Assembly: GCA_041656935.1 (NCBI GenBank) | Contig: JBBACQ010000004.1 | Coordinates: 8,557 to 72,556, forward strand | DNA from: Patescibacteria group bacterium | GTDB lineage: Bacteria; Patescibacteriota; Patescibacteriia; Patescibacteriales; UBA12465 | DNA: 64,000 bases | Direction of reading: 5' to 3' | In this document: piece after piece, positions 1 to 64,000 of the stretch | Position numbering within the stretch: position 1 is the stretch's first letter | How the letters are laid out: each line of letters begins with the position of its first letter | The notes under the pieces: model-generated | Databases searched by the model: none | What the model saw: only the letters and a program-made list of their open reading frames with translations | Told to the model about the DNA's origin: nothing | Position numbers and translations under genes: made by a program

Positions 1-355
1 TAGTACTAGAAAAATCAGATTCGGCCGTTTTGTTTTCTGATGTAACAGCCTCGGGCAAGCCCAAAGACTGATCGACCATGGTTTCCTTCATTAAATAATT
101 ATCAGAATATTCTTTTTTATTTTTCTCTACAAAATCAAATAATTCCTGAAAATTTGTGGCCTTTTTAATTTTACCGCTCTTATTAGAATTAAAAACCTCT
201 CCCAAATCAAAATTATAAACCACTGGATTATCTTCCGAATTAATATCCTTTTTAGTTAAGTCCATTATCTTTAAAACGATGAAAGAAAGAACTAAAAACC
301 CAGCTATAATCAACAAAATTAAGGTCTTAGTTTGATTAATTTTAATTTTTTCCAT
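1..355 (-). CDS. Partial CDS: start codon at 355-353, open to the window edge. Hypothetical membrane-anchored protein with an N-terminal hydrophobic helix (TKTLILLIIAGFLVLSFIVL).
   Basis: Hand translation of the minus strand from ATG at 355 shows no stop down to position 2. No recognisable motif. Confidence 0.4.
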   Translation of the reverse strand, partial: MEKIKINQTKTLILLIIAGFLVLSFIVLKIMDLTKKDINSEDNPVVYNFDLGEVFNSNKSGKIKKATNFQELFDFVEKNKKEYSDNYLMKETMVDQSLGLPEAVTSENKTAESDFSST

Positions 356-683
356 ATTTTTCGAAGTTATATTAATGATAAATAATAGTCTTTTATATTA
401 CACTAGTATTATAATATAAAAAAGACAAAAGAGCAAAATAAGGCTATTTTTGACACTTTACAAAGAAAAAATCTTATGATAAGCTGGTATTAAAGATTGT
501 TCTAAAAATATAACAATTTTTACAAAAATAATTAACCCCTGTTTTTAGGAGAATAAAATAATGACTGGTTTAAATAAAAACTTTAAATACTCTCAAAATA
601 AAAACAAAAATATTGATTTAGTTTTTTAAAAAGAACTATTTTACATTATTATTTTTATTGATCCTAAAACGGAATAAAAAAAT

Positions 684-2198
684 ATGGAATATGTTATTTA
701 TTTAGCAGTGGTTGTTGTTGGTTTTTGGGGCGGATACCTATACTACAAGAAAATATCTTCTAATAAAATAGAAGGAGCTCAAAATAAAGCTGAGAAAATA
801 ATCAACGAAGCTAGAAACAAACAAAAAAAATACGAATTAGAAGCTCAAGAAAAAGCTCTAAAAATAATTGAAGAAGCCAAAAAGGAAGAAGCCGTTAGAC
901 GTAAAGAAATAAATGATTTACAAAGAAGATTAGAAGAAAGAGAAACAGCTTTTTCTCAAAAATTACTAGCCTTAGAAGAAAAACAACAAAAGTTATACGA
1001 CAAGGTTAACGAGGTCCAAGAGATTAAAGAAAAAATAAAAGAAATCCAAGAAAATCAAATAAAAAAATTAGAAAAAATTGCCGGTTTAACACCCGAGCAA
1101 GCCAAGGAAATATTGTTAAAAAACATTGAAGAAAAAAACAGTGAGGATTTATTAGTTAGAATGACCAAACTTAAAAATGAATCTGATGATATCTTAAAAG
1201 AAAAATCAATGGATTTATTAGCTAACACCATCCAAAGATTAGCCCCTAATTATACGGCCGAATTAAGTACTACTACGATTGATTTGCCTAGCGATGAAAT
1301 GAAGGGACGAATTATCGGACGCGAAGGCCGAAACATTAAATCAATTGAACAAATGACTGGGGTTGAAATTATTGTTGATGATACCCCTAATGCTATTACC
1401 ATTTCCGGATTTTCTCTAATTAGAAGACACGTTGCCAAAAAGGCCTTAGAATATCTTATCAAAGACGGGAGAATTCATCCCACCAAAATTGAGGATGCCG
1501 TTAGTAAAGCCAAAATTGAGCTATCAAATGATATTAAAAAAGCTGGTGACGAAGCTGTATATGAATTAGGCGTAGCCGGATTTGATCCAAAACTAACTCA
1601 AATTATAGGAAGACTTAAATACAGAACTAGTTATGGACAAAATGCCTTAGAACATTCCATTGAAGTAGCTCATCTATCTGGTATGTTAGCCAGAGAATTA
1701 GGAGCTGATGCTAATTTAGCTAAAAAAGCTGGATTATTGCACGATATTGGAAAAGCTGTAGATCACGAAGTACAAGGAAACCATACTGAAATTGGCCGAG
1801 ACATTTTAAAGAAATTTAATATGCCGGAAGAAATTATTGCTCCGGTAGAAACTCACCATGATGATAATCCTCGCACTTTATTATCAGTAATAGTAAAAAC
1901 AGCTGATGCTATCTCTTCAGCTCGACCAGGAGCTCGACATGATTCTTACGAAAACTATATTCAAAGATTAGAAGAGCTGGAAAGAATCGCTAATTCTTTT
2001 GAAGGAGTTGAAAAAAGCTATGCTATTCAAGCTGGTCGTGAAGTTAGAATATTTATCTCTCCGGAAAAAATAGACGACTTAAGATCTTACGAATTAGCTA
2101 GAGAGGTCGCTAAAAAAATTGAACAAGAATTAAAATATCCTGGAGAAATAAAAGTTAATATAATAAGAGAATTAAGAGTTATAGAATATGCCCGCTAA
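684..2198 (+). CDS. rny: Ribonuclease Y, with an N-terminal TM helix, a KH domain and an HD domain.
   Basis: KH motif GREGRNIKSIEQMTGVEIIVDD. HD motif HSIEVAHLSGMLARELGA...LLHDIGKA. Coiled-coil N-terminal region. Typical length. Confidence 0.9.
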   Translation: MEYVIYLAVVVVGFWGGYLYYKKISSNKIEGAQNKAEKIINEARNKQKKYELEAQEKALKIIEEAKKEEAVRRKEINDLQRRLEERETAFSQKLLALEEKQQKLYDKVNEVQEIKEKIKEIQENQIKKLEKIAGLTPEQAKEILLKNIEEKNSEDLLVRMTKLKNESDDILKEKSMDLLANTIQRLAPNYTAELSTTTIDLPSDEMKGRIIGREGRNIKSIEQMTGVEIIVDDTPNAITISGFSLIRRHVAKKALEYLIKDGRIHPTKIEDAVSKAKIELSNDIKKAGDEAVYELGVAGFDPKLTQIIGRLKYRTSYGQNALEHSIEVAHLSGMLARELGADANLAKKAGLLHDIGKAVDHEVQGNHTEIGRDILKKFNMPEEIIAPVETHHDDNPRTLLSVIVKTADAISSARPGARHDSYENYIQRLEELERIANSFEGVEKSYAIQAGREVRIFISPEKIDDLRSYELAREVAKKIEQELKYPGEIKVNIIRELRVIEYAR

Positions 2199-2490
2199 AA
2201 AATTTATAAACCAAAAAGATTTAGCTGAAATTATTAACTCTAAAAAGGACTTTAATTTGGGCAAGAAACAAATTGAAAAAATAATTAAAGTTCTAACTGA
2301 TGTTATTACTGAACAATTAAAAGCTGGAAAAACTGTAAAAATTACTAGTTTTGGAGCTTTTATTCCAAAAACCAGATATGCTCGAGGCGGTGTTAATCCA
2401 AGATCTCCTCAAGAAAGAATAAAAATACCAACTGTTAAAATAACCAAATTTAAAACCGGAAAAAAACTGAAAGATGCCCTAAAAGGTTAG
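2188..2490 (+). CDS. hup: HU/IHF-family DNA-binding protein.
   Basis: About 100 aa. Contains GFGAF-like [27 protein letters not shown], the beta-arm signature. Overlaps the rny stop by 11 nt. Confidence 0.85.
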
Positions 2491-2498
2491 GGCAAAAA

Positions 2499-2572
2499 GT
2501 GTCCATAGCTCAACTGGATAGAGCGCCTGGCTTCGGACCAGGAGGTTGTGGGTTCAAATCCTGCTGGACACA
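2499..2572 (+). tRNA. tRNA-Arg (anticodon UCG). No encoded CCA.
   Basis: Hand-folded cloverleaf. Acceptor gtgtcca/tggacac. D-arm gctc..gagc. Anticodon stem cctgg/ccagg with loop cTTCGga. T-arm gtggg-ttcaaat-cctgc. G37 is consistent with a CGN reader. Confidence 0.7.
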
Positions 2573-2719
2573 CTATATTCAATTTTCAATTTTCAATTAT
2601 CAATTATCAATGGTTTCGTCGCGTGCCACATATCGTAAATAAATAGTTTACGGGATACGAGGACAATTGCTAGTTATAAAATTAAACATTGAACATTAAA
2701 AATTAATAATTGAACAAAT

Positions 2720-2795
2720 GGCTGGGTAGCTCAGCTGGTTAGAGCGTAGCACTCATAACGCTAAGGTCGAGGGTTCGAGCCCCTCCTCAGCCACC
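2720..2795 (+). tRNA. tRNA-Met (anticodon CAU). Elongator-type G1-C72 pair; a lysidine tRNA-Ile2 is not excluded. CCA is encoded.
   Basis: Acceptor ggctggg/ctcagcc. Anticodon loop cuCAUaa. T-loop ttcgagc. 3' ..acca. Confidence 0.75.
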
Positions 2796-2859
2796 ATCAC
2801 CTCCCCGCAAAAACGGGGAGACAACCAAACCCTGTCATCCCCGCGAAAGCGGGGACCAC

Positions 2860-2935
2860 GCGCTGTTAGCTCAGCTGGTAGAGCAGCTCCCTCTTAAGGA
2901 GAAGGTCAAAGGTTCGATCCCTTTACAGCGCACCA
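2860..2935 (+). tRNA. tRNA-Lys (anticodon CUU). CCA is encoded.
   Basis: Acceptor gcgctgt/acagcgc. D-arm agctcagctggtagagc. Anticodon loop cuCUUaa. T-arm aaagg-ttcgatc-ccttt. Confidence 0.75.
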
Positions 2936-2960
2936 AATTTTGATAACTTAAATTAAATAT

Positions 2961-2994
2961 AAAAAAAATCGACCCTTGTAGGCCGATTTTTTTT
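2961..2994. terminator. Bidirectional intrinsic-terminator-like hairpin between the tRNA cluster and the convergent pilin gene.
   Basis: aaaaaaaatcgaccc-ttgta-ggccgattttttttt. Stem of 7 bp with one mismatch. Flanked by an A-run and a T-run. Confidence 0.45.
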
Positions 2995-3013
2995 ATACTA
3001 AATATTCTATAAA

Positions 3014-3466
3014 TTAATCACAAACTCCTTCTACTGCCATATCTAGAATACCTCCTGGAGTAGCACATTTAACACCGGCAGCCAAACCACCAACTTGTCC
3101 ACCTAAACAGAAAGCTAAAGTATAAGAGGCCCCCGAATCGTCTTGAGTATAGGCGTAAGTATTACTAGCCGAAACACAATCCCCATCAGCTGGTGTTGGA
3201 GCTGTTGGCACGATAGCCATGTAGACATTAGTTCCACTGCCAATTTCTCCACCATCAAAAACGGAAGAAGCTGGATATTCTTGCCAGTCATTAAAATAAA
3301 GTTCAAAGGAGGTTTGAAGTTGTCTAACATCAGCTATTCTTTTAGCATCACGAGCATTCTTTCTAGCATTTTGCAAGGCAACTACAGCTAAGGTAGCTAA
3401 GATACCAATAATAGCTATTACTACCAATAACTCAATCAAGGTAAAACCTTTTTTCTTATTAAACAT
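3014..3466 (-). CDS. Type IV (class III signal) pilin/pseudopilin, paralogue 1.
   Basis: N-terminus [24 protein letters not shown]: prepilin cleavage/methylation motif G|FTLIEL with Glu+5. C-terminal Cys pair (GVKCATPGG...CD). Confidence 0.8.
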
Positions 3467-3563
3467 AGTTTTAAAAAGATATTATTATTTTTATTTAAAC
3501 TAATAAAAATAATAATAAGAAGTATTAAATTTTATATTTTAAATTATCTATAAATATATCTTA

Positions 3564-3592
3564 ATTATACCTAAAAAATAACGAAAGGTCAA
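3564..3592 (-). promoter_or_regulatory. Proximal sigma70-type promoter for pilin paralogue 1. Copy 1 of a 47-nt direct repeat.
   Basis: On the minus strand: TTGACC, 17 nt, TATAAT. Plus-strand ggtcaa at 3587-3592 and attata at 3564-3569. Confidence 0.6.
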
Positions 3593-3622
3593 ATAATATT
3601 AATCTATATTAAATATATCTTA

Positions 3623-3651
3623 ATTATACCTAAAAAATAACGAAAGGTCAA
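3623..3651 (-). promoter_or_regulatory. Distal duplicate promoter. Copy 2 of the repeat.
   Basis: Identical TTGACC, 17 nt, TATAAT. Plus-strand ggtcaa at 3646-3651 and attata at 3623-3628. Confidence 0.6.
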
Positions 3652-3663
3652 ATAATACAAGCC

Positions 3664-4134
3664 TTAATCGCAAGAAGTGGTGGTAGAGATAATCCCTCCC
3701 GGAGTAGCACATTTAACACCAGCCTCTAAAGAGCCGACATTTCCCCCTAAACAAAACTCAATAAAATAACTGCTCCCCGAATCTAATTGCTGATAACGAT
3801 AGGAAATAGTACTGCTACAAATATCACCATCAGCTGGCGAAGGAGCGGTAGGGACCACATACATATAAACGTTAGAACCACTAGCAATCTGAGAACCAGA
3901 AACCAAAAGAGCCGGATAGCCCTGAAGATCATTGAAATAAAGTTCTAAGCCCGTTTGCATCTGACGAACATCATAAATTCTTTTAGCATCACGGGCATTT
4001 CTTCTGGCCCCCTGTAAAGCAACAATCGCCAAAGTAGATAATATTCCAATTATGGCGATAACAACTAACAATTCAATTAGAGTAAAACCAGAAACGCTAG
4101 CTTTTGTTTCTTTGTTCTTCATAAAAGTATTCAT
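3664..4134 (-). CDS. Type IV pilin/pseudopilin, paralogue 2.
   Basis: [44 protein letters not shown]. Conserved N-terminal 60 aa and C-terminal [17 protein letters not shown] block shared with paralogue 1. Divergent middle. Confidence 0.8.
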   Translation of the reverse strand: MNTFMKNKETKASVSGFTLIELLVVIAIIGILSTLAIVALQGARRNARDAKRIYDVRQMQTGLELYFNDLQGYPALLVSGSQIASGSNVYMYVVPTAPSPADGDICSSTISYRYQQLDSGSSYFIEFCLGGNVGSLEAGVKCATPGGIISTTTSCD

Positions 4135-4192
4135 AAAAAAGATAAAGCTCTATTAATTAAATAATACCATAAAAAACAAAATAGCTCAAATA

Positions 4193-5641
4193 CTATTTAT
4201 TAACAATTTTAATAATTTCTTCTTTAACAATTAAACGATCATCCCAAGGTTTTTTTTCACCATTAGCTAAACAAATAGCCTGTTCACAACCCTTACCGGT
4301 AAGCAAAAGCAAATCTCCTTCTTGAGCTAATTGCACTCCCTTTTTTATAGCCTCTCGTCTGTCTAATATTCTAAAAAGATTGGTTCCCTCTTCTTTACCG
4401 ACACTTTTAGCTCCATTAGCAACTTGGTTTATAATATCTAGAGGATTTTCATCATAGGGGTCTTCATTACTAACAATAACATAATCCGCTTTAGCTCCAG
4501 CTATCTTTCCTAAAACTTCTCGCCGATCTTGATCTCGTCCTCCCCCAGCTGAACCTAAAATATGAATAATTTTTCCCTGATACCCAGAGTTAAATAAATT
4601 CTCCTTAAAAAAATAAATTAAATTATATAACTTTTCCATAGCTGTGGGCTCATAAGCATAATCAACAATCACCAAAAAGTTTTGCCCAATATTAATTAAT
4701 TCTAAACGACCAGGAATATTTTTTACCTTTTCTAAACCTGAAACTATTTTATCAAAATCAATATTATTTAAAATCAACGGCAAGCATAGTGTTGGTAAAC
4801 AATTCAAAACATTAAAATCTCCCCATAAGGATAAATTTATTTTTTTAAAATTTGAGGGAGCATCATTATTTTTTTTAGATATAAAATTGAAAGAAGTACC
4901 TTCAGGGTGAACGGAAATATTTTCATAAAATACTCCTAAGCCGTTGAAATTTTTTCTAATTTTATCGAAATAAAAAATCTTTTCTTCCGACCAAAAAGAA
5001 GAGAAATAAAGAGATTCAGCATCATCACCGTTAATAATCGAAGTTTTTTTAACCCGAGTTAAATCAATTTTAGTTAAATTATTCTTAGCTTTAACAATCT
5101 TATTATTTACATCTAAAAATTTAGCCCGACACCTTTTGAGATGAAAAAAAAGCTCTCCTTTAGCTTTTTTATAATTATCGAAACTACCATGCGATTCAAT
5201 ATGTTCAGGATAAATCCCAGTAAAAACTAAAATATCATAATTTATGAAACGATGACGAAATTGTCTAATACCCTCGGAGGTAGTTTCTACTATAGCGTAA
5301 GAACAACCATTTCTAACCATTCTCCGCAAAATCCTTTGAGTAAAAAATGGCCCCACCATGGTCATTTTTTTATTATTAAGCCATTCATTTTCTCCATCAC
5401 TAAACATCGCCGTAGAAGTATAACCGGTTTTATAGCCACTATCACTTAAGGCTTTGGCCATTAAATAAACTGAACTGGTTTTGCCCGAGGTTCCCGTGAT
5501 ACCAATAACAACCAATTTTTCGCTGGGAAAACAATAAAAAAATGAGGCTAAAAAGCTAGATAAAAAATGATACCCCGGTTGAATTTTCCGATATAATTTA
5601 ACTGGAATAATTTTTTTAAAGTAAAATAGAAATTTGTTCAT
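4193..5641 (-). CDS. Mur-ligase-family protein, MurE-like ATP-dependent amide ligase. Exact substrate unresolved.
   Basis: P-loop VIGITGTSGKTSS. DYAYEPTAMEKL resembles the DYAHTPDAL motif of MurE/MurF. Central and C-terminal Mur ligase architecture. Confidence 0.6.
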   Translation of the reverse strand: MNKFLFYFKKIIPVKLYRKIQPGYHFLSSFLASFFYCFPSEKLVVIGITGTSGKTSSVYLMAKALSDSGYKTGYTSTAMFSDGENEWLNNKKMTMVGPFFTQRILRRMVRNGCSYAIVETTSEGIRQFRHRFINYDILVFTGIYPEHIESHGSFDNYKKAKGELFFHLKRCRAKFLDVNNKIVKAKNNLTKIDLTRVKKTSIINGDDAESLYFSSFWSEEKIFYFDKIRKNFNGLGVFYENISVHPEGTSFNFISKKNNDAPSNFKKINLSLWGDFNVLNCLPTLCLPLILNNIDFDKIVSGLEKVKNIPGRLELINIGQNFLVIVDYAYEPTAMEKLYNLIYFFKENLFNSGYQGKIIHILGSAGGGRDQDRREVLGKIAGAKADYVIVSNEDPYDENPLDIINQVANGAKSVGKEEGTNLFRILDRREAIKKGVQLAQEGDLLLLTGKGCEQAICLANGEKKPWDDRLIVKEEIIKIVNK

Positions 5642-5647
5642 AAATAG

Positions 5648-7147
5648 TTATTTGGAGAAATATTTACCAAAGTCGTCGTCGCTAATATTATTAATCTGAT
5701 TATTTTTATTTTTTTCCTCATCAGTTTTTATTTTTTTATCTTTCTCGACACCAGAAATCGAATCATCATCTGAAATTTCTATACGACTATTATCTTCTTC
5801 AGCTTCTTCATCTTCTGATCTCTCGCCTGCCTCAATCTCAGAATTTAAATCCTCTTCCAAAAATTCTACATCATTATTATTGTCACCATTATATTCTTCC
5901 CCTTTCTCATCCTCTATGTCATCATTCGAATTATCTTTGTTTTCTATCTCTTCTATATTATTTTCATCTTCGTCATTATTTTCATCTTCTTCAGAATTAT
6001 TTTCTAATTCTTCAAAAACTAGCGGGCTCTCCTCTTCTTTATAAAGATAATCGTTAGGGCTCTTGCTGGCAGACCTATTATGAATTGGGGTTGAAGAAAA
6101 AGGATTAGACAAAGTATTTTCATATTGCTCTTTAGAAACCATTATCTCTCTAGGTTTAGAACCATTGCTCGGACCAACCATCCCTAATTCCTCTAACATA
6201 TCTAAAATACTGGCCGCTCTAGAATAACCAATTCTCAATCTTCTTTGTAAAAAGGAAGTGGATGCCTTACCGCTAGACAAAACAATTTCTTTAGCCTCTT
6301 CTAACAATTCGTCTTCATCTCCCATTAAACCATCTAAACCAACTCCACCGATACCACTAACTTTTTGTCTCTCAGTTATTCCCTCTAAATAATCAGCGGT
6401 TCCATATTTTTCTTTTATATAAGAAACAATAGAGCTGATTTCTTCATCACTAACATAGGCTCCTTGTATTCTTTTTGGTTTAGATAATTCAGCGGTAGTA
6501 AAAAGCATATCTCCTTTACCTAACAATTTTTCAGCTCCCGAAGAATCTAAAATTGTTTTAGAATCTACCGCCGAAGCCACTGAGAAGGCAATTCTGGCTG
6601 GAGTGTTGGCCTTAATCAAACCAGTAATAACATCAACGCTGGGTCTTTGAGTCGCTAATATTAAATGAATACCAACCGCTCTAGACATTTGAGTTAATCT
6701 AATAACACTGCTTTCAATATCCTTAGAAGCCGAAACCATTAAGTCAGCCAACTCATCAATAACAAAAATAATATAAGGTATTTTTTCTTTTCCATTTTGA
6801 TTATAAGTTTGAATATTCTTCTTGCCCGCCCGATTTAACATTTCATAACGACGATCCATTTCGTTTAAACACCATCTTAAAGCATTGATAGTTTTGCTAA
6901 CTTCAGTAATAACTGGAGTTAGAAGATGAGGAATGCCATTATAGGTCGGAAGTTCTACTCTTTTAGGGTCAACTAATATAAAGCGTAAATCATCAGGATT
7001 GTTTTGATATAGTAAACTGACAATAATGGTATTTAAACAAACCGATTTTCCAGAATTAGTCGCTCCGGCCACTAATAAATGAGGCATCTTAGCAATGTCA
7101 TAGACTATATTTTTTCCAGAGACATCTTTTCCTAGGCCGCCATTAAA
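5648..7147 (-). CDS. ftsK: FtsK/SpoIIIE DNA translocase, C-terminal segment. Carries the RecA-like motor and winged-helix gamma domain, then a roughly 130-aa acidic tail. The frame is open upstream of the annotated Met back to 7147.
   Basis: In-frame upstream of MPHLL reads FNGGLGKDVSGKNIVYDIAK MPHLLVAGATNSGKS (Walker A). FVIDELADLM (Walker B). Gamma domain SFLQRRLRIGYSRAASILDMLEELG. Confidence 0.8.
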   Translation of the reverse strand, partial: FNGGLGKDVSGKNIVYDIAKMPHLLVAGATNSGKSVCLNTIIVSLLYQNNPDDLRFILVDPKRVELPTYNGIPHLLTPVITEVSKTINALRWCLNEMDRRYEMLNRAGKKNIQTYNQNGKEKIPYIIFVIDELADLMVSASKDIESSVIRLTQMSRAVGIHLILATQRPSVDVITGLIKANTPARIAFSVASAVDSKTILDSSGAEKLLGKGDMLFTTAELSKPKRIQGAYVSDEEISSIVSYIKEKYGTADYLEGITERQKVSGIGGVGLDGLMGDEDELLEEAKEIVLSSGKASTSFLQRRLRIGYSRAASILDMLEELGMVGPSNGSKPREIMVSKEQYENTLSNPFSSTPIHNRSASKSPNDYLYKEEESPLVFEELENNSEEDENNDEDENNIEEIENKDNSNDDIEDEKGEEYNGDNNNDVEFLEEDLNSEIEAGERSEDEEAEEDNSRIEISDDDSISGVEKDKKIKTDEEKNKNNQINNISDDDFGKYFSK

Positions 7148-8313
7148 TTAGTTTGTCTATTTTTGAAGTCTCTCTCTTCTAAAACTTCTCTTAAACCAAC
7201 AATAGCCTTAGTTTTGTTAGGGACCTCAATTCCAATTAAAGATTTGCCCGGTATTGGAGCTTCAATTCTAATCGGATGCGCCGCTAAAGCCAATGATAAA
7301 TCATTATTCAAGGCTGTTATTTTTGAGACCTTTATACCCTCTGAGGGTTTAAAAGTATATTGAGTTACAGTTGGACCAACATTAACTCCCCCCATTTCTA
7401 CTAAGATACCAAAATTCTCTAAGGTCCTTTGTATTATTAAAATATTTTTATCAATATCTCCACTAGTGGCCTTATTAATTTTATTGCTTAAAAGCTCCAA
7501 CGGTAAATCAATTTTAATTTTTTTAGTTTTCCAATTAACATTTTCTCTTAGGACTTCTTCTTTTTTCCCTAAATCCTCAGTTCTGTTATTAGAAAACCCT
7601 ATTTCTTTTTTAACAAATAAGACATCCTGATCTTCCGCTAAATTATCATCTTTATTTTTTTCATTTTTTATTTCCTCTTCATAATTATTTTGATTTTCAT
7701 CTTCGGTCGAATATGAATCTTCCTCCGAAATATCATTAATCTTAAAGAAATTAGAAATTGATCTAAATATTTGAAATAAAAAACTTTTTGACCCCACCAA
7801 ATGAGACAAAGTAACATTAAATAATAATATAAGCGACAGGGCTAAAATTGCTAAAATCACCACCAATCCTCCCCAAAAGCCCAAAGAGTTTTCTAAAAAA
7901 AGTGATAAGTAAAAACCTAAGTATCCCCCGCCCAGTCCTTCGCTGGCTTTAATTTTGGCAATATCATTTTTATAGAAAAAATGTAGTAATGATGAAATAA
8001 AGATAAAAAATAATGACAAACCAAAATAATTAGACTTCTTAGAAAAAAATTTATTCTTTTTATAAATAGCGATACTCAAAATGATCAATAAAAAAGGAAA
8101 AAGCCACTTACTCCAACCAAAAATTAAGGACAAAATATCATCTAAAAACAAACCAAAGCTACCAGAAAGAGAAAAAAGCGATAATAAACTCAGTAAACCA
8201 AAAACAAAAATCAACAAGGCAATAATGCTTGTTTTTATAATAATTTCCTGATTTCTATCATCTTTTAAATCAGGCTCTTGCTCATTATGGTCTTTTTGAC
8301 GTTTTCTCTTCAT
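7132..8313 (-). CDS. ftsK: FtsK N-terminal segment: polytopic membrane domain, linker and the start of the motor. It ends at a TAG that the downstream segment bypasses by a -1 shift.
   Basis: Multiple TM helices. Ends ..NRQTNLMAA*. The -1 frame continues LGKDVSGK.. without a stop. See findings. Confidence 0.7.
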   Translation of the reverse strand: MKRKRQKDHNEQEPDLKDDRNQEIIIKTSIIALLIFVFGLLSLLSLFSLSGSFGLFLDDILSLIFGWSKWLFPFLLIILSIAIYKKNKFFSKKSNYFGLSLFFIFISSLLHFFYKNDIAKIKASEGLGGGYLGFYLSLFLENSLGFWGGLVVILAILALSLILLFNVTLSHLVGSKSFLFQIFRSISNFFKINDISEEDSYSTEDENQNNYEEEIKNEKNKDDNLAEDQDVLFVKKEIGFSNNRTEDLGKKEEVLRENVNWKTKKIKIDLPLELLSNKINKATSGDIDKNILIIQRTLENFGILVEMGGVNVGPTVTQYTFKPSEGIKVSKITALNNDLSLALAAHPIRIEAPIPGKSLIGIEVPNKTKAIVGLREVLEERDFKNRQTNLMAA

Positions 8314-8364
8314 ACCTATGGATTATAACAAAAATAATAGATTTATCAAATAAATCTAAAAACC

Positions 8365-9267
8365 TTAGTTTATTATTTCTTCTATTCGTCTTAAATACTT
8401 GCTATCTATCTGAAACCAATCACCAGAACTTTGAATCGGATAATTATTGCCTTCAAAACGATGAAAATCTGATCCCCCAGTAGCAATTAGATTTAATTTA
8501 ATTGCTAAAAATTGGGCATGCATAATAGCTCCAATAGAATGATGGGGCGACAGAACTTCAATCCCATCAATCCCTAACTCTTTTAATTTTTCCGTCATAT
8601 TCCGACCAAACTTATTAAATTTACCAGGATGGCAAAAAACTAGTTGACCGCCAACTTTCTTTTTAATTTTAATCAGTCTTTCAGCGTTTATATAAGATTC
8701 GCTTAGAATACCAATTTTTTTATTAAAAAATAACTCTCCCAAAATATCCTCTTCTCTCAATGGCAAAATTAATTTACCACTAAAATTTTTTTTGCTCTTC
8801 CTTCGATTTTTAATATTCTTTAAAACTAGATTATAATTATGTTTTTTTTCTATTATCTTATCCCCTAAACGATTAACCGGGATATAATTCTTAAAAAGAG
8901 ATAAAAGATTTTCAATATCAATTTGGTAACCCCTTTTCTTTAATTTAGTTAAAATATTTTTTACCAAGAGAGCTCGACGATAACGAGCTGATTCTAAAAG
9001 ATCTTGCAACTCTTCATTTTTAGCATCAAAATTATACCACAAAAAATTTAATTTTCTTCTCTTGTATTTAACATAAATCTCTAAACCAGGAATAGTTTTA
9101 ATTTTATGCTTTTTAGCTTCCCTTTGAAATTCACCCAAGCCAATTGTGGTATTATGATCAGTTAAGGAGGCAACCCGCACCCCTCTTTTTTGGATAAGCT
9201 TTACTAATTCCTTGGGGGTTAAATAGCCATCAGAAAAATTAGAATGAAGTTGTAAGTCTATCAACAT
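8365..9267 (-). CDS. PHP-domain metal-dependent phosphoesterase.
   Basis: N-terminal IDLQLHSNFSDG..LTDHNT (PHP motifs I/II). Later ..FCHPG.. and GGSDFH. Confidence 0.65.
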   Translation of the reverse strand: MLIDLQLHSNFSDGYLTPKELVKLIQKRGVRVASLTDHNTTIGLGEFQREAKKHKIKTIPGLEIYVKYKRRKLNFLWYNFDAKNEELQDLLESARYRRALLVKNILTKLKKRGYQIDIENLLSLFKNYIPVNRLGDKIIEKKHNYNLVLKNIKNRRKSKKNFSGKLILPLREEDILGELFFNKKIGILSESYINAERLIKIKKKVGGQLVFCHPGKFNKFGRNMTEKLKELGIDGIEVLSPHHSIGAIMHAQFLAIKLNLIATGGSDFHRFEGNNYPIQSSGDWFQIDSKYLRRIEEIIN

Positions 9268-9270
9268 ATT

Positions 9271-11487
9271 TTATTTTATTTTAAGTTTGTTTTTAGTTTC
9301 TGCGATTAAAACTTCGGCTCGATCTGGTTTAGGATCATGTCTAAGAAGCCAAAAAACTGAAGTTCGAACAGCCGTCCAGTGATAATAAAGTTTGACTCTC
9401 TCTTTTAATCTAATATTATACTTAATCTTAGCATTTTTACAATAAGTTTCTATAAAGAAATCTTTAATTTTCTGAATATAACCTTTAGTATAATTATATC
9501 TAATTAGCTTATACTCTAATTGCTGAATAAAAGTCCCTAGATCTCGAGCAAAATCAGAAACACAAATATCGGTAAAATCAATCATAGCAATTTTTTGCCG
9601 ACCAATTTTTATAATATTCTCGGGATGAGCATCACCATGTATTAACCACCTTTTGGAAGATAACTCAAAAAAATCATCTTCTAAATCAATTAAAAAATCA
9701 TATATTTTTTGAATATCTTTCACATACTTATCATTGTATTTCTCTTCTATTTTCCTTAAAATATCACGATAACCGGGGACAACTGTTTTTATCCGATTAT
9801 TTTTTTTATTTAAATTTATAGAATTAGAAATCGGAGTTTTATGTAATTTAGCTAACCACTCAGCTGTTTTTTTAACTGTTTTTTCTATGTCCTTCTTATT
9901 ATTTTTCTTAATATAATGCAATAAACTTTCACCCTTAACTCCTCGATAAAAAGAAGCATTAAAATATTTAGAATAAAACATCGGTTTAGGCACTGTTAAG
10001 AATCCTCTAGAAAAACCACTATTCCATAAATAATTTAAGGTATCATAAACATTTTTTCGTGGTTCGCTAGAATGAGCCGTACAAAAAAAGGATAAGGCCT
10101 TGGTCTTCAGTTTCTTTGATTTTTCCGAAGAATAAGAGAAAAAGGTTTTGAACTCTAAAACAACGTGATAAGTACTTTCCCAAATATAATCTTTATGATA
10201 AATTATTTTTATTTTTTCTATCTTTTTAAAATCGGGATAAAATGGCAAAATTTTTCTATTAAACAAATCTAAAACATATTTATCACGTAATAATTTATTT
10301 ATTTTATTATTAGTATTTAATTTATTCCTAGAATAATAATTCCAATGCTTCGCCCAAACAGATTTCTTTATAGCTACAAAAATATTTTCTGATTTTATTT
10401 TCTCCGAATGAGAAGTGGAAAATTCTAAAGATCGAATGGACCGAATTAATTCATTAGCTCCTCTTTCTATTTCATCGGGGTTCCAAGCATACGGACCAAA
10501 ATTATGTTTAAAATCATTAGCGCTGGCCCACCAGAAGGTACAACTAGCCAATCCCCTCACCAAATGCCAACGTGACCAATTATAATTTTCATCTTTTCTG
10601 TATTTACTCCCAAGATTAATAGACATATTAGCTAATTTCCATAATTTCATATGAATTTCGTTCTTTTTATCATGCCACAAATGATAAGGTTGTTTTTCTC
10701 TTAAGTTTTTTTCGTTTGACTCCCAATTACTTTTTCTAATATTTATTTTTTCCGGATTTTTAAAACCAGCTATATATTTAGAAATTAAAGTTGTTTTGAT
10801 TTCTTTAATCGCTAAAACTTCTTCTAATTTCTTCCCTAAATCTTGATGTCTTAAACCATAAAGTTCGCCATCAGTTCCACTAATAATAACCTTTTTGTCA
10901 TGATTTTTGTTTTTTTCTAAAAATTTAATAATCTCATCGGGAACATAACAATTAGAAAATTTTCTCGACCGAAATATTACTTTTAAGCCACTATTTTTAT
11001 CTAAATAAACTTTTTCGGGATCCAGCTTTTTTTTATTTTGATAAGATATTTCATCTAATATCAACCAGCTATATCCAAGTTTTTTCACAATTTGAGCTGT
11101 CTCGGGACTATAAGCCATTTCCGGCAAAAAGAAGCCTTTAAGTTTAGCCTTAGGAAAATATTTTTTTAAAATTGTTTCATTTTCTTTTATTTGCCAAACG
11201 ATTTCATTTTCTTTTAATAAGGGAAGTAAAGCATGATAAGAAGCGGAACCGGTTAACTCAATCTGACCTTTATCAATTAAAACATTTATTCTCTCTATTA
11301 AATCAAGATATTTTAGTTCTACTAACCTAGAGACTAAACAAGCTGAAATATTAATAGTGAATTTAGAGTTTGGATTTTTTTCTAAAACTTCTATAATTCT
11401 CTTATAACTAAGATCACTTGCCTCTTTTATTTTATAGGCATCCGAGTTGGCGGGTTGATAACAATGTAAAAAATTTATCCACAACAT
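9271..11487 (-). CDS. Fusion protein: N-terminal GH57-family glycoside hydrolase domain plus C-terminal protein-kinase-like (APH/maltokinase-like) domain.
   Basis: Matches GH57 conserved regions: HCYQP, GQIELTG..YH, PEMAY, GTDGELYG, WWASANDF. Kinase Brenner motif HGDAHPENI and IDFTD near the C-terminus. Confidence 0.65.
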   Translation of the reverse strand: MLWINFLHCYQPANSDAYKIKEASDLSYKRIIEVLEKNPNSKFTINISACLVSRLVELKYLDLIERINVLIDKGQIELTGSASYHALLPLLKENEIVWQIKENETILKKYFPKAKLKGFFLPEMAYSPETAQIVKKLGYSWLILDEISYQNKKKLDPEKVYLDKNSGLKVIFRSRKFSNCYVPDEIIKFLEKNKNHDKKVIISGTDGELYGLRHQDLGKKLEEVLAIKEIKTTLISKYIAGFKNPEKINIRKSNWESNEKNLREKQPYHLWHDKKNEIHMKLWKLANMSINLGSKYRKDENYNWSRWHLVRGLASCTFWWASANDFKHNFGPYAWNPDEIERGANELIRSIRSLEFSTSHSEKIKSENIFVAIKKSVWAKHWNYYSRNKLNTNNKINKLLRDKYVLDLFNRKILPFYPDFKKIEKIKIIYHKDYIWESTYHVVLEFKTFFSYSSEKSKKLKTKALSFFCTAHSSEPRKNVYDTLNYLWNSGFSRGFLTVPKPMFYSKYFNASFYRGVKGESLLHYIKKNNKKDIEKTVKKTAEWLAKLHKTPISNSINLNKKNNRIKTVVPGYRDILRKIEEKYNDKYVKDIQKIYDFLIDLEDDFFELSSKRWLIHGDAHPENIIKIGRQKIAMIDFTDICVSDFARDLGTFIQQLEYKLIRYNYTKGYIQKIKDFFIETYCKNAKIKYNIRLKERVKLYYHWTAVRTSVFWLLRHDPKPDRAEVLIAETKNKLKIK

Positions 11488-11499
11488 AATAATTTAGAT

Positions 11500-12957
11500 T
11501 TAATTTTTGATAGCCCTCTTATATAATTTAATATATTTCTGGGCCGGAATTTCCCAGCTACTTGATTTACGCATAGCTCTAACAATTAATTCCGACCAAT
11601 TTTTTTTATATTTATAATTTTCTAAAGCCCTAATTATCGCCATTAAAAAAGAAAATTCATCTTCATGTTTAAAAGTAAAACCGGTGCCTTTGTTAGTAGT
11701 CGGGTTAAAATTAGACACCGTATCATAGAGACCACCGATATCTCGGACAATTGGGATACAACCATAACGCATAGCAATCATTTGATTTATTCCACAGGGT
11801 TCATAATTAGACGGTAAAATAAAAAAATCAGAACTAGCATATAATAAAGTTTCCTTATTTTGATCAAAGGGAATCCACAACATTTTTTTAGGATGTTTTT
11901 TATGCATCTTTTTTAAATTTTTTATGTATTCAGCATCACCGTCTCCCATAAAAATAATTTGAACATCCAGTTTCAAAAAATAAGGTAATAATTTTAAAAT
12001 AATATCGAAGCCTTTTTGGTGAGCAATTCTAGAAGTCGAACAAAAGAGAGGAATATCAGCCTCCACAGTAAAACCAAATTTTTTCTGGAGATATTTTTTG
12101 TTTTCAGCTTTTAAATTAAAATTATCGAAACCATATTGTTTAAATAAACCACTGTCTTTTTGGGGGTTATAGGAGTTATAATCAATTCCATTAATAATCC
12201 CAAATAAACGATCCTCTCTATTCTTTAAAATTCTATGAAGATCTTGACCAAACTTCTTAGTCATAATCTCATCGCGATATCTTTCACTCACCGTATTAAT
12301 AATATCAGCTGACAAAATAGCTCTCTTGGCAAAGTTAATATTAACAATATCTGGGTTATCTAATAAAGGAATATTTTTTCTTCCATAATCTTTTTTGTTT
12401 AGAGGAACACTATACCAAGCTCGACTCATCTGAAAGGCTAAATTATGGATAGTAAAGATAATTTTGGCCTTTCCTAAATTCTTGGTATAACGAAATTTAT
12501 TTTTAATAAAATAAGGAATTAATCCAGTATGCCAATCATGACAATGGATAATATCAGGCTGATGGTCTAATAAATTCAGAAGCTTTAAAGAGGCAACATT
12601 AAAAACCAAAAATCTAATATTATCTTTTACCGAAATATAAATTTTTTTAGATTTAGAAAAATGTTCCTTACTTTCAACAAAATAAACCGGCAAACCATCT
12701 ATTAATTGCCCCTTCCAAAAATTAACCTTAACGGAATTAGCCGAATCGACTACTACATTAACATCTTTATAAATTAGCTTTAAATTATGCTTATCCTTAT
12801 CGATTAATTTCCCGTAGAGTGGAGTTATAACCGAAACCTGATGGCCTAAACGAAAAGAAGCCTTCGGTAAACTACGAGTAACATCACCTAAACCACCCGA
12901 CTTTGAGAAAGGTGAAACTTCAGAAGCAAAATGTACTATCTTTAATTTTTTGGCCAT
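11500..12957 (-). CDS. glgA: Glycogen (starch) synthase, GT5.
   Basis: N-terminal KIVHFASEVSPFSKSGGLGDV (E-x-P-x-x-K-[ST]-GGL-[GA]-DV signature). GT-B C-terminal half. Confidence 0.85.
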   Translation of the reverse strand: MAKKLKIVHFASEVSPFSKSGGLGDVTRSLPKASFRLGHQVSVITPLYGKLIDKDKHNLKLIYKDVNVVVDSANSVKVNFWKGQLIDGLPVYFVESKEHFSKSKKIYISVKDNIRFLVFNVASLKLLNLLDHQPDIIHCHDWHTGLIPYFIKNKFRYTKNLGKAKIIFTIHNLAFQMSRAWYSVPLNKKDYGRKNIPLLDNPDIVNINFAKRAILSADIINTVSERYRDEIMTKKFGQDLHRILKNREDRLFGIINGIDYNSYNPQKDSGLFKQYGFDNFNLKAENKKYLQKKFGFTVEADIPLFCSTSRIAHQKGFDIILKLLPYFLKLDVQIIFMGDGDAEYIKNLKKMHKKHPKKMLWIPFDQNKETLLYASSDFFILPSNYEPCGINQMIAMRYGCIPIVRDIGGLYDTVSNFNPTTNKGTGFTFKHEDEFSFLMAIIRALENYKYKKNWSELIVRAMRKSSSWEIPAQKYIKLYKRAIKN

Positions 12958-12976
12958 ATCTTCTAAATTAACTAAG

Positions 12977-13456
12977 TTAAAAAGTTTTTAAATTAGAAGC
13001 GCAAATGGCTGCCGCCAAAGCATCGGCGGCGTCATCAGATTTAGGAGCCTCTTTTAAATTCAAAATTAATTGGACCATTTTTTTTACTTGCTTTTTATCA
13101 GCTCGACCGAAATTACAAACTCCCTGCTTAATTTGCAAAGGGGTTAATTCTAGCAACTTCAAGCCGTTTTTTTTCACATTCAATAAAATTACCCCGCGAG
13201 CTTGTCCTACAATTAAAGCGGTTTTAGCATTAGTATTAAAAAACAACCTCTCTATTGATACCAAACTTGGTTGGTACTTGTCAATTATTTTTTGTAGCTC
13301 ATCATTAAGCTTTTCTAACCTATCCGGTAGCTCCTGCTGAGAAGATGTTTTTATCGACCCAAAATCAAGACACTCTAATTTATCTTTTTCTACTGAAATT
13401 AAACCGAAACCAGTGTCGGCTATTCCGGGATCAAGTCCTAAAATAATCTTTTTCAT
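12977..13456 (-). CDS. ruvC: Holliday junction resolvase RuvC.
   Basis: ILGLDPGIADTGFGLI N-terminus. C-terminal DDAADALAAAICAS. Confidence 0.85.
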   Translation of the reverse strand: MKKIILGLDPGIADTGFGLISVEKDKLECLDFGSIKTSSQQELPDRLEKLNDELQKIIDKYQPSLVSIERLFFNTNAKTALIVGQARGVILLNVKKNGLKLLELTPLQIKQGVCNFGRADKKQVKKMVQLILNLKEAPKSDDAADALAAAICASNLKTF

Positions 13457-13468
13457 AAGAATATAGAA

Positions 13469-13834
13469 TTATCCCTTCTTTTCTAGAAAAGAATCGTTTT
13501 TTACTATTTTTTTAATAATAAAATAAAGTAAGGCCATTATTATTAAAAAAACTAATAACGAACTTATAACTTTCCCTAATTCAAAATCAACCTCTCTAAT
13601 AGTAAAACTTAAATTTTCTAAATTATCTTTAGAAATAAATAAGCTAATAAACGGCATAAAGAGACCATTGACGATGGCGTCAACTAAATCTTTAGAAGCT
13701 TGCCCAATAATTAAACCAATGGCTAAGCCTAAAACCGAATATTCTTTTAAAAAAGACAATAATCCTTTTAAGAAATTTTCTGGTGCTTCCTTAATTTCAC
13801 TAATCGCTTCTGGCTTTTTTTCTTCTGTCATCAT
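13469..13834 (-). CDS. mscL: Large-conductance mechanosensitive channel MscL-like.
   Basis: FLKEYSVLGLAIGLIIGQASKDLVDAIVNGLFMPFI matches the MscL TM1/periplasmic-loop consensus. A second TM follows. Length 121 aa. Confidence 0.65.
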   Translation of the reverse strand: MMTEEKKPEAISEIKEAPENFLKGLLSFLKEYSVLGLAIGLIIGQASKDLVDAIVNGLFMPFISLFISKDNLENLSFTIREVDFELGKVISSLLVFLIIMALLYFIIKKIVKNDSFLEKKG

Positions 13835-13867
13835 ATTTTTTTATTATTAACAAATAAAATCTAAAAA

Positions 13868-14548
13868 CTATTCTATTTCTGTCCCCTTAAATTTCTGACC
13901 GGAGAAATATTTATTTAAATTACCCAAATTTTGCCCATTCAAAACGACGACTTTTTTATTGCTCTTTTTACATCTAACAGAAGCTACTGGATCGAAAGGA
14001 GCACTCATCCCCGGTTTCCATTTTTTGCCAATCAATGACAAAAAATCAGACCATCTAATTTTTTCAATTTTTTGGGCTCCGGAAAATTTATTAGGATCTC
14101 GGTCATAAACATAATCAATATTAGACAGATTAATTATTTTTTCCACTTTATAAATCTCAGCTAATAATACCGCTACAAAATCAGAAGAATTCCCCGGTAG
14201 ATAACCACCCGAAAAAATCAAAGGTTTAGTTGTTTTTACTTTAACTTTAGGATCAGAAATTATTTTTTCAAAGGCTAAGTCAGAAAAAATTGATTTTAAT
14301 AAATAAGCATTTAAACGAGTAGCATAAATTCCTAAATAATCTTGATCATATTCACTTAAATCTTTTCTTATTTCTCTAGCTGAATAAATATATTTCCGCG
14401 CCGTTTGGCCACCGCCAACCACAATAATAAACTTATCGCCTTTTTCAACCCGATTTTCAATTATCTTCTTAAATTTCTTCAAAAAACCGACGTTAACCCC
14501 ATCTTTTAGAGAAACAATTGATCCTCCCAAAGATAAAACGTAAAACAT
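13868..14548 (-). CDS. pyrH: Amino-acid-kinase-fold enzyme, most likely archaeal-type UMP kinase.
   Basis: LSLGGS N-terminus. FIIVVGGGQTARKYI resembles the archaeal UMPK VVVGGGKLARKYI. Length 226 aa. Confidence 0.6.
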   Translation of the reverse strand: MFYVLSLGGSIVSLKDGVNVGFLKKFKKIIENRVEKGDKFIIVVGGGQTARKYIYSAREIRKDLSEYDQDYLGIYATRLNAYLLKSIFSDLAFEKIISDPKVKVKTTKPLIFSGGYLPGNSSDFVAVLLAEIYKVEKIINLSNIDYVYDRDPNKFSGAQKIEKIRWSDFLSLIGKKWKPGMSAPFDPVASVRCKKSNKKVVVLNGQNLGNLNKYFSGQKFKGTEIE

Positions 14549-14648
14549 AATTTTCTATTAATCTAAATTTATAAATCTTTCAAAATTTTATTTTAAAAAA
14601 CACTTGAAATAAATCTAAAAGAATTATATAGAAGAAAATTTGGAAAAA

Positions 14649-15695
14649 TTATTTATTCTCCCTCTTATTATACTCCTCTAAAATTTTAGATCGAACTTCT
14701 TTCAATAATTTTTCTTGAGCTTTTAATTGAATTTTGGCATTCTCGCGACCAATTCCTAATTTTATATCTCCGAAGCTATAAGAATTACCTGACTTTTTAA
14801 TGACATTATACTCAACTCCTAAATCTAATAAATCACCGGCGACTGAAATGCCCTCGTTGTACATAATATCAAACTCAGCTACTTTAAAAGGAGCGGCGAC
14901 TTTATTTTTCACTAATTTAGCCTTAACGCGATTTCCAACAATCTTTTCACCTTGTTTTATTTGAGCACTTCTTCGCACCTCAACTCGAACTGATGAATAA
15001 AATTTTAAAGCATTACCGCCACTAGTTGTTTCCGGATTACCAAAGAATACACCAATTTTATTTCTAATCTGATTAATAAATATTACTACTGTTTTTGATT
15101 TAGAAATTATACCAGTTAATTTTCTAAGAGCTTGGCTCATTAAACGAGCTTGAAGCCCCATGTGTTGATCTCCCATATCTCCCTCAATTTCCTTTTGCGG
15201 AACTAAAGCAGCGACACTATCCACTACCACCACATCTACGGCATTAGAACGAACCAAGGTCTCTACGATTTCCAAGGCTTGCTCTCCAGTGTCCGGCTGA
15301 GAAATAAGCATCTCTTTGATATTAATACCAATTTTTTCAGCATAATCAGGGTCTAAAGCATGCTCAGCGTCTACAAAGGCGGCTACCCCACCAGTCTTTT
15401 GAACCTCAGCTACGATATGTTGAGCTAGAGTAGTTTTTCCGGAAGATTCTGGTCCAAAAATCTCTATAACTCGACCTCTAGGAACACCTCCAACTCCAAA
15501 AGCTAAATCTAAAGATAAACAACCAGTAGAAATTACATCGACATTTGTTTTCCGAGCATCACCAAATCTCATAATAGCCCCTTCACCAAATTTACTTTTA
15601 ATTTGCTCCATGGCCAATAAAGTAGCTTCGGCTTTATTACCCTTCAGCTCTTTAATTTCATTTTTAACTTCTTTAACTTTCTTGTCTTTTAACAT
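14649..15695 (-). CDS. recA: Recombinase RecA.
   Basis: [40 protein letters not shown] pattern present, with Walker A and the L1/L2 region. Confidence 0.95.
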
Positions 15696-15875
15696 AGTTT
15701 TATAATAACTATAATTTTTTTTAAAAAAAACATTATAATTATTCTTTTTAATAATTAAAATAAATTAATAATATTATAAGTTTTTCGATCTAAATAAATT
15801 AATAGTATTATAAAGTTTTACCGATGAAAACAAATTAAATTAAAATTAAAATTAATATAAATTAATAATTAGATA

Positions 15876-18446
15876 TTAATCACAAGGAGTAACTGAAGGA
15901 GCACCGTTACAACAAAAAGGAATAGCGGGAGTGGCCGTACAACCTGGACCGACACTAGGTTTAAAACAATTTTGATAAACATCTTTCACACCTGACCCAA
16001 CTCTAGATTTGTAATCAGCTCCCTCAAAAAACTTTCCATGATTTATGTAAGCGCTGGTCTTATCAGGCTCCCCATCAACAGGGTCAATGTCTAGACCCTT
16101 AGAAGATATCCAATATCCAACTAATTGTCCACTTATTAAATTAATTAAGGAATGAACAACATCTTTAACCCCATTATTTATAGTAACAGCTCCAGTTTTT
16201 AAACTACTGGCCATCATTAACTTATTAAATTCAATAATAATAGGATCGTATAAATCTACTGCTGTAGCTTGAACGGCCGGAGAAATATTGCTGATAATTG
16301 GTGGATCAGTCTCAATTTTATCGCTGATCCAAAAAGACCATCTCAAATTATCCCCCATATTAATATCAGGACTATTTAAATTATAAAAAGTAACGGGGCC
16401 ATAAGAATAGCCGTCGCCATTACCATCGAAAGAATTACCGGCGGAGTCCATTATTCCATCCATCAAAGATAGGTTCGATAATGGATAACGCTTAGCCTGA
16501 CTATTAACACAAATATTATCGGTACAAGTTAAAAAGGGACTTTTGTTAAGACAATTAGCATCATCTCCCTGACAATCAAATAAACTGGCCGATTTTAATT
16601 GAACTTCTAAATTACTATTAGCGGGCAAACAATAAATATCTTCTCCACAACCATTAACTCCGCATTTAACATCTGACTGAAATTCTACCGTTTTATAATT
16701 AGAAGAAATAGAAAAATTTCCAGCTAAATAATTTCCGACACACACCGTTCCGTCACAATTATAAGATTGGCATTCATTGTCTTCAACACAAGCTTGACCA
16801 GAAGATTTAGCCGAAGCAGATTTATTTATAATTTTAATGTAATCATAAATATCATCGCTGTTTCCCGAAACCATTAAAGGATTGACTGCTTCGTTAAAAT
16901 TTATTTGAACAACACTATTCATTGGTTGATCTTTTTTATCATTTATAACGACCTGCTCACTTTTATCTCCCCCACCACTGAAAGGAATAACCGAAATAGC
17001 ACTAGAATTACTAGAAGATAAGGCGATGCTATTACCACTAACTCCACCAACCTTAGCCGTTAAATTAATAATAGTTGTCCCTGTTTGATAAGAAACATTT
17101 ATATTAGGATGGTTAGCTAAAACTACACTAATCTCTTGCGCTAAAACAATAGGGTTAGAATTAACTGAAATATTATAAGCATCGCTCGAACCATTGATAA
17201 AAGTATAGACATAAGATCCAACAGTCAAAAAATCAGCTAAAATTCTCTTTTTAACTACCACCGACCACGAGCTTCCAGCTGTAAAACTAGGATCTAATTC
17301 CATTTTAAAATAATTAACAAAATTAACTTCATTATCGACAATATCAAAAAGACCTAAATTACTACCACCACTAGATAATTGAGCTTTGGTTCTATTTAAA
17401 TCAACCACCACATTAAAATTAAGATAATCTCCATTATAATTAGGATTAATATCAGCCGTAGCCGTAGCGGTTCCAATAATATTACTAATGGAAACAATGC
17501 TGGCTGGTTGAAAATAATTAGGCTCGCCTAAAACACCCAAAGAGGCTGTAGCAAAAAGTAGCTCTGAAATTAAATTCTTTTCGTCCTTAGTATCATCAGC
17601 TTGTGGGAAAACACTCCCTACTTCTGGTGGAGTTAAATCTAAAAGATTACTAACCTCAAAGCCCCATAGGAAGAAATTGGCCGAACAATTAGAAAAAATA
17701 CTAGCTGATTCGTCTAGCTTTAAAACATCACTGGAAAAATAAACTAAATATTTAGAAAAACCATTTTCGTTGCCCAATAAATTATCTGGATAGAAAACAA
17801 ATGTTTTATTATCAGCCGTTGAAAAACTAAAAGAAATTGGTTCAGAACAAGCTCTAGTAATAATATCAAATTTATCTTCTTCGCATAATACAACACTAGA
17901 ATTAGAAATAGAAGTAGAGGCGACTTCCTCCTTAAAGGTAATCATAATCATGGTATTTCTAGGAACATTCTCTTGATCAGGCTCAGGATAAACACTTTCA
18001 ACGCTACAATTTCCAATGGCTCCTAGACCAGTCTGAAAAAAAGCATTTCTAGAAGTATCTACTCCTTGATTGGAATAGTTATCGGGAAACAAACTTCTAA
18101 AAATAAAAGTGACGATACCCCAAGAAATTAATATTATTGCTAGACCAATAATAGCACTTTTCAATAAGCGCTTAGCTTTGTCAACTTTCTCTTCATTGCC
18201 CTCAGAGGTCATCCACAAAAATCCCCCATAAATATTTAAACTAACAGCAATAATTGCTAATAGACCTAAAAAGATATTAATAATTTTAACTACAATTGTT
18301 CGAGGATCGGTCGCCTTTAAAACTATCTCGCTATCAACCTCAGATATTCCGACAATATCTCCCGCCAAAACTATTCGAAGACCGACTAAAAAAAGACCTA
18401 AACAAAAGAAAGAAAAGAAAAGAAGTATTTTTCTATTTTTTATCAT
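15876..18446 (-). CDS. Large (856 aa) membrane-anchored, Cys-rich, predicted extracellular protein. Function unknown.
   Basis: Three N-terminal hydrophobic helices, the last two forming a hairpin (..GGFLWMTSEGNEEKVDKAKRLL..). Long Ser/Asn/Thr-rich body. C-terminal Cys-rich modules (CVEDNECQSYNCDGTVC, CGVNGCGEDIYC, CQGDDANCLNKSPFLTCTDNIC). Confidence 0.55.
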   Translation of the reverse strand: MIKNRKILLFFSFFCLGLFLVGLRIVLAGDIVGISEVDSEIVLKATDPRTIVVKIINIFLGLLAIIAVSLNIYGGFLWMTSEGNEEKVDKAKRLLKSAIIGLAIILISWGIVTFIFRSLFPDNYSNQGVDTSRNAFFQTGLGAIGNCSVESVYPEPDQENVPRNTMIMITFKEEVASTSISNSSVVLCEEDKFDIITRACSEPISFSFSTADNKTFVFYPDNLLGNENGFSKYLVYFSSDVLKLDESASIFSNCSANFFLWGFEVSNLLDLTPPEVGSVFPQADDTKDEKNLISELLFATASLGVLGEPNYFQPASIVSISNIIGTATATADINPNYNGDYLNFNVVVDLNRTKAQLSSGGSNLGLFDIVDNEVNFVNYFKMELDPSFTAGSSWSVVVKKRILADFLTVGSYVYTFINGSSDAYNISVNSNPIVLAQEISVVLANHPNINVSYQTGTTIINLTAKVGGVSGNSIALSSSNSSAISVIPFSGGGDKSEQVVINDKKDQPMNSVVQINFNEAVNPLMVSGNSDDIYDYIKIINKSASAKSSGQACVEDNECQSYNCDGTVCVGNYLAGNFSISSNYKTVEFQSDVKCGVNGCGEDIYCLPANSNLEVQLKSASLFDCQGDDANCLNKSPFLTCTDNICVNSQAKRYPLSNLSLMDGIMDSAGNSFDGNGDGYSYGPVTFYNLNSPDINMGDNLRWSFWISDKIETDPPIISNISPAVQATAVDLYDPIIIEFNKLMMASSLKTGAVTINNGVKDVVHSLINLISGQLVGYWISSKGLDIDPVDGEPDKTSAYINHGKFFEGADYKSRVGSGVKDVYQNCFKPSVGPGCTATPAIPFCCNGAPSVTPCD

Positions 18447-18539
18447 ACTAAAGTGATTATTTATAAATTGATAATAAATTGCTAATTTGCAATTTTTATA
18501 TTATTATTATAGCATAAAAAATAAAATAATTGAATATTT

Positions 18540-19991
18540 ATGAATATTGAGCGAGTTATCAAAAAAGCTCAAGAAACTAACCCAAATATTAATACCGATA
18601 TAATTCTGCGGGCTTATAATTTTGCCGAAAAAGCTCACCGGGGACAAAACAGGAAGAGTGGTGAGCCCTATATTGAACATCCGCTTCATACTGCTTTTAA
18701 TTTAGCCCAAATAAAAGCTGACCTCCCTACCATAGTTGCCGGAATATTACATGACGTTCCCGAAGACACCGATTATACTATTGAGGATATAAAAGAAAAT
18801 TTTGGTGAAGAAGTTTGTGGTTTAGTAGAAGGAATAACAAAATTAGGGAAAATAAAATATCGAGGCATCGAACGATATCGGGAAAATTTAAGAAAAATGT
18901 TTTTAGCCATGGTTGATGATATTAGAATAATGTATATAAAATTTTGTGATCGCCTCCATAATCTACGTACCCTGGATTCTTTACCAGAAAATAAACAACA
19001 AAGAATAGCTAAAGAAACTTTAGAAATTTATGCTCCGATTGCCGGGCTCTTGGGTATCTGGCGATTAAAATGGCAGATGGAAGATATTTGTTTTAAATAT
19101 ATTTATCCTAAGGAATATAAAAAGATAGAATACAAATATGAAATTGAAAAAAAATCAGAACGAAACCAGTTTTTTCAAAGAGTTAAAAAAATATTAGCCA
19201 AAGAATTAACAAAAACCAAGATTGATTATGAAATCACAGCTCGTTTTAAACATCTTTACAGTATCTGGGAAAAGATGCAAAGAAAAGATCGAAAATTTGA
19301 TGAAATTTATGATGTGTTTGCCTTAAGAGTTTTGGTTAATAATATTGAAGACTGTTATAAGGTTCTAGGTATTATTCATTCTATTTGGAAGCCAATCACT
19401 AATCGCTTTAAAGATTATATTGCTGTTCCTAAGCCCAATGGCTATCGTAGTCTACACACTACTATTATTGGCCCCGAGAATAAGGCAACTGAGTTTCAAA
19501 TTAAAACTAAAGAGATGCATGATGAGTCAATCTACGGATCTCAGGACCATTGGAGTTATAAAAATGAAAAATTAGAATATAAAAAACCTTCCTGGATTAA
19601 AGAAATTTTAGAAATTCAAAAAGAAAATGCTAATGCCAAAGATTTTGTTCGAGAAATAAAAGGAAATATATTTCAAAATAGAATATTTGTTTTCTCTCCA
19701 AAAGGAGATGTTATTGAGCTCCCCGAAAAATCAACTCCGATCGATTTTGCTTATGCTATCCATACTGATGTCGGGAATAAAGCTGTTCAGGCTTTAGTTA
19801 ATGAAAAAATAGAAAGCCTTGATTTCGAATTAAAAAATGGAGATTTGGTAGAAATAATAATTGATAAAACCAGAAAGGGACCAAATAGTAATTGGCTTAG
19901 TTTCGCCAAAACAAAACACGCCGTAAATAGAATAAAACAACATTCGCAAAATAAAACTCTGGATAAATTCAAAAAAATGTTTAATAAATAA
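18540..19991 (+). CDS. rel: Short RelA/SpoT homologue (HD hydrolase, synthetase and TGS domains; no ACT).
   Basis: HRGQNRKSGEPYIEHPL..HDVPEDT (HD). YSIWEKMQRK..FDEIYDVFALRVLV (synthetase). TGS-like C-terminus. Confidence 0.85.
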   Translation: MNIERVIKKAQETNPNINTDIILRAYNFAEKAHRGQNRKSGEPYIEHPLHTAFNLAQIKADLPTIVAGILHDVPEDTDYTIEDIKENFGEEVCGLVEGITKLGKIKYRGIERYRENLRKMFLAMVDDIRIMYIKFCDRLHNLRTLDSLPENKQQRIAKETLEIYAPIAGLLGIWRLKWQMEDICFKYIYPKEYKKIEYKYEIEKKSERNQFFQRVKKILAKELTKTKIDYEITARFKHLYSIWEKMQRKDRKFDEIYDVFALRVLVNNIEDCYKVLGIIHSIWKPITNRFKDYIAVPKPNGYRSLHTTIIGPENKATEFQIKTKEMHDESIYGSQDHWSYKNEKLEYKKPSWIKEILEIQKENANAKDFVREIKGNIFQNRIFVFSPKGDVIELPEKSTPIDFAYAIHTDVGNKAVQALVNEKIESLDFELKNGDLVEIIIDKTRKGPNSNWLSFAKTKHAVNRIKQHSQNKTLDKFKKMFNK

Positions 19992-19994
19992 AAA

Positions 19995-20020
19995 GAAGCG
20001 CTAATAAGCGCCTCTTTTTT
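19995..20020. terminator. Bidirectional intrinsic terminator between convergent rel and rpsU.
   Basis: gaagcgct-aata-agcgcctc (8-bp stem, one mismatch) followed by tttttt. Confidence 0.55.
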
Positions 20021-20036
20021 ATCGAAAATAAAAAAA

Positions 20037-20261
20037 TTATCTAGTTTCTTTTAATTTACCAGTTTTTCTTAAATACTCAAACTTCTTTCCCAGCTCTAAT
20101 CTAGCTAGAGCTGATTTTTTGTTCTGAATACTAGTTTTCTTTTTAGCGTATGTTCGTTTTTTCTTGAAAGATTCAAGTCTTTTGTTATTTTTTAAACTAT
20201 TCTTGAAACGTCTTAAAAAAGCTTCAAAACTTTCACCTTTTTTTCTTTTTAAATCAGCCAT
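20037..20261 (-). CDS. rpsU: 30S ribosomal protein S21.
   Basis: ESFEAFLRRFKNS matches the S21 E.FD.ALRRFKR core. Basic, 74 aa. Confidence 0.7.
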   Translation of the reverse strand: MADLKRKKGESFEAFLRRFKNSLKNNKRLESFKKKRTYAKKKTSIQNKKSALARLELGKKFEYLRKTGKLKETR

Positions 20262-20373
20262 AAAACACCCACCTTTCTATATATGGTTAAATAAACCATA
20301 AATTAAATAATTTATTAGTATAAATTTTATAACACATTAATTTTAAAAAATCAAGCGCTGACTAATAAAACTT

Positions 20374-21747
20374 CTAAGAGCAAGCGATGCTCTTTTCTAA
20401 TCGATTGATTAAATCCTTCCGAGCAATAATCTCTTGGACTCCCGATTCTATGTCTCGGAACAAAATAGTCTCTTCACTTAATTCTTTACGGCCTAAAATT
20501 AAAACAATTTTGGCCTTCAAATTTCTAGCTTCTTCTAATTGATCTTTTAATCCATCTAGATGAAAAGCCTGCTTAACATTAAATCCTTTACTTAAAAGTT
20601 CTTTAAACAAAAACATCGATTTGGCTTTAGCTGAGACATCAATCTGAGCTAAAAAGATGGCGTCCTTATCGTCTTCAATGAATAAATTATTTTCTTTAGC
20701 TTTAATTAAGGTTCTTTCAATACCGCCACTAAAACCAAGTAAAGGAATTTCTCGACCAGCTAAGCTAGAAAAAACATTGTCATATCTTCCTCCTCGTCCT
20801 AGGGTTAATTTAGGATTGGCTTCCCCATTTTTGTCAATCGGCCAAATTTCAAAAATTAAATCATTATAACAATTAAGATCTCTGGTTAGATAGGGATTAA
20901 AATTATAATTTATTTCCATTTCATCTAAAAATTCCATGGTTTTATAAAAACGAGCGCTACTCTCTTCTGATAAGAAATCAACTATTTGAGGCATCTCAGC
21001 TCTAACTTTCAAACATTCCTCTTCTTGACATTCTAACAACGATGACGGAGATTTAAAAATATTTTTTTTGCACTCATTACATAATTTGCTACGACGACCT
21101 CGTTCTTTTAAGAACTTAGAGAATTTATGAAGAAATTCTTTCTGACAATCGAAGTCTCCCATACTATTAATCTGGACCTGAACATCAATTTGCAATTCTT
21201 TAAAAATATTAAAAACTAAAAATATTAAGAAGGCATCGGAAATCGGTTTGGGATCATTTATAATGCTGAAATTAAATTGTCCGAATTGACGATAGACTCC
21301 CCCCTTAACCTTTTCTTGCCTAAAAACCGGTCCGACAGAAAAGAATTTTAGTGGACCAACTAAATTATTTAAATTTCCATGTTCTACTAAAGCCCGAACC
21401 ATTCCATGAACTAAATCTGGACGTAAGGCCATCTTTTCAACCGAAGATTGATCTACCAAGAAAAGACTTTTAATTTTATTTTTATCTAAAATCTTTTTAT
21501 AGAAAGAATAGTCTTCTAGAATTGGAGTCTCTATCTTACCAAAACTATAACAAAGAGCTGTTTCTTCTATTTTTTTAATAATCGGATTAAGAAACTTATA
21601 ATCAGACGCTAAAACATCTTTCATCCCTAAAAGACGAGAAAATTTCTTGGAAGAAAAAACCTTAGGGGCAGTTTTTAACTTCTTACTTTTGTTGATATTA
21701 TTAGGTTTAGAATTGGTTTTGTTTTTAACATTTTTTTTTCTACCCAT
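20374..21747 (-). CDS. hisS: Histidyl-tRNA synthetase (class II) with a roughly 40-aa Lys-rich N-terminal extension.
   Basis: GMKDVL..IETPILE (motif 1). LRPDLVHGMVRAL..FSVGPVFRQEKVKGGVYRQFGQ (motif 2). GRGGRYDNV..GFSGGIERT (motif 3). Confidence 0.85.
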   Translation of the reverse strand: MGRKKNVKNKTNSKPNNINKSKKLKTAPKVFSSKKFSRLLGMKDVLASDYKFLNPIIKKIEETALCYSFGKIETPILEDYSFYKKILDKNKIKSLFLVDQSSVEKMALRPDLVHGMVRALVEHGNLNNLVGPLKFFSVGPVFRQEKVKGGVYRQFGQFNFSIINDPKPISDAFLIFLVFNIFKELQIDVQVQINSMGDFDCQKEFLHKFSKFLKERGRRSKLCNECKKNIFKSPSSLLECQEEECLKVRAEMPQIVDFLSEESSARFYKTMEFLDEMEINYNFNPYLTRDLNCYNDLIFEIWPIDKNGEANPKLTLGRGGRYDNVFSSLAGREIPLLGFSGGIERTLIKAKENNLFIEDDKDAIFLAQIDVSAKAKSMFLFKELLSKGFNVKQAFHLDGLKDQLEEARNLKAKIVLILGRKELSEETILFRDIESGVQEIIARKDLINRLEKSIACS

Positions 21748-21753
21748 ATAGTT

Positions 21754-22323
21754 TTAGTTAATATAATTAGTATTATAAAAATTGTGATATTTAAAAAGAG
21801 TGAAACGATTAAAAGGCCATCCACGAAGCAAAACTCTTCCGGTAATAAAACTTCTATTTAAAGGACCGAAAGTTCTGGAATCTTTAGAAGCATAACGATT
21901 ATCTCCTAAAACGAAAAACTCATTTTCTTTTAAAGTTGTGTTCTCATCTTCTATGCTATAGGTTTTAATTGTATCGGATAAATAAGCACTCTCGACTAAT
22001 TTAAATCCTTCGGGGTTTTCTCGATTAAAAATGAAAATATCGCCGTCGATCATTTCAATAGTTTCTCCGGGTAGAGCAATAATTCTTTTTATAAAATATT
22101 CTTGAGGATTTTGTGGATAACGAAAGACAATGATATCTCCTCTTTCCGGATCACTAAAACGATAAGATATTTCATCAATGATTAAATATTCATGGTCATG
22201 GAAGGTTGGCTCCATAGAAGCTCCCTTAACATAAAAAGGTTGAATTATGAAATATCTAATGGGTAAAATTATTACTAAAGACACCACAACTATTTTAATA
22301 AAGTCCAAAAAGTTTCTCAACAT
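21754..22323 (-). CDS. lepB: Signal peptidase I.
   Basis: GASMEPTF (Ser box). RGDIIVFRYP. VLGDNRYASKDSRTFGP (boxes D/E). Confidence 0.85.
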   Translation of the reverse strand: MLRNFLDFIKIVVVSLVIILPIRYFIIQPFYVKGASMEPTFHDHEYLIIDEISYRFSDPERGDIIVFRYPQNPQEYFIKRIIALPGETIEMIDGDIFIFNRENPEGFKLVESAYLSDTIKTYSIEDENTTLKENEFFVLGDNRYASKDSRTFGPLNRSFITGRVLLRGWPFNRFTLFKYHNFYNTNYIN

Positions 22324-22415
22324 AAAATTTAAAAAAATTTAGACGAACAGATAAGTTCGAGAAAATAAATAATTATTTATTTATACTTATAAAATAGCAA
22401 AAAATAGATTAAAAA

Positions 22416-23546
22416 TCAAATAATAAACATGGCGTCACCATAACTAAAGAATCTGTATTTTTCATTTATAGCTTCCTGATAAATTTCTAAAGTTTTTTCT
22501 CGACCAATTAAAGCGCTAATTAGGACAATTAAACTAGATTGGGGAAGATGAAAGTTAGTTATTAAACCATCAACCATCTGGAATTTAAAGCCAGGATAGA
22601 TGAAAATGTTGGTAGAAAAAGTAATCGGGTCAACCAATATCCCTGTCGCTCCAGCATCCCTTTTTTTGTCACTCCAATAAAAACTGGAACCAGCGCTCCC
22701 TTGGGCAAGACTCTCCAGTATCCGAACCGAAGTAGTGCCGACAGCAATAATGCGACGACCCTCTTTTTTAGCTTCGATTATTTTCAGTAAAACTTCTTGA
22801 GAAACTTCCGCCTCTTCACTGTGCATCTGATGGTCTAAAATATTCTCGGTTTTAATTGGCGAAAATGTTCCTAAACCCACATGCAAAGTCCCCTCTAATA
22901 TTTCTATACCCTTGCTCTTTATTTTTTTTAAAAGTTCATCGGTAAAATGAAGGCCAGCTGTTGGCACAGCTGACGAACCGATTTTATCATCCTGAGCATA
23001 AACCGTTTGATAATTTTTGATATCATTTTGATTTCGCTCTTCTCTTTTAATATAAGGCGGTAATGGCGTCCAACCAATTTTTTCTATTATTTTTAAAAAA
23101 TCCTGATAATTTTTATTGAAAATTACTTGGCGCACCCCATTATTATCATTATTATCGTTTTTATCATCGCCAAAAATCTGTTCATCATTTTTTATAATTG
23201 TAGCTATCAAATTATCTGGCAAAACCAATTCTGCCCCATCCTTAACTCGTCCACCAATCAAGCACTGCCAAATATTTTTTTCCTGACTAATATTTTTTAA
23301 TAAAAATATTTCTACTTCTCCCCCAGTTTTCTTGTGAGCTTTAAGACGCGCTGAAAAAACTTTAGAATTATTGACGAACAAAACATCCCCAGGGTTCAGA
23401 TAATCAACAATATCGTAAAATTTCTGATGATTAATTTTTTGGGTTCGACGATTGTAAATTAAAAGACGGGAATGATCCCGTGGGCTAACTGGCTCCTGAG
23501 CAATTAGATCGGAGGGCAGATTGTAATTAAAATCGGAGAGTTTCAT
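22416..23546 (-). CDS. queA: S-adenosylmethionine:tRNA ribosyltransferase-isomerase.
   Basis: MKLSDFNYNLPSDLIAQEPVSPRDHSRLL..GDVLFVNNSKVFSARL. Confidence 0.9.
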   Translation of the reverse strand: MKLSDFNYNLPSDLIAQEPVSPRDHSRLLIYNRRTQKINHQKFYDIVDYLNPGDVLFVNNSKVFSARLKAHKKTGGEVEIFLLKNISQEKNIWQCLIGGRVKDGAELVLPDNLIATIIKNDEQIFGDDKNDNNDNNGVRQVIFNKNYQDFLKIIEKIGWTPLPPYIKREERNQNDIKNYQTVYAQDDKIGSSAVPTAGLHFTDELLKKIKSKGIEILEGTLHVGLGTFSPIKTENILDHQMHSEEAEVSQEVLLKIIEAKKEGRRIIAVGTTSVRILESLAQGSAGSSFYWSDKKRDAGATGILVDPITFSTNIFIYPGFKFQMVDGLITNFHLPQSSLIVLISALIGREKTLEIYQEAINEKYRFFSYGDAMFII

Positions 23547-24685
23547 TAAGTAATAAAATCTAAATAATTATTTTTATTTACCGAATTAAATTCAACATTA
23601 TTATAGTTTTCTAAAAAATCTTTTGGCAAATCCTTTTTAATCTTATTCCATTTAAACTCAAAAGCATAAATTTTCCCATCCCTGTCTTCTATTAAGTCTA
23701 TTTCTTTGCCCTCATAATTTCTCCAGAAATAATAATTATTTACTAAATTATCTTTCTTATTTTTTTCGATAACCAAAAAATTTTCAAAAAGAGCTCCAAT
23801 ATCATCTCTATTATCCAAAGAGTTAAATTGAGAAATCAGAGCATTTCTAATTCCATTATCTAAAAAATAATATTTTGATTTAGTATTTATTTCGTTTCTC
23901 ATGTTCCTGCTAAAACCGCTTAAACTTTTAATAACAAATCCTTTTTCTAAAATATCTAAATATCTGTCTACTGTTTTAACATCCAGGGAAACTTTTTGAG
24001 CTAATTCATTCAAAGAAACCAAATTCCCAACCTGAAAAGCTAACAGCTTTAAAAGATTAAGAAGTTTTTTACTAAATTTTATTTTATCTAATTTTAAAAT
24101 ATCTTTCAATAAATAAGAATCAACTAATTCATTTAATAGTGCCACCTTCTCTTCTTTATTTTTGGCCAAAACAACATCTGGGTAAGAACCAAAAATAAGG
24201 AAATCTTCTAATTTTTCTTTTAATTCATACTTATTATACAAGGTAAGCAATTCTGATTGAGAAAATGGATAAAGCGTTATAGTTTTTTTTCTTCCGGTTA
24301 AGGGTTCACCAATTTCTTGAGATAATTCAAAAGATGAGGACCCTGTTACTAAAACATAAATATCCTTTACCTGATCAACTATTATTTTTAAAGCCTTCCC
24401 AATGTTTTTTATTTCTTGAGCCTCGTCAATAACAATTAAATCATAACCATCGACATATTCTTTTATTTTTTTAAAATCTAAGGAGTTTAATAATTTCTGC
24501 AATCTTATATTTTCTCCATTGTCTAGCTTATATTTTAAATCGGTTTTTTCTAAAAAAATATTTAGAAGAGTTGTTTTTCCAACTCTTCTTGGACCATAAA
24601 CAATAACAACTTTATTTTTTTGTAATATTTTATTTAAATCAAACTTCCTAGAAATCATAAATATATTATTAAGATTTAATATCAT
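23546..24685 (-). CDS. AAA+ ATPase of the DUF4143/COG1373 type.
   Basis: Walker A VVIVYGPRRVGKTTLL. Walker B LIVIDEAQ. C-terminal DUF4143-like region. Confidence 0.7.
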   Translation of the reverse strand: MILNLNNIFMISRKFDLNKILQKNKVVIVYGPRRVGKTTLLNIFLEKTDLKYKLDNGENIRLQKLLNSLDFKKIKEYVDGYDLIVIDEAQEIKNIGKALKIIVDQVKDIYVLVTGSSSFELSQEIGEPLTGRKKTITLYPFSQSELLTLYNKYELKEKLEDFLIFGSYPDVVLAKNKEEKVALLNELVDSYLLKDILKLDKIKFSKKLLNLLKLLAFQVGNLVSLNELAQKVSLDVKTVDRYLDILEKGFVIKSLSGFSRNMRNEINTKSKYYFLDNGIRNALISQFNSLDNRDDIGALFENFLVIEKNKKDNLVNNYYFWRNYEGKEIDLIEDRDGKIYAFEFKWNKIKKDLPKDFLENYNNVEFNSVNKNNYLDFIT

Positions 24686-24687
24686 TA

Positions 24688-24716
24688 TTATAGCTCAAAT
24701 CCATAAATTTGTCAAA
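24688..24716 (-). promoter_or_regulatory. Consensus sigma70-type promoter upstream of the ATPase-queA-lepB-hisS gene string.
   Basis: Minus strand TTGACA, 17 nt, TATAAT. Plus-strand tgtcaa at 24711-24716 and attata at 24688-24693. Confidence 0.5.
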
Positions 24717-24782
24717 TTTTATGGAGTAGCACTCCATAAATTAGGTTAAATTTATTCTTTTGTCTTAAGATTTAAAATTACC

Positions 24783-25793
24783 CTATTCGCTCAATTTAGG
24801 CTTAAAGCCTAAATGTTTAAAGGCCTGCTCAGTGGCTAAACGACCTCGGGGAGAGCGATCTAGGAAGCCGATTTGCATTAAATAAGGTTCGTAAACATCT
24901 TCAATGGTAGCCATATCTTCTCCGGTTGAGGCCGCCAAAGTATTCAAACCCACTGGCCCCCCACCAAATTTCTCAATAATAGTATTTAATATTTTTCTAT
25001 CAACATAATCTAAACCATACTCATCAATATTTAAAACTTCAAAAGATTTTAGGCAAATATCCTTATCGATTACTCCCCGACCTTCAACTTGAGAAAAATC
25101 ACGAACGCGTTTTAATAAGCGATTAGCAATACGAGGAGTCCGACGAGAACGATGAGAAATTAATTTGCTGGCCTCTTCATCAATTTCAATATTTAAAATT
25201 CCGGCACTACGATTCACAATTTGTTCAATATCACCAACATTATAAAAATCTAAATGATGAATAATGCCAAATCTATCACGCAGTGGAGCTGATAACATAC
25301 TGGCTTTAGTAGTTGCTCCGATGATGGTAAATTTTGGTAAATCCAAGCGCAAGGTTCGAGCTCCCGGGCCCTTACCCATTATTAAATCTAAGGCGTAATC
25401 CTCCATGGCTGGATATAAAATCTCTTCAATAGTTTTATTAAGTCGATGAATTTCATCAATAAATAAAATATCACCTTCGCTGAGATTGGTTAAAATAGCC
25501 GCCAAGTCTCCGCTTCTTTCAATAGCCGGCCCAGAAGTTACTTTAATATTAGCTCCTAATTCGTTAGCCAGGACGTGAGCTAAGGTTGTTTTACCTAATC
25601 CTGGAGCTCCATAAAACAAAACATGCTCAATTGGTTCATTACGCTTTAAGGCTGCCTTAATGGTAATATTTAAATTGGTCTTAACGCTATCTTGGCCAAT
25701 ATATTCGCTAAAGGACTTGGGACGTAAACTCAAATCAAAAGCCTGATCGTTATTTGTTTCTACTGGACTAATTATTCTATCTTCATTATCCAT
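24783..25793 (-). CDS. ruvB: Holliday junction helicase RuvB.
   Basis: [36 protein letters not shown]. Sensor and arginine-finger regions. Confidence 0.95.
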
Positions 25794-25877
25794 ATTATAT
25801 TTATAAAATAAATTATTAACACTCTAAACAGCACCGCTGTTCCTATATAATAACACTATAATTGGCTTCAAACAACC

Positions 25878-25906
25878 TTGACATTATATTTTAAATATGA
25901 TAATAT
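25878..25906 (+). promoter_or_regulatory. Candidate sigma70 promoter for the 26054 gene.
   Basis: TTGACA, 17 nt, TAATAT. Confidence 0.4.
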
Positions 25907-26053
25907 CGACCATTAAAACTAGTTCCTTGAAAACAATCTTTTTTCATTTTAATAACGGTAATATTAGGTTAATTATTTAATTTATTTAATTAGGAAAATT
26001 TAGATAAATTAAATAATTAACTTAATATCTAACCTCTAAAAAAATGAAATGAA

Positions 26054-26911
26054 ATGAAAGAAGTTAAAAAAATTGTTCAAAATTATTTCTTGTCTTTTAG
26101 CGAAGGAACGGGAGCTGGTCATGGTCTTGTTTTTTATTGTCTTTTTTTATTTGCATTATTTATTTTTATTTTTTCACTCCCCTTAACGGAATGCTTGTGT
26201 GATCCCTTCTATAAAACATTCGGAATTATAGCTGGGTCAATCGCTTTTGGCTTCCCTATAGTGAGCTACCTATTGTGCAAAATAACAAGTCGCAAATTTA
26301 TTTCAGTCCCACCAGAAAAAAGAAGTTGTCACGATAGTGCGCTTCTCTTAGTGAGAGACGAGCAGGTCATCTCTAGAATAGGCGTGGCCTTCGGTTATCA
26401 AGAGGAAAAAATAAATCTCCAGAAGCCAATCTGGAAAAAAGGAATAATTTACCAAATAGTCACCGGCTGGAAGGGAGTTGCTTATTGGCACTATTCGAAA
26501 AACGATGAAAATGGAAATACGGAAGATGTATTTGTTATTGAAACCGAAGTTTCGGGCCGACACAAAAACTCCACAATTACAATCCCCGTAAAAATAAAAA
26601 TTTACACAGGAGAAGAATTCGATCCGATTGAAGTTTTTAACAAAATCTCCCCTGGCCCAAAGGAAACTACTATACTCCTCGGGAAGTATCTCCAAGATTT
26701 TTTCGTTAGAATAAACGAAAAAAATCAGGAAGGAATCCAAAAATTAATAACCGAATATGCTGAAATGAAAATTTCTGATTCGGTTTTAATGAGTGAGATA
26801 GTTGATCTCCTAATTTTCCCGGAAAAACTATTTTCCAACATTGAAGATGTCCAGATATGTTTGGACACTCCAATAACCACTTCCTGCAAGGGAATGGTCT
26901 GCGGAAAATAA
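26054..26911 (+). CDS. Hypothetical membrane-associated protein with no recognised domain. G+C is higher than neighbours.
   Basis: ORF with one or two N-terminal hydrophobic helices and multiple Cys. Coding-like composition. Confidence 0.5.
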   Translation: MKEVKKIVQNYFLSFSEGTGAGHGLVFYCLFLFALFIFIFSLPLTECLCDPFYKTFGIIAGSIAFGFPIVSYLLCKITSRKFISVPPEKRSCHDSALLLVRDEQVISRIGVAFGYQEEKINLQKPIWKKGIIYQIVTGWKGVAYWHYSKNDENGNTEDVFVIETEVSGRHKNSTITIPVKIKIYTGEEFDPIEVFNKISPGPKETTILLGKYLQDFFVRINEKNQEGIQKLITEYAEMKISDSVLMSEIVDLLIFPEKLFSNIEDVQICLDTPITTSCKGMVCGK

Positions 26912-26930
26912 CAAAAAATCGGGGAAACCT

Positions 26931-26958
26931 AAAGGAAGCCAACCAGCTTCCTTTTTTA
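26931..26958 (+). terminator. Intrinsic terminator after the 26054 gene.
   Basis: aaaggaagc-caacca-gcttccttt followed by a T-run. Confidence 0.6.
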
Positions 26959-26991
26959 TTTATTCGAAATAAATCAATATTAAATAATCTT

Positions 26992-29940
26992 TTACTCCCG
27001 AAATTCACAAATTCCCTTAAAATCACAATAACCACAATTGAAAGACGAGGGCTTAGGAATAAACTCTCTCTTCTCTATTTCTAAAATACTATTTAATAAC
27101 CACTCCTCCATTTTTTCAATATCCTTATCTTTAGCAGAAAAGCTTAATTTACTGCCATCCTCTAAATAATAATAGGTAAGCTTATCAATTTTAATCCCAA
27201 AAGAAGCTTCCGCTACTATTTTGTATAAAACCAATTGCCGTTTATCACCAACTTCTAATTTTTCTTTAGCCGACCCCGTCTTGTAATCAATAATCTCAAA
27301 ACTACCGTCGGCTAATTTATCAACTCGATCAATTTTACCTTTAATAAAATAATCTTTAAATTTAAAACGAAAATCTTTTTCTAAAAAATAGACCTTCGGC
27401 AAATCTTCAGCCATTAAATCTTGAAAGAATTTTTTCAATAATTTTAATCCTTTCTGCCGATAATCATCTGAGACTTTTTTACTACCATACCCCTCGTCCC
27501 GCCAAAACTTTTCATACCAGCCCAATAATTTTTCTTCACTTAAATATTTTCCTAAATCTTTTTTCTTATTAATTTCCGTCAACAAACCGTCCGATATATT
27601 ATTGTTACTAATAATTGGCAATAAGAAATTATATAAAGTATCATGGATAACTCGCCCAAAAGCTAAACTAGGTTTGTCTTCAGAAGATGGAATTTTTAAA
27701 ATATGTGCATACTTATATTGCAAAGGACATTTATCAAAGGCAGCAAACTGAGAAAAAGAAAAATGAGCTGGCAATTTATATTTTTCTATCTCTTTTTTAA
27801 TCTCTGGTTTTTGTTCAACTGTTTTTCTTAAGTCCTTCATAAACTCTAATTCCGAAAAATTAATTTCCTTTACCTCTTCTAAATTAACCTTAGCCTCAGC
27901 TAAAAAAGCTGACGGTCTTTTATCACGAGCTCCTCCGTAATTTTTAGCAGAGGTTAAAAACAAACTTTCTTTAGCTCGAGTCATGGCCACATAAAATAAT
28001 CGCCTTTCTTCTTCAATATGAAAATTATCACTAAACTCTGTTTTTTCTTTTATTAATTCAAGGGCTAAAGGAATTTTTTCCGACCGCGAATCACTAGGAA
28101 AACGACGTTCTACTAAATCAACCAAGAAAACATGCTTAAACTCTAAACCCTTAGCTGAGTGCACCGTCATAACCTTAACTGTATCAACATCAACAAAATC
28201 ATTTTTTAATTCTCCCGCTTCTCCCGCTTCTAACTCAAAATTTAATAGCTCAATAAAATCCTTTAAGCGTAAATCTTCCCCACCTTCCTCAAACTTTTTT
28301 ATTTTTTGATAAAATTGATTGATATAAGAAAAAATTTCTCGATCCTTTTCGTGATGTAAATTTTTTAAAATTTCAGCGTCATAAATAAACTTAACAAAAA
28401 TAAAACTTAATTTTTTATCGGCAACCAAGGCCCTATGGGCTTCTACTAAATTTAATAATTGGCTAATCTTGGGCAATGATTCAGAGCTAATGTCTTTTAC
28501 CTTATCAATATTTTTTAGAACTTCATATAAGGACCAGTATCTTCTCTTAGCTTCAAGATTTAAATTTATTAAATCAATATTAGGAATTTTAAACTCTTCC
28601 ATATTCAAAACTCGAAATAAGGCCGAAGATTCTTTGTAATTATCTAATAATTTAAAATAAGAAATAATATCTAAAATAATCGGTTTATGATATAAACCTC
28701 TCAAAGAAACAAAGTGATTAGGAATATTCAAACGGCTCAATTCTTTAGAAAATTTGTCAGCCGTATCATTAGTGCGACATAAAATAGCGAAATCTAGCCA
28801 ATTGGTTTCGGGGTTGGCTTCATAAATCTCTAATATCTTAGAACTAACATAACTCAATTCGTCAGAATCTGATAAAAAATTAAAAGATGAAATTGCCGGT
28901 TCTGAGCTAGAAAATTTCAAACCCGATTCTAATTTTTTATTTACCCCTAATTTCACCTCTAAACGATTGGGATTATTATTCTGAATAAAATTATAGGCTA
29001 AATCTAATATTTCCTGACGAGAACGATAATTTTTATTTAGAATAATCTCTTTAGCCTGGGGATAATCATCTTTAAACTGCATAATATTAGAAATAGAGGC
29101 TCCCCGAAACTTATAAATAGACTGGTCATCATCACCGACCACCATTAAATTATTTTTGTCCCCAGCTAGAATTTTTATTAATTCATACTGAGATAAATTA
29201 GTATCTTGAAACTCGTCCACCATTAAATATTTAAATTTTTCTCTATAAATTTTCAAAATATTAGGTCGCTCCCGAAATAATTTAATCGTATAATTTATTA
29301 GATCACCAAAATCTAAAAAATTATTATCAAAGAGTAACTTATTATATAATTTAAAAGCTCCCGCCAACTCTTCTAATCTTTCAATCTCCAATTTTTCTTC
29401 CACCCCGCCAGTTTTCTTTATTTTGTTTTTTTCTAACTTCACAAAGTCATCATATTCCGCGGGAGAAATATTTTCATCTTTTAAACGAGAAAAATGACTA
29501 AGTAATTCTTTTATAAACTTATTGGGATTCCCAGCACTATAATAATATTTTAAATTGAACAATTCTAAATTCTTTTTTATTAAAACCCACTGAGAAGTGC
29601 TGTTTAATAATTTAAAATCAGGACTTAAACCAATTTCTAAGGCCTGCTGTCGTAAAATTCGCTCTCCTAAACCATGAAAAGTGCCGATCCATAAATCAAC
29701 ATAACCATAAGGTAAAACTTTATCAGCTCGTTCTATCATTTCTCCGGCCGATTTTTCGGTAAAAGTAGTAATTAATACCTCATCAGTTTTGAAGCCTTTC
29801 TCCATTATTAGATAGGCCAAACGATTAATTAAAACTGTAGTTTTTCCAGTTCCTGCTCCCGCCACTACTAAAAGAGGCCCGTCTTCATGTTTGACGGCTG
29901 ATAATTGTTCTTTGTTTAGTTTTTTTAATTCTTCGTTCAT
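26992..29940 (-). CDS. UvrD/PcrA-like SF1 helicase fused to a C-terminal PD-(D/E)xK (RecB/Cas4-like) nuclease with a Cys cluster.
   Basis: Walker A VVAGAGTGKTT. Helicase motifs through VDEFQDTN. C-terminal ..IDYKTG.. and CGYCDFKGIC plus an earlier Cys, consistent with an Fe-S-type nuclease domain. Confidence 0.8.
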   Translation of the reverse strand: MNEELKKLNKEQLSAVKHEDGPLLVVAGAGTGKTTVLINRLAYLIMEKGFKTDEVLITTFTEKSAGEMIERADKVLPYGYVDLWIGTFHGLGERILRQQALEIGLSPDFKLLNSTSQWVLIKKNLELFNLKYYYSAGNPNKFIKELLSHFSRLKDENISPAEYDDFVKLEKNKIKKTGGVEEKLEIERLEELAGAFKLYNKLLFDNNFLDFGDLINYTIKLFRERPNILKIYREKFKYLMVDEFQDTNLSQYELIKILAGDKNNLMVVGDDDQSIYKFRGASISNIMQFKDDYPQAKEIILNKNYRSRQEILDLAYNFIQNNNPNRLEVKLGVNKKLESGLKFSSSEPAISSFNFLSDSDELSYVSSKILEIYEANPETNWLDFAILCRTNDTADKFSKELSRLNIPNHFVSLRGLYHKPIILDIISYFKLLDNYKESSALFRVLNMEEFKIPNIDLINLNLEAKRRYWSLYEVLKNIDKVKDISSESLPKISQLLNLVEAHRALVADKKLSFIFVKFIYDAEILKNLHHEKDREIFSYINQFYQKIKKFEEGGEDLRLKDFIELLNFELEAGEAGELKNDFVDVDTVKVMTVHSAKGLEFKHVFLVDLVERRFPSDSRSEKIPLALELIKEKTEFSDNFHIEEERRLFYVAMTRAKESLFLTSAKNYGGARDKRPSAFLAEAKVNLEEVKEINFSELEFMKDLRKTVEQKPEIKKEIEKYKLPAHFSFSQFAAFDKCPLQYKYAHILKIPSSEDKPSLAFGRVIHDTLYNFLLPIISNNNISDGLLTEINKKKDLGKYLSEEKLLGWYEKFWRDEGYGSKKVSDDYRQKGLKLLKKFFQDLMAEDLPKVYFLEKDFRFKFKDYFIKGKIDRVDKLADGSFEIIDYKTGSAKEKLEVGDKRQLVLYKIVAEASFGIKIDKLTYYYLEDGSKLSFSAKDKDIEKMEEWLLNSILEIEKREFIPKPSSFNCGYCDFKGICEFRE

Positions 29941-29997
29941 GTTTTTAGTGGGCCAATATCAACCCGTCAATACTAACCTATATATCATTGAAACTGA

Positions 29998-31269
29998 TTA
30001 ACTAATTTTTAAAATACTATTAACCTTCTTAACATCCTTAATATCACCAATAACTGCTAAATTTAAATTTTTATCTAGAAATAAATTTTGAGCTACTCGA
30101 CGAATATCCAATAAGGAAACTTTTTTAAATTTTTTCAAAGCTTCTTCTGGTGATAAAAAATTAGATCTTAGGGGAAACTGTCGGCCATACCAAGAACTAT
30201 AGTCATCACTTCCCTCCATACTAACCACTAATTTCCCCGATAATAAATCTTTAGCTCTTTTTAATTCCTTTCCCGAAACTAATTCCTTTTTAATTTTTTG
30301 ATATTCATTTAAAATAATTTTAATGGCCTCGAATAATTTTTCTTTTGGCACACCCGCCTGAACAGTGATATAACCACTATCAGTATAAAATTCGGTACTA
30401 GCTCGGACATAATAAGCCAATCCTCGACGTTCCCGTAATTCAATAAACAAACGAGAGCTCATTGATCCCCCTAAAATAATTGACAACAACTTTAGAACAA
30501 TCTCATCTTTATGATTGGCCGGAACCGTCCTAAAACCTAAAGATAATGTCATTTGGTCAGTTTTTTTGGTCTTTATCTTATAACTGGGTTTAGTTTGTTT
30601 TTCTACTACTTTAACTTTATCTTTATAATTATTTTTGGAAATTTTACCGAATTTTTCTTCTAAGGTTTTTTTAATTTCCCGCTCAGAAAAATTGCCTGCC
30701 AAAAATAGACCAGCACTTTTCACTCCATATTGAGTTTGAAAATATTTTATAAAATCTTCCCGTTTAAAACTAAGAACACTTTTTTTAGTTCCAATAGTGT
30801 CACGACCAGCCGGAGTGTCACCATACAAGCAATTTTCAAAAACATCTTCAATGCTCATCATGGGGTTATCTTCATACATATTCATTTCTTCAATAATCAC
30901 TCCTTTTTCCCGTTCAATTTCTTCGCTATCAAATTTAGAATTTATTAACATATCACTCAAAACATCAATCGCTATACCAATTTTATTTTGCGGAGCCTTA
31001 ACATAATAGCCGGTATATTCTTTCCCGGTAAAAGCATTAAATTCGGCTCCAATTGAATCGAGCTCCGTCGATAAGGCTAAAGTATTAGGTCTTTTTTGAG
31101 TTCCTTTAAAAAATATATGCTCTAAGAAGTGGGATAAACCAGCTGTCTTGCTATCCTCATATTTAGACCCCGTCTTATACATAATTAAAATTGTGACCGT
31201 TTTCAAATTCGGCAATTTTACTGAAAAAACGGGTAAACCGTTTTTTAATCTCATTTGTTTCATTTTCAT
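29998..31269 (-). CDS. M16-family (pitrilysin-like) zinc peptidase.
   Basis: Inverted zinc motif HFLEHIFFKGT (HxxEH). Typical length. Confidence 0.8.
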   Translation of the reverse strand: MKMKQMRLKNGLPVFSVKLPNLKTVTILIMYKTGSKYEDSKTAGLSHFLEHIFFKGTQKRPNTLALSTELDSIGAEFNAFTGKEYTGYYVKAPQNKIGIAIDVLSDMLINSKFDSEEIEREKGVIIEEMNMYEDNPMMSIEDVFENCLYGDTPAGRDTIGTKKSVLSFKREDFIKYFQTQYGVKSAGLFLAGNFSEREIKKTLEEKFGKISKNNYKDKVKVVEKQTKPSYKIKTKKTDQMTLSLGFRTVPANHKDEIVLKLLSIILGGSMSSRLFIELRERRGLAYYVRASTEFYTDSGYITVQAGVPKEKLFEAIKIILNEYQKIKKELVSGKELKRAKDLLSGKLVVSMEGSDDYSSWYGRQFPLRSNFLSPEEALKKFKKVSLLDIRRVAQNLFLDKNLNLAVIGDIKDVKKVNSILKIS

Positions 31270-31385
31270 AATGTTTATTTAGAAGCTATTTATAAGCTAA
31301 ATTTGGTTATTATTAAATTTATTTTAATTATAGCAAATATATGGTAGAATTAAAACATCTATAAACTATTAATCTTTATAATAAT

Positions 31386-32102
31386 ATGGCTTACAAAATC
31401 AAAGATCACAATTTAATAATCAACCAGAACAAAAAGTACAATATTATTGCTGTTAAAGACCGAGCTGAAGATGATAAACCGAGAGAAAAAATGTTAAAAT
31501 CAGGTGTGGAGACCTTGAGCTCAGCTGAACTTTTAGCAATAATTTTAAATGCGGGCACTAAGAAAGAGGAAGTTCTAAACATGGCTCATCGCATTTTAAA
31601 AGAATACGGCAAGAATTCTATTATTAATGAAAAAAATCCAATTAACCTAGAGAAGGAGTTTGGTCTTCCATTGGTTAAATCATGTCAGATAGTAGCCTGC
31701 TTTGAATTAGGCCGAAGATTTTTCAAAGAAGAAAAAGTCGGGACTATAACAATAAGGAATGCCAAACAAGCTTTTGAACATTTGAAAGATATGGCTAAAT
31801 TAAATAAAGAAAATTTTAGAGGACTTTATTTAAACAGTCGCTACAAATTAATTCATAGCGAAACAATTTCTATCGGAACATTAGACGCCAGTATTATTCA
31901 TCCTCGAGAAGTTTTCCGCCCGGCGATTGAACACGGAGCCAGTGCTATTATTGTGGCTCATAACCACCCTTCGGGAGTTCTAAAAGCTACCACCGAAGAC
32001 TTGATGGTTACTGAAAAATTAAAATCAGCCGGAGATTTATTAGGTATAGAGTTGCTCGACCACTTAATAATTTCTAAAAATAAATTTATCAGTTTGATAT
32101 AG
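31386..32102 (+). CDS. radC: RadC-like JAB/MPN-domain protein.
   Basis: HhH-like LSSAELLAIIL. JAMM-type HNHPSG motif. Confidence 0.85.
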   Translation: MAYKIKDHNLIINQNKKYNIIAVKDRAEDDKPREKMLKSGVETLSSAELLAIILNAGTKKEEVLNMAHRILKEYGKNSIINEKNPINLEKEFGLPLVKSCQIVACFELGRRFFKEEKVGTITIRNAKQAFEHLKDMAKLNKENFRGLYLNSRYKLIHSETISIGTLDASIIHPREVFRPAIEHGASAIIVAHNHPSGVLKATTEDLMVTEKLKSAGDLLGIELLDHLIISKNKFISLI

Positions 32103-32207
32103 CCGATTATTGATGGCGAATACTAAAATTTTAAAATACATCTTTTAAAAAATCTTCAACTTAGGGAAAATATTTTTTTTATTCCTTAACTAATTAAAAC
32201 TTAAAAA

Positions 32208-32441
32208 ATGAAAAAAAATAATTATAAAATTAAAGACTTTTTTTATTCTCTCCGAGATAAAAAAACTACTAATTTTCATATCGAAAAAAATGATTACTTT
32301 GGAACCCTAGCAACTATTATTGGATTAATTAATCAAGCTGAAATCTTACAAGATGAAAAGGAATTAAAAAAAATATTATCAAACCTAAAAAAAGATCTCC
32401 TCTACTTACAAAAAAACTTCGTTATAAATAAAAAAACCTGA
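32208..32441 (+). CDS. Small hypothetical protein (77 aa).
   Basis: ORF only. Followed by a hairpin and T-run. Confidence 0.3.
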   Translation: MKKNNYKIKDFFYSLRDKKTTNFHIEKNDYFGTLATIIGLINQAEILQDEKELKKILSNLKKDLLYLQKNFVINKKT

Positions 32442-32470
32442 TTTTTTTTATCAGGTTAATCTAATTTTTT
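32430..32470. terminator. Bidirectional hairpin terminator between convergent genes.
   Basis: aacctgat-ttttttt-atcaggtt flanked by A/T runs. Confidence 0.45.
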
Positions 32471-32480
32471 TATTTTTTTA

Positions 32481-33335
32481 TTATCTAACAGAAGAATTTC
32501 TTCTGTTTTTTTCCAGTGCTTTAGCGATTAAGTAGGGGTCCACCTTTGAAGGTGTTTGGGCCGGAGATTTTCGGCATCCTCGGCAATATAAGTAACCAGC
32601 TGAATGAGCGAACCACTCTTTTTCCTCGCCAACCTTTTTTACTACTTCCAAAACCTCTGGGACATCAGCTCTGGCATTGTTTTTGACCAGCACTCCGAGA
32701 TTATTTCCGTCCACATAGATGACGGCTTCATATTTTCCACTCTTAAGAAGTTTATTTCTGGCCGAAAAAGCTAGGTCTTCTTTTATCACAATAGCAGTTT
32801 TACCTACCGAAATAATAGAAGAATAAAAGCTCTTTTTATCCTCTTGCTTTCTTTTGTTTAAGAGGAACATCCCGTCCAGAATTTCGAACATTCTTCGGCA
32901 AACAATCTCATCGTTGTTTTTGTGGAAAGATTGGAGTGACCGTAAGGCGAATGACAAGGACAAAAAAGGAATTTCTCCCTTTGGATAATCTTGATGATCC
33001 TCCAAGTCAACCATAGAACCGGAATCATTCCGGTCAACGAAGATAACCAAATTCCTAAGAATTTCCTTGGTTTCCTCACCACCATATTTCTGAACTATTT
33101 CCTTAAAACAAGAGTGGACCTTACCACTCCGATCTCTTCGGCCTTTGATACCATATCCCCCGGCATTAATATCCAGGGCTAAATCATCAAATTTAATACC
33201 ACGACCATCCCAAGAAGCGGGAACAAAATCTATCGGAGTTTCTTTTTTAGTTATAAATCTCAAAGCAAACCAAACCGACACCACCGCATCGATATCAACC
33301 GACACATGAGTCAGAATTCTTTTGACTTCTTTCAT
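32481..33335 (-). CDS. Hypothetical protein, tentatively a degenerate DHH-like phosphoesterase. G+C higher than neighbours.
   Basis: N-terminal THVSVDIDAVVS resembles DHH motif I. A later EDHQD could be a degenerate DHH motif. Weak evidence. Confidence 0.35.
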   Translation of the reverse strand: MKEVKRILTHVSVDIDAVVSVWFALRFITKKETPIDFVPASWDGRGIKFDDLALDINAGGYGIKGRRDRSGKVHSCFKEIVQKYGGEETKEILRNLVIFVDRNDSGSMVDLEDHQDYPKGEIPFLSLSFALRSLQSFHKNNDEIVCRRMFEILDGMFLLNKRKQEDKKSFYSSIISVGKTAIVIKEDLAFSARNKLLKSGKYEAVIYVDGNNLGVLVKNNARADVPEVLEVVKKVGEEKEWFAHSAGYLYCRGCRKSPAQTPSKVDPYLIAKALEKNRRNSSVR

Positions 33336-33374
33336 TTTTTATCTCCTTTTATATTTAATTTTTAATGAATCTAA

Positions 33375-34655
33375 TTAATCGGATACTATATCACATTTAA
33401 AATAAAAAGTCAAGGATATAATAAAAAACATAAATAATAGGCCAAAAGGCAGGCTCCATAACCAATGATCTAAGGTCATAAACACGAAAAGCCCTATAAA
33501 CACAGGGAAATAGTAAATATTAACTATATTTTTTCTGATGATACATAATAAGAAAGAACAGAAGAAAATAAAGCCCCACAAACCAATCTCAGCCCAAGAT
33601 AATAAAAAAACATTATGGACTGGTTGAGCTTGATAGGCCTTCCAATCCGGATTTAAAGCCAAAAGTTCATTGTGATAAGACCCCAAACCAACTCCTATCC
33701 AAGGACTGTCTTTTATTATCTTAAAAGATGTTTTTAATTGGTCCGATCTTTCATCGATAGATATTTTTTCTAAACGGGAATCAATCTTAAAACGATTAAT
33801 TAATAATGGCTGAAAAACGAAGAAAAAAACTAAAAGAAAAACAAGGGAAAAAGAAAAAACAGGAAGATATTTTTGAAAGTTCTTTTTTTCGAAAAAAGAG
33901 ACAAAAAATAAAAATAATAATGACAACCCTAAGGCCAAATAAGCTCCCCGAGAAAAAGATACTAATAGGGCTAATAATAATAAAGCTAAAGATAAATAGA
34001 AAAAAATTTTCTTGGGAAGAACAAAATCATTTTTATAAAAAAATAAAATTAAGAAAATTACTCCAAAAAACATCAAAGCCCCAAAAATATTAGGATGCTC
34101 GGTTCCACCATAAGCTCGCCCAAATCTCCCCCAATCATTTTCCACCACCGAAACTCCCAAAACTGAAGCCGAATGACTAGCGATACCTAAATATTTATTA
34201 GAAAAAGTTTCTTGACTGAAGAATTGAAAAATTCCTAAACCGGCCTGTATTAAAATAGCTAATAAAAAGACCGAAATAATTTTTTTAAAATTAAATTTAA
34301 ATTGAGTCATTAAAAATAACAGCCCAATAGCTAATAAAAATAAAAAATATTTAAAAATAGACACTCCTCGAACACTGGAGATAAAAACAGAGATAAAAAT
34401 AAAAAACTCTAAGCCCGCCAGAATTACCCAGTATCTAGCAAAGTCGAATTTCTCAACAAATTCCCTTCGCTTATACCGGATTAAATAAAAAATAAATAAT
34501 ATTAAAATTAAACCTAAAACTAAATAATTCAAATAAAGAGCTATTTCATTATAATTGGTTTCAGCGGGGAAAATAATTAATTTTGTTTGCCAAAAGAAAA
34601 TAAAAACAAAGAAAAGAAAAGAATATTCAATTATTTTTTTTATTTTTTGTTCCAT
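33375..34655 (-). CDS. O-antigen ligase/Wzy_C-family polytopic membrane protein.
   Basis: About 10 TM helices. SFSRGAYLALGL loop motif typical of the Wzy_C/WaaL family. Confidence 0.5.
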   Translation of the reverse strand: MEQKIKKIIEYSFLFFVFIFFWQTKLIIFPAETNYNEIALYLNYLVLGLILILFIFYLIRYKRREFVEKFDFARYWVILAGLEFFIFISVFISSVRGVSIFKYFLFLLAIGLLFLMTQFKFNFKKIISVFLLAILIQAGLGIFQFFSQETFSNKYLGIASHSASVLGVSVVENDWGRFGRAYGGTEHPNIFGALMFFGVIFLILFFYKNDFVLPKKIFFYLSLALLLLALLVSFSRGAYLALGLSLLFLFFVSFFEKKNFQKYLPVFSFSLVFLLVFFFVFQPLLINRFKIDSRLEKISIDERSDQLKTSFKIIKDSPWIGVGLGSYHNELLALNPDWKAYQAQPVHNVFLLSWAEIGLWGFIFFCSFLLCIIRKNIVNIYYFPVFIGLFVFMTLDHWLWSLPFGLLFMFFIISLTFYFKCDIVSD

Positions 34656-34674
34656 ATTTGAAAATATAATAAAA

Positions 34675-35583
34675 TTATTTAATATTATCTAAACACTCTT
34701 CGTATTTTTCTATAAAAACAGATCTTCTTTCTTCTAAAAATAGTTTAATAATATTATCTTCTAATAAAACTCCTGACGATTTTCCAACCTGATCTTTTAA
34801 TTTTTTTGGCATTATTCTAAGTTGAATTTTTTTAGAAAATTTTTCAAGAAAATCTAGGAAACCGAAAGAAAAATTATTCTCTCGATTTTTCTCTTCTTCT
34901 AAAAAAGATAAATTTTGATCGTCTAAGTTTAAATTCGGCAAATATTTTTTTACCCAATAATTAGCTTTATAAAATTTACTAAAAATATTTTTATAATTAT
35001 AAATAACCTCTATCCCAGCTAACCAATAAACGGAATAAAGGTCTTTGGCGTTATAAGAATAATTTTCTAAATCGAGATTATCATTACTGATATAAAAACT
35101 TAAGCAAATTTTATTTCTTTTGGTTTTTTTATTAGGCCTCAAACCTAATGATTTAGCTAAAAAAGTGCAAAAGAATCTGGTTAACCAAATTCTTCGACTA
35201 GAAGTAATTATAAAAAAATCAATATCACTTTTTCCTCTCAAATTATGATCACCAATAATATTAGAAACTGCTATCCCCTGAATAAACGGCCACAACGAAA
35301 TAAGTCGGGAAAATCTCTTGGCTTTTTTTATTTTCTGATTAAAATAATTCAAAGTTTTAAATCTTTCTTCAACTATTGATTCTCTACCTTTAAAAAAATA
35401 AAATCCTTTTTTATTTTCAACCTTATCTGATAAATTTTCCAATTCGTCGATAATATCGCTTAGGTTAGTAGAATAATTTACATATTTAAAAATTTCATAG
35501 GTAGTTAGGGGGTGAGAAAATAAATCAAACCAGATGATGGTTTTTAATATTTCTTCTTTTAAGTTTTTATTTTCATTATTCAT
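34675..35583 (-). CDS. Hypothetical protein.
   Basis: ORF only. KSDIDFFIIT could indicate a nucleotidyltransferase-like fold; weak. Confidence 0.4.
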   Translation of the reverse strand: MNNENKNLKEEILKTIIWFDLFSHPLTTYEIFKYVNYSTNLSDIIDELENLSDKVENKKGFYFFKGRESIVEERFKTLNYFNQKIKKAKRFSRLISLWPFIQGIAVSNIIGDHNLRGKSDIDFFIITSSRRIWLTRFFCTFLAKSLGLRPNKKTKRNKICLSFYISNDNLDLENYSYNAKDLYSVYWLAGIEVIYNYKNIFSKFYKANYWVKKYLPNLNLDDQNLSFLEEEKNRENNFSFGFLDFLEKFSKKIQLRIMPKKLKDQVGKSSGVLLEDNIIKLFLEERRSVFIEKYEECLDNIK

Positions 35584-35627
35584 TGCTTATGTAATTCTTT
35601 TTATGGAACTTTTTTTAACCCTCCTTC

Positions 35628-35801
35628 GCCAAGTATAGCCACTTCGTGGCACTTGGCTACGGCGGGCAAGCATAAAAAGTGTCTAAAAAAACTTAACGAA
35701 CTAAAAAATTTTGGATTACTCACTATAGCTTTTTTATGCCACTTTTTTAAAAAAGTGGCGCAAAAACTTAGCGAACTTTAAAATTTTGGATTACTCATTA
35801 T
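35628..35801. repeat. Two tandem structured units. Each is a GC-containing hairpin followed by a conserved roughly 40-nt box.
   Basis: Hairpin A gccaagt-ata-gccac-ttc-gtggc-acttggc (35628-35657). Box 1 at 35685-35726. Hairpin B gccactttttt/aaaaaagtggc (35738-35759). Box 2 at 35762-35801. Boxes about 88% identical. Confidence 0.6.
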
Positions 35802-35910
35802 GAAACCTAGCAAAATTTTTAACTCGGCTTCGCCTCAAACAAAAAAATTTTGCACGGTTTCTACATTCGTAATTGGTCCAAAATTTTTCAACGTTCGTGG
35901 AAAAAGACTA

Positions 35911-36996
35911 TTAACCCCTAGGTTTGTCTATTTCCAATGTCTCCAAATCTGATTTTTTTTCAGTAATTCGAGCCACGTCTTTATCTATTTTTTTAAATTC
36001 CTTATAAGCACTATTATAATGATTAACCGTAGTTGACATACTGTTGCCCAATTTTTTCATAAAATCATCATAACTAAGTAGATGACGACTTAAGCTCTCT
36101 ACATTTTTACGGATATTTTTAGCTCCCTCTTCAATTTGTAAGGCGCGCAATCCTTGTAAAATTGTCTGTAAATAGGCAGCGAAAGTTGTTGGAGAAACAA
36201 TAATAACGCGCTTCTCGCCGAAAGCATAGTCAACCAAACTGCGAGTATTAACCTTGACGGCTCCAACCTCATTAATTAGTAAATCATAATAAATAGCTTC
36301 GGCTGGAATAAACATTAGAGCAAAATCCATAGTTCCCTCCTTAACTCGAATATATTTAGCCGTTTCATCAATTCTTTTCTTTAAATCATTTCTAAACTCT
36401 TTTTCTAGAACTAATTTTTTATCGGCATCGTTTTCATTTAGAATCCGATTATAATTATCAAGAGAAAACTTAGCGTCAACTGGAATTAATCCTTCCTTGG
36501 TAGTAATAACCGCATCAACGGTGTCACCGTCTTTGAATTGATATTGTAAGGTATAGGCGGTTGGAGGTAAAATATTTTCTAAAACTAATTTTAAACCAGC
36601 CTCCCCCAAATTTCCTCGCTTTTTTTGGTTGGTCAAAACTCTTTCTAAATTATTTAATTGTTCAGAAAAACTAATGACCTGCTTATTGGTCTCGTCTAGC
36701 TTGGTTAATTTTTCAGTAATCTCAGCAATTTGCTTGGATGATTGATTGGAAATCCCTTGCATTAATTGGCTGGACTTATAAGCGCTTTCTTGATTGGCTT
36801 TATGAGTTTCACTTAATTTCCTATCTAATTCTTGACGGAGGTTTTCATTTTGTCGACTCAATTCACTTAATTTTTCGGCCAAAATCAATAATTTTTCATC
36901 AGATTTCCCACCAGAAGCGTTTTTGAAAAATGAGTAAATTAAAAAACCGACTGAAGCGATTAATATGATTAATAAAATAATTACTGCTATAGTCAT
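35911..36996 (-). CDS. rmuC: RmuC-family DNA recombination protein.
   Basis: N-terminal TM. Long coiled coil. C-terminal RmuC-like domain (..FALMFIPAEAIYYDLL..). Confidence 0.65.
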   Translation of the reverse strand: MTIAVIILLIILIASVGFLIYSFFKNASGGKSDEKLLILAEKLSELSRQNENLRQELDRKLSETHKANQESAYKSSQLMQGISNQSSKQIAEITEKLTKLDETNKQVISFSEQLNNLERVLTNQKKRGNLGEAGLKLVLENILPPTAYTLQYQFKDGDTVDAVITTKEGLIPVDAKFSLDNYNRILNENDADKKLVLEKEFRNDLKKRIDETAKYIRVKEGTMDFALMFIPAEAIYYDLLINEVGAVKVNTRSLVDYAFGEKRVIIVSPTTFAAYLQTILQGLRALQIEEGAKNIRKNVESLSRHLLSYDDFMKKLGNSMSTTVNHYNSAYKEFKKIDKDVARITEKKSDLETLEIDKPRG

Positions 36997-37194
36997 ATTT
37001 TATAAGTTAATAATTATACTTTTATTATATCATAAACTTATTATATTATAAATAAAACCATAATTAAAAATAATTCAGACAAAAACATGAAAAGAAAATC
37101 TAGGCCAGATGATAAATTTTAAAATTGTATATTTTGGCTAATTTTAGCTAAAAAGTATATATAAAGACCGAAATTAGACCCTAAAAATCTATGC

Positions 37195-37225
37195 AAAAAA
37201 GAGGTTTAAATTTAAACCTCTTTTC
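37195..37225. terminator. Intrinsic terminator downstream of gyrA.
   Basis: aaaaaa-gaggtttaaatttaaacctc-ttttc. Perfect 20-nt palindrome. Confidence 0.6.
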
Positions 37226-37252
37226 ACTATATCAACAATATTTTAAACTTAC

Positions 37253-40200
37253 TTACACATAAGTAACGCTCGCTACCATATCATTTTCGTCTTTAAAGCG
37301 CATAATTCGGACTCCTTGAGTATCACGACCCAATTCATTAACTGTTTTATAAGGCAAACGAATAACCTGACCTTTATCAGAGATAATTATTAAATCCTTG
37401 CCCTCCATGGTATCTTTGTTTATAACAAAAGCATTACTAATTTTACCAGTCTTAGTGGTCACTTTAGCTGTTCGAATACCACTACCACCTCGACCCTGAA
37501 CCTTATACAAATCCAAATCCGTCCTCTTACCATAACCCTGATCCATAATGGTCAAAATTTGATAATTCCGTTTTACTCCTTTCTCAACCTTGATAATTCC
37601 CATTCCAACAACAATATCATCTTTCTTTAATTTAATACCTCGAACACCGGAAGCATTCCGGCCCATATCACGCACCTCTTTTTCAGAAAATCTTATCGCT
37701 TGGCCATTAGCAGTTATTAAACTAATATGATCAAGCCCGGAAGTTGGTTTTGACCAAATCAATTTATCATCATTCTTTATTTTTATCGCTATTAAACCAC
37801 TGCGACGAACATTAGAGAAAGAATCAATTTTAACTTTTTTAACCAAGCCTTTTTCTGTAGCGAAAAATAAATAATTATAACCGGCAATTTTATCTAGCGG
37901 TAAGATAGAAGTAATTTTTTCTCCACCAATTAACTGCAAGAAATTAACAATCGGAGTTCCTTTAGCCGTACGAGAGGCTTGCGGTATTTCATGAGCCTTT
38001 AATTGGAATACTCGCCCCTTAGTAGTAAAGAATAAAATATCATTATGGGTTTGAGTAATAAACATAAAATCAACCGAATCTTCTTCTTTGGTTGTTAAAC
38101 CGATAACACCCTTACCCCCACGAGCTTGAACCTTAAAAGTATCAGGATCTAATCGCTTAATATACCCATCCCGAGTCATCATAATCATAGTTTCTTCATT
38201 GGGTATTAAATCTTCAATATTAAAATTCTTAACACCATGAGCTACTACTTGAGTTCGACGCTCGTCCCCAAATTTTTCTCCCAATTCAGCAATCTCAGTT
38301 TTAATAATATTTCTAATTTTAGTTTTAGAAGCTAAAATTGCCTCTAACTCTTTAATCAATTTTAATTTTTCTTTTAATTCATCTTCAATTTTAATACGTT
38401 CCAAATTAGCCAAACTCTGCAATCTCATTTCCAAAATAGCCACCGCCTGTCTTTCGGACAACTTAAATCTCTTTATTAAACTTTCCTTAGCTACGTCTTT
38501 ATCTTTTGAAGCTTTAATAACTTTAATAACTTCGTCAATATTTTTTAAAGCAATCATTAAACCTTCCAAAATATGAGCTCTGTCCTTGGCCTTATTTAAT
38601 TCAAATTCAGTCCGACGATAAATTACATCTTGACGATGTTTAATATATTCCTCTAAAACCATTTTTAAAGTTAATACTTTAGGTTGAATTCCATCAATTA
38701 AGGCTAAAATATTAACATGGAAGGTGCTTTGTAAAGCAGTATTTTTGTACAAGCTATTTAATATTTTTTTCGGATAAGAATCTTTTTTCAAATCTAAAAC
38801 AATGCGAACGCCCTCTTTATCAGACTCGTCTCGTAAACCTCTAACTCCATCTAACTTTTTATCTTTTACTAAATCAGCAATTTTTTCTACCAAAGTCGCC
38901 TTATTAACCTGATAAGGAAGCTCGGTAATAATTATTTGGAAATTTCCATTTTTCTCCTCTTTAATATCAGCCCTTCCTCGACAAACAATTCCACCCTTAC
39001 CGGTAGCATAGGCATTCAAAATATCTTTTTTATCATAAATAATTCCACCGGTTGGGAAATCAGGCCCTTTGACATGCTCCATTAAATCCTCCACCGTAGA
39101 GTCTGGTTGGTCAATTAATAAATTTATTGCTCCTAATAATTCTTTTAGATTATGAGGCGGAATATTAGTGGACATACCGACCGCAATTCCCATCCCTCCG
39201 TTTAGGAGTAAATTAGGTAATTTAGCCGGTAAAACTTGCGGTTCTTTTTGTGAGCCATCATAATTAGGAATAAAATTAACGGTATCTTTATCAATGTCAA
39301 ATAATAATTCTTCTGTAATACTAGCTAATTTTGCTTCAGTATTATGATTTATAAAACCATTAGCTACAAAAGAGTGACAAGTGCTCCCTACTTTAATAGA
39401 ATAAACATTTTCTTTTTCGACCTGAGTTTCAACTAGCTTCACCTGATTAAAAAAGTAATGATTTTCTAATAAGTAATCGACCATTTTCAAGTCAGAAGAA
39501 TTTAAAATGCTCTTTAATTTACAATAATTTTTTCTTAAGCTATTATAACGATCAAAATTATTTTTAACTATAAAACTATTTTTATAATTTAATCTTAAAT
39601 AATTGTTTAAAAATGGAATAAAATCATTATGGCTTAAACGAGTAGTATTAATCTCCGATATCTTAGATAAAATCTCTCTTTTACGTTGAGAAAAAAAGTT
39701 AATATTTTTTTGAAAATTTACAATACTATCAACTCCCGAGATTATTAATTTATAACAAGCATTTCTCTTATCCTGATAAGGCGAAGTGGTAACTACACCA
39801 AAATTTAATAAAACTGTTTTCAGCTGATTGATAAGTTTTTTGCTTTTAGAATTATAGTTTAATTCAATTGATTTTCCGCCGTGTCTTTGGTCTTTTTTAA
39901 AAGAAACCGAACCATCACCCTCAAATAAACCTCGTAAAAAAGAACTTATTACTGCTCGGCTAGACATTAAAACTGAAAAAGGAATTTCTTTTTTATCAGA
40001 TAATTTAGTAGCCAAGCCAATTTCTTGTAAAAATTCCACAATATTTTTTTCATAAATACAAAGCTCCGGACAATTACCCTTCAGAACTCTTTCATATAAT
40101 TTAACTCCCGGAAATAACTGAGAAATTATATTTCGAACCTTGCCATAAAAATCTTTATCTGAATTACAGAAGAAAAATTTGTTTTGGTGGAAAGACCCTT

Positions 40201-41212
40201 CTGATACTAAAGCTCCTAAAAGAAAAGCTAGGTCTTTATTCATTTTTTTAGGTAGGGTAATTTTTTTACTCTTAGGGCTTTCTAAAGGAAAAAACTTTTC
40301 TAAACTTAAATCATTTTTAGAAAATAGCGAAGCCGAACGGCTTAAGGGCAAGAAATCATTTTTATTGATATTTTCTAAAGCTTTCCAATAAAAATAGGGC
40401 TGACCAAATTCATTTAAACCCCATAATAATAACGGATGATTAAATGAACCCCGAATTTCATAGCCCTGCTCAGTGGTTATTTTTATAATTGAATGCTTAC
40501 CAGAATCGAAAAATTTAGTAGCTGGCTTAACCTTCCCTTTATAATTTAAAATATTTATTTTTATTTTATCTCCACTTTTAGGGGCAAGATTTTTTATTTC
40601 CACTATCCCTTTATCGGTTAAAAGTAGAGTATCACCAGAAACACAATATCTCATCGCGGCGGCATTATCACCATCCATCGAACCAAAGTTTCCCTGACCA
40701 CGAACCAAAGGATAACGCATTGAGAAATCCTGAGCCATACGAACCATAGAATCATAAACAGCACTATCACCATGCGGATGGTATTTACCTAAAACTTCTC
40801 CCACCACAGTAGCTGACTTACGAAATTTAGCGCTAGCCTTTAAACCAATATCCCACATAGCATACAAAATACGACGATGAACTGGTTTCATACCATCACG
40901 GACGTCAGGCAAGGCGCGAGAAACAATAACGCTCATGGCGTAATCTAAATAAGAAGAACTCATCTCTTCGCTAATAGACTGATTTTGTACTAAACCGTAT
41001 TCGGTTTGACGACGACCATTACCATTAACTGCTGAATCAACCACGGCTTCATCACCATTAAGATCAGCCTCAATAACTACCGCATCTTCTTTAATAACGG
41101 GAGCTTTTTTTTCAATTATATCTTTCTTAACAACCTTTTTGTTTTTAGAAGTCTCTGCGCTGGAAGAAACTTTTTTGGGTGTTTTATCTTTTTTGTCTTT
41201 TTCTTTTTTCAT
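37253..41212 (-). CDS. gyrA: DNA gyrase subunit A interrupted by an in-frame intein. Also carries a roughly 70-aa Lys-rich N-terminal extension.
   Basis: [32 protein letters not shown]. Active-site AAMRY followed by an intein. After the intein, TEAKL... resumes the GyrA sequence. C-terminal beta-pinwheel repeats. Confidence 0.9.
39341..40645 (-). mobile_element. Intein (435 aa) with a LAGLIDADG homing-endonuclease domain, inserted immediately after the catalytic Tyr of GyrA.
   Basis: Begins Cys (AAMRY|CVSGDTLLL) and ends ..VANGFINHN|T. LAGLIDADG-like blocks [14 protein letters not shown] and [15 protein letters not shown]. Coordinates verified codon by codon. Confidence 0.8.
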
Positions 41213-41230
41213 TTTTATATAAAATAAATT

Positions 41231-41737
41231 TTAATAATTGTTTATTTTTTCCTCTAACTCTTTAATCCTTCTTTTTAACTCGGCAATTTCCTGATCGCTC
41301 TCATCTAACTCTTCCGAAAGGATTGGTAAAGAAGAAGAATTATTAATGTTAGTAATAATATTATCAACTAATTCTTCATTTTTATTTTGGATTATTTTGT
41401 CATCGATAGCCTTTTTAATTTTATCTAAATCAGTTTCATCTAAGGTAGATTCATCTTTAATTTCAGACGCATTTTGGGATTCAATACTATTTAATAGAAC
41501 AGCAAAACCCTCCAAGGTTTCATCTACTTCTTTTTTACTCTCCGAAATATTTAAAAATTCAAAATCTCCCGCTAAAGAGACTTTATTCGAAAAAATATTT
41601 TCTAAATTAAAAGACCAAACAATAAAAATAGACAGAGTAGAAACAACGACAAAAATTAATAGCCAAAAATATTTATCTTTTTTCGCTACAACTTTTTTTA
41701 ATTTTAGCCACCAATTTTTAAAATCTAATTTCTCCAT
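41231..41737 (-). CDS. Hypothetical single-pass membrane protein with an acidic coiled-coil C-terminus.
   Basis: ORF between ndk and gyrA. TM helix FWLLIFVVVSTLSIFIVW. Confidence 0.45.
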   Translation of the reverse strand: MEKLDFKNWWLKLKKVVAKKDKYFWLLIFVVVSTLSIFIVWSFNLENIFSNKVSLAGDFEFLNISESKKEVDETLEGFAVLLNSIESQNASEIKDESTLDETDLDKIKKAIDDKIIQNKNEELVDNIITNINNSSSLPILSEELDESDQEIAELKRRIKELEEKINNY

Positions 41738-41747
41738 TTTTATAAAT

Positions 41748-42356
41748 TTATTCCTTCATGCCATCTAAATTAACATCATATAATATCTGTTCGGAAATAA
41801 GGCGATATTTAAAAAGTTCTTCGTCTTTGAACCACAGAGCTATTTCTCGACTAGCCTCATCGGGATGATCAGAGCAGTGAATTAAATTTCTAACAGCTCT
41901 TTCATCTAGATTAGATAATTCATAAGAATCAACTGTGAAATCACCTCTAATAGTCCCAACATCAGAACTAAGAGGTTCGGTCCCACCAACTATTTTTTTT
42001 ACAATTCCGACTGCCCCATTACCCTCAAAAACCATAGCTATAACTGGACCACAAGTCATAAATTTAACTAAGGCTCCAATAATATCGCGTCCATACTCAA
42101 TAGCTGGCTTTTCTATCGGCAATCCGGCCATTTTTCGATTCTCTAAAACTTTTTTTCCTTTTTCCTCAAACCAATTATCATCTTTGTCATAATGTTTCCA
42201 ACACTGACCCTCGTTCGCCATTAGCATTTTTAAACCTGTCATTTTCAAACCAGTTCTCTCTAAACGATGGACTAATTCTCCAATTAAAGACCGCTGAATA
42301 GCATCCGGCTTTAAAATAACAAAAGTTCTCTCTTTTTTAGGATTAACTGAATTCAT
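41748..42356 (-). CDS. ndk: Nucleoside diphosphate kinase with an internal insertion and duplication.
   Basis: FVILKPDAIQRSLIGELVHRLER. VKFMTCGPVIAMVFEG. NLIHCSD (active-site His). 202 aa versus about 140 typical. Confidence 0.8.
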   Translation of the reverse strand: MNSVNPKKERTFVILKPDAIQRSLIGELVHRLERTGLKMTGLKMLMANEGQCWKHYDKDDNWFEEKGKKVLENRKMAGLPIEKPAIEYGRDIIGALVKFMTCGPVIAMVFEGNGAVGIVKKIVGGTEPLSSDVGTIRGDFTVDSYELSNLDERAVRNLIHCSDHPDEASREIALWFKDEELFKYRLISEQILYDVNLDGMKE

Positions 42357-42449
42357 ATTTTTTTATTTTACTTAAATTATATTTATAAAAAAACATTTCT
42401 TATCTAATTATAAAAAATATAATTACAGCAAAATTAATTATAGATAAAA

Positions 42450-43094
42450 TTATCTTTTAAAAATTACTAAGCGCATGTCTTCGCTCGGTAAATCTTTTTT
42501 ACTTATTTTTAGTTTTTCTTCTTCATTAACTTCAATACCTAATTCTTTAATAAACTTATCAACTCCTTCAATATCTATTTTCAAATCTTTAGTCTTATAG
42601 TGCATGGGGATAACGATGCGGGGTTCAATTTGTGAAATTACCTCAACTGCTTTTTTGGCATCCAAGGTATATTTTCCACCAACTGGAACAAATAAAATAT
42701 CAACTCCGCCTAATTTTTCTAATTGCTTATTATCTAAGACCTCTCCTAAATCGCCTAAATGAGCTAAGCTTAATCCTTCAATATCAAAGCGAAAAATAAT
42801 ATTAGCTCCCCGATCTTTCCCCTCCTTATCATCATGGTAAGAACGAATTCCTTCGATAATAACTCCTTTAACATCAAACTCCCCCGCACAATCAACTACA
42901 AAAGGTTTCCCTCGAAGTGAGTTTATATTATTGTGATCATCGTGATTGTGACTAACTGAAACGATATCAGCCTCAACATTAGGAACCTTAAGGCCAGTTT
43001 CCTGACCGAAGGGATCAGTAACGATAGAAATATTTTCACCGTTTATTTTTTCCTCAATCTTAAAACAGGAATGACCTAACCAAGTAATATTCAT
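42450..43094 (-). CDS. MBL-fold metal-dependent hydrolase.
   Basis: HSCFKIE... and VSHNHDDH (HxHxDH). Downstream His and Asp ligands. Confidence 0.75.
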   Translation of the reverse strand: MNITWLGHSCFKIEEKINGENISIVTDPFGQETGLKVPNVEADIVSVSHNHDDHNNINSLRGKPFVVDCAGEFDVKGVIIEGIRSYHDDKEGKDRGANIIFRFDIEGLSLAHLGDLGEVLDNKQLEKLGGVDILFVPVGGKYTLDAKKAVEVISQIEPRIVIPMHYKTKDLKIDIEGVDKFIKELGIEVNEEEKLKISKKDLPSEDMRLVIFKR

Positions 43095-43276
43095 AAAATT
43101 AGATTATTTATTATTCTTAAACATAGAAAAAGCCAATTTCTCAGCTTTTTTACCTTTTTAAATACAGCTTAATTTAGACTATAATTATACATTAATTATA
43201 GCAAAAATTAAAGTTTCGGTCAATGCTAAAATGGTGTTTTTCTAGTTTTAAATATCTTTTTATCTATTAGGGGAAA

Positions 43277-43303
43277 TAAAAAAAGGGTATAGATATACCC
43301 TTT
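43277..43303 (-). terminator. Intrinsic terminator after the 43324 gene.
   Basis: agggtat-agat-ataccct preceded on the plus strand by an A-run (a T-run on the minus strand). Confidence 0.55.
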
Positions 43304-43323
43304 ATACTTTTGGAGAGGAATGG

Positions 43324-44511
43324 TTAGCGATATGACCGCCACTCATCCCATTTGAGAAATTTAGATTGGCTTGATTTTTCAACTAAGCCTAGGTCTAAAA
43401 TTTCCGTAGTTCTTTCTCCGTGCCCATAGACGATTGTCATGACGGGCCCTGATTTTAAACGTGCTTTGATCCTCTGGCGAGCTGGAATCACCATCCCAAC
43501 CCACTTGATTCCTGAAAATGCATCAATCTGAACCCTTTCAGAAGACCTTAAGGTGTTTTTTGGTGCTATATACTTTTCCGGTACGAAAATTGTAACATCT
43601 TCGCTACGGGTATTGTATAGGTTGACCAATGTTGTTTTGCCGGCAACCTCGCTTCCCTTAGCAAAAAACAAGGGATTGAAAGTTCCTTCATCGAAAATAA
43701 AGCTTCCATTTCTGACAATCAAGGTAACTGGAATTTCCGGAGAAATCCCCGTTGGAAGTTTCACTCTGGCAATGAAATCATAGGCTCCATTTTTGGGCAT
43801 ACGAGAAGCCAAAACTTTGATTTCATCTTTGCCACCGGGTGCTAGGGCAAACGAAACGCCCAATTCCTCGCTGTAAACAACGCATTCGTAATTAACTTCC
43901 GTACTTACTTTTAAAGTAAGACTTGGTATTCCGAGATCCTCGTCAGTGATAGTTGCCCTGAACAAAGGTCTTTCCCCAGCGAACTGAGAATAATCTTTGT
44001 CCTTTTCGATGACCGGCTCCAGCAAGAAAACCAAATTTCTTTTGATCTTCTTACCATCAAGTTCAAACTCGGCAAAACAGGTCACGTTTTTTGCACGTGA
44101 AGTGTTAATAACGAGATCAAACAAACCAGCCTCGATCATGGCGGTCGTTTTATCGGCTCCTTCGTCCATGTCGTTCATAAAGTTCAACAAGGGCAAAAGA
44201 TCTCCCGTACGAAACGAGAAGTCGAAATCAGCGATGAGTGCATTCGATTGTGGAAAGAATTCCACTTTCGACACAATACTCCCCCAATTACCCGAAAGAT
44301 CCATTTTTTTATACTCGGCCGGTGTGAGTTTCAAATTCTGAGCGAACTCAGATTTGTTCTCAATAATAATCTTGGCCAACATTGGGGCCTTGACCCCGGC
44401 TTTGTAGTCATTAAATGACTTGGCATCTTTGGTTTCCTGGGCAAAGCCAGAAAAAGATACTGCAACAAAAGATACTGCAACAATAACCAAACTAATTAAT
44501 ACTTTCCTCAT
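43324..44511 (-). CDS. Secreted hypothetical protein (395 aa) with an N-terminal signal peptide. G+C markedly above genome background.
   Basis: MRKVLISLVIVAVSFVAVSFSGFAQE signal-like N-terminus. No recognised domain. Confidence 0.55.
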   Translation of the reverse strand: MRKVLISLVIVAVSFVAVSFSGFAQETKDAKSFNDYKAGVKAPMLAKIIIENKSEFAQNLKLTPAEYKKMDLSGNWGSIVSKVEFFPQSNALIADFDFSFRTGDLLPLLNFMNDMDEGADKTTAMIEAGLFDLVINTSRAKNVTCFAEFELDGKKIKRNLVFLLEPVIEKDKDYSQFAGERPLFRATITDEDLGIPSLTLKVSTEVNYECVVYSEELGVSFALAPGGKDEIKVLASRMPKNGAYDFIARVKLPTGISPEIPVTLIVRNGSFIFDEGTFNPLFFAKGSEVAGKTTLVNLYNTRSEDVTIFVPEKYIAPKNTLRSSERVQIDAFSGIKWVGMVIPARQRIKARLKSGPVMTIVYGHGERTTEILDLGLVEKSSQSKFLKWDEWRSYR

Positions 44512-44549
44512 GATTTGTTTCCTCCATTTAAATTTAATTTTTAATAATT

Positions 44550-44599
44550 TTAATTGTTAAGCTAAACAACATCTAAATATTAGCTAACTTAACAATTAA
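44550..44599. promoter_or_regulatory. 50-nt imperfect palindrome in the 5' leader of the 43324 gene.
   Basis: TTAATTGTTAAGCTAA-n18-TTAGCTAACTTAACAATTAA. A second copy lies at 45432-45482. Confidence 0.5.
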
Positions 44600-44643
44600 A
44601 ATATTAATAATGCATGTAAAAGTACTTTTTGTTTTAATGTAGA

Positions 44644-44672
44644 ATTATAGCATATATATTTTTTTTTGTCAA
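44644..44672 (-). promoter_or_regulatory. Consensus sigma70 promoter for the 43324 gene.
   Basis: Minus strand TTGACA, 17 nt, TATAAT. Plus-strand tgtcaa at 44667-44672 and attata at 44644-44649. GGAGG RBS 9 nt before ATG. Confidence 0.6.
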
Positions 44673-44837
44673 GGCTTTTCCCAAATAACCAAATTACTGC
44701 TGTTTTAAGGGCTAAAATAGGGCTAAAGAGAACAAATCTAATAAAAACTTAAAATATAAAATAATGAATAAACTATTTTAAAAAATAATAATTTTAAAAC
44801 AATTACTCTGAAAACATCCTCCCATTAACCAGACAAA

Positions 44838-44866
44838 TAAAAAAAGCAGAAGTTATTCTGCTTTTA
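44838..44866 (-). terminator. Intrinsic terminator after the 44884 gene.
   Basis: aagcagaa-gtta-ttctgctt with A-run/T-run. The 29-nt sequence is identical to that at 45683-45712. Confidence 0.65.
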
Positions 44867-44883
44867 GACTGTTTGGGCGGAGA

Positions 44884-45402
44884 CTAAAAGTCTCCCAACA
44901 TGTCCTCGAACATTGTCTCGAGGTCATCAAAGGAAAAACTACTACTTCCACCTTTTTTCTTGGTCTTCGACTTTGGCTTATCCGAAGAAGCGATTGCTCC
45001 TTCAGTTTTTTTGGCCTCAGCTTCAGCCGTTTTTTTCTTTTGTTGGTTTAATTGCCAATATAAATTGGCAACTCTCTTTTTCTCGGCTTCTCCAGCCTTA
45101 ATCAGAGAGTCCTGAATTCTTTTGCTTTCAATATCGGCCCTTTGAAGATCGCCAATGTCGTTTTTAAGACCATTGATAACTCCATCTGTTTCAATAAACT
45201 TATCGACATGAGCGTCCAAACGATCTGAGTTCAGGTTTATTTTCTTATTTAATAACGAGTCATTCCGATACAAAGCTGTATCAGCCTTATCAAGACGATA
45301 AACCTCTTGCTTGACATTTTTCTTGCCACTTGAAAATCCTATTATCACTACCAGCAAAAAAACAACGGACACTACGGCCCCAATAATCAGATTTTTGTTC
45401 AT
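44884..45402 (-). CDS. Hypothetical single-pass membrane protein with a coiled-coil ectodomain and Lys-rich acidic tail (172 aa).
   Basis: N-terminal TM IIGAVVSVVFLLVVIIGF. No recognised domain. Confidence 0.5.
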   Translation of the reverse strand: MNKNLIIGAVVSVVFLLVVIIGFSSGKKNVKQEVYRLDKADTALYRNDSLLNKKINLNSDRLDAHVDKFIETDGVINGLKNDIGDLQRADIESKRIQDSLIKAGEAEKKRVANLYWQLNQQKKKTAEAEAKKTEGAIASSDKPKSKTKKKGGSSSFSFDDLETMFEDMLGDF

Positions 45403-45431
45403 CTTATTTTAATTTTAAAGGTTATAAAAAT

Positions 45432-45482
45432 TTAATTGTTAAACTAAACAATATCTAAAATATTAGCTAGTTTAACAATTAA
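45432..45482. promoter_or_regulatory. Second copy of the leader palindrome.
   Basis: TTAATTGTTAAACTAA-n15-TTAGCTAGTTTAACAATTAA. Confidence 0.5.
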
Positions 45483-45527
45483 AAATTTTAACCACCTTGG
45501 TAAAGATCTAAATAATTTTAATAGGTA

Positions 45528-45556
45528 ATTTTAACATATAAAAAAATATTTGTCAA
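45528..45556 (-). promoter_or_regulatory. Sigma70 promoter for the 44884 gene.
   Basis: Minus strand TTGACA, 17 nt, TAAAAT. Confidence 0.55.
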
Positions 45557-45684
45557 TAGTGCATAAATACCAATAAAAACAAGCTTTTTTATCTATTCCT
45601 CAAATTAATAGAAAATTTGTTTTTTGAAAAAAGATTAATCGAAAAGAGCAAAGCGAAGTCGTTTTTAGCCTAAAAAGAGAAAAA

Positions 45685-45712
45685 TAAAAAAAGCAGAAGT
45701 TATTCTGCTTAT
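45685..45712 (-). terminator. Intrinsic terminator after the 45732 gene. Identical to the 44838 copy.
   Basis: aagcagaa-gtta-ttctgctt. Confidence 0.65.
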
Positions 45713-45731
45713 AATTTGTCAAAAAAGAACT

Positions 45732-46283
45732 TTATCTGTCTTTTTTATAAAAGCGTTTCGGCCACCAGGGCGAAGCAGTTGGTGCTTTTTTCACGGGCAG
45801 ATTTTTAGAATTAGAATCTTCAACAGAAACCTCTTCAAAAAACCTTTCTGATACATCAGGCACAATTGGTTTTTCAATAACCTCTTTTTGATTATTTTTC
45901 CCAAGCTCTTTTTCCAAAGCCAAAATTTTTCGGTTCATTTTGCGATAAAGAGAAGCCTGCTCCTTCTCTATTTTTTCCAGCTTCTCCAGTACGACACTAA
46001 ATATCGTATCATGCTGATTCTTAGAAAAATTTAATTCCTCTACTTCTTTTTTAAAGGAATTTATTTTTTCCTCTAAATCGAAGTGGGAACCCCCGACTTC
46101 ATTTCTTAACTCAAACCTGAAATCTTGATTTTCTTTTTCGACCTCAGCTTTAACTCCTCCAATTTGAGAGCTTACGCTACCTGTCAACTTTGAAAAACCA
46201 ATTATTATGGCGATAGTTATCACCAAAATTCCACCAACAATTACCAGCACCAACGTTTTCCCCTTTTTTTCTCCTTCCGACAT
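45732..46283 (-). CDS. Hypothetical single-pass membrane protein with a coiled-coil region (183 aa).
   Basis: TM LVLVIVGGILVITIAIIIGF. Coiled-coil heptads. Confidence 0.5.
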   Translation of the reverse strand: MSEGEKKGKTLVLVIVGGILVITIAIIIGFSKLTGSVSSQIGGVKAEVEKENQDFRFELRNEVGGSHFDLEEKINSFKKEVEELNFSKNQHDTIFSVVLEKLEKIEKEQASLYRKMNRKILALEKELGKNNQKEVIEKPIVPDVSERFFEEVSVEDSNSKNLPVKKAPTASPWWPKRFYKKDR

Positions 46284-46332
46284 AATTCCTCCTATTTAAA
46301 ATTGTTAAAAAAACTAATAATAATGATTTTAG

Positions 46333-46361
46333 ACATTAATACATTTTAAAAAATAAGTCAA
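46333..46361 (-). promoter_or_regulatory. Candidate promoter for the 45732 gene, divergent from the next promoter.
   Basis: Minus strand TTGACT, 17 nt, TAATGT. Confidence 0.4.
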
Positions 46362-46371
46362 TAGCTACCCC

Positions 46372-46400
46372 TTGACACAATTAATTAAATATGCTATAAT
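46372..46400 (+). promoter_or_regulatory. Consensus sigma70 promoter for the 46513 gene.
   Basis: TTGACA, 17 nt, TATAAT. About 105-nt leader. Confidence 0.6.
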
Positions 46401-46512
46401 TAAGAATCGTAATAATCGTACCTTTAAAAAGATTAAAATTTAACGAGAAGATTAAAAAGTTCTTTTTTTAATTTTTTAGTTAAATTTTAATTAACCTATA
46501 AAAAATCAAGAA

Positions 46513-47058
46513 ATGGAAACATACGAACTGAAACAGTTGATAAGAAAAGACGGAGAGGTAATCGGAGCAGAATTCCAAAACGGACAGAAGTTAATGATCT
46601 CCCAGTGGGACCATAGCACCCTGGCCGAATTCGAAAACGTAAGTTTTCGTACTCCGGTAAAAGAGGGTAAATTTTTACAATTCGTGAATTCTCCCTTAAC
46701 CCTGAAGCCTGACGGCAATATTTGTCAGATACCTTCATATTGGAGGTACGGAGTGAAAATTGGTGGTCAAATCATTACCAGAACATTTCGCTTCTCTTGT
46801 GACGAAGGAAGTAAAAAAATAAATCAACTTCCCTTCGGCACAGATGTTGTCGGAAGGGCCAAAATTTGCCTTTCCACCAACAAAAAAACTGGAGAAAAGC
46901 GAGTGATAGTGGATTATTTCATCTACAGCGACCAAAAAGTGGTTGCCCAAAATGAAGTAAAAATCGGAGGAAAAACCAAGCCCTCCACCATCTGGACCGC
47001 ACCCATCCCCAAAACCGAAAGCAACATCGTTGTAAATAAGGTTGAACCCAAAAAATAG
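46513..47058 (+). CDS. Hypothetical protein (181 aa) with no signal peptide. G+C above background.
   Basis: ORF with an internal VKIGG repeat. No recognised domain. Confidence 0.5.
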   Translation: METYELKQLIRKDGEVIGAEFQNGQKLMISQWDHSTLAEFENVSFRTPVKEGKFLQFVNSPLTLKPDGNICQIPSYWRYGVKIGGQIITRTFRFSCDEGSKKINQLPFGTDVVGRAKICLSTNKKTGEKRVIVDYFIYSDQKVVAQNEVKIGGKTKPSTIWTAPIPKTESNIVVNKVEPKK

Positions 47059-47074
47059 ATCTCGGGTCTCAACC

Positions 47075-47109
47075 AAAAAAGCCTGTACAAAATACAGGCT
47101 TCTTTTTTT
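47075..47109 (+). terminator. Intrinsic terminator.
   Basis: aagcctgta-caaaa-tacaggctt followed by tcttttttt. Confidence 0.7.
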
Positions 47110-47185
47110 ATCTAAATTAGAGATATATTATAAACTTTATTTCGAAAACTATTCTCAGCTTCAAATCTTTTTTTCTCCTCTGCCT

Positions 47186-48568
47186 CTAAATTCGCTCTTT
47201 TAAACGATTAACCAATTCATCAATTTTAATCCTCTCCTGTTTCATAGTATCACGATCACGCCAAGTAACATCATTATTTTCCAAAGAATCAAAATCAATT
47301 GTTAAACAAAAAGGTGTTCCAATTTCATCTTGACGCCGATATCGTTTACCAATATTACCATTATCATCAAACTCACACCGCCAGTCCTTTTTTAAAATAT
47401 CAAAAACTTCCTTAGCTTTAGCTACTAGCTCCGGCTTGTTTTTCAATAATGGAAAAACGGCTACTTTTATCGGAGCTAACTTCGGCGCTAATTTTAAAAC
47501 TACTCGACTATCATCACCCTCTAATTTTTCCTCATTATAGCTATCACATAATAAGGCTAAAAAAGTTCGCCCGACTCCAGCCGAAGTCTCAATAATATGC
47601 GGGATATATTTTTTATTCTTAACCGGGTCTAAATAACTTAGGTCTTGGCCCGAACCCTTACTGTGTTGGCTTAAATCATAATCACCCCGATCATGAATCC
47701 CCTCTAATTCTTTGAAACCAAAGGGAAAATTATATTCAATATCATAAGCTTCTTGGGCATAAAAAACTAGATTTTCGTGTTGGTGCCATTTTAAATTTTC
47801 TTTTTTAATACCTAAACCGAGATAAAAATCAAACCGCCGTTCTCGCCATAAATCATAATATTTTTTAGCCTCTTCGGGAAGAACAAAATATTGCATTTCC
47901 ATTTGTTCAAATTCACGAGTACGAAAGATAAATTGTCGAGCCGTAATTTCATTACGAAAGGCCTTGCCAATTTGAGCAATACCAAAAGGAATTTTAACCC
48001 GAGTGGAATCTAAAACATTTTTATAATTAACATAAATTCCCTGACAAGTTTCACCCCGAAGATAAGTTGGTTCCTTAGTAAAATCACCAGTAAAATTTCC
48101 TAAATTAGATTTTACTAATAAATTAAAATTCTTTCCGGCGGTAAAATCTCCAGCTCCACAATTAGGGCATTTAATTTTAGCTTTATTGTCTGAAAAAATT
48201 TTATTAATTTCTTCTTCGGTCATCTTTTCATCCGCCACAATCCCCTGATCTTCTAACAAACTGTCTAAACGCAAACGACTATGACATTTTTTACATTCAG
48301 TTAAGGGATCAGAAAAACCCTTAACATGCCCGGAGGCCTGCCAAATTTTAGGACTCATAAAAATAGCACTATCTAAACCGACAATATCATCTTGAAGTTG
48401 AGTCATTTCTTTCCACCAAGCATTTTTTATATTATTAGCTAATTCTACACCATAAGGACCAAAATCATAAACAGCCGAAAAACCATCATAAATTTCCGAG
48501 GATGGAAAAACAAACCCCCGTCGTTTACAAAGGGACACAATTTTTTCTAGTTGATCTTCTTTTTTCAT
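47186..48568 (-). CDS. glyQS: Glycyl-tRNA synthetase, alpha2 (GlyQS) type.
   Basis: Class II aaRS with the GlyRS-specific N-terminal YDFGPYGVELANNIKNAWW..SGHV and a C-terminal anticodon-binding domain. Confidence 0.85.
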   Translation of the reverse strand: MKKEDQLEKIVSLCKRRGFVFPSSEIYDGFSAVYDFGPYGVELANNIKNAWWKEMTQLQDDIVGLDSAIFMSPKIWQASGHVKGFSDPLTECKKCHSRLRLDSLLEDQGIVADEKMTEEEINKIFSDNKAKIKCPNCGAGDFTAGKNFNLLVKSNLGNFTGDFTKEPTYLRGETCQGIYVNYKNVLDSTRVKIPFGIAQIGKAFRNEITARQFIFRTREFEQMEMQYFVLPEEAKKYYDLWRERRFDFYLGLGIKKENLKWHQHENLVFYAQEAYDIEYNFPFGFKELEGIHDRGDYDLSQHSKGSGQDLSYLDPVKNKKYIPHIIETSAGVGRTFLALLCDSYNEEKLEGDDSRVVLKLAPKLAPIKVAVFPLLKNKPELVAKAKEVFDILKKDWRCEFDDNGNIGKRYRRQDEIGTPFCLTIDFDSLENNDVTWRDRDTMKQERIKIDELVNRLKERI

Positions 48569-48577
48569 TTTTTTAGA

Positions 48578-50245
48578 TTAAATTTCATCTAAGGGATCAA
48601 TCCCTAAGAGGCTTAAAGCATTTTGGGCTACTAAGGCAACAGCGTAAACAAAACCCAACCGAGCTTTTTTGGTCTTTTCTTCTGCTTGAATAATTTTTAC
48701 TTTTTGATAATATTCATTAAAAGTTTTAAACAACTGAAATAAATATTTAGCAATTTCACTGGGATCATAATCTTTTTGAGATTTTATTATTATCTCTGGA
48801 TATTTAGCTAATTTAGAAACTAATTCTTTCTCCATTTTATCATTTAAAAACTTATAGTCAAGTTGAGATTGGGGCCGGAAAGAGGCTTTTCTTAAAATAC
48901 TTTTAATTCTAGCTAAACCATATAATATATATAAAGCACTGAAACCATCAAATTTAGTAGCTTCCTTAATATCAAAAGTTATTATTTTATTACTAGATAT
49001 TTTTAAGGTTTCAAATTTCAGAATAGCAATGGCTAATTTATCGCTATTTTTCTCAATTTTTTTCTCTTTCCAATCAGGGTGTCTTTTTCGGGTTTCAATG
49101 ATTAACTCCTGCCAAACTTTATTATATAATTTTTCGAAAGGAACAGCGTTTCCAGAACGAGAAGACATCATCCCCTCAGGTAAGGTTACAAAATCATAAG
49201 ACAAATGAAAAAAATTTTGTTTATACCCAGCTAAGGATAAAACTTTAAATAATTGTTGGAAATAAAGCTTTTGTCTAACATCAACGATAATATAAGAGTT
49301 TTTCAAATTTTTAAAATCTTTAGATTTTTTTTCAATTAAAGCTAAATCGGCTACAGGATAAAGAGCCGTTCCGTCGCTTCTAATAATAGGTAAAATCCCT
49401 AAATTATATTTTTCTAAATCAGCTATAATGGCTCCCTCACTTTTTTTAAAAATTCCTTTTTTTATAAAAGTATTAACCATTTTAAAACCTCTCTTAATAA
49501 CTTCACTTTCAAAATAAGTTTTCTTGAAATTAACTCCCAATTTTTTATAAATACTATTAAACTCTTCTAAACTAATTTTTCTAGTTTTCTTCCATAATCT
49601 ATAATTTTCTCCTCGTCTTTTTTCAATATCAGTCATAATGGAGGTAACCTCTCTAACAATTAAAGGATCATCCTTGGTTTTTTTAACAGTATTGGCATAA
49701 CATTTATTAAGGTTTTCACTATACTTTTTTTTATAGCTCCAAATAGCTTTGGCGGTATGAATACCAAAATCGTTGATATAAGAAACTGGAGAGGCCTTAA
49801 AACCATTAACTAAGGCTATTTTATAGATAGAATCACCAAAACAAATATTTCTTAAGTGCCCAATATGAAAATCTTTATGGGTATTAACATTACTGTACTC
49901 AAAAATATTAACATTCCCTCCGCCGGATTTATTATGGCCATACTTTTTTTTATTTTTTAAAATATCTTCTAAAATGGATTTGAATAAATATTCTTTTTTA
50001 ATAAAAAAATTTAAGTAGCCACCTAAATATGTCGAAGATTCAATTACTCTTTCTAATTTTTTATTATTAAAAATTTTTTCCTTATAATCTTCCCCAACTT
50101 TTTCGGGAGAGAGTTTCATCTCTTGGGCTTTCTTAAAAACAGGCAAAGAAAAATCCCCCCAATCAGATTTAGGTGGATAAATTAATTCTTGAGGATTAAC
50201 ATTTAATTCGAAAGCGGTTAGCTCTTTTATTTTGTCTAAAAACAT
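48578..50245 (-). CDS. argS: Arginyl-tRNA synthetase.
   Basis: HIGHLRNICFGDSIYKI..YINDFGIHT (class I HIGH region in the ArgRS pattern). MSSRSGN. DALR-type C-terminal domain. Confidence 0.8.
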   Translation of the reverse strand: MFLDKIKELTAFELNVNPQELIYPPKSDWGDFSLPVFKKAQEMKLSPEKVGEDYKEKIFNNKKLERVIESSTYLGGYLNFFIKKEYLFKSILEDILKNKKKYGHNKSGGGNVNIFEYSNVNTHKDFHIGHLRNICFGDSIYKIALVNGFKASPVSYINDFGIHTAKAIWSYKKKYSENLNKCYANTVKKTKDDPLIVREVTSIMTDIEKRRGENYRLWKKTRKISLEEFNSIYKKLGVNFKKTYFESEVIKRGFKMVNTFIKKGIFKKSEGAIIADLEKYNLGILPIIRSDGTALYPVADLALIEKKSKDFKNLKNSYIIVDVRQKLYFQQLFKVLSLAGYKQNFFHLSYDFVTLPEGMMSSRSGNAVPFEKLYNKVWQELIIETRKRHPDWKEKKIEKNSDKLAIAILKFETLKISSNKIITFDIKEATKFDGFSALYILYGLARIKSILRKASFRPQSQLDYKFLNDKMEKELVSKLAKYPEIIIKSQKDYDPSEIAKYLFQLFKTFNEYYQKVKIIQAEEKTKKARLGFVYAVALVAQNALSLLGIDPLDEI

Positions 50246-50250
50246 AGAGA

Positions 50251-51468
50251 TTATTTAGCCTTTAATTTAATAAATTGTCGTTTGCCTCGCTGGATTATCA
50301 AATCATCTTTAATTTCTATTTCTAAATTTACATCTTTGACTACTTCCTCATTTATCTTTATACCTCCCTGTTCAATTAAACGACGAGCCTCACCCTTACT
50401 AACGGCCAATTTAATATCTACTAATAGATCAACTATTTTTTTAACTCCTTTTGCTAGTGAAACCTCTAATATTTCTTCGGGGGTTTCCTTTTTTTGAAAA
50501 GTACTAATAAAATAATTTTGTGCCTCGTCGGCTAATTTAGTACCATGAAATATTTTAACGATTTCATAAGCTAATTTCATTTTTAAATCTCGGGGATTGG
50601 TTTTATCTTCCTCTAAACTTTTCTTCATCTCTTTTACTTCCATAAAATCAACTTGAGTGCAAAGTTCAAAAGCATTAATAATAACCCCATCCGGCCAAGA
50701 CATTATTTTACCAAACATCTCAGTATTTTTCTCATTCAAAAACACAGCATTACCTTCGCTTTTGCCCATTTTATTACCATCATCGTCTTCCAATAACTTT
50801 AAAGTCATAACAAATTTCTCTTTGTTATTTATAATTTTTTGCAAATCCCGCCCACACATCATATTAAACATCTGATCGTTTCCTCCAATTTCTAAATCAA
50901 CTCCCATGGTCACACTATCGTAACCCTGAGTTAAGGGGTAAAGAAACTCATGTAGATAAATAGGTTTTTCATTTTTTAATCTTTCTTGGAACATATCTCT
51001 CTGAAGCATTTGCTGGACTGTGAAATGAGAAGATAATTCAATCAACTCTTTAAAGGTAAGTTTATCATTCCATTTACTATTGTATAAAACTTTGGCTGAA
51101 TTTTTCCCAGAAAATTTTAAAAAATGAGAAGCTTGCTTTTTATAATCTTTAGAATTAGTTCGGACTTCCTTTCTAGTCAATTTTTTTCTAACCGCCTGTT
51201 TATCAGTCGGGTCACCAATCATTCCAGTAAAATCACCTATTAAAAATAAAACCTGATGCCCCAATTTCTGAAATTGACCCATTTTATTAATAGAGATAGC
51301 ATTCCCAATGTGTAAAGACGAAGCGCTGGGATCATAACCACAATATAATTTCAGGGGCTGTCCGGTCATTAATCTCTTTTTTAAAGCTTCTTTACTAGGA
51401 TAAATTTTCTCTACTCCTCGCTCTAATAATTCGTCAATAATTTGACCTTCAGTAATAACTTTGCTCAT
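50251..51468 (-). CDS. tyrS: Tyrosyl-tRNA synthetase.
   Basis: YCGYDPSASSLHIGNAI. KMGKS. C-terminal S4 domain (GEARRLIEQGGIKIN). Confidence 0.85.
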   Translation of the reverse strand: MSKVITEGQIIDELLERGVEKIYPSKEALKKRLMTGQPLKLYCGYDPSASSLHIGNAISINKMGQFQKLGHQVLFLIGDFTGMIGDPTDKQAVRKKLTRKEVRTNSKDYKKQASHFLKFSGKNSAKVLYNSKWNDKLTFKELIELSSHFTVQQMLQRDMFQERLKNEKPIYLHEFLYPLTQGYDSVTMGVDLEIGGNDQMFNMMCGRDLQKIINNKEKFVMTLKLLEDDDGNKMGKSEGNAVFLNEKNTEMFGKIMSWPDGVIINAFELCTQVDFMEVKEMKKSLEEDKTNPRDLKMKLAYEIVKIFHGTKLADEAQNYFISTFQKKETPEEILEVSLAKGVKKIVDLLVDIKLAVSKGEARRLIEQGGIKINEEVVKDVNLEIEIKDDLIIQRGKRQFIKLKAK

Positions 51469-51565
51469 ATTTTTAAAATTAGTATTTTAATTTAGGTCTC
51501 CTAAACAACTGTAAATATTGTATATTATTTATCTTTTTTTGGCAAACAAAAAAAGTCCTAGTTCT

Positions 51566-51593
51566 TTTACATTTTTAAAAAATATGTTATAAT
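51566..51593 (+). promoter_or_regulatory. Candidate promoter for the plus-strand gene string 51675-56806.
   Basis: TTTACA, 16 nt, TATAAT. Confidence 0.4.
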
Positions 51594-51674
51594 TTAACTA
51601 GCCATGAAAATAATTAAAATAATAAAAATGTTAATTAATTATCTTAAAAATTAAAAATTTTAAGATTTAAAACT

Positions 51675-52667
51675 ATGCTATCATATCGTGCTATTTTAAA
51701 ACAAGCTCTAAGAATCTCTTGGAAAAATAAATTATTGTGGTTTTTCGGCTTTTTTGCCTCTTTAATAAGTTTTACCGCTGAATTTAAAATCATTACTCAA
51801 TCTTTAAATCGAAATATGGGGGTTAGCTCTATTAATAACATTAAAACCTTCATAAATACTGGTATTTTTTCTAAAAATGCTTGGACAAATATTGTAGAAT
51901 TAATTAAAAACGATCCGAAATCAATTCTTTTCCTTATTTTTGTTTTACTAATTATTATGGCTGTTGTTGCCTTTTTCGCTTGGTTATCAACTGTTTCTCA
52001 AATTTCAATTATCGATTCAGTTAATAAAATAATGAAAGGAAAGATTGAAAAATTAACCATAAAGAAAAGTATTCAAACAGGTAATAAAAAATTCTGGCCA
52101 GTATTCCTATTAAATGTCTTTATTTCTTTAGTTGTCTGGATTTCTCATTTAATCATCGGGACTCTCTTATTATTAGCCATTGTTAAAAATCAAGCTCTAA
52201 CCGTTTTATTATATGGTTTAATTTTTATAATTTTTATACCCTTATCTCTATTTATATCTTTTGTCATAAAATATGCTATTGCTTATTCAATTATTGAAGG
52301 AAAAAAAATGGGGCAAGCTATAAAACAAGGCTGGAAGCTTTTCCTTAAAAACTGGTTAATTAGCGTAGAGATGTCAATAATATTATTTTTTGTTAATATT
52401 ATTACTTTAATATTATTATCAATAATATCGTTTATTGGGTTCTTCTTATTCTTCGGTTTAGCCCTATCAACCGTCTTTTTAATCCCATCAAGTATTTTCT
52501 TCTGGATAATAATAATCCTAGGAGGACTTTTCCTATTAGCCGTGATGGTTTTAGGTGGAGCTTTATTAAATGTTTTCCAAATTACTTCTTGGACTGATCT
52601 TTTTGTCCAATTACGAGGAGACCAAAATATTGGTAAATTAGAGAAGATATTCCAAACTCAAAAATAA
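51675..52667 (+). CDS. Hypothetical polytopic membrane protein.
   Basis: At least 6 predicted TM helices. No PilC/GspF motifs. Confidence 0.5.
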   Translation: MLSYRAILKQALRISWKNKLLWFFGFFASLISFTAEFKIITQSLNRNMGVSSINNIKTFINTGIFSKNAWTNIVELIKNDPKSILFLIFVLLIIMAVVAFFAWLSTVSQISIIDSVNKIMKGKIEKLTIKKSIQTGNKKFWPVFLLNVFISLVVWISHLIIGTLLLLAIVKNQALTVLLYGLIFIIFIPLSLFISFVIKYAIAYSIIEGKKMGQAIKQGWKLFLKNWLISVEMSIILFFVNIITLILLSIISFIGFFLFFGLALSTVFLIPSSIFFWIIIILGGLFLLAVMVLGGALLNVFQITSWTDLFVQLRGDQNIGKLEKIFQTQK

Positions 52668-52687
52668 GATATAAATTAAAATAATCT

Positions 52688-55600
52688 ATGAGTGATTTTG
52701 ACTCAATTTCTAGTTTGTTGAAAGAAAATTCAGCCAGTTCTAATGATAATAATGCTACCAAGAAATTATCGAATAAACAACAAGAAATAAAAAATAAGGA
52801 AATAGAGAAACAAACACAGGCCAGAGCGCAAACTTTAGGCCTGTCTTATATTAATTTATTTGGTTTTCCTATCAGCCCCGAAGCCCTCACTTTAATAGAC
52901 GAAGAAATTTCTATAAAAAATGAAGTTCTTTGTTTTTTTTATGATGGGGAAAATGTCAGAATCGGAACCACTGAACCCAAAAACCCCGAAATTGAAAAAA
53001 TCATAAATAATATAAATGAAAAATATCATACTAAAAGCAATCTCTATTTGATATCAAAAAACAGTTTAGAACATGGGATAAAGATTTATCAAACAATTCC
53101 TAAAAATGAAATCACTAGTAAAGGTGTCCAGATTAAAGAGGAAGATTTAGAAAAATTTAAAAACGAAATAAACGATTTTAAAAGTTTAGATAAAAAAATA
53201 AACGAAGTTAGTATTTCTGACGTAGTTACTCTGCTCTTGGCGACGGCTCTAAAATCGGATTCCAGTGATATCCATATTGAATCGGAGAGTGAAGGAATTA
53301 TAGTAAGACTAAGAATTGATGGAGTTTTGCAAGAGGCCGCCACCATAAAAAAAGAGAGTTGGAGAAAAATAATTTCTCGCATGAAAATATTAGCGGGAGT
53401 AAAAATAAATATTGACGATAAACCTCAAGATGGTCGTTATTCAGTCTTTTTAAAAGACAGTCGGATTGATATTCGATCTTCTTTTCTACCAACCGCTTAT
53501 GGAGAAAGTGTGGTTATGCGATTATTAAAATCTAGCTCGGTTAGTTTGTCCTTTGACGATTTAGGTTTAAGAAAGCATAATTATCAAATATTGAAAAAGG
53601 AAATAGAAAAACCTAATGGGCTAGTTTTAACCACTGGACCAACTGGTAGTGGAAAAACAACCACTTTATACGCTATTCTAAACCAATTAAATGATTCTGA
53701 GACCAAAATTATAACCTTAGAAGACCCAATTGAATATCAATTAACTGGCATTAGCCAAAGCCAAATAGAACCAAAAAAGGGCTATACCTTTTCTTCCGGT
53801 TTAAGATCTGTTTTACGCCAAGATCCGGATATCGTTATGGTAGGAGAAATTAGAGACATCGAAACAGCCGAAATAGCCATTCAATCTAGCTTAACTGGAC
53901 ATTTGGTTTTATCAACCTTGCACACTAATGACGCTTCGGGAGTTATTCCTCGTTTAATAGACATGGGAATAAAATCTTATTTATTAGTTCCCTCTATCAA
54001 TGCTGTGGTTGGACAAAGATTAGTTAGAAAACTTTGTCCAGAATGTAAAGAAATTCATAAATTAGATGATGAGGAAGAAAATTTAATAAAAAAAATCTTA
54101 GCAGTTATATCTCCTAAAGCTGAAGTAGAAGTTCCCAGAAATATTCCGACCGTTTTTAAAGTTGGCCCCGGATGTCCAGCTTGTAATAAAATTGGCTATA
54201 AGGGCCGAACTGGTATTTACGAAATATTCACCATGAATGATAAAATAAAACAATTAACTTCTGACAATGCCCCTTCTTTCAGAATATTGCAACAAGCCAT
54301 AGAAAGCGGAATGATTACAATGCTCCAAGATGGAATATTAAAAGTTCTAGAGGGGCAAACTAGTTTAGAAGAGATTTATCGAGTAGTCGGAAATTTTGAT
54401 TATATTGACGAATTATATGACATTGCCATTTCCGAAACTATTAGTCGAGGAATAAAAATAGAAACCAGTGAGATGGCCAAGGCTAAAGAAATATTAAAAG
54501 ATTATTCTCAGATAAATACAAATATTGAAAAAACTCCGAGTAAGGAAATAATATCTTTGCTCTTGGCTTTAGCTATTACAACTAATACTGGAGATTTACA
54601 TATTGAACCAACTGAAAAAAATGTTAAAATTCGTTTTAGAATTGACGGTGTTTTACACGATATCACCGAAATACCTAAAAATACTTTTCTACCCTTACTG
54701 GGAGAAATAAAAATACTAATTGGGTTAGAAACAAATGTTAAAAAATCATCTATTGATGGCCGATTTGCTATATCATTACCAGACAGAAAAATAGATTGCC
54801 GAGTTTCAATTATTTCGGGTGGCTACGGAGAAACTATTGTTATCAGATTATTGACTGGAGTGGAGGAAACTTTAGATTTAGAAAATATCGGTCTAGCTGA
54901 ATATAGTTTAGCTATTTTAAAAAATTCCATTAAAAAAACCAGAGGAATTATTTTAACTACTGGACCAACTGGTAGTGGAAAAACAACCACCTTATACAGT
55001 ATCTTAAAAAATATTAATACCCCTGATGTTAAAATAATAACTATAGAAGATCCGATTGAATATCAAATGGCTGGAATAATCCAGACTCAAACCAATCAGG
55101 AAGGTGGCTATACTTTTGCCTCAGCCATGCGATCAATATTAAGACAGAATCCTAATATCATGATGATTGGAGAAATCCGAGATACTGAAACAGCTAAAAT
55201 ATCATTAGAGGCCTCCTTAACTGGACATTTAGTTTTATCAACCGTTCATGCTAACAGTGCCTCTAGCGCCATATCTCGTTTTATTGGTTTGGGAGTTGAA
55301 AAATCAACCTTAGCTAACGCTTTAGAATGTTCGATTGGTCAAAGATTGGTTAGAAAAATTTGTCCTTCCTGTGAAAAAGAAGAGGTTTTAATTACCCCTC
55401 AACAACGGGAAGAAATTGAAAAAATATTAGGAAAAATAAACAATAATAAAGTTACTATCCCTAAAGAATTGAAATTTTATCGCGGAAAGGGTTGTCCTAA
55501 TTGTGGTAATATTGGCTATAAGGGCCGACTTGGTATTTATGAAATAATGGATATAAGTCCAACTATTAAAAAAGCTATTATTGATAAAGAGGTTAATGAT

Positions 55601-55717
55601 CAAGAAATTGAAAAATTAGCCGTTGAAAATGGAATGGTAACTATGTTACAAGATGGGATCTTAAAAGCTCTAGCTGGGCTAACAACTATTGATGAGGTCT
55701 TTAAAGTCGCTAAGTAA
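52688..55717 (+). CDS. pilB: Type IV pilus/T2SS assembly ATPase (PilB/GspE family) containing two complete tandem ATPase modules in one 1009-aa chain.
   Basis: N-terminal GSPII_E_N-like domain. Module 1 has LTTGPTGSGKTTTLYAIL, ITLEDPIEY, VGEIRD, LTGHLVLSTLH and CPEC...CPAC. Module 2 has LTTGPTGSGKTTTLYSIL, ITIEDPIEY, IGEIRD, LTGHLVLSTVH and CPSC...CPNC. Confidence 0.85.
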   Translation: MSDFDSISSLLKENSASSNDNNATKKLSNKQQEIKNKEIEKQTQARAQTLGLSYINLFGFPISPEALTLIDEEISIKNEVLCFFYDGENVRIGTTEPKNPEIEKIINNINEKYHTKSNLYLISKNSLEHGIKIYQTIPKNEITSKGVQIKEEDLEKFKNEINDFKSLDKKINEVSISDVVTLLLATALKSDSSDIHIESESEGIIVRLRIDGVLQEAATIKKESWRKIISRMKILAGVKINIDDKPQDGRYSVFLKDSRIDIRSSFLPTAYGESVVMRLLKSSSVSLSFDDLGLRKHNYQILKKEIEKPNGLVLTTGPTGSGKTTTLYAILNQLNDSETKIITLEDPIEYQLTGISQSQIEPKKGYTFSSGLRSVLRQDPDIVMVGEIRDIETAEIAIQSSLTGHLVLSTLHTNDASGVIPRLIDMGIKSYLLVPSINAVVGQRLVRKLCPECKEIHKLDDEEENLIKKILAVISPKAEVEVPRNIPTVFKVGPGCPACNKIGYKGRTGIYEIFTMNDKIKQLTSDNAPSFRILQQAIESGMITMLQDGILKVLEGQTSLEEIYRVVGNFDYIDELYDIAISETISRGIKIETSEMAKAKEILKDYSQINTNIEKTPSKEIISLLLALAITTNTGDLHIEPTEKNVKIRFRIDGVLHDITEIPKNTFLPLLGEIKILIGLETNVKKSSIDGRFAISLPDRKIDCRVSIISGGYGETIVIRLLTGVEETLDLENIGLAEYSLAILKNSIKKTRGIILTTGPTGSGKTTTLYSILKNINTPDVKIITIEDPIEYQMAGIIQTQTNQEGGYTFASAMRSILRQNPNIMMIGEIRDTETAKISLEASLTGHLVLSTVHANSASSAISRFIGLGVEKSTLANALECSIGQRLVRKICPSCEKEEVLITPQQREEIEKILGKINNNKVTIPKELKFYRGKGCPNCGNIGYKGRLGIYEIMDISPTIKKAIIDKEVNDQEIEKLAVENGMVTMLQDGILKALAGLTTIDEVFKVAK

Positions 55718-55737
55718 AAAATTAATATAATAATAAA

Positions 55738-56313
55738 ATGCTAGACAAAAAATTTTTAAACTCCCTTAAGAAAAATTATGCTAAAAGTAATATTGAAAGA
55801 AGACAAATAATTTCTTTAGCCAATATTGTTTTAAATAATTCTAAAAAAACTATTTTTGCCATTCACCGAAATGAATTAGATTTGGCCGAAAAAAATTTAG
55901 AAGATAACGAAAAAATAATTAAAAAAATAAATCGAGATTTTGGTGAGAACCGAGCAACCAAGGAAGGGGCTTTTATGGCCTCCCTAGAAGAATATGTTGA
56001 AGCTAGACTATTTTTTGATTTTGTAAAAACTGGTAAAATTGGGAAAGTTAAAGACTTAAACGTTCCGCTAGAATCATATATCGGAGGAATCTGTGATTTA
56101 AGTGGAGAATTAATTAGACGAGCCGTTAACGAAACTATTGAAAAAAACTTTTCTGAAATTAAAAAAATAAAAAAGATAATCAATGAAATTTTAAATGAAT
56201 TGATAGATTTTGATATTACTGGCTATCTAAGAACTAAATATGACCAAGCTCGAGGAAATTTGAAAAAAATAGAACAAATGGACTACGAAATAAGCTTAAA
56301 AAATTTAAAATAA
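55738..56313 (+). CDS. Translin-family-like protein (tentative).
   Basis: SLEEYVEARLFFDF...YIGGICDLSGELIRRAVN resembles the translin signature E.Y.EA..F...Y.GG..DL.GEL.R.A. Confidence 0.45.
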   Translation: MLDKKFLNSLKKNYAKSNIERRQIISLANIVLNNSKKTIFAIHRNELDLAEKNLEDNEKIIKKINRDFGENRATKEGAFMASLEEYVEARLFFDFVKTGKIGKVKDLNVPLESYIGGICDLSGELIRRAVNETIEKNFSEIKKIKKIINEILNELIDFDITGYLRTKYDQARGNLKKIEQMDYEISLKNLK

Positions 56314-56314
56314 A

Positions 56315-56806
56315 ATGAAAGTAGCTATTATTTCAGATATTCATGATAATTTAGCCAATCTCGGCTTTTTTTTAAATTTAACGAAGAAAGAAGAAATTGA
56401 AAAAATAATTTGTTTAGGAGATATTACTAACCAAGAAACCTTAAAAATACTAGCTCAGGGTTTTACAGGAGAAATTTTATTGGTTTATGGAAACATGGAA
56501 ATATATTCTGAGAACGATATTAAAGAATATCGAAATATTAATTATCTAGGAAGATTTGGCACCTCTCAATTAGGCAATTTTGTCGTAGGACTATGTCACG
56601 AACCGGGATTTATTAAAAACCTTTTTGAAAAAAATGAAGATTTGAATTTTATCTTTTACGGCCACACCCACAAACCTTGGCTTTCTATGAAAAACAAGGC
56701 CGTCCTTATAAATCCAGGGACACTCGGCGGAGTTTTTCAAAAAGCTAGTTATGCTATTTGGGACGATCAAGATGGTAAAATTAAATTAAAATTAATTCAT
56801 AATTAA
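56315..56806 (+). CDS. Calcineurin-like metallophosphoesterase (YfcE-like).
   Basis: KVAIISDIHDN, GD..N, GNME, GHTHKP motifs. Confidence 0.8.
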   Translation: MKVAIISDIHDNLANLGFFLNLTKKEEIEKIICLGDITNQETLKILAQGFTGEILLVYGNMEIYSENDIKEYRNINYLGRFGTSQLGNFVVGLCHEPGFIKNLFEKNEDLNFIFYGHTHKPWLSMKNKAVLINPGTLGGVFQKASYAIWDDQDGKIKLKLIHN

Positions 56807-56861
56807 AACTCTACTAGCAAAAAAATAATCTGGAAATTATAAAAACTATAAAAAGATAGAG

Positions 56862-57674
56862 CTACAACATTTTTTTAATCTTAGGAATAATTTTACCGAC
56901 TTCTTTCTCGGTAATTTTTATTATATCCAAAGAAACCTCTTTTTTAAAATAAGCTTTAAGCCTAGATAAATCAGAATATTTAGAAGTATCGGGGTTAATA
57001 ATGAAATCAGAGCTCTTCATTGAATCTTGGCTTAAATTATACAAAGCTATTTCAGCTGACCGAGTGATAATTTTAGCTAAATTTAAATCCCTATTAACAA
57101 TATTATATTTATTATATAAATTAACTGAAATTACTACATCCGCTCCCATTTTTTTAACGATATCATCAGGAACAGCATTAGAAAGAGCTCCATCAACTAA
57201 AATTTTATCCCCTAACTTAAAAGGTTTAAAAGTAAAAGGGACCGATGAGCTAGCTCTAACTGCTTGGGCTAAATCTCCTTTGGAAAAAATATGTTCTTCT
57301 CCCGAAACCAAATCAGTAGCCACCGCCCTAAAAGGAATAGCTAAATCCTCTAAGCGAGCCCCAGCAAAAATTTTAAAAAGCTCCCGCTCTAAAGTATGTC
57401 CACCCAATAAACCATATCTGAAATTAACATCACGCAAATGATGAACTTTGTGTTTTTGGAGTTCGAAAAAATCTTTTTCTAATTTTTCAACATCTTTAAA
57501 CAAAGCATAATGTGCCCCAATAACTGCCCCAACGCTACTGCCAGCAATGAAATCTATCGGAATATTATTCTTAACTAAGGCCTTAATAACGGCAATGTGA
57601 GCTGAGCCTCTAAAACCGCCACTACCTAAAGCTAAACCAACTTTTATTCTTTTTTTATCCTTGAAAAAAAACAT
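56862..57674 (-). CDS. Patatin-like phospholipase.
   Basis: GLALGSGGFRG (Gly-rich). GSSVGA (GxSxG). DGA(L) catalytic Asp motif. Confidence 0.8.
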   Translation of the reverse strand: MFFFKDKKRIKVGLALGSGGFRGSAHIAVIKALVKNNIPIDFIAGSSVGAVIGAHYALFKDVEKLEKDFFELQKHKVHHLRDVNFRYGLLGGHTLERELFKIFAGARLEDLAIPFRAVATDLVSGEEHIFSKGDLAQAVRASSSVPFTFKPFKLGDKILVDGALSNAVPDDIVKKMGADVVISVNLYNKYNIVNRDLNLAKIITRSAEIALYNLSQDSMKSSDFIINPDTSKYSDLSRLKAYFKKEVSLDIIKITEKEVGKIIPKIKKML

Positions 57675-57680
57675 AAAAAA

Positions 57681-60140
57681 TTAAATTATTTTCTTTAAAT
57701 ACTTGCCAGTATAACTTCTACTAGATTTAATAATATCTTGCGGTGATCCACAAGCAATCACTTCGCCTCCCTTGTCTCCCCCTTCCGGGCCCAAATCTAT
57801 CACCCAGTCAGCTGATTTTATTATATCTAAATTATGTTCAATAACCAAAACTGTATTGCCCTTATCTACTAAACCATGCAAAACCTTTAATAAATTTTTT
57901 ACATCTTCAAAATGAAGCCCAGTAGTTGGCTCATCTAAAATGTATAAAGTTTTCCCTGTAGCCGGACGAGAAAGTTCATAAGCTAATTTAATTCTCTGCG
58001 CCTCTCCCCCCGACAAAGTAGTAGCACTCTGACCTAATTTAATATAACCTAGTCCGATGCTATTCAATAATTCTAATTTAAATTTAATATTTTTATTTTC
58101 TCGGAAAAATTTTAGGGCCTCTTCGATATTCATCTCTAAAACTTCAAAAATATTTTTATTATTATACTTTACCCCTAACACATCCTCTTTATACCTTCGA
58201 CCAGCACACTCATCGCACTTAACATAAACATCTGGCAAGAACTGCATCTCTACTTTTAATAAACCATCCCCTTGGCATTTTTCACAACGTCCACCTTTTA
58301 AATTAAAGGAGAAGTGCCGAGCCTTAAGCCCTTGTTTTTTGGCTTCCGGCAAAGAGGCAAACAGATCTCTAATATAGGAAAAAAGACCGGTATAGGTAGC
58401 GGGATTAGAGCGAGGAGTTTTACCAATGGGAGATTGATCAATATCAATAATTTTATCTAACCACTCAGTTCCTAAAATTTCCTTGTGTTTTCCAGCTTCC
58501 TCCTTAGAACGATAAAACTTTTTATTTAAAGCTTTAGCTAAAATATCTATCATTAAGGTTGATTTCCCTGAACCAGAAACGCCACTAATAACCACCAAAC
58601 TCTCCAGCGGAATATCAACATTAATATTTTTTAAATTATTTTCACTAGCCCCTACTATCTGCAAAACTTTTTTACTGTTTTTTCGATATTTTGTCGGAGT
58701 TGATATTTTTTTATCACCAAATAAATACTGGGCGGTTAAAGATTCTTTATTCTTTTTAAATTTTTCTAAATCTCCCGCATAAATTATTTCACCGCCATGT
58801 TCTCCGGCCATCGGTCCGACGTCTATTATATAATCAGAAGATAACATCATTTTAGAATCATGTTCAATAACTATTACGGAATTCCCTTTTTTATTTAAAT
58901 TTTTTAGGGTAGAAATTAAATTTTCATTATCTCTAGGATGAAGACCAACTGAAGGTTCATCTAAAACATACATTAAGCCAACTAAATTAGAACTTATTTG
59001 ATGGGCCAATCTTAATCTTTGAGACTCACCGCCTGATAAAGTTGTCGCCGAACGACCAATGGATAAATAGGCTAGGCCTACTTTTAAAATGCTATCTAAT
59101 CTAGCGATAACTTCTTTACTAATAGGATCGAAAATATTTTTTTGAGCAGGATTATTTTTAAAAACATCATTTATTCTTTTGAAAAAAGCTCTAAGGTCCT
59201 CTATATTTAAAGAGGCGATATCATGAATATTTAAGTCCTGAAATTTCACAGCTAAAGATTCTTTATTTAAACGTTTCCCCTCACACTCCGGACAATGGAT
59301 AATTTTCATATATTGTCCTATCTTTTGTCTAATATAGCTAGAATCGGTCTCTTGATATTTATCATTTAAACCCTTTAAAACTCCCACATAAAGTTGATCG
59401 CCGTTCATTATTAAGCTTACCTCTTTTTTAGATAACTTTTTTAGAGGAAGCGAAAAATCAATTTTATGTCTAATCATTAATTTTTCTAATTCAGCCATTA
59501 GAAATCTCTGATTATCAAGATTATAATTAAGCCAAGGTTTGATGGCTCCTTGAGGAATACTTAAATTTAAATTTAAAACCATTTTAGGATCTATTTCTGT
59601 TTTTATACCTAAACCACCACAAAATTGACAGGCTCCTTGACCGGAATTAAAGGAAAAATCAACCGATTTGAAATCTGGTCGTCGCTGGGAACATTTAGGA
59701 CATTTTAAATAATATTCATTTTTATTCCCATTTTTCTTGTCATTTTTTTCTCGAACCATTTTGGTTTGGCATTGATGACAATAAGGAATCCCTAATTTAG
59801 CGAATAACAAACGTAAATAATCATAAATCTCGGTAATAGTTCCAACGGTTGACCGTGGATTATTGCTGGCCGAACGCTGATCAATGGAAATGGCCGGGAT
59901 AAGGCCCTCAATTAAATCCACATCGGGTTTATCCATTAAGCCAACAAATTGTCGAGCATAGGAAGACAAAGATTCTACATATCTTCTTTGACTTTCAGCA
60001 TAAATTAAATCAAAAACTAAAGATGATTTACCAGAGCCAGACAAACCAGTAACTACAATAAATTTATCACGCGGAATATCGAGGTCAATATTTTTTAAAT
60101 TATTAACGCGAGCTCCTTTTATTTTTATAAAATTTTCCAT
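57681..60140 (-). CDS. uvrA: Excinuclease ABC subunit A (compact, 819 aa).
   Basis: Two ABC modules ([19 protein letters not shown]). Zn-finger Cys pairs. LSGGE signatures. Confidence 0.9.
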
Positions 60141-60157
60141 TTATTTAAAAATTAATA

Positions 60158-61273
60158 TTATAAGATTGTATAAAAAAATCTAATTACACCTAAAAAAAGT
60201 TTATCGAAAAAAGATACTTCTATATTATTTTTTGTAAACTTAACCGAATCTTTTTTCCAAGTCTGAATAATTTCTTTTATCTCCTCTATTATTTTAGCAT
60301 CTCTTATGAAAACGCCAGACTCAATATTTAAACGAAAAGATAAGAAATCTAAATTTTGTGAACCAATTAAAACTTCTTTTTCATCTATTAATAAAACCTT
60401 GGCATGGTTCATTTCGTTTTGGGTATAAAAATTAATATTTGAATAGATCAGCTTATTAACGAAAGCCCGATTAATCCGATTTAAAATCTTAACATCAGTG
60501 TCTTTAGGAATAAAAATGTCTATCTCTACACCTCTTTTCTGAGCCCCATCTAATAAGGCTAATAACCATCGAGCGGGGGTAAAATAAGGGGTAATTATAA
60601 TGATGCTTTTTTGGGCTGAAATTATTTTTTCCTGATAGTAAGTCTCTAGGGTATAGATATTATTATTGGGGAAATGTTCTAGGAATTGGGCTCTAATTGT
60701 TTTAAAAATTGATTTTTTTCGATAAAGTAATATTTTTTCTTTTTTTCCGCCACTCATTTTATAGGTATAAGAAAAAGATCTTAATATATTTTTCGCCAAT
60801 AGCGGACTCACAATTTTAATCTGTAAATCAGACCAATTTATACTATTTTTTTTGATATTAACCCCACCTAGAAAAATAATTTTATTATCAATTAATAAAA
60901 TTTTACGATGAGTTCTTCTCAACCAATGACTGAAAAACAAAACTTCTACTCCGTTTTCTCGTAAATCTTTGATTATAGAGCTTTTTAATTCGGAACTGCC
61001 GAAGGAATCTAGAACCAAGATTACTTCTACGCCATTAGAAGCTTTTTCTTTTAAGGCCCCAAAAAAATTATAGGAAGCTGAAGTGTCGTCTAGAAAAATA
61101 TACATCTCGATATAGATGGAAAATTGAGCCTGATTAATTTCTCTTATCATTCCCTGCCAAGATTTTTTAGAACTTGTATATAATTTGTATTTCATATAAT
61201 TAAATATACTAGCTAAGATTATAACACTAAAAAAGAAAAAGATAAAGGATAAGAGGTGAATTGCGGAAAACAA
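60158..61273 (-). CDS. Phospholipase D / cardiolipin-synthase-like protein with two HKD motifs. Apparent TTG start.
   Basis: [19 protein letters not shown] and [21 protein letters not shown]-terminal TM. Confidence 0.75.
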
Positions 61274-61306
61274 AAAAAGAGCTATTAATAAAAATAGCTC
61301 TTTTTT
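61272..61306. terminator. Bidirectional intrinsic terminator abutting the PLD start codon.
   Basis: aaaaaaa-agagctatt-aataaaa-atagctct-tttttt. Confidence 0.55.
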
Positions 61307-61313
61307 CTAAAAT

Positions 61314-61410
61314 CCCCTAAAGTCCGTAGAGTGTTTTGAAGAACAAAAATAAGTTTGAGGAGAGAGTATTCAAAAATATTCTAGTTCTTCAGCTCTACGG
61401 GCTTTAGGGG
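61314..61410. repeat. Roughly 97-nt inverted-repeat stem-loop: 18-bp GC-rich outer stem, 8-bp inner stem, 39-nt loop.
   Basis: cccctaaagtccgtagag (61314-61331) pairs with ctctacgggctttagggg (61393-61410). tgaagaac (61337-61344) pairs with gttcttca (61384-61391). Confidence 0.8.
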
Positions 61411-61456
61411 GTTTAAAGTTATTAATGGCCTGAGTTAAAACATTTGATTTGTTATA

Positions 61457-61963
61457 CTAAAATATTTTTAAACCTAGGAGCTTAGAAACTTTTTTCACAA
61501 CCTCAATATTTTTTTCCTTAAGAAGAGAATCGCAAGAATCCGAATTCCAACAATCAATAGCTAATGACAATTCCTCATCGGTTAAATTTTCTTCATTTTT
61601 AATAATAATTTCTTCATGTTTACATTCATAATAAATAGAAATAACTTTTTTAATTTCATTTCTTAATTCTTCTAGAGAAACCTTTCTTCCTTTTAATATT
61701 TCTTTAATACTTTGAATAACCGGATCTGCTTCTATGCTTACTCTGTAAAAAGGAGAGTCTGGATTATTTTTATCTAAAAATTCAATAACAAAAATATCAA
61801 TAAAATTTGATACTTTACGCTTACCTTTTTCTCCTTTTGAAAAATTTACTCCAAGACCTAATTGCGTTAAATTGCCTCTATTTGCCCACTTTTTACAGAT
61901 GTTGTCTGGATTAATATTCGCAGGCAAACACTCTTTTTTCTCAAATATTTTCATTTCTTCCAT
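61457..61963 (-). CDS. Hypothetical protein (168 aa).
   Basis: ORF only. Confidence 0.45.
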   Translation of the reverse strand: MEEMKIFEKKECLPANINPDNICKKWANRGNLTQLGLGVNFSKGEKGKRKVSNFIDIFVIEFLDKNNPDSPFYRVSIEADPVIQSIKEILKGRKVSLEELRNEIKKVISIYYECKHEEIIIKNEENLTDEELSLAIDCWNSDSCDSLLKEKNIEVVKKVSKLLGLKIF

Positions 61964-62359
61964 ATAATTTTTTATTAAATTTAATAATATATCTAACTTA
62001 TTATACTAAACTAAAGAGCTTTTTCAAAATTTTGTAAAAATTTTGTAAAGGCCAAGTAGAAACGTCCCATCTAGTTAATTATTAAGGGTTACTAATCTCG
62101 TATCTATATTATACCATATTTTAAAAAATATGTCAAAAAAAATTAATCATTTAACCTATTTAATAATCTTCTTTTTAGTTAATAAATTGGTTTTTTAAAC
62201 CATCATCCTTAATATCAAATTATACATATTAAAAAACAATAATCCAATTCTTTATTTAACTAAAAATATGAAAAATTCCCTATCAACCCACAAATAAAAA
62301 AATTTATGAATTAAATAAGAAAGGAAAGGTTTGATATAATCGCCCCTTTCCTTTTAACC

Positions 62360-64000
62360 CTAAATTAACCCAGCTTTGCGAAGTGCCTCAGCCATAGTAT
62401 CGTTAGAATTCGAAAGGTTGTTATTATAACTTCCTCTCTCCTCCTTACGGGCTACTGGCGTAGCATTTTCTCCAAAATGATATTCGTACACATAGTACTT
62501 CACATCATTGGGATCAGCTCCGCAAAAAAAATCTGAATCTTCGCCCATCGCGCTCCAAGCTTCTTCACAATTAGCGCGAGAACGGGAACGACCACAAGTG
62601 AGTTCGTGCTCATCCAATCGCCAAGTTTCGATTTTGGCAACGTTGGCAATAAACTCTAACGTACGATCGATATCTCCCGAGAAAGCCTCCAGTAAACGGT
62701 CGGGAACATTATTGCTTTTAATTAGCTCATTCCGTTCCTGCTGGCGCACCTCGAAGAGATGAGATAAATTCACAATCAAACCTTCTGCCTGACGACAGAT
62801 TTTTTCTACTTCCACAAATTCAGCTTTTTGCAAAGCGTTACTTGCTTGGTAGATTTGATTACGAATTTCTTCACACTCTTGACGGATAAAATTTCCACCA
62901 CCAAGCTCAGACAAAGTCTTGTCAAAACTTTCCTCTAACCGAACGATAAATGCTTGCGCATTTTTATGTTCATTGTAAAGTTGAATTTTGATTTCCTCGG
63001 CCTTAACTTTTAGAATCTCAACGCGTTCGGCAGAATTTTCAAGGGTTAGCCCCTCGATCATTTCTGCTTTTAAAGCATCGAGAAGAGTGCGGAGCTTCTG
63101 CCCGGTCTCGGATAATCCTCCCCAGTATCCACCGCTACAAAACGGTTCTTCCTGAGGGATTGTAAGCAAACTAGAGATTTGACTCTCAAAATTGATCACT
63201 AGGTTACGCTGTGCTCGCTCAATTTCCTCAAGACGAGCTCTTTCAATTATCTGGCGATGTTCGCTTAAAGTGCGAGTAGCGCCATTGAAAGTCAGCTTTA
63301 CCTCTCGACCGGACGGAAGAAGTAGCTCTTCCTCCTTAGCTTTATGGAAAAATTCCTCTGTAACATCAATCTTGGCGTTAAAATTGCTCCAAGAGTCTGA
63401 ATAAGTTACAAAAAATTCTTTTCCATTAACCTCAATCACCTCAGGATTTCCTGCTTCAATAACAGTAACCTCTTCGGTTGATATTAGGTCACTCAATTTA
63501 ATTTTTAACTCTTCAGGGTTTAATCCGAGAGTTTCAAACTGAGTTAAGCTAAGAACATGATAAGGCTCCAGTACCTTCGCGTACTTCTCGCGAATGGTAT
63601 CACTATCTTTTTTGGAGATAGTTCCACCACTACGAATATACAGCGTATTGTACTGGCTCAAAATTTCGGAGTTGCTCCGATAGAGTTCATTTACAACTTC
63701 CGAAGAGGTGTAAGTACTCATCATTGCATTCACGAAAATTTTGAAGGCCTCGGCAGACCACAGTGCTGGCTTAGACACCCGAGCAATTTCTTGGCCGTTG
63801 AAGATTGTAATGTGGTCTTCAACAACACAAGCCCGCACACTGTCCCAGTGAAGGTTTTTAATCTCCTTTGAAACTAAGTGCGGGGCGATCTCGGCGAGCC
63901 AACTGGGCTCAACTTTTGATGCCATGCTTACCAGGTTAAGAGTCATAGAGCCTCTCCTAGTTTGAATCTGCAGATCAAAAGGAATTCCCACGACCCAATC
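62360..64000 (-). CDS. C-terminal portion of a larger protein, tentatively HrpA-like DEAH helicase with a long C-terminal extension. Frame open to the window edge. G+C far above background.
   Basis: Frame stays open upstream of the GTG/Met at 63991 to position 64000. N-proximal ..VEPSWLAEIAPHLVSKE resembles the DEAH-helicase OB-fold PEWL..APH segment. About 480 aa of helical extension follows. Confidence 0.45.
   Translation of the reverse strand, partial: DWVVGIPFDLQIQTRRGSMTLNLVSMASKVEPSWLAEIAPHLVSKEIKNLHWDSVRACVVEDHITIFNGQEIARVSKPALWSAEAFKIFVNAMMSTYTSSEVVNELYRSNSEILSQYNTLYIRSGGTISKKDSDTIREKYAKVLEPYHVLSLTQFETLGLNPEELKIKLSDLISTEEVTVIEAGNPEVIEVNGKEFFVTYSDSWSNFNAKIDVTEEFFHKAKEEELLLPSGREVKLTFNGATRTLSEHRQIIERARLEEIERAQRNLVINFESQISSLLTIPQEEPFCSGGYWGGLSETGQKLRTLLDALKAEMIEGLTLENSAERVEILKVKAEEIKIQLYNEHKNAQAFIVRLEESFDKTLSELGGGNFIRQECEEIRNQIYQASNALQKAEFVEVEKICRQAEGLIVNLSHLFEVRQQERNELIKSNNVPDRLLEAFSGDIDRTLEFIANVAKIETWRLDEHELTCGRSRSRANCEEAWSAMGEDSDFFCGADPNDVKYYVYEYHFGENATPVARKEERGSYNNNLSNSNDTMAEALRKAGLI

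Follow-up and report, generated by a model that had tools for sequence, protein, structure and literature searches.

In the TreS-Mak (TreS-Pep2) system, an α-glucan-family domain is fused to an ATP-dependent kinase of the APH superfamily; depending on the organism, TreS and Mak are separate or fused, and the kinase is thought to pull the reversible conversion (PMC11046441). Among GH57 enzymes, the glycogen branching enzymes are three-domain proteins of ~520 aa, with a flexible loop of 17-22 aa and β5-β6 between CSR-III and CSR-IV (PMC9291813). At logo position 23, in CSR-4, leucine is the signature of the branching enzymes and lysine that of the 4-α-glucanotransferases (PMC6037648). CPR bacteria have tiny genomes and a patchy upper glycolysis; a recognisable gluco- or hexokinase is reported to be missing from nearly all of their lineages, with divergent substitutes being possible, and the route by which they take up sugar into metabolism is unsettled (PMC7304191).

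Here we describe a gene from a Falkowbacteria-like Patescibacterium in which a GH57 domain and an APH-fold kinase are joined. The DNA analysed, referred to as the window, is a stretch of 64 kb. Literature searches on GH57-kinase fusions, CPR glycogen metabolism and a Patescibacteria maltokinase found nothing specific, in agreement with an earlier note on this DNA, which knew of no description of the fusion. The protein itself is public (NCBI MFA5644283.1, labelled 'phosphotransferase').

The fused gene and its neighbours

The features of the locus, in the order in which they are read, are as follows.

11500..12957, minus strand: glgA, a GT5 ADP-glucose-type glycogen/starch synthase of 485 aa, with which the module begins
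9271..11487, minus strand: gene of the GH57-kinase fusion, 738 codons and a stop (ORF and Pfam domains)
10342..11487, minus strand: GH57 domain, aa 1-382, a (β/α)7 barrel plus helical bundle (PF03065, Foldseek)
11119..11121, minus strand: E123, predicted catalytic nucleophile in CSR-3 FLPEMA, aligned with E123 of 1k1w
10870..10872, minus strand: D206, predicted acid/base catalyst in CSR-4 GTDGELYGLR, aligned with D214 of 1k1w
10309..10341, minus strand: linker NYYSRNKLNTN, aa 383-393 (comparison of fused and split junctions)
9274..10308, minus strand: APH/choline-kinase-fold kinase domain, aa 394-738 (PF01636, homology to the standalone kinase)
9613..9639, minus strand: catalytic loop HGDAHPENI, aa 617-625 (H617, D619, N624), coordinates verified
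9568..9582, minus strand: metal-binding motif IDFTD, aa 636-640 (D637, D640), coordinates verified
8365..9267, minus strand: PHP-family phosphoesterase of 300 aa, TrpH/YciV-like (PF02811, 5e-14)

The gap of 12 nt between glgA and the fused gene, and that of 3 nt between the fused gene and the PHP gene, were verified as the earlier note had given them. The glgA product matched TIGR02095 (4e-140; 467.6 bits against a cut-off of 328) and Glyco_transf_5 (3.6e-61), and it qualifies as the GT5 glycogen synthase of the classical GlgC-GlgA pathway. In NCBIfam the PHP protein came closest to 3',5'-nucleoside bisphosphate phosphatase and to RNase RNM, without reaching the cut-off of either. Pfam annotation of the 64-kb window revealed neither glgE nor treS, nor any other glycogen gene besides glgA; GlgC and a branching enzyme were likewise absent from the window. 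A promoter and terminator scan found 50 promoter-like sites (40.9±6.7 expected) and 5 terminator-like sites (3.9±1.9 expected), which gives no firm indication on co-transcription.

Pfam, at scores beyond its curated cut-offs, detected Glyco_hydro_57 in the 738-aa protein at aa 22-248 (E 4.6e-29), with APH following at aa 472-654 (E 1.1e-12). The full-length AlphaFold2 (AF2) model had a mean pLDDT of 94.7 and a pTM of 0.72. By alignment and modelling, neither half is truncated, and each retains its catalytic residues. No signal-peptide-like hydrophobic segment was seen at the N-terminus when the sequence was judged by eye, which is consistent with a cytoplasmic enzyme. In the same assembly, ftsK carries a frameshift. 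The full-length fused form was found in 18 protein clusters from independent assemblies and in 8 GTDB species representatives, and for this reason an origin of the fusion as an assembly artefact is largely refuted. We conclude from these comparisons, and from those of gene order given below, that the GH57-kinase fusion is a genuine one, of the "Rosetta-stone" type, within a conserved α-glucan module.

The boundary between the halves, which the earlier note had placed near residue 430, lies at about aa 383-393. In the full-length model the pLDDT falls to 70-81 at aa 381-400. Comparison of fused proteins with split relatives revealed that the junctions are in frame and the linkers short, and indicates that the linker derives from the earlier GH57 C-terminus and the intergenic spacer. 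The ancestral start methionine of the kinase has become an asparagine in the linker of the window protein; it is kept in L009/L010. Bootstrap support for the fused lineages was 78% and 100%, and monophyly of all fused forms was recovered in 1 of 100 replicates. One fused clade (78%) unites the group of the window protein with L012 and L009/L010, and a distant third fused lineage, P0017/P0018, likewise follows GlgA. A first NJ tree had placed fused L009/L010 as sister to split L011/L014/L017 with a bootstrap of only 8%, and this grouping was dropped. Since bootstrapping backs one fused clade in place of the NJ grouping, the trees point to no fewer than two fused lineages, rather than four, in the clade surveyed, plus the distant P0017/P0018.

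The GH57 and kinase halves

All five conserved sequence regions (CSRs) of GH57, which the earlier note had recognised, are present at verified coordinates (HCYQP, GQIELT, FLPEMA, GTDGELYGLR and ASCTFWWAS), with the glutamate in CSR-3 and the aspartate in CSR-4 that mark the family. Both E123 and D206 are invariant among 43 GH57 homologues of the family. The AF2 model forms a barrel followed by helices at 277-389, and the best 24 Foldseek matches were all GH57 structures, headed by the 4-α-glucanotransferase of T. litoralis (1k1w/1k1x, E 5e-16) and followed by GH57 branching enzymes. The same order was obtained in the profile search against the PDB (1k1w, 2.7e-20; TK1436, 3.9e-17).

We rejected the GH57 half as a branching enzyme, because the insertions of those enzymes are missing and the region from CSR-III to CSR-IV is short. 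Against branching enzymes the half aligns in fragments, and those enzymes carry inserted stretches of ~60 aa and ~90 aa; the loop and β5-β6 of the glycogen branching enzymes are lacking from the GH57 half. The predicted nucleophile and acid/base residue are separated by 83 residues, against about 171 in TK1436, counted there from E183, which was taken from the profile alignment to the GH57 half, to D354, which we take to be the acid/base residue of that enzyme. The half does not follow the T. litoralis type of 4-α-glucanotransferase either: the C-terminal β-sandwich and the length of ~650-670 aa of that type are not found, the GH57 part stopping at ~aa 382. Position 23 in GTDGELYGLR is a leucine, as in the branching enzymes, and not the lysine of the 4-α-glucanotransferases. 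Standalone homologues of this half have 385-410 aa. Taken together, the alignments and the model describe a minimal GH57 enzyme, nearest to 4-α-glucanotransferase and without the branching-enzyme insertions, and it defines a GH57 subgroup outside all published specificity fingerprints.

The C-terminal half is a complete kinase of 345 aa, rather than the ~260 aa that the earlier note had assigned to it; a standalone kinase of 340 aa aligned with it along the whole length (43% identity, E 2e-105). The AF2 model of the domain alone reached a pLDDT of 93.4 and a pTM of 0.90. The two motifs on which the note had based its assignment hold: H, G, D, H and N of HGDAHPENI are invariant in 61 kinase homologues, I243, D244 and D247 of IDFTD (numbering of kinase alignment A4) are invariant in that alignment, and the key residues of both motifs are also invariant in 18 fused orthologues. 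With an HxDxxxxN loop, a downstream metal-binding aspartate and a bilobal fold, the half has these hallmarks of the APH/eukaryotic-like kinases (PF01636). The N-lobe diverges from theirs and has three long strands and an invariant AHSxEPR motif. In the superfamily, a lysine in β3 anchors ATP and is paired with a glutamate of the αC-equivalent helix. Here the third N-lobe strand carries no invariant lysine, and the alignments of 18 and 61 sequences offer K432, H472 and E475 as invariant candidates for this pair. Further invariant residues of the kinase half are D645, R648, D649, Q655, Q656, Y682 and R697.

Foldseek matched the kinase half to APH and choline kinases with a probability of 1.00, and APH(2''), APH(9), PsiK and choline/ethanolamine kinases took the first ranks, with best TM-scores of about 0.5-0.6 and identities of 10-18%. 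Several of these fold neighbours act on sugar hydroxyls of aminoglycosides. Neither Pfam nor NCBIfam gave a Mak_N_cap or Mak hit in the scan that the earlier note had proposed. A PDB search with the kinase-family profile turned up no chain of a maltokinase at a threshold as loose as E≤10, and none of Mak, NahK and MTR kinase was among the best 50 Foldseek matches. On these sequence and structure searches we rejected the kinase half as a maltokinase, and with glgE and treS missing from the window, the analogy with the TreS-Mak-GlgE route that had been drawn for this locus was not borne out. The C-terminal half is best described as an APH-fold kinase whose substrate does not follow from fold or sequence. 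Its family comprises about 100 clusters at 50% identity, from at least 196 species, and is vertically inherited and confined to the Falkowbacteria-like and related lineages that carry the module.

A conserved module and its possible reactions

The order GlgA, GH57, kinase was found in all 69 of 80 surveyed species loci that had sufficient flank for gene order to be counted, with median intergenic gaps of 8-10 nt. Of these 69, 61 carry GH57 and kinase as two genes, which frequently overlap and whose products have about 390 and 340 aa; such split orthologues with the same synteny were found in three independent assemblies. The fusion occurs in only 8 of the 80 loci. An apparent fusion of GlgA and GH57 (L072, 906 aa) was discarded, since it arises from masked sequence in which a stretch of N was read as X. 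The PHP gene lies directly downstream of the kinase in 49 of 76 loci, is missing there in about a third, and is kept in L089 despite an inserted aldo-keto reductase; it is a probable accessory member of the module. TreS and GlgE did not appear in the top clusters of recurrent neighbours from the 80 loci. Carbohydrate genes near the module in other lineages encode PGI-like, GDE_C-like, GT4 and second GT5 proteins, the second GT5 synthase being in the cluster in many lineages. A 188-aa ORF that recurs in related loci and is absent from the window has a weak match to a dNK-like P-loop kinase (YorR, E 0.009).

Adjacency by itself proves little, because RuvC, always adjacent in the survey, keeps to glgA no less tightly than PHP keeps to the kinase. 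Synteny is generally rigid in these genomes, and hence the argument for a functional link rests on the fusion and on rearranged clusters. The latter keep the linkage (GlgA-GH57-APH-AKR-PHP, GH57-APH-APH2-GlgA and GlgA-APH), and distant relatives of the kinase still adjoin GlgA or GH57 despite a changed gene order. As GH57 and kinase are universally adjacent in relatives and repeatedly fused, and as their linkage outlasts reordering, they very probably function jointly; the suggestion in the earlier note that glucan-active and kinase parts work together is thus strongly backed. A module of three to four genes for α-glucan (glgA, GH57, APH-fold kinase and often PHP) appears, from gene content and order, to be typical of Falkowbacteria-like Patescibacteria.

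We see about an even chance that the kinase half carries out an ATP-dependent phosphorylation of sugar that the GH57 half releases or uses, within a genuine fused α-glucan module. The GH57 half would be a minimal retaining α-glucan hydrolase or 4-α-glucanotransferase of the cytoplasm. Its substrate would be either the α-1,4-glucan that GlgA makes or maltodextrins, from which it would free glucose, maltose or a short maltooligosaccharide as a small reducing sugar. With ATP, the kinase joined to it would phosphorylate the freed sugar, which would trap it and pull reversible transfer forward, as happens to maltose with TreS-Mak and to glucose with MalQ and glucokinase. In the fusion, or in a tight complex of the split proteins, the sugar would be channelled from one active site to the other. 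PHP might act on the phosphorylated product or on a nucleotide by-product, and this is the weakest step of the proposal. The strict partner of the pair is the synthetic GlgA and not a degradative enzyme, which fits synthesis at least as well as breakdown.

That partnership, and the second GT5 synthase of many lineages, would also suit a GlgE-like synthetic route, in which the kinase makes an anomeric sugar-1-phosphate, e.g., maltose-1-phosphate, and the GH57 half uses it as an activated donor with which it lengthens or remodels the glucan together with GlgA; this takes the analogy of the earlier note literally. The anomeric sugar kinases Mak, NahK and MTR kinase belong to the APH superfamily, and GH57 and GlgE are both retaining enzymes. 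However, in the sequence and structure searches the affinity of the kinase to Mak was limited to the shared fold, the window lacks glgE and treS, the route does not explain where the maltose comes from, and we know of no GH57 enzyme that uses glycosyl phosphates. We consider this route unlikely.

By analogy with GWD and SEX4 of plant starch or with laforin of animal glycogen, the kinase might instead phosphorylate α-glucan polymer or chains and PHP remove the phosphate, controlling solubility or accessibility. Bacteria would then have a cycle of glucan phosphorylation and dephosphorylation made of unrelated folds, with the tethered GH57 working on phosphorylated, loosened chains. Both a kinase and a phosphoesterase occur in linkage with GlgA and GH57, the PHP gene following the kinase directly in 49 of 76 loci and being kept in L089, and the nearest folds phosphorylate hydroxyls of pseudo-oligosaccharides, the aminoglycosides. 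With no branching enzyme in the cluster and a GH57 without branching insertions, the glucan may be poorly soluble. Such a cycle is nevertheless quite unlikely: PHP is closest to nucleotide bisphosphate phosphatase and RNase AM rather than to sugar phosphatases, roughly one locus in three has no PHP gene beside the kinase, the fused protein has no carbohydrate-binding module, and the glucan kinases known to us are dikinases, with a fold different from APH.

Some APH-fold proteins target peptides or proteins. A regulatory kinase that phosphorylates GlgA, GH57 or another protein and so switches glucan metabolism would find a parallel in the lanthipeptide kinases TvaE and LxmK, which are among the Foldseek neighbours, and in the L090 paralogue, which weakly matches a YihE/RdoA-type Ser/Thr kinase in NCBIfam. 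The best neighbours by fold and sequence are small-molecule kinases, however, and a 1:1 fusion of enzymes is more typical of metabolic channelling, so that we hold a regulatory role to be very unlikely. The database label 'aminoglycoside phosphotransferase', the ftsK frameshift and the rigid synteny that also keeps RuvC in place might suggest an unrelated aminoglycoside or xenobiotic resistance kinase beside glycogen genes, or an assembly frameshift, but this is hardly credible for a vertically inherited, lineage-restricted family with a conserved in-frame linker in independent assemblies (18 clusters, 8 species) and a GlgA/GH57 linkage that survives in the rearranged clusters of distant relatives.

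The proposed phosphorylation of GH57-derived sugar would make this previously uncharacterised kinase family, tied to glycogen synthase and a minimal GH57, sometimes as a single protein, a clonable candidate for the missing sugar-phosphorylating step; otherwise the family may represent a new storage-glucan reaction. The fused protein is a ready-made construct with which to probe both activities and channelling.

Comparison with known systems

The best match of the GH57 half in sequence and fold is the T. litoralis 4-α-glucanotransferase (1K1W), with which it is collinear over aa 5-254; the predicted nucleophile has the same residue number, and its spacing to the acid/base residue is 83, against 91. 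The two differ in that identity is 13-18%, in the leucine at CSR-4 position 23, which is lysine in 1K1W, and in that the C-terminal β-sandwich of 1K1W is absent from the window protein, where the kinase takes its place. The GH57 branching enzymes TK1436, TT1467, PH1386 and AmyC are the second-best structural matches. They share with the GH57 half a similar CSR-3 (LPEMAY in that half, LPECAY in the enzymes) and the D-x-E-L-Y/F-G of CSR-4, and a locus next to glgA would suit such an enzyme. In contrast, two parts of these enzymes are missing from the GH57 half, an N-terminal insertion of ~60 aa and the segment with the flexible loop and β5-β6 that lies between CSR-III and CSR-IV (PMC9291813), and its CSR-1 is HxxQP, which is not of the branching type.

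On the kinase side, the nearest solved folds are those of APH(2'')-IVa, APH(9)-Ia, PsiK and the choline/ethanolamine kinases, which have the catalytic loop and the metal-binding aspartate in common with the window kinase but differ from it by its divergent N-lobe and an entirely different genomic context. NahK is an APH-fold sugar kinase encoded beside its glycosidase/phosphorylase partner in the lacto-N-biose pathway. Both NahK (lnpABCD) and the pair of MalQ (amylomaltase) and glucokinase, which serves the recycling of maltodextrin and glycogen, resemble the proposed scheme, in that a glycan enzyme frees a sugar and a dedicated kinase phosphorylates it; the families are different (GH77 with ROK, GH112 with NahK) and the partners are unfused. 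In TreS-Mak, as here, a glucan-active domain is paired with an APH-superfamily kinase, split or fused according to the organism, whereas the glycosidase is GH13 there and GH57 in the window protein, the window kinase has no Mak_N_cap or Mak match, and the conserved partner is GlgA and not GlgE. The GH57-kinase pair would thus extend the TreS-Mak principle of a glucan enzyme coupled to a kinase to unrelated families.

The fused gene and its two domains

The ORF at window 9271..11487 (-) encodes a 738-aa protein identical to NCBI MFA5644283.1, 'MAG: phosphotransferase [Patescibacteria group bacterium]'. Both Pfam domains scored above their curated cut-offs, the coordinates of the five GH57 conserved sequence regions (CSRs) were checked, and the kinase motifs HGDAHPENI and IDFTD were confirmed by a sequence check.

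Features of the fused protein
aa 22-248: Glyco_hydro_57, E 4.6e-29
CSR-1: HCYQP
CSR-2: GQIELT
CSR-3: FLPEMA, with E123
CSR-4: GTDGELYGLR, with D206
CSR-5: ASCTFWWAS
aa 394-738: complete 345-aa kinase
aa 472-654: APH, E 1.1e-12

The gene starts 12 nt past the stop of a GT5 glycogen synthase gene (TIGR02095, 4e-140), and a PHP phosphoesterase gene begins 3 nt beyond its end. The earlier note had described the fusion, its motifs and these gaps correctly; its domain boundary (roughly 430 aa of GH57 followed by roughly 260 aa of kinase) had to be moved. The GH57 part stops near aa 382, and the alignment of the C-terminal part with a standalone kinase homologue of 340 aa runs from end to end (43% identity, E 2e-105). 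The AlphaFold2 model of the whole protein was confident (pLDDT 94.7, pTM 0.72), and the kinase half modelled alone gave a pLDDT of 93.4 and a pTM of 0.90.

The closest match to the GH57 half was the Thermococcus litoralis 4-α-glucanotransferase (Foldseek E 5e-16, family profile 2.7e-20), with a collinear alignment and an identical nucleophile residue number; by both searches the GH57 branching enzymes were the next-closest group. The spacing from nucleophile to acid/base is 83 residues, versus 91 in the T. litoralis structure 1K1W and ∼171 in the branching enzyme TK1436, the last counted from E183 (by alignment) to D354, which we take to be its acid/base residue. When specificity was compared by the published logo (PMC6037648), the GH57 half read as a hybrid: CSR-1 is of the HxxQP type, CSR-3 and CSR-4 are branching-enzyme-like with a Leu at position 23, and CSR-5 matches no described specificity. 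A true branching enzyme was rejected, since the flexible loop and the β5-β6 strands between CSR-III and CSR-IV that are the hallmarks of these enzymes (PMC9291813) cannot be present. The GH57 half is thus a minimal, catalytically intact enzyme, predicted to be cytoplasmic, that most resembles a glucanotransferase or amylase core.

The kinase half has the fold of APH and choline kinases. Among solved structures it is nearest to PsiK, APH(9), APH(2'')-IVa, ethanolamine and choline kinases, LicA and homoserine kinase, with TM-scores of 0.45-0.62 and 10-18% identity. A PDB search with the kinase family profile retrieved APH(2'') only (E 2.5e-5), and no maltokinase (Mak) even at E≤10. The catalytic loop and the metal-binding aspartates are invariant; no assignment of the usual β3 lysine was reached in this half.

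Fused and split relatives

The protein search revealed 18 clusters of full-length fused proteins (39-74% identity), many standalone GH57 proteins of 405-430 aa that are ∼50% identical to the N-terminal half, and hundreds of standalone kinase homologues of ∼340 aa (up to 72% identity). Relatives were found in MAGs of Falkowbacteria, Parcubacteria and Patescibacteria. Across 1.84 billion cluster representatives, searched exhaustively, 106 members of the kinase family scored E≤1e-30, and only 2 among the 150 matches listed were fused to GH57. In a relative with the same synteny (pilin, RecA, PyrH, MscL, RuvC, GlgA, GH57, kinase, PHP, FtsK, Mur ligase), GH57 (385 aa) and kinase (344 aa) are encoded separately, with 14 nt between the genes, a split arrangement seen in three independent assemblies; another lineage has an 8-nt overlap of the two genes.

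At the fusion junctions the reading frame is kept, and 8-12 residues form the linker. Two fused loci of related species, L009 and L010, retain the ancestral kinase start Met (…KINMNKINKL…), which is Asn in the window's group, and in the split loci L011, L014 and L017 the kinase ATG follows 2 nt after the GH57 stop, in a different frame. In neighbor-joining trees on the concatenated halves (100 bootstrap replicates), the window group, L012 and L009/L010 formed one fused clade (78%), and L020, L021 and L024 a separate one (100%); monophyly of all fused forms was rejected (1/100 replicates). The homologous proteins P0017 and P0018 represent a third, distant fused lineage (39% identity), likewise directly after GlgA. 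We conclude that the GH57-kinase fusion is genuine and recurrent. What looked like a GlgA-GH57 fusion of 906 aa (L072:931-3651) was an artefact, caused by masking with N in the stored contig.

Gene order around the module

Among GTDB species representatives, 196 species had a kinase relative; the best 80 loci were fetched, and their ORFs were called and classed by HMMs built for this analysis.

Composition of the module and its surroundings
GlgA, then GH57, directly upstream of kinase (GH57 adjacent or fused): 69/69 loci with enough upstream flank
PHP directly downstream of kinase: 49/76 loci
GH57-kinase fusion: 8/80 loci
Median intergenic gaps in module: 8-10 nt
Near the module in other lineages: second GT5 synthase, 33 loci; PGI-like SIS protein, 17; GT4 glycosyltransferase, 9; GDE_C/GH100-like glucosidase, 7
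L089: GlgA, GH57, APH, aldo-keto reductase, PHP
L088: GH57, APH, 188-aa ORF
L090 and L091: GH57, APH, APH2, GlgA
L092: GlgA, APH

Since RuvC is as constant beside glgA as PHP is beside the kinase, adjacency alone is weak evidence. Two independent arguments, the fusions and the association that more distant kinase relatives keep in altered gene orders (L088-L092), indicate that the GH57-kinase-GlgA linkage is functional and not merely frozen synteny.

Several variants accompany the module. In many loci outside the window's clade (33 within L025-L085; e.g., L027:7973-9391), a second GlgA paralogue of the GT5 starch-synthase type (KVGGLADVV motif) lies a few genes downstream of the kinase; the window's clade lacks it at that position. 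Immediately after the kinase or PHP, a number of loci have a conserved ORF of 188 aa bearing a Walker-A-like motif, FEGAELSGKS (L002:10235-10801; L031, L037, L040-L042, L044, L046, L052, L066, L068, L070, L074, L084, L087, L088). It had no match in Pfam or NCBIfam; a profile search gave only a weak hit, to the dNK-like P-loop kinase YorR (2axp, E 0.009). The ORF may encode a second kinase belonging to the module. Two tandem APH paralogues follow GH57 in some lineages (L090:2112-4188; L091), and proteins of 654-687 aa with two kinase stretches (P0312, P0324, P0325, P0328, P0337, P0340) suggest that APH-APH fusions exist as well. The L089 reductase (L089:3774-4586), DkgB-like and placed after the kinase and before PHP in this distant form of the cluster, hints that the module handles a free reducing sugar or aldehyde.

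The remainder of the 64-kb window (GC ∼30%, nearly every gene on one strand) holds housekeeping genes; GlgC, GlgB, GlgP, GlgE, TreS, MalQ and PGM were all absent from it.

Other features of the window
2499-2935 (+): three tRNAs (Arg-TCG, Met-CAT, Lys-CTT), with no further Rfam family in the window
7132..8313 and 5648..7087: ftsK in two ORFs, via a 1-nt frameshift at 7088-7135 (-)
8349-8322 (-): best regional sigma-70-like match (TTGATA, 16 nt, TG-TATAAT; 11/12)
37253-41212 (-): GyrA gene (1319 aa) with an intein (Intein_splicing aa 198-624) and its LAGLIDADG homing-endonuclease domain (LAGLIDADG_3 aa 422-504)
52688-55717 (+): protein of 1009 aa in which two stretches match T2SSE (type II/IV secretion ATPase), and which looks like a tandem or duplicated pilus/secretion ATPase
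43324-47058 (four in succession), 61457-63991, 32481-33335, 34675-35583, 51675-52667: several ORFs (168 to 543 aa) without a Pfam hit at E≤1e-5

One ftsK frame ends ...NLMAA* and the other continues LGKDVSGK...MPHLLVAGATNSGKS; FtsK of relatives is one protein of 810-880 aa. The split reflects an assembly error or else a pseudogene; it is a warning on indels in this contig. The sigma-70-like match falls between the stop of PHP and the start of ftsK, which are 51 nt apart, and may mark the end of the glgA-GH57/kinase-PHP unit; promoter-like sites overall were not above chance in number.

Proposed activity and known systems

The data show two intact enzymes encoded as neighbours or as a single chain, always with a glycogen synthase gene alongside. 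In the best-supported model, the substrate of GH57 would be the α-1,4-glucan product of GlgA, or else maltodextrins, and the kinase would then phosphorylate, with ATP, the small sugar that GH57 releases or needs, by analogy with TreS-Mak (PMC11046441) or MalQ with glucokinase. Since recognisable gluco/hexokinases are mostly missing from CPR bacteria, divergent substitutes still being possible (PMC7304191), a sugar-kinase role is attractive.

The first rival is a GlgE-like synthetic route via a sugar-1-phosphate. Alternatively, the kinase may phosphorylate the glucan itself, and PHP, which resembles nucleotide phosphoesterases of the TrpH/YciV type but scored below the cut-offs of those families, would be the phosphatase; or the kinase may have a regulatory role and act on protein. 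That the fusion was created by assembly, or that the kinase is an unrelated resistance enzyme, is largely excluded.

Full-text literature searches turned up no account of either a GH57-kinase fusion or this gene cluster, nor of any maltokinase in Patescibacteria, and databases label the fused protein 'phosphotransferase' only. The comparative evidence is clean. It makes the module, with its putative chemistry, a candidate that can be tested directly against an open question of CPR metabolism. The module is not a member of the TreS-Mak system: the glycosidase is GH57 here and GH13 there, the kinase fails all available Mak membership tests, and the constant partner is GlgA, not GlgE. Its way of working would nevertheless be most like TreS-Mak, in which a glucan-family enzyme is likewise paired with an APH-superfamily kinase, split in some organisms and fused in others.

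Follow-up and report, generated by a model that had tools for sequence, protein, structure and literature searches.

A probable lineage-specific cell-envelope module of four single-gene cassettes in one clade of Patescibacteria

Genes, signals and proteins at the locus

We analysed a locus of four genes, I1 to I4, within a 64-kb window (the whole stretch of Patescibacteria DNA under study, to which all positions refer). The genes fill a slot with the layout glyQS, I1-I4 module, MBL-ndk-gyrA, and our open reading frame calls coincide exactly with the four positions given in a first-pass annotation of the same DNA. The features of the locus are as follows:

43282-43303, minus strand: I1 intrinsic terminator, a bidirectional hairpin AAAGGGTATATCTATACCCTTT followed by a T-run
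43324-44511, minus strand: I1, 395 aa (ORF call)
44541-44607, minus strand: I1 leader hairpin, ~29 bp, core arms 44547-44564 and 44585-44602
44614-44625, minus strand: I1 leader box GTACTTTTACAT, one mismatch against GWWCYTTDAMAA (alignment on the -10 element)
44644-44672, minus strand: I1 promoter, TTGACA-17-TATAAT with TG extension, 12/12 matches
44842-44865, minus strand: I2 intrinsic terminator, with a 22-mer identical to that in the I3 terminator
44884-45402, minus strand: I2, 172 aa (ORF call)
45426-45488, minus strand: I2 leader hairpin, ~23-25 bp
45528-45556, minus strand: I2 promoter, TTGACA-17-TAAAAT with TG extension, 11/12 matches
45691-45710, minus strand: I3 intrinsic terminator
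45732-46283, minus strand: I3, 183 aa (ORF call)
46333-46361, minus strand: putative weaker I3 promoter, TTGACT-17-TAATGT, read from the sequence
46372-46400, plus strand: I4 promoter, TTGACA-17-TATAAT with TG extension, 12/12 matches
46418-46429, plus strand: I4 leader box GTACCTTTAAAA, an exact match to GWWCYTTDAMAA
46431-46492, plus strand: I4 leader hairpin, 28 bp, its foot 21 nt upstream of the ATG
46513-47058, plus strand: I4, 181 aa (ORF call)
47079-47101, plus strand: I4 intrinsic terminator

I4 is transcribed divergently, its promoter pointing away from I3. The three sigma70 promoters proposed in the first-pass annotation lie where it had placed them, and for I3, to which it assigned none, we identify a weaker putative candidate of the same type as the promoters of the I3 orthologues in the related genomes L087 and L095. 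Consensus-promoter sites with at most one mismatch number 8 in the 64-kb window against 1.0 expected, with 4 of the 8 falling within 43195-46400; terminator-like sites in the region number 16 against 4.6 ± 2.2 expected, and each of the four genes has an intrinsic terminator of its own, as had been suggested. The two shared parts described earlier are likewise present: the I1 and I2 leaders have ~70 nt in common at 80-93% identity, each folding into a homologous hairpin of 23-29 bp, and the terminators of I2 and I3 contain the identical 22-mer. Both the leader palindrome and the 22-mer occur at two sites in the window, where none is expected. The foot of the I1 hairpin lies ~30 nt upstream of the ATG, with the I1 leader box located between promoter and hairpin. 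I3 has a strong Shine-Dalgarno site and a short leader that lacks a hairpin.

No significant match to any of the four proteins was found in Pfam, NCBIfam, PHROG or PADLOC, in agreement with the earlier report that they carry no recognised motif, and their gene families are new and confined to a single small clade, with 17 clusters found among 1.84 billion representatives. A signal peptide and single membrane helices, as previously described, are evident by eye; the coiled coils described with them give sub-threshold matches to coiled-coil families only. The signal peptide of I1 is clear and is kept throughout its tiny, lineage-restricted family, with cleavage probably at ...GFA/QE, which would leave a mature protein of ~41.6 kDa and pI 6.2. 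I1 is predicted to be mostly beta-strand, with matches to Ig-like sandwich domains; confidence in the structure model is low (pLDDT 62), so these fold matches are generic, and a domain-profile search found no known cell-wall-binding or S-layer domain. I2 and I3 are single-pass membrane proteins with a helical coiled-coil-like region, I2 also having a lysine-rich stretch and an acidic-aromatic C-terminal tail (SSFSFDDLETMFEDMLGDF), similar to that of its positional orthologue L087_163, and I3 a basic-aromatic C-terminus (PWWPKRFYKKDR). Their topology is ambiguous under the positive-inside rule, so that the helical parts could be cytoplasmic. I4 is basic (pI 9.45) and predicted to be all-beta, with neither signal peptide nor membrane helix, and its fold gives no significant match, only weak OB/S1-like ones.

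Conservation, recombination and codon composition

The module occurs in the same slot, order and orientation in at least eight related genomes (L084/85, L087/88/89, L090, L091, L093/94 and L095), with the same layout of promoter, leader and terminator and the same excess of G+C at third codon positions (GC3). Promoters and terminators are kept gene by gene in L084 and L087, and conservation is stronger in promoters and leaders than in the coding regions. At 77-91% identity between flanking proteins, identity falls to 36-40% for I1 and 44% for I4; in comparison with L084 and L087, glyQS and the MBL gene each stand at 84-85% and gyrA at ~90%, and homology of I2 and I3 is barely detectable, with no tblastn match. 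Conservation in the slot reaches deepest for I4, whose family extends to the more distant genomes L006 and L007 at the same position.

Comparison with the sister strain (L001 and L083) reveals a recombination mosaic, in which identity switches sharply inside genes. Flanking dS is 0.06-0.15, and I1 residues 61-177 are equally close (dS 0.09), whereas I1 residues 178-395 reach a dS of 3.1 (dN 0.10) and I4 residues 37-181 a dS of 1.9. I3, the only island gene without a recombinant segment between the sister strains, has 12.5 nonsynonymous changes to 2.5 synonymous ones, where the flanks have 4 and 29, respectively (Fisher p = 2.5e-6). In the divergent segments dN/dS is low (0.03-0.15), and I1, I2 and I4 show deep allelic divergence with no direct sign of positive selection. 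The description of these genes as rapidly evolving is thus strongly borne out, both by divergence far above that of the flanks and by the mosaic itself.

Total G+C is 42.3% in I1, 38.7% in I2, 36.2% in I3 and 41.9% in I4, compared with 34.1% in the MBL gene, 34.3% in glyQS and 31.6% in the whole window. The island is therefore richer than its surroundings, as first reported; the flanks, however, lie at ~34% and not 30%, and I3 falls slightly under the quoted range of 38-45%. The contrast is much sharper at third codon positions, with GC3 of 0.43, 0.40, 0.34 and 0.46 in I1 to I4 against 0.19-0.30 in almost all other genes, and it extends to the orthologues (0.62/0.51/0.51 in L084, 0.61/0.53/0.61 in L090 and 0.59/0.50/0.60 in L091, with neighbouring genes at 0.21-0.37). 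Codon endings in C over T and in G over A are both raised, as is G/C at four-fold sites. The joint rise of G- and C-ending codons also fits biased gene conversion. GC3 is not raised in the pilin genes, for which high expression is expected, and this makes the step from expression to codon usage less secure. Our best reading is that the module genes maintain the G+C excess at the codon level and that it is not a trace of foreign origin.

Alternatively, the excess may be a by-product of a recombination hotspot, in which GC-biased gene conversion lifts GC3 whatever the level of expression. The mosaic indicates repeated recombination, all three of the codon-ending and four-fold-site measures rise together, the one gene without a recombinant segment (I3) has the lowest GC3, and the pilins conform to this explanation too. 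The intergenic spacers inside the same hotspot, however, stay at 18-31% G+C, and GC3 is raised in both segments of I1 but is higher in the recently shared one (residues 61-177, 0.51) than in the divergent one (0.39). On balance we think this explanation unlikely.

Leader hairpins and the proposed role of the module

Of 24 module-gene leaders, 18 contain a helix of at least 20 bp, as does 1 of 21 control leaders; this pattern across the module is new here. These hairpins span 20-34 bp, lie directly upstream of the ribosome site, end 21-40 nt ahead of the start codon in most cassettes, and are preceded by the short conserved box GWWCYTTDAMAA; compared with shuffled sequences, their folding reaches z-scores down to -8.7. 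In the window they occur in three of the four leaders (I1, I2 and I4). Their absence from I3, and from the I2-, I3- and I4-type cassettes of L087, means that the hairpin is not obligatory.

Taken together, we consider it probable, with some reservation, that the locus is a cell-envelope module specific to one Patescibacteria clade, inherited vertically and built of monocistronic high-expression cassettes. Its products would comprise a secreted beta-sandwich protein (I1), one or two bitopic membrane proteins (I2, I3) whose helical part forms an ectodomain or endodomain, and a small, basic, all-beta cytoplasmic protein (I4). Each cassette would run from a consensus extended -10 sigma70 promoter through the conserved leader box, in most cases a 20-34 bp hairpin, and the gene to an intrinsic terminator. 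The hairpin may work at the mRNA level, as a 5' stabiliser that protects the transcript from 5'-end-dependent decay or as a site of processing by RNase III, and together with strong promoters and G/C-ending codons could give each component a high, individually set output. The earlier suggestions of an envelope or secreted function and of high expression agree in silico with the signal peptide and membrane helices, and with the consensus extended -10 promoters, structured leaders, strong terminators and codon shift, respectively. The proteins evolve very fast and alleles are swapped by homologous recombination in sub-genic segments, as would be expected of surface-exposed components on which phages, hosts or neighbours exert diversifying pressure. 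The host-interaction role raised in the first-pass annotation is conjectural. I1 is plausibly a major surface protein of the S-layer type, and I2 and I3 would be its membrane partners.

The proteins could instead be intracellular or form a membrane scaffold, for example as division- or cytoskeleton-like bitopic coiled-coil proteins, and evolve fast through weak constraint. The ambiguous topology of I2 and I3, the cytoplasmic I4, the low dN/dS of the divergent segments and the tolerance of coiled-coil proteins to substitution all suit such a role. Against it stand the clear, family-wide signal peptide of I1, the better conservation of promoters and leaders than of coding regions, and a mosaic with dS above 1 beside flanks below 0.15, which weak constraint alone does not explain; we hold this to be improbable.

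There is a slimmer chance that the leader palindromes work as DNA, serving as operators for dimeric regulators, as cruciforms or as selfish MITE-like repeats. Four of the five window copies of the half-site TTAACAATTAA lie in the I1 and I2 leaders (0.33 expected), and copying of the palindrome from one cassette to another is evident, but it occurs just twice in 64 kb. Across the module, hairpin structure is conserved while sequence is unrelated between genes and between genomes; even the I1 hairpin is unrelated in sequence to that of I1 in sister strain L001, yet length and position are kept. In 15 of 16 hairpins the sense strand gives the better fold (mean difference -8.5 kcal/mol, Wilcoxon p = 6e-5), a comparison somewhat biased by the picking of hairpins on sense-strand folds, and compensatory pair changes are found among L084, L090 and L091. 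G.U pairs number 63 on the sense strand and 7 on the antisense strand, and these would be A.C mismatches in the other arm of a cruciform.

The insertion of a recently acquired phage, plasmid or other foreign island between the MBL gene and glyQS, with a G+C content carried over from the donor genome, is very improbable: atypical composition, four orphan proteins and the different genes held in this slot by the distant L003, L004 and L006-L008 favour it, but it is largely refuted by synteny at the same site across at least eight related Patescibacteria genomes, with orthologues down to 36-44% identity, by a GC3 excess in all relatives that is confined to coding sequence (amelioration would erase a donor signal), and by the lack of any integrase, flanking tRNA, border repeat or mobility gene at the island and of phage relatives in PHROG, BFVD and IMG/VR. 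The occupants of the slot in those distant genomes imply that its content turned over on a longer timescale. Of the two grounds that the first-pass annotation had named together against acquisition, conserved syntenic positions in relatives are found, but the families are not housekeeping ones.

Comparison with known systems

Viewed as a cell-envelope module, the locus resembles several known systems in part. Hairpins that are processed by RNase III or stabilise mRNA 5' ends are known from phage T7 and lambda leaders, E. coli ompA and B. subtilis aprE; a stem of at least 20 bp suits RNase III, and classical stabilisers sit at the extreme 5' end of the mRNA. The module leaders share with them a long, near-perfect double-stranded stem in the 5' UTR and a free ribosome-binding site downstream, but their stems begin ~25-50 nt past the predicted transcription start, and no Rfam family includes their sequences.

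In Lactobacillus, S-layer genes pair efficient promoters with a long, structured, mRNA-stabilising 5' UTR and biased codon usage (PMC3666127). Cassettes of the slpA type resemble those described here in that a monocistronic gene encodes a Sec-secreted protein of ~40 kDa under a very efficient promoter, with a long structured 5' UTR, codon usage off the genome average, a strong terminator and little sequence conservation between species (PMC3666127). They differ in that I1 has no recognised cell-wall-binding or self-assembly domain, that three to four adjacent genes share one design and include membrane and cytoplasmic proteins, and that the module stems are much longer (20-34 bp, A+U-rich), with a conserved box ahead of them.

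Replacement-type flexible islands, such as the Clostridioides difficile S-layer cassette and O-antigen loci, are hypervariable surface loci that undergo exchange via conserved flanks by homologous recombination. The module has in common with such surface loci a fixed chromosomal slot, conserved flanks, mosaic breakpoints and deeply divergent alleles in otherwise near-identical strains; in contrast, its exchange is sub-genic, in segments of 200-700 bp and not whole cassettes, and its gene families are new and limited to one small clade.

The VARTIG module of the Thermococcales has at its centre an Ig-domain protein with a C-terminal part made hypervariable by inter-genome recombination, and is presumed to act in conflict or recognition (Makarova et al. 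2021, PMC8416519). It offers a parallel as a lineage-specific module centred on an Ig-domain protein and made variable by recombination. VARTIG has no homology to the window module; its large proteins carry multiple Ig domains, and the variable genes downstream have an arrangement like that of polymorphic toxin systems, whereas the gene set of the window module is small and stable, with each gene an independent cassette.

A module of self-contained cassettes

The core-gene string around the locus runs tyrS-like, argS, glyQS, the apparent island, MBL hydrolase, ndk, a gene for a 168-aa protein and an intein-containing gyrA. All four orphan genes of the island, I1 to I4, were confirmed as open reading frames (ORFs) at the positions assigned to them in the first-pass annotation:

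43324-44511, minus strand: I1, secreted protein, 395 aa
44884-45402, minus strand: I2, single-pass membrane protein, 172 aa
45732-46283, minus strand: I3, single-pass membrane protein, 183 aa
46513-47058, plus strand: I4, basic all-beta protein, 181 aa

Total G+C is 42.3%, 38.7%, 36.2% and 41.9% for I1 to I4 respectively, compared with 34% in both flanking genes and 31.6% in the window, while G+C at third codon positions (GC3) reaches 0.43, 0.40, 0.34 and 0.46 against 0.19-0.30 in nearly all of the other 45 window ORFs. The G+C contrast first read by eye is real, and large at GC3, but for total G+C the eye estimate exaggerated it (flanks 34%). C-over-T endings, G-over-A endings and four-fold sites are all affected by the codon shift, and the intra-island spacers, at 18-31% G+C, are not raised. 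Two further ORFs with no Pfam family have raised GC3 (32481-33335, minus strand, GC3 0.375; and 62360-63991, minus strand, GC3 0.40, which has only a weak HrpA-like NCBIfam match and reaches the window edge), and G+C-richer orphans are therefore not limited to the island.

The description of the four as compositionally distinct, self-contained units is borne out by this GC3 shift together with a promoter and an intrinsic terminator for each gene. Perfect TTGACA-17-TATAAT promoters with a TG extension lie upstream of I1 and I4, and an 11/12 version upstream of I2; the window holds eight sites at most one mismatch from this consensus where 1.0 is expected, four of them within 43195-46400. For I3, to which the first-pass annotation had assigned no promoter, the best candidate is a weaker TTGACT-17-TAATGT (46361-46333), a design that recurs in I3 orthologues elsewhere. 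Two sequence elements are common to pairs of cassettes, each with exactly two copies in 64 kb and zero expected: an identical 22-mer in the I2 and I3 terminators, and a palindromic stretch of about 70 nt in the I1 and I2 leaders, so that a search for the leader palindrome returned only the two module leaders. Promoters and terminators are kept gene by gene in L084 and L087, contigs of related genomes.

With upstream regions aligned on the -10 element, TTGACA is followed by an A/T-rich spacer ending in TATGC, then TATAAT, GTTAAAA about 5-6 nt later, the box GWWCYTTDAMAA and, in most cassettes, a long hairpin. This leader design is missing from the MBL and pilin promoters, and I3-type cassettes consistently combine a weak -10 and a strong Shine-Dalgarno site with a hairpin-free leader of about 50 nt. 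The box, which was defined after inspecting the sequences, shows no enrichment across the window (4 matches versus 3 expected); two of the four matches lie at the expected distance inside two cassette leaders, and it is position alone that is notable. The design recurs outside the island, in a fifth cassette:

25878-26954, plus strand: whole cassette
25878-25906, plus strand: promoter, TTGACA-17-TAATAT with TG extension
25922-25933, plus strand: leader box, GTTCCTTGAAAA, exact
25961-26028, plus strand: leader hairpin, 29 bp
26054-26911, plus strand: orphan 285-aa ORF, GC3 0.35, no family match
26931-26954, plus strand: terminator

Elsewhere in the window there are two further exact TTGACA-17-TATAAT sites on the minus strand, 24687-24715 and 62108-62136. 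The first has its end 2 nt upstream of the ATG annotated for ORF 23546-24685, an arrangement suggestive of either a leaderless transcript or a wrongly called start, and it overlaps a 32-nt imperfect palindrome (24696-24762). The pilin gene at 3014-3466 has a tandemly duplicated TTGACC-17-TATAAT promoter (identical 29-mers at 3564-3592 and 3623-3651, minus strand), and its leader (region 3480-3651, minus strand) contains a perfect 16-bp A/T-only palindrome at 3480-3517; pilin genes carry no GC3 excess.

Of 24 module leaders from the different genomes, 18 are predicted to form a helix of 20 bp or more, the longest reaching 34 bp, as is the leader of the fifth window cassette; among 21 control leaders, one does so. 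The 3' foot of the hairpin always lies 21-40 nt before the start codon, and shuffle z-scores reach -5 to -8.7. The hairpin sequences themselves are unrelated between genes and genomes, and no Rfam family matched the leaders. What is kept is structure: the I1 leader differs in sequence between the window and its sister strain with a long stem in both, and pairing in the stems of L084, L090 and L091 survives double-sided changes (1, 1 and 6) as well as several changes from G-C to G-U. In 15 of 16 cases the sense-strand RNA gives a better fold than its antisense counterpart (mean difference -8.5 kcal/mol, Wilcoxon p = 6e-5; 63 G.U pairs in sense, 7 in antisense), a comparison that is somewhat biased in that about nine hairpins are independent sequences and all were picked on sense folds. 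Bias notwithstanding, this strand asymmetry points to hairpins that work as transcribed RNA and not as duplex DNA. The stems, 20 bp or longer and conserved as structure on the transcribed strand, are of the kind to be expected in an RNase III substrate or a 5'-UTR stabiliser.

Divergence, recombination and protein families

The first reading had also suggested a rapidly evolving module, and it is far more divergent than its flanks. Against the genus-level relatives L084 and L087, identity is 84-85% for glyQS, about 90% for gyrA and 84-85% for MBL, compared with 36-40% for I1 and 44% for I4. I2 and I3 are undetectable by tblastn in these two, and their counterparts were recognised solely by position, architecture and C-terminal tails (acidic-aromatic in I2, W-F-KKD in I3).

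The closest comparison is with a sister strain represented by two contigs from one sample, L001 and L083 (SRR27710297). Flank dS is 0.06-0.15 and flank dN/dS 0.03-0.19, whereas overall dS for I1, I2 and I4 is 1.0-1.4. The sliding identity profile switches abruptly within genes:

43281-43980: divergent
43981-44330: near-identical
44331-44855: divergent
44936-45129: divergent
45230-45423: divergent
45424-46620: near-identical
46622-47068: divergent

Residues 61-177 of I1 have a dS of 0.09, residues 178-395 a dS of 3.1 with a dN of 0.10, and residues 37-181 of I4 a dS of 1.9, with dN/dS at 0.03-0.15 for I1, I2 and I4. Because saturated synonymous divergence adjoins flank-like segments and dN/dS is low, the divergent segments carry the signature of homologous exchange of old alleles. 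A diversity-generating retroelement was rejected, as the neighbouring ORFs are all accounted for (gyrA, ndk, MBL, glyQS, argS), no long coding direct repeat is present, and the divergence, mostly at synonymous sites, extends over 450-700 nt. Local hypermutation is ruled out by the same saturated divergence beside flank-like segments and the low dN/dS. Extreme protein divergence is combined with sub-genic allelic recombination, and the locus has the divergent alleles between conserved flanks, with breakpoints, of a hypervariable replacement locus. I3 changes in another way and contains no recombinant segment between the sister strains; its dN/dS of 1.3, from only 15 changes, is significantly above the flanks and not significantly above 1 (12.5 nonsynonymous versus 2.5 synonymous changes, flanks 4 versus 29, Fisher p = 2.5e-6).

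The sister-strain assembly breaks within the island, one contig ending 305 nt upstream of I1 and the other beginning in the I2 terminator region, which fits strain heterogeneity or repeated leader and terminator sequences confusing the assembler. In the window, the I1 signal peptide contains a perfect 15-nt tandem duplication (44452-44481, minus strand; AAAAGATACTGCAAC twice) giving VAVSF-VAVSF, absent there in the sister strain.

The proteins were first described as having no recognisable motif, and indeed none of the four gives a significant match in Pfam, NCBIfam, PHROGs or PADLOC, nor any in PDB sequence profile searches. By inspection, I1 has an N-terminal hydrophobic segment and an A|QE site kept across its family; the mature protein is 41.6 kDa with a pI of 6.2. 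A marginal profile match (E = 3.4e-4) to a Big_9/He_PIG/cadherin-repeat protein is consistent with an Ig-like domain around residues 185-270. Used alone in a word-indexed homologue search, I1 returned one protein; the family was reached by profile, and an exhaustive profile search found 17 clusters among 1.84 billion representatives. That profile does not detect L003_325 or L004_349, the secreted proteins that occupy the slot in more distant relatives. For I4, word-indexed search returned four proteins, and JGI metagenome contigs three loci, two of them already found. I2 and I3 each have a single membrane pass and helical regions, with ambiguous topology; their mutual similarity is not significant by BLASTP, and local phmmer gives weak links only, with L087_163 bridging.

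Within the lineage of L084, L090 and L091, the middle membrane protein carries at its N-terminal end a proline-rich repeat tract (PA/PQ; PAPAPTPP or PQPQ), on which the gene caller placed a spurious antisense ORF in L091. The repeat-bearing protein lies at:

L084, 8896-9519
L085, 4090-4650
L090, 4934-5686
L091, 4846-5550

The copy number of the tract varies between otherwise near-identical contigs (207 versus 186 aa), which looks like repeat-length variation. A phage Rz-like spanin or lysis cassette was rejected, the matches being weak coiled-coil-composition ones (E = 2e-4; phrog_6631 4e-5, 9e-3) with no lysis genes nearby; a defence system was likewise considered and rejected.

Age of the apparent island and source of its codon bias

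The same module occupies the same slot in L084/85, L087/88/89, L090, L091, L093/94 and L095, contigs that encode homologues, in the common order glyQS (minus), I4-like (plus), one or two small single-pass membrane proteins (minus), I1-like (minus), MBL, ndk, a small protein and gyrA. It is a fixed-position, clade-specific module of monocistronic cassettes with conserved consensus promoters and terminators. Distant relatives, whose glyQS is 76-80% identical, keep the flanks with different slot genes, and content therefore turns over on a longer timescale. Their slots lie at:

L003, 11816-13818
L004, 11782-13780
L006, 11499-13393
L007, 11586-13924
L008, 11976-12863

The genes found there encode a ComEC-type MBL-domain membrane protein, a lysine/alanine-rich histone-like protein of 60-70 aa, an unrelated secreted protein or a distant I4 relative, along with other orphans. 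Although unrelated to I1, the secreted 325-aa protein in the L003 slot has a 12/12 promoter, a TG extension and a GAACTTTAAAAA leader box; its leader has no long hairpin. The neighbouring gyrA of the window (37253-41212, minus strand, 1319 aa) is split by an insertion: between residues 190 and 625 it does not align with relatives that lack an intein. Intein_splicing and LAGLIDADG domains occur in gyrA of L090 and L091, and gyrA of L084 and L087 (852-855 aa) has no intein, so intein presence varies within the clade.

The first-pass annotation had offered acquisition as one origin of the locus. Atypical composition fits a horizontally acquired island, but synteny comparison places the module at the same site in relatives; no mobility ORFs, border repeats or tRNA target were found at the island (the window's only tRNAs are at 2499-2935), and no module relatives in PHROGs, BFVD or IMG/VR. 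The acquired-island reading was thus rejected, and the apparent island is ancient. Orthologue GC3 is 0.62/0.51/0.51 in L084, 0.61/0.53/0.61 in L090, 0.59/0.50/0.60 in L091 and 0.37/0.40/0.39 in L087, with 0.20-0.37 in the genes neighbouring those orthologues. Since the excess is kept across lineages in which I1 is only 36-40% identical, is limited to coding sequence and is found in both old and recently shared I1 segments, the excess of G/C-ending codons is a maintained property and not a donor signature.

Its cause may be expression-linked selection or GC-biased gene conversion. Selection linked to expression or mRNA stability, the source assumed in the mechanism proposed below, would accord with the AT-rich intra-island spacers and with the high GC3 of the recently shared I1 segment, but the pilin genes, which show no GC3 shift, speak against it. 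GC-biased gene conversion may instead be responsible, given that G-ending codons rise in parallel and that the pilins lack the shift; the AT-rich spacers and the recently shared segment count against it. No ribosomal-protein or EF-Tu genes lie within the window to serve as a high-expression reference for the module's codon shift.

Proposed function and known systems

CPR genomes are expected to carry orphan surface genes that evolve fast, and to our knowledge almost nothing is known of the cell covering of Patescibacteria (CPR) or of their control of gene expression. Under the mechanism that we propose, the cassettes would drive high, individually set expression; the hairpin may act in the mRNA, either by blocking decay that depends on the 5' end or, its stem being 20 bp or longer, by providing an RNase III site; and G/C-ending codons would come from selection linked to expression or mRNA stability. 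The products would build an exposed envelope structure in which I1 is a putative S-layer-like major surface protein, with candidate membrane partners in I2 and I3, and module diversity would be kept by phage, host or neighbour pressure.

A joint reading goes further, and we consider it improbable as a whole. The promoter-box-hairpin leader would be an undescribed Patescibacteria class of cis-regulatory RNA that marks and co-ordinates a small, very highly expressed envelope regulon; I1 would be the clade's sought S-layer or major surface protein, anchored in the membrane by I2 and I3; I4, as a basic, OB-like cytoplasmic protein, would tune output by binding either the leader hairpins or I2 at its acidic tail; and recombination would keep the locus hypervariable under phage or host pressure.

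The locus offers candidate surface or interaction-interface proteins for one clade. The conserved leader hairpin and box and the ancient age of the apparent island are both worth following up. The leader RNA element (a 20-34 bp sense-strand hairpin plus conserved box) could be a general high-expression signal, and could serve as an engineering part or in CPR genome annotation. In reduced, AT-rich genomes, horizontal transfer should also be inferred from composition with care, since an atypical-G+C "island" can, as here, be ancient and maintained.

No account of the module turned up in literature searches, and it falls into no protein or RNA family described so far. By inspection, I1 has a Sec signal peptide on a protein in the S-layer range of about 40-200 kDa, and in silico its gene has a 12/12 extended -10 promoter, a 29-bp hairpin within a leader of some 125 nt, and a terminator; Pfam, NCBIfam and PDB sequence searches gave no anchoring or assembly domain (SLH, CWB2 and the like). 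In Lactobacillus, S-layer genes have biased codon usage, efficient promoters and a long 5' UTR whose structure is stabilising (PMC3666127), a combination matched by the predicted design of the module, which is a candidate S-layer locus only. The module is also conceptually similar to the VARTIG module of Thermococcales (PMC8416519). The locus would appear to work like a hypervariable replacement surface locus joined to an S-layer-type expression cassette.

Follow-up and report, generated by a model that had tools for sequence, protein, structure and literature searches.

The window analysed here is a 64-kb stretch of DNA from a Patescibacteria group bacterium. On its reverse strand, two adjacent genes carry near-identical palindromic elements, A and B, in their leaders. 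The gene downstream of A (43324-44511) encodes a 395-aa protein with a signal-peptide-like N-terminus. The gene downstream of B (44884-45402) encodes a 172-aa protein, listed in one source as hypothetical and as coming from a Patescibacteria group bacterium, in which an N-terminal hydrophobic segment is followed by coiled-coil-like sequence. Neither protein matched a Pfam family. The original prediction called these island genes, which is misleading: relatives retain both the 395-aa gene and the surrounding gene order, with protein identities of 36-44% (40% and 36% for the 395-aa orthologues of L104 and L106, respectively). The leaders of both these orthologues have kept a hairpin, though the proteins are only 36-40% identical to that of the window. 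An intrinsic terminator of the 172-aa gene, a G+C-containing stem followed by a U run, lies at 44842-44865 on the reverse strand and has a near-identical copy at 45691-45710, 3' of a 183-aa gene; the wider repeats (44831-44866 and 45678-45713) are 94% identical. Both sites have the form of true terminators in this genome.

Each of the two genes is preceded by a strong promoter-like site on the reverse strand; promoters and transcription starts are consensus predictions throughout. The site of the 395-aa gene (44644-44672; TTGACA-17-TGcTATAAT) matches the consensus at 12/12 positions with an extended -10, and the 32 nt from TTGACA to TTCT are identical among the window, L001 and L104. That of the 172-aa gene (45528-45556; TTGACA-17-TGtTAAAAT) matches at 11/12 positions and has its first 19 nt in common with the promoter of the 163-aa gene of L104. 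The motif ATTAAAAC (44631-44638, reverse strand) starts 6 nt past the -10 hexamer of the 395-aa gene, at or beside the predicted transcription start, and ATTAAAAT occupies the equivalent position in leader B (45515-45522, reverse strand). The composite of promoter and RTTAAAAY has three matches in the window, located in three leaders, against 0.01 expected, and is also present in L001, L099, L104 and L106.

The palindrome recurs in both leaders exactly as originally described, at 44550-44599 (A) and 45432-45482 (B). It starts 44-45 nt past the -10 hexamer in both copies and ends 38 nt (A) or 29 nt (B) before the ATG, also in agreement with the original prediction. The shared units are slightly larger (44547-44601 and 45430-45484) and are identical at 50 of 55 nt, whereas shuffled sequences average 34 identical positions and reach 41 at most. 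Both copies are predicted to be transcribed within a 5' UTR of about 120-130 nt. Folding of the leader RNA, one of the checks proposed for the element, gives a hairpin on the sense strand in each case. Hairpin A (44543-44606, -20.6 kcal/mol, z -6.2) consists of 19 bp, a C.U 1x1 mismatch, 6 bp and a 4-nt loop, and its lower stem reaches 24 bp when the whole leader is folded. Hairpin B (45425-45489, -21.1 kcal/mol, z -7.7) consists of 17 bp, a C.U mismatch, 7 bp and a 3-nt loop. The two score 75.8 and 78.5 bits, respectively, with the covariance model R1. Their stems start 36-46 nt past the -10 hexamer, the start site itself being predicted only.

Hairpins of unrelated sequence hold the same position in other leaders, both in the window and in its relatives. 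On the forward strand, a perfect consensus promoter (46372-46400) is followed by a hairpin at 46431-46492 (14 bp, a G.A mismatch and 14 bp) in the 5' UTR of a 181-aa gene (46513-47058); the hairpin sequence is unchanged in strain L099 and has equivalents in L106 and L108. A second forward-strand hairpin (25957-26034, about 29-32 bp, z -8.4), preceded by a promoter and ATTAAAAC at 25878-25919, lies before the gene of a 285-aa membrane protein (26054-26911). The pattern in the lineage is a strong sigma-70-type promoter with a hairpin about 30-50 nt past its -10 hexamer, separated from the start codon by 20-38 nt. The best explanation is that long, near-perfect leader hairpins are a lineage-wide habit to which A and B belong.

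Strand bias and covariation of the paired arms

The element had been proposed to be either a dyad operator for a dimeric regulator or an RNA leader hairpin. The evidence from strand bias, compensatory changes and maintenance of structure favours a sense-strand RNA hairpin; the operator half of the proposal is contradicted by variable arm spacing and by arms that change together. All wobbles are G.U on the mRNA-sense strand and appear as C.A mismatches on the other strand, so that the antisense folds reach only -13.6 (A) and -15.7 kcal/mol (B), a sense-strand advantage of 5-7 kcal/mol. The unrelated hairpins of the genes on the opposite strand behave similarly, with sense versus antisense values of -21.5 versus -12.1 kcal/mol (46431-46492) and -28.0 versus -20.6 kcal/mol (25957-26034). 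Since the same sense bias is found in leader hairpins of genes on both strands, it follows the direction of transcription.

Between A and B, 4/4 substitutions preserve pairing. When five copies, paralogues and orthologues together, are aligned without bias by MAFFT, 95.9% of the cells pair and six pairs are altered on both sides, a result reached by 0/500 shuffles; in slid-alignment controls, pairing is 27-50% and 0-1 pairs covary. The five sequences behind this covariation represent three lineages, one of which provided three near-identical B-type or closely related copies. Comparison of orthologous leaders, suggested at the outset as a means of separating RNA structure from a protein operator, thus points to RNA structure, with both arms changing together and pairing retained. 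The conserved parts are the lower stem (UUAAUUGU / ACAAUUAA), a YUAG:YUAG box and the 1x1 mismatch, and the apex is variable: the loops comprise 3 nt, 4 nt, about 14 nt or about 28 nt with an extra stem. Measured between their centres, the arms lie about 39-40 nt apart in A and B; this distance is about 61 nt in L001 and about 75 nt in L106, a range of about 36 nt. In L001, 22 nt are inserted at the apex and give a longer stem (z -6.9); in L106, about 28 extra nucleotides separate the arms. The fixed half-site spacing expected of an operator for a dimeric regulator is therefore absent.

Distribution and origin of the two copies

A motif search had been suggested as a way of finding further copies, and it revealed none, either in the window or in the public collections scanned. 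Applied unfiltered to the 64 kb, covariance model R1 detected no third copy, its best other match being a terminator beside tRNAs (2946-3009, E = 0.04). A 20-nt arm pattern has four matches in the window against 0.18 expected: A, B, the opposite arm of B and one unrelated site with three mismatches at 7519. Among 185,579 species genomes, the 5'-arm pattern retrieved 96 stretches, all of them non-palindromic chance matches; a two-arm pattern gave three matches in JGI metagenomes, all to one unrelated sequence, and a pattern scan of viral contigs gave 0. Leader A had no BLAST match in phage genomes. At gathering thresholds, Rfam 15 recognised only three tRNAs in the window and, in E-value mode on 44400-46600, the best overlaps with the element were mir-582 (18 bits, cut-off 84) and caiA (26 bits, cut-off 55.5). 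In the literature searched, leader hairpins were not described for this phylum.

A half-site was also claimed in the leader of the 183-aa gene at 45732. The 9-mer TTAACAATT is indeed present there (46300-46308, reverse strand), outside any such element and in an unfolded leader (z +0.22), and is judged a chance occurrence. It occurs eight times in the window against 3.65 expected, with four of the eight inside the two elements and four outside, and matches to an 11-mer with one mismatch allowed are scattered in coding sequence. A half-site regulon is thus not supported. Co-regulation of the 395-aa and 172-aa genes is possible. Unrelated hairpins at the same place in neighbouring leaders speak for a role based on structure rather than for a common regulator that recognises a specific sequence.

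A and B resemble each other only within the hairpin, where identity is 91%; in both leader flanks it is 54-56%, which is the level of shuffled sequences. The 172-aa and 183-aa proteins show no detectable paralogy (E = 0.21), so gene duplication does not explain the shared leader. In the orthologous leaders of the 395-aa gene, hairpins of 29-31 bp are found in L104 (z -5.5) and L106 (z -6.5). At the position of the 172-aa gene, L104 has the 163-aa gene, whose leader lacks a hairpin (z +0.12), and the structure is therefore dispensable at that position. A homologous hairpin persists in the orthologous leaders of the 395-aa gene, so that A is the ancestral version and, because the orthologue of the second gene lacks one in this relative, B was probably copied from A by gene conversion or module duplication. 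The hairpin sequence evolves fast between strains, and A is closer to B than to its own L001 orthologue, which suggests concerted evolution. High identity between A and B set against rapid divergence of orthologues could, however, reflect neutral copying rather than function.

Several other identities do not fit the element. An intrinsic terminator or attenuator is contradicted by the near absence of G-C pairs and of a consistent U run across copies (AAAAUUAUUAAAAA follows the A stem), and a terminator scan leaves the element unreported yet reports the true terminators of the region. An RNA thermometer or a leader sequestering the ribosome-binding site is not consistent with the unpaired GGAGG and AUG of A or with the weak flanking pairing near the AUG of B, and the sole short open reading frame that could specify a leader peptide, in the 3' arm of A, is missing from B. 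Arms merely 4-28 nt apart do not suit an invertible promoter. Integron attC sites have the order R''(RYYYAAC) ... R'(GTTRRRY) and extrahelical bases, and mark the 3' end of promoterless cassettes beside an integron integrase. Here, the core sites come the other way round (GTTAAGY ... RCTTAAC), the genes 3' of the element have their own promoters, and no integrase was found in the window.

Possible functions of the leader stem-loop

The interpretation tentatively preferred here is that of a cis-acting, A/U-rich leader stem-loop of about 25-30 bp that determines double-stranded RNA processing or mRNA stability, probably as a target of RNase III. RNase III, which makes staggered cuts with a 2-nt 3' overhang and tolerates internal mismatches, typically acts on a helix of about 20 bp, which helices of the A/B type exceed: A has 25-30 bp, B 24-27, L001 36, L104 29-32 and L106 31, and all five copies therefore offer the at least 20 bp (about two turns) of an RNase III substrate hairpin. 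The hairpin on the two envelope-protein mRNAs would act as a substrate of the enzyme, and the half-life and translatability of a strongly transcribed mRNA would then depend on how its leader is processed, as in the cspA 5' UTR of Staphylococcus aureus. Alternatively, the structure could position cleavage by RNase Y or block RNase J. The present evidence fits RNase III and other structure-dependent mechanisms alike. A gene for RNase Y is present in the window (684-2198), and no Ribonuclease_3 or dsrm domain was found among its open reading frames of at least 100 aa. It also counts against a processing or stability role that the whole A leader folds at a z of only -2.55 and that A/U hairpins arise readily in A/U-rich genomes.

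Leader hairpins of the RNase III type are found in the rnc and pnp leaders of E. coli, the N leader of phage lambda and the R1.1-type sites of phage T7. A and B resemble such hairpins in having a helix of more than two turns with an internal mismatch and a variable apex, and in standing some distance away from the ribosome-binding site as well as from the 5' end; the genes are strongly transcribed. In S. aureus, RNase III cleaves a hairpin in the 113-nt 5' UTR of cspA, with the result that the mRNA is stabilised and its translation enhanced (PMC3386247). The long imperfect hairpin in a 5' UTR of about 110-130 nt is common to that system and the present one. However, the stems of A and B are almost purely A/U, with 2-3 G-C pairs per 25-36 pairs and several G.U; they have no sequence similarity to these hairpins and form one module common to two adjacent unrelated genes.

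A second group of known structures comprises the 5' stabiliser stem-loops of E. coli ompA and of the aprE and ermC leaders of B. subtilis, together with saePQRS of S. aureus, in which RNase Y cleavage is guided by a downstream stem-loop. With these, the element shares a leader stem-loop upstream of the coding region in organisms whose RNA decay is of the RNase Y/J type, an RNase Y gene being present in the window. Classical stabilisers, however, sit almost at the 5' end, a few nucleotides from it at most. Provided that the start is predicted correctly, about 36-46 nt precede hairpins A and B, which could then protect the 5' end only after upstream cleavage.

The same RNA-level evidence would serve a functional RNA structure acting by another route, which is less probable: a platform for an RNA-binding regulator specific for double strands or stems, a translational standby site, an insulator that holds the A/U-rich initiation region open, or a signal for transcriptional pausing. 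Between the hairpins and the start codons lie 20-38 nt, which places the hairpins just beyond the ribosome footprint, and several of the genes lack a Shine-Dalgarno sequence (there is no GGAGG in leader B or in the leaders of the 181-aa and 26054 genes), as would suit an insulator or standby site. In B, the sequences flanking the hairpin pair weakly with each other up to the nucleotides just before the AUG. In A, by contrast, the initiation region is unpaired, with GGAGG and AUG free and beginning 24 nt 3' of the extended stem, which argues against general occlusion of the ribosome-binding site. The conserved lower stem, YUAG:YUAG box and 1x1 mismatch could form a recognition surface for a protein; a sequence-specific binder is nevertheless difficult to reconcile with unrelated hairpins in the same position and with apical loops that are not conserved. 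No candidate RNA-binding regulator was identified among the proteins examined, including the divergent 181-aa protein, whose predicted all-beta model has no significant structural match.

It is unlikely that the element is a neutral or selfish palindrome, spread by gene conversion or by insertion in the manner of a MITE or REP and persisting through template-switch self-correction without benefit to the genes. Features that it would account for are the abrupt end of A-B identity at the hairpin ends, the greater proximity of A to B than to its L001 orthologue, the L104 leader without any hairpin and the fast sequence change between strains. Families such as REP/BIME, ERIC and the Correia elements of Neisseria are small intergenic palindromes, transcribed together with a gene and folding in its mRNA, that number tens to hundreds of dispersed copies. 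The present element is similar in being a near-identical palindrome found in more than one intergenic region, transcribed with its neighbour and a potential target of a double-strand-specific RNase, but it has only two copies in 64 kb, which are adjacent, and none was retrieved from the species genomes, metagenomes and viral contigs scanned. Clear target-site duplications or terminal duplications were not seen, the flanks of B being complementary rather than direct repeats. Moreover, template switching would not produce a transcribed-strand bias towards G.U in both gene orientations, and the hairpin has been retained in place in orthologous leaders despite the divergence of the proteins.

A DNA dyad operator, at which a dimeric factor bound to both TTAATTGTTAA arms would block elongation or initiation and so co-regulate both genes, is very improbable: the outer arms, which are the same in A and B, form a perfect inverted repeat over 11-12 bp and lie close downstream of a strong promoter, as in the dyad operators of dimeric repressors and as would fit a roadblock repressor, but a spacing of about 39-40 to about 75 bp is incompatible with a fixed dimer, the arms measure 24-30 nt rather than 6-10 and covary with complementarity preserved, the inner arms contain C.A mismatches on the DNA or antisense strand and become fully symmetrical only with G.U pairs, the half-site has no enrichment outside the two elements, the neighbouring genes yielded no regulator, of the helix-turn-helix or another type, and unrelated hairpins occupy the same position in other leaders.

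The probable copying of the hairpin from the 395-aa to the 172-aa leader suggests that the module may be portable between genes. It is conceivable, if distinctly speculative, that the hairpin is one module of a lineage-specific leader cassette (strong promoter, conserved RUUAAAAY 5' end, long A/U hairpin and start codon) that defines a post-transcriptional regulon of fast-evolving envelope proteins in these host-dependent Patescibacteria, read by a dedicated double-stranded RNA nuclease or binding protein. In itself, the element is a modest, undescribed example of a familiar mRNA control element, and otherwise an ordinary 5' UTR stem-loop. To our knowledge, almost nothing is known of gene regulation in the Patescibacteria (Candidate Phyla Radiation), which are uncultivated, and the locus provides a concrete, testable case for post-transcriptional control in this group. 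If the leader hairpins are RNase targets, they could be a handle for predicting highly expressed surface proteins and for designing expression constructs. Strongly promoted, rapidly evolving envelope genes here carry hairpins that are kept by compensatory evolution while their sequence drifts.

The shared element in two leaders

The original prediction placed a palindromic element in the leaders of two genes, at 44550-44599 and 45432-45482, and both sequences lie exactly there. The full common unit is slightly longer than first quoted (44547-44601 and 45430-45484, with 50/55 positions identical). Copy A precedes the 395-aa gene (43324-44511, minus strand) and copy B the 172-aa gene (44884-45402, minus strand); the two proteins are unrelated to each other. 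A search of the window with the 20-nt arm pattern, allowing up to three mismatches, gave four matches against 0.18 expected: copies A and B, the opposite arm of B and one unrelated three-mismatch site at 7519. A consensus scan located minus-strand promoter-like sites for the 395-aa gene (44672..44644, TTGACA-17-TGcTATAAT) and the 172-aa gene (45556..45528, TTGACA-17-TGtTAAAAT), so that the quoted elements begin 44-45 nt 3' of the -10 hexamer; they stop 38 nt (A) and 29 nt (B) ahead of the ATG. The claimed leader placement, downstream of a consensus promoter and upstream of the start codon, is thus borne out, and the element sits within the predicted 5' UTR, away from the predicted 5' end and the initiation region.

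On the sense strand, here minus, the stem of copy A has 19 bp below and 6 bp above a C.U mismatch (24 bp + 6 bp in the whole-leader fold), and that of copy B 17 bp and 7 bp around the same mismatch. Both hairpins are stable (A, -20.6 kcal/mol, z -6.2; B, -21.1 kcal/mol, z -7.7), which answers the folding check proposed with the prediction. The complementary strand folds less well (A, -13.6; B, -15.7 kcal/mol) because each hairpin includes three to four sense-strand G.U pairs, whose counterparts on the other strand are C.A. Leader hairpins of unrelated sequence belonging to plus-strand genes show the same sense bias (46431-46492, -21.5 vs -12.1 kcal/mol; 25957-26034, -28.0 vs -20.6 kcal/mol), and the bias therefore tracks the direction of transcription, not the DNA strand or the direction of replication.

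Covariation and history of the hairpin

All four substitutions between copies A and B preserve pairing, one of them being two-sided (G-C to A-U). In a related strain (Logan contigs L099 and L001), whose 395-aa protein is 88% identical, copy B differs from that of the window by a single base, and copy A (L001) carries several pairing-preserving changes, including a U-A to A-U flip, together with a 22-nt apical insertion that extends the stem (z -6.9). In the orthologous leader of another relative, L106, the 5' arm (UUUAAUUGUCUAG) shows a clear relationship to that of the window (UUUAAUUGUUAAG) and is perfectly paired to the 3' arm of the same leader via two more two-sided changes (z -6.5); that of a further relative, L104, forms 17 bp + 12 bp (z -5.5). 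In an unguided MAFFT alignment of five copies, 95.9% of cells are standard pairs and six pairs have changed on both sides, values reached by 0/500 shuffles, and sliding the partners by 1-3 columns as a control leaves 27-50% pairing and 0-1 covarying pairs. The arms thus covary in the comparative alignment that had been suggested as a check, and the evidence from these sequences is good rather than conclusive because the sample is small and partly redundant. A sense-strand mRNA structure is maintained by evolution, and selection very likely acts on the element as an RNA hairpin.

The similarity between the two leaders is 91% within the hairpin, 56% in the 5' flank, 54% in the 3' flank and 52% upstream of the -35, the flanking segments being at the level of shuffled sequence. 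Their promoters are 72% identical, mostly at consensus positions. The L001 orthologue of copy A resembles it less than copy B does. In L104, where the place of the 172-aa gene is taken by a 163-aa one, the promoter is similar and the leader short and without structure; L106 and L108 have a long leader hairpin of different sequence before their second gene. The simplest history suggested by these comparisons has an ancestral hairpin at the 395-aa gene, later copied or converted into the 172-aa leader in the lineage of the window.

Other signals of the locus also resemble one another. The terminator regions of the 172-aa gene and of the 183-aa gene (45732-46283, minus strand), the third gene named in the prediction, are 94% identical over 36 nt (44831-44866 vs 45678-45713; AAAAAAAGCAGAAGTTATTCTGCTTTT). 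Protein comparison detected no paralogy between these two genes, and their expression signals seem to have been exchanged as modules. The promoters of the 395-aa gene (minus, 44643-44674) and the divergent 181-aa gene (plus, 46370-46401) are 84% complementary over 32 nt, and are inverted copies of one sequence lying 1.7 kb apart on either side of the 172-aa and 183-aa genes.

A recurring cassette and its possible role

A scan of all intergenic regions of the window revealed more long A/U hairpins directly 5' of genes, with greater stability as sense than as antisense RNA; the clearest lie at 25957-26034, 46431-46492 and 42364-42443. The second (plus strand, 28-bp A/U stem, unrelated sequence) belongs to the leader of the 181-aa gene, downstream of a perfect TTGACA-17-TATAAT promoter (46372-46400, plus), and L106 and L108 have a 31-bp hairpin at that position (z -9.3). 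The third (minus strand, 27 bp, -16.1 sense vs -4.2 kcal/mol antisense) occupies a 93-nt gap between the metallo-beta-lactamase-fold and NDK genes and may be an intercistronic processing site. Two more long intergenic hairpins of higher G+C lie between minus-strand genes (61317-61407, ~33 bp, -36 kcal/mol; 35595-35687, ~30 bp, -34 kcal/mol).

A search of the window for the composite pattern TTGAC-N16-20-TANNNT-N3-7-RTTAAAAY gave three matches, with 0.01 expected: in leaders A (44631-44672, minus) and B (45515-45556, minus) and in that of a 285-aa membrane protein gene at 26054 (25878-26053, plus). A long hairpin follows in each, and the pattern is also found in the orthologous leaders of L001, L099, L104 and L106. 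In every case the purine of RTTAAAAY is nucleotide 6 counted from the end of the -10 hexamer, so transcripts of these cassettes probably start with RUUAAAAY. The motif also matches the sequence at the base of the 3' arm of the hairpin (AAUUAAAA). The 395-aa promoter, 32 nt including the spacer (TTGACAAAAAAAAATATATATGCTATAATTCT), is identical in the window (44641-44672, minus), L001 (130-161) and L104 (4468-4499, minus), whereas identity between the proteins encoded in the window and L104 is only 40%; conservation of the non-coding signal far exceeds that of the gene. All three cassette products have a signal-peptide-like or hydrophobic N-terminus. The 181-aa gene, fourth with a hairpin leader, lacks RTTAAAAY, and its product is soluble and all-beta by predicted structure, without significant structural match. 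This recurring cassette is of added interest in a phylum whose gene regulation is, to our knowledge, essentially unstudied.

Across copies the apex is free to vary, and the lower stem, a YUAG:YUAG box and the 1x1 mismatch are kept. The hairpin might act as a determinant of mRNA processing or stability, a mechanism that we favour tentatively. Near-perfect helices of 25-36 bp would be natural substrates for RNase III, which might cleave the leader hairpin; a related possibility is that the hairpin positions cleavage by RNase Y, whose gene is present in the window, or blocks RNase J after such cleavage. The closest documented case is the 113-nt 5' UTR of Staphylococcus aureus cspA, where RNase III cuts a leader hairpin and the shortened mRNA gains in stability and is translated better (PMC3386247). 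Membership of the element in a known kind of cis-acting 5' UTR stem-loop is plausible, as a putative RNase III site, a class defined by cleavage itself.

Another role of the RNA, as a protein platform, in translational standby or insulation, or in pausing, is possible but rather unlikely; sequestration of the ribosome-binding site is not the case in the fold of leader A. Termination is ruled out by the near absence of G-C pairs and the lack of a U tract, both present in the true terminators of the locus. A neutral or selfish palindrome is improbable. The prediction had left a DNA dyad operator and an RNA leader hairpin as alternatives; the hairpin stands on the G.U asymmetry and compensatory changes, and an operator is rejected as very improbable, since a dimeric DNA-binding protein would hardly fit an outer-arm distance varying among copies (~39-40, 61 and 75 nt), arms changing in concert and the G.U asymmetry between strands.

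Judged by the defining features that were tested, the element does not qualify as a terminator, RNA thermometer, dyad operator, dispersed palindromic repeat or attC site. No Rfam family matches it, pattern scans of public genomes, metagenomes and viral contigs and a BLAST search of phage genomes brought up no related sequence, and our literature search gave no account of leader hairpins from this phylum. Chance arm-pattern matches exposed a ~70-nt stretch conserved in many Ignavibacteria MAGs (CTAATGATAATTAATTGTTAAATTAGCTAATATTTTGCAGGAATTCATCACTTTAATCGAGTAGATT; around the match in genome stretches L011, L033, L035, L036, L043, L047, L052, L061, L062, L084 and L097), unrelated to the leader hairpin and possibly an undescribed conserved non-coding element; Rfam gave no match to it in L036 6400-7400.

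The surrounding genes

The window has a G+C content of ~31% and carries housekeeping genes typical of the group (RNase Y, HU, RecA, RuvB, RuvC, several aminoacyl-tRNA synthetases and type IV pilus genes). The prediction called its two genes island genes. The four unannotated genes at 43.3-47.1 kb are not a recent island: gene order is conserved in three other lineages, running GyrA, small ORF, NDK, metallo-beta-lactamase-fold protein, 379-381-aa protein, one or two small membrane proteins, divergent gene and aminoacyl-tRNA synthetases. Homologues of the 181-aa protein occur there in the same order at 43-44% identity, and the 395-aa protein is 40% (L104) and 36% (L106) identical to its positional counterparts. 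For the 172-aa protein, the database record names a 'Patescibacteria group bacterium' MAG as source and gives the product as hypothetical.

In the 395-aa gene, the stretch encoding the signal peptide contains an exact 15-nt tandem duplication (AAAAGATACTGCAAC x2, 44452-44481), translated as VAVSF-VAVSF. An intein that carries a LAGLIDADG homing-endonuclease domain interrupts the GyrA gene (37253-41212, minus, 1319 aa); GyrA of L104 and L106 has 852-855 aa, consistent with no intein. FtsK is present as two adjoining ORFs (5648-8313, minus), one for the 4TM and alpha domains (7132-8313), the other for the motor and gamma domains (5648-7087), which reflects either a split gene or a frameshift. 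A 1009-aa PilB-like ATPase (52688-55717, plus), about twice the usual length, has two separate T2SSE family matches and could be a tandem fusion or insertion; its counterparts in relatives are of equal length.
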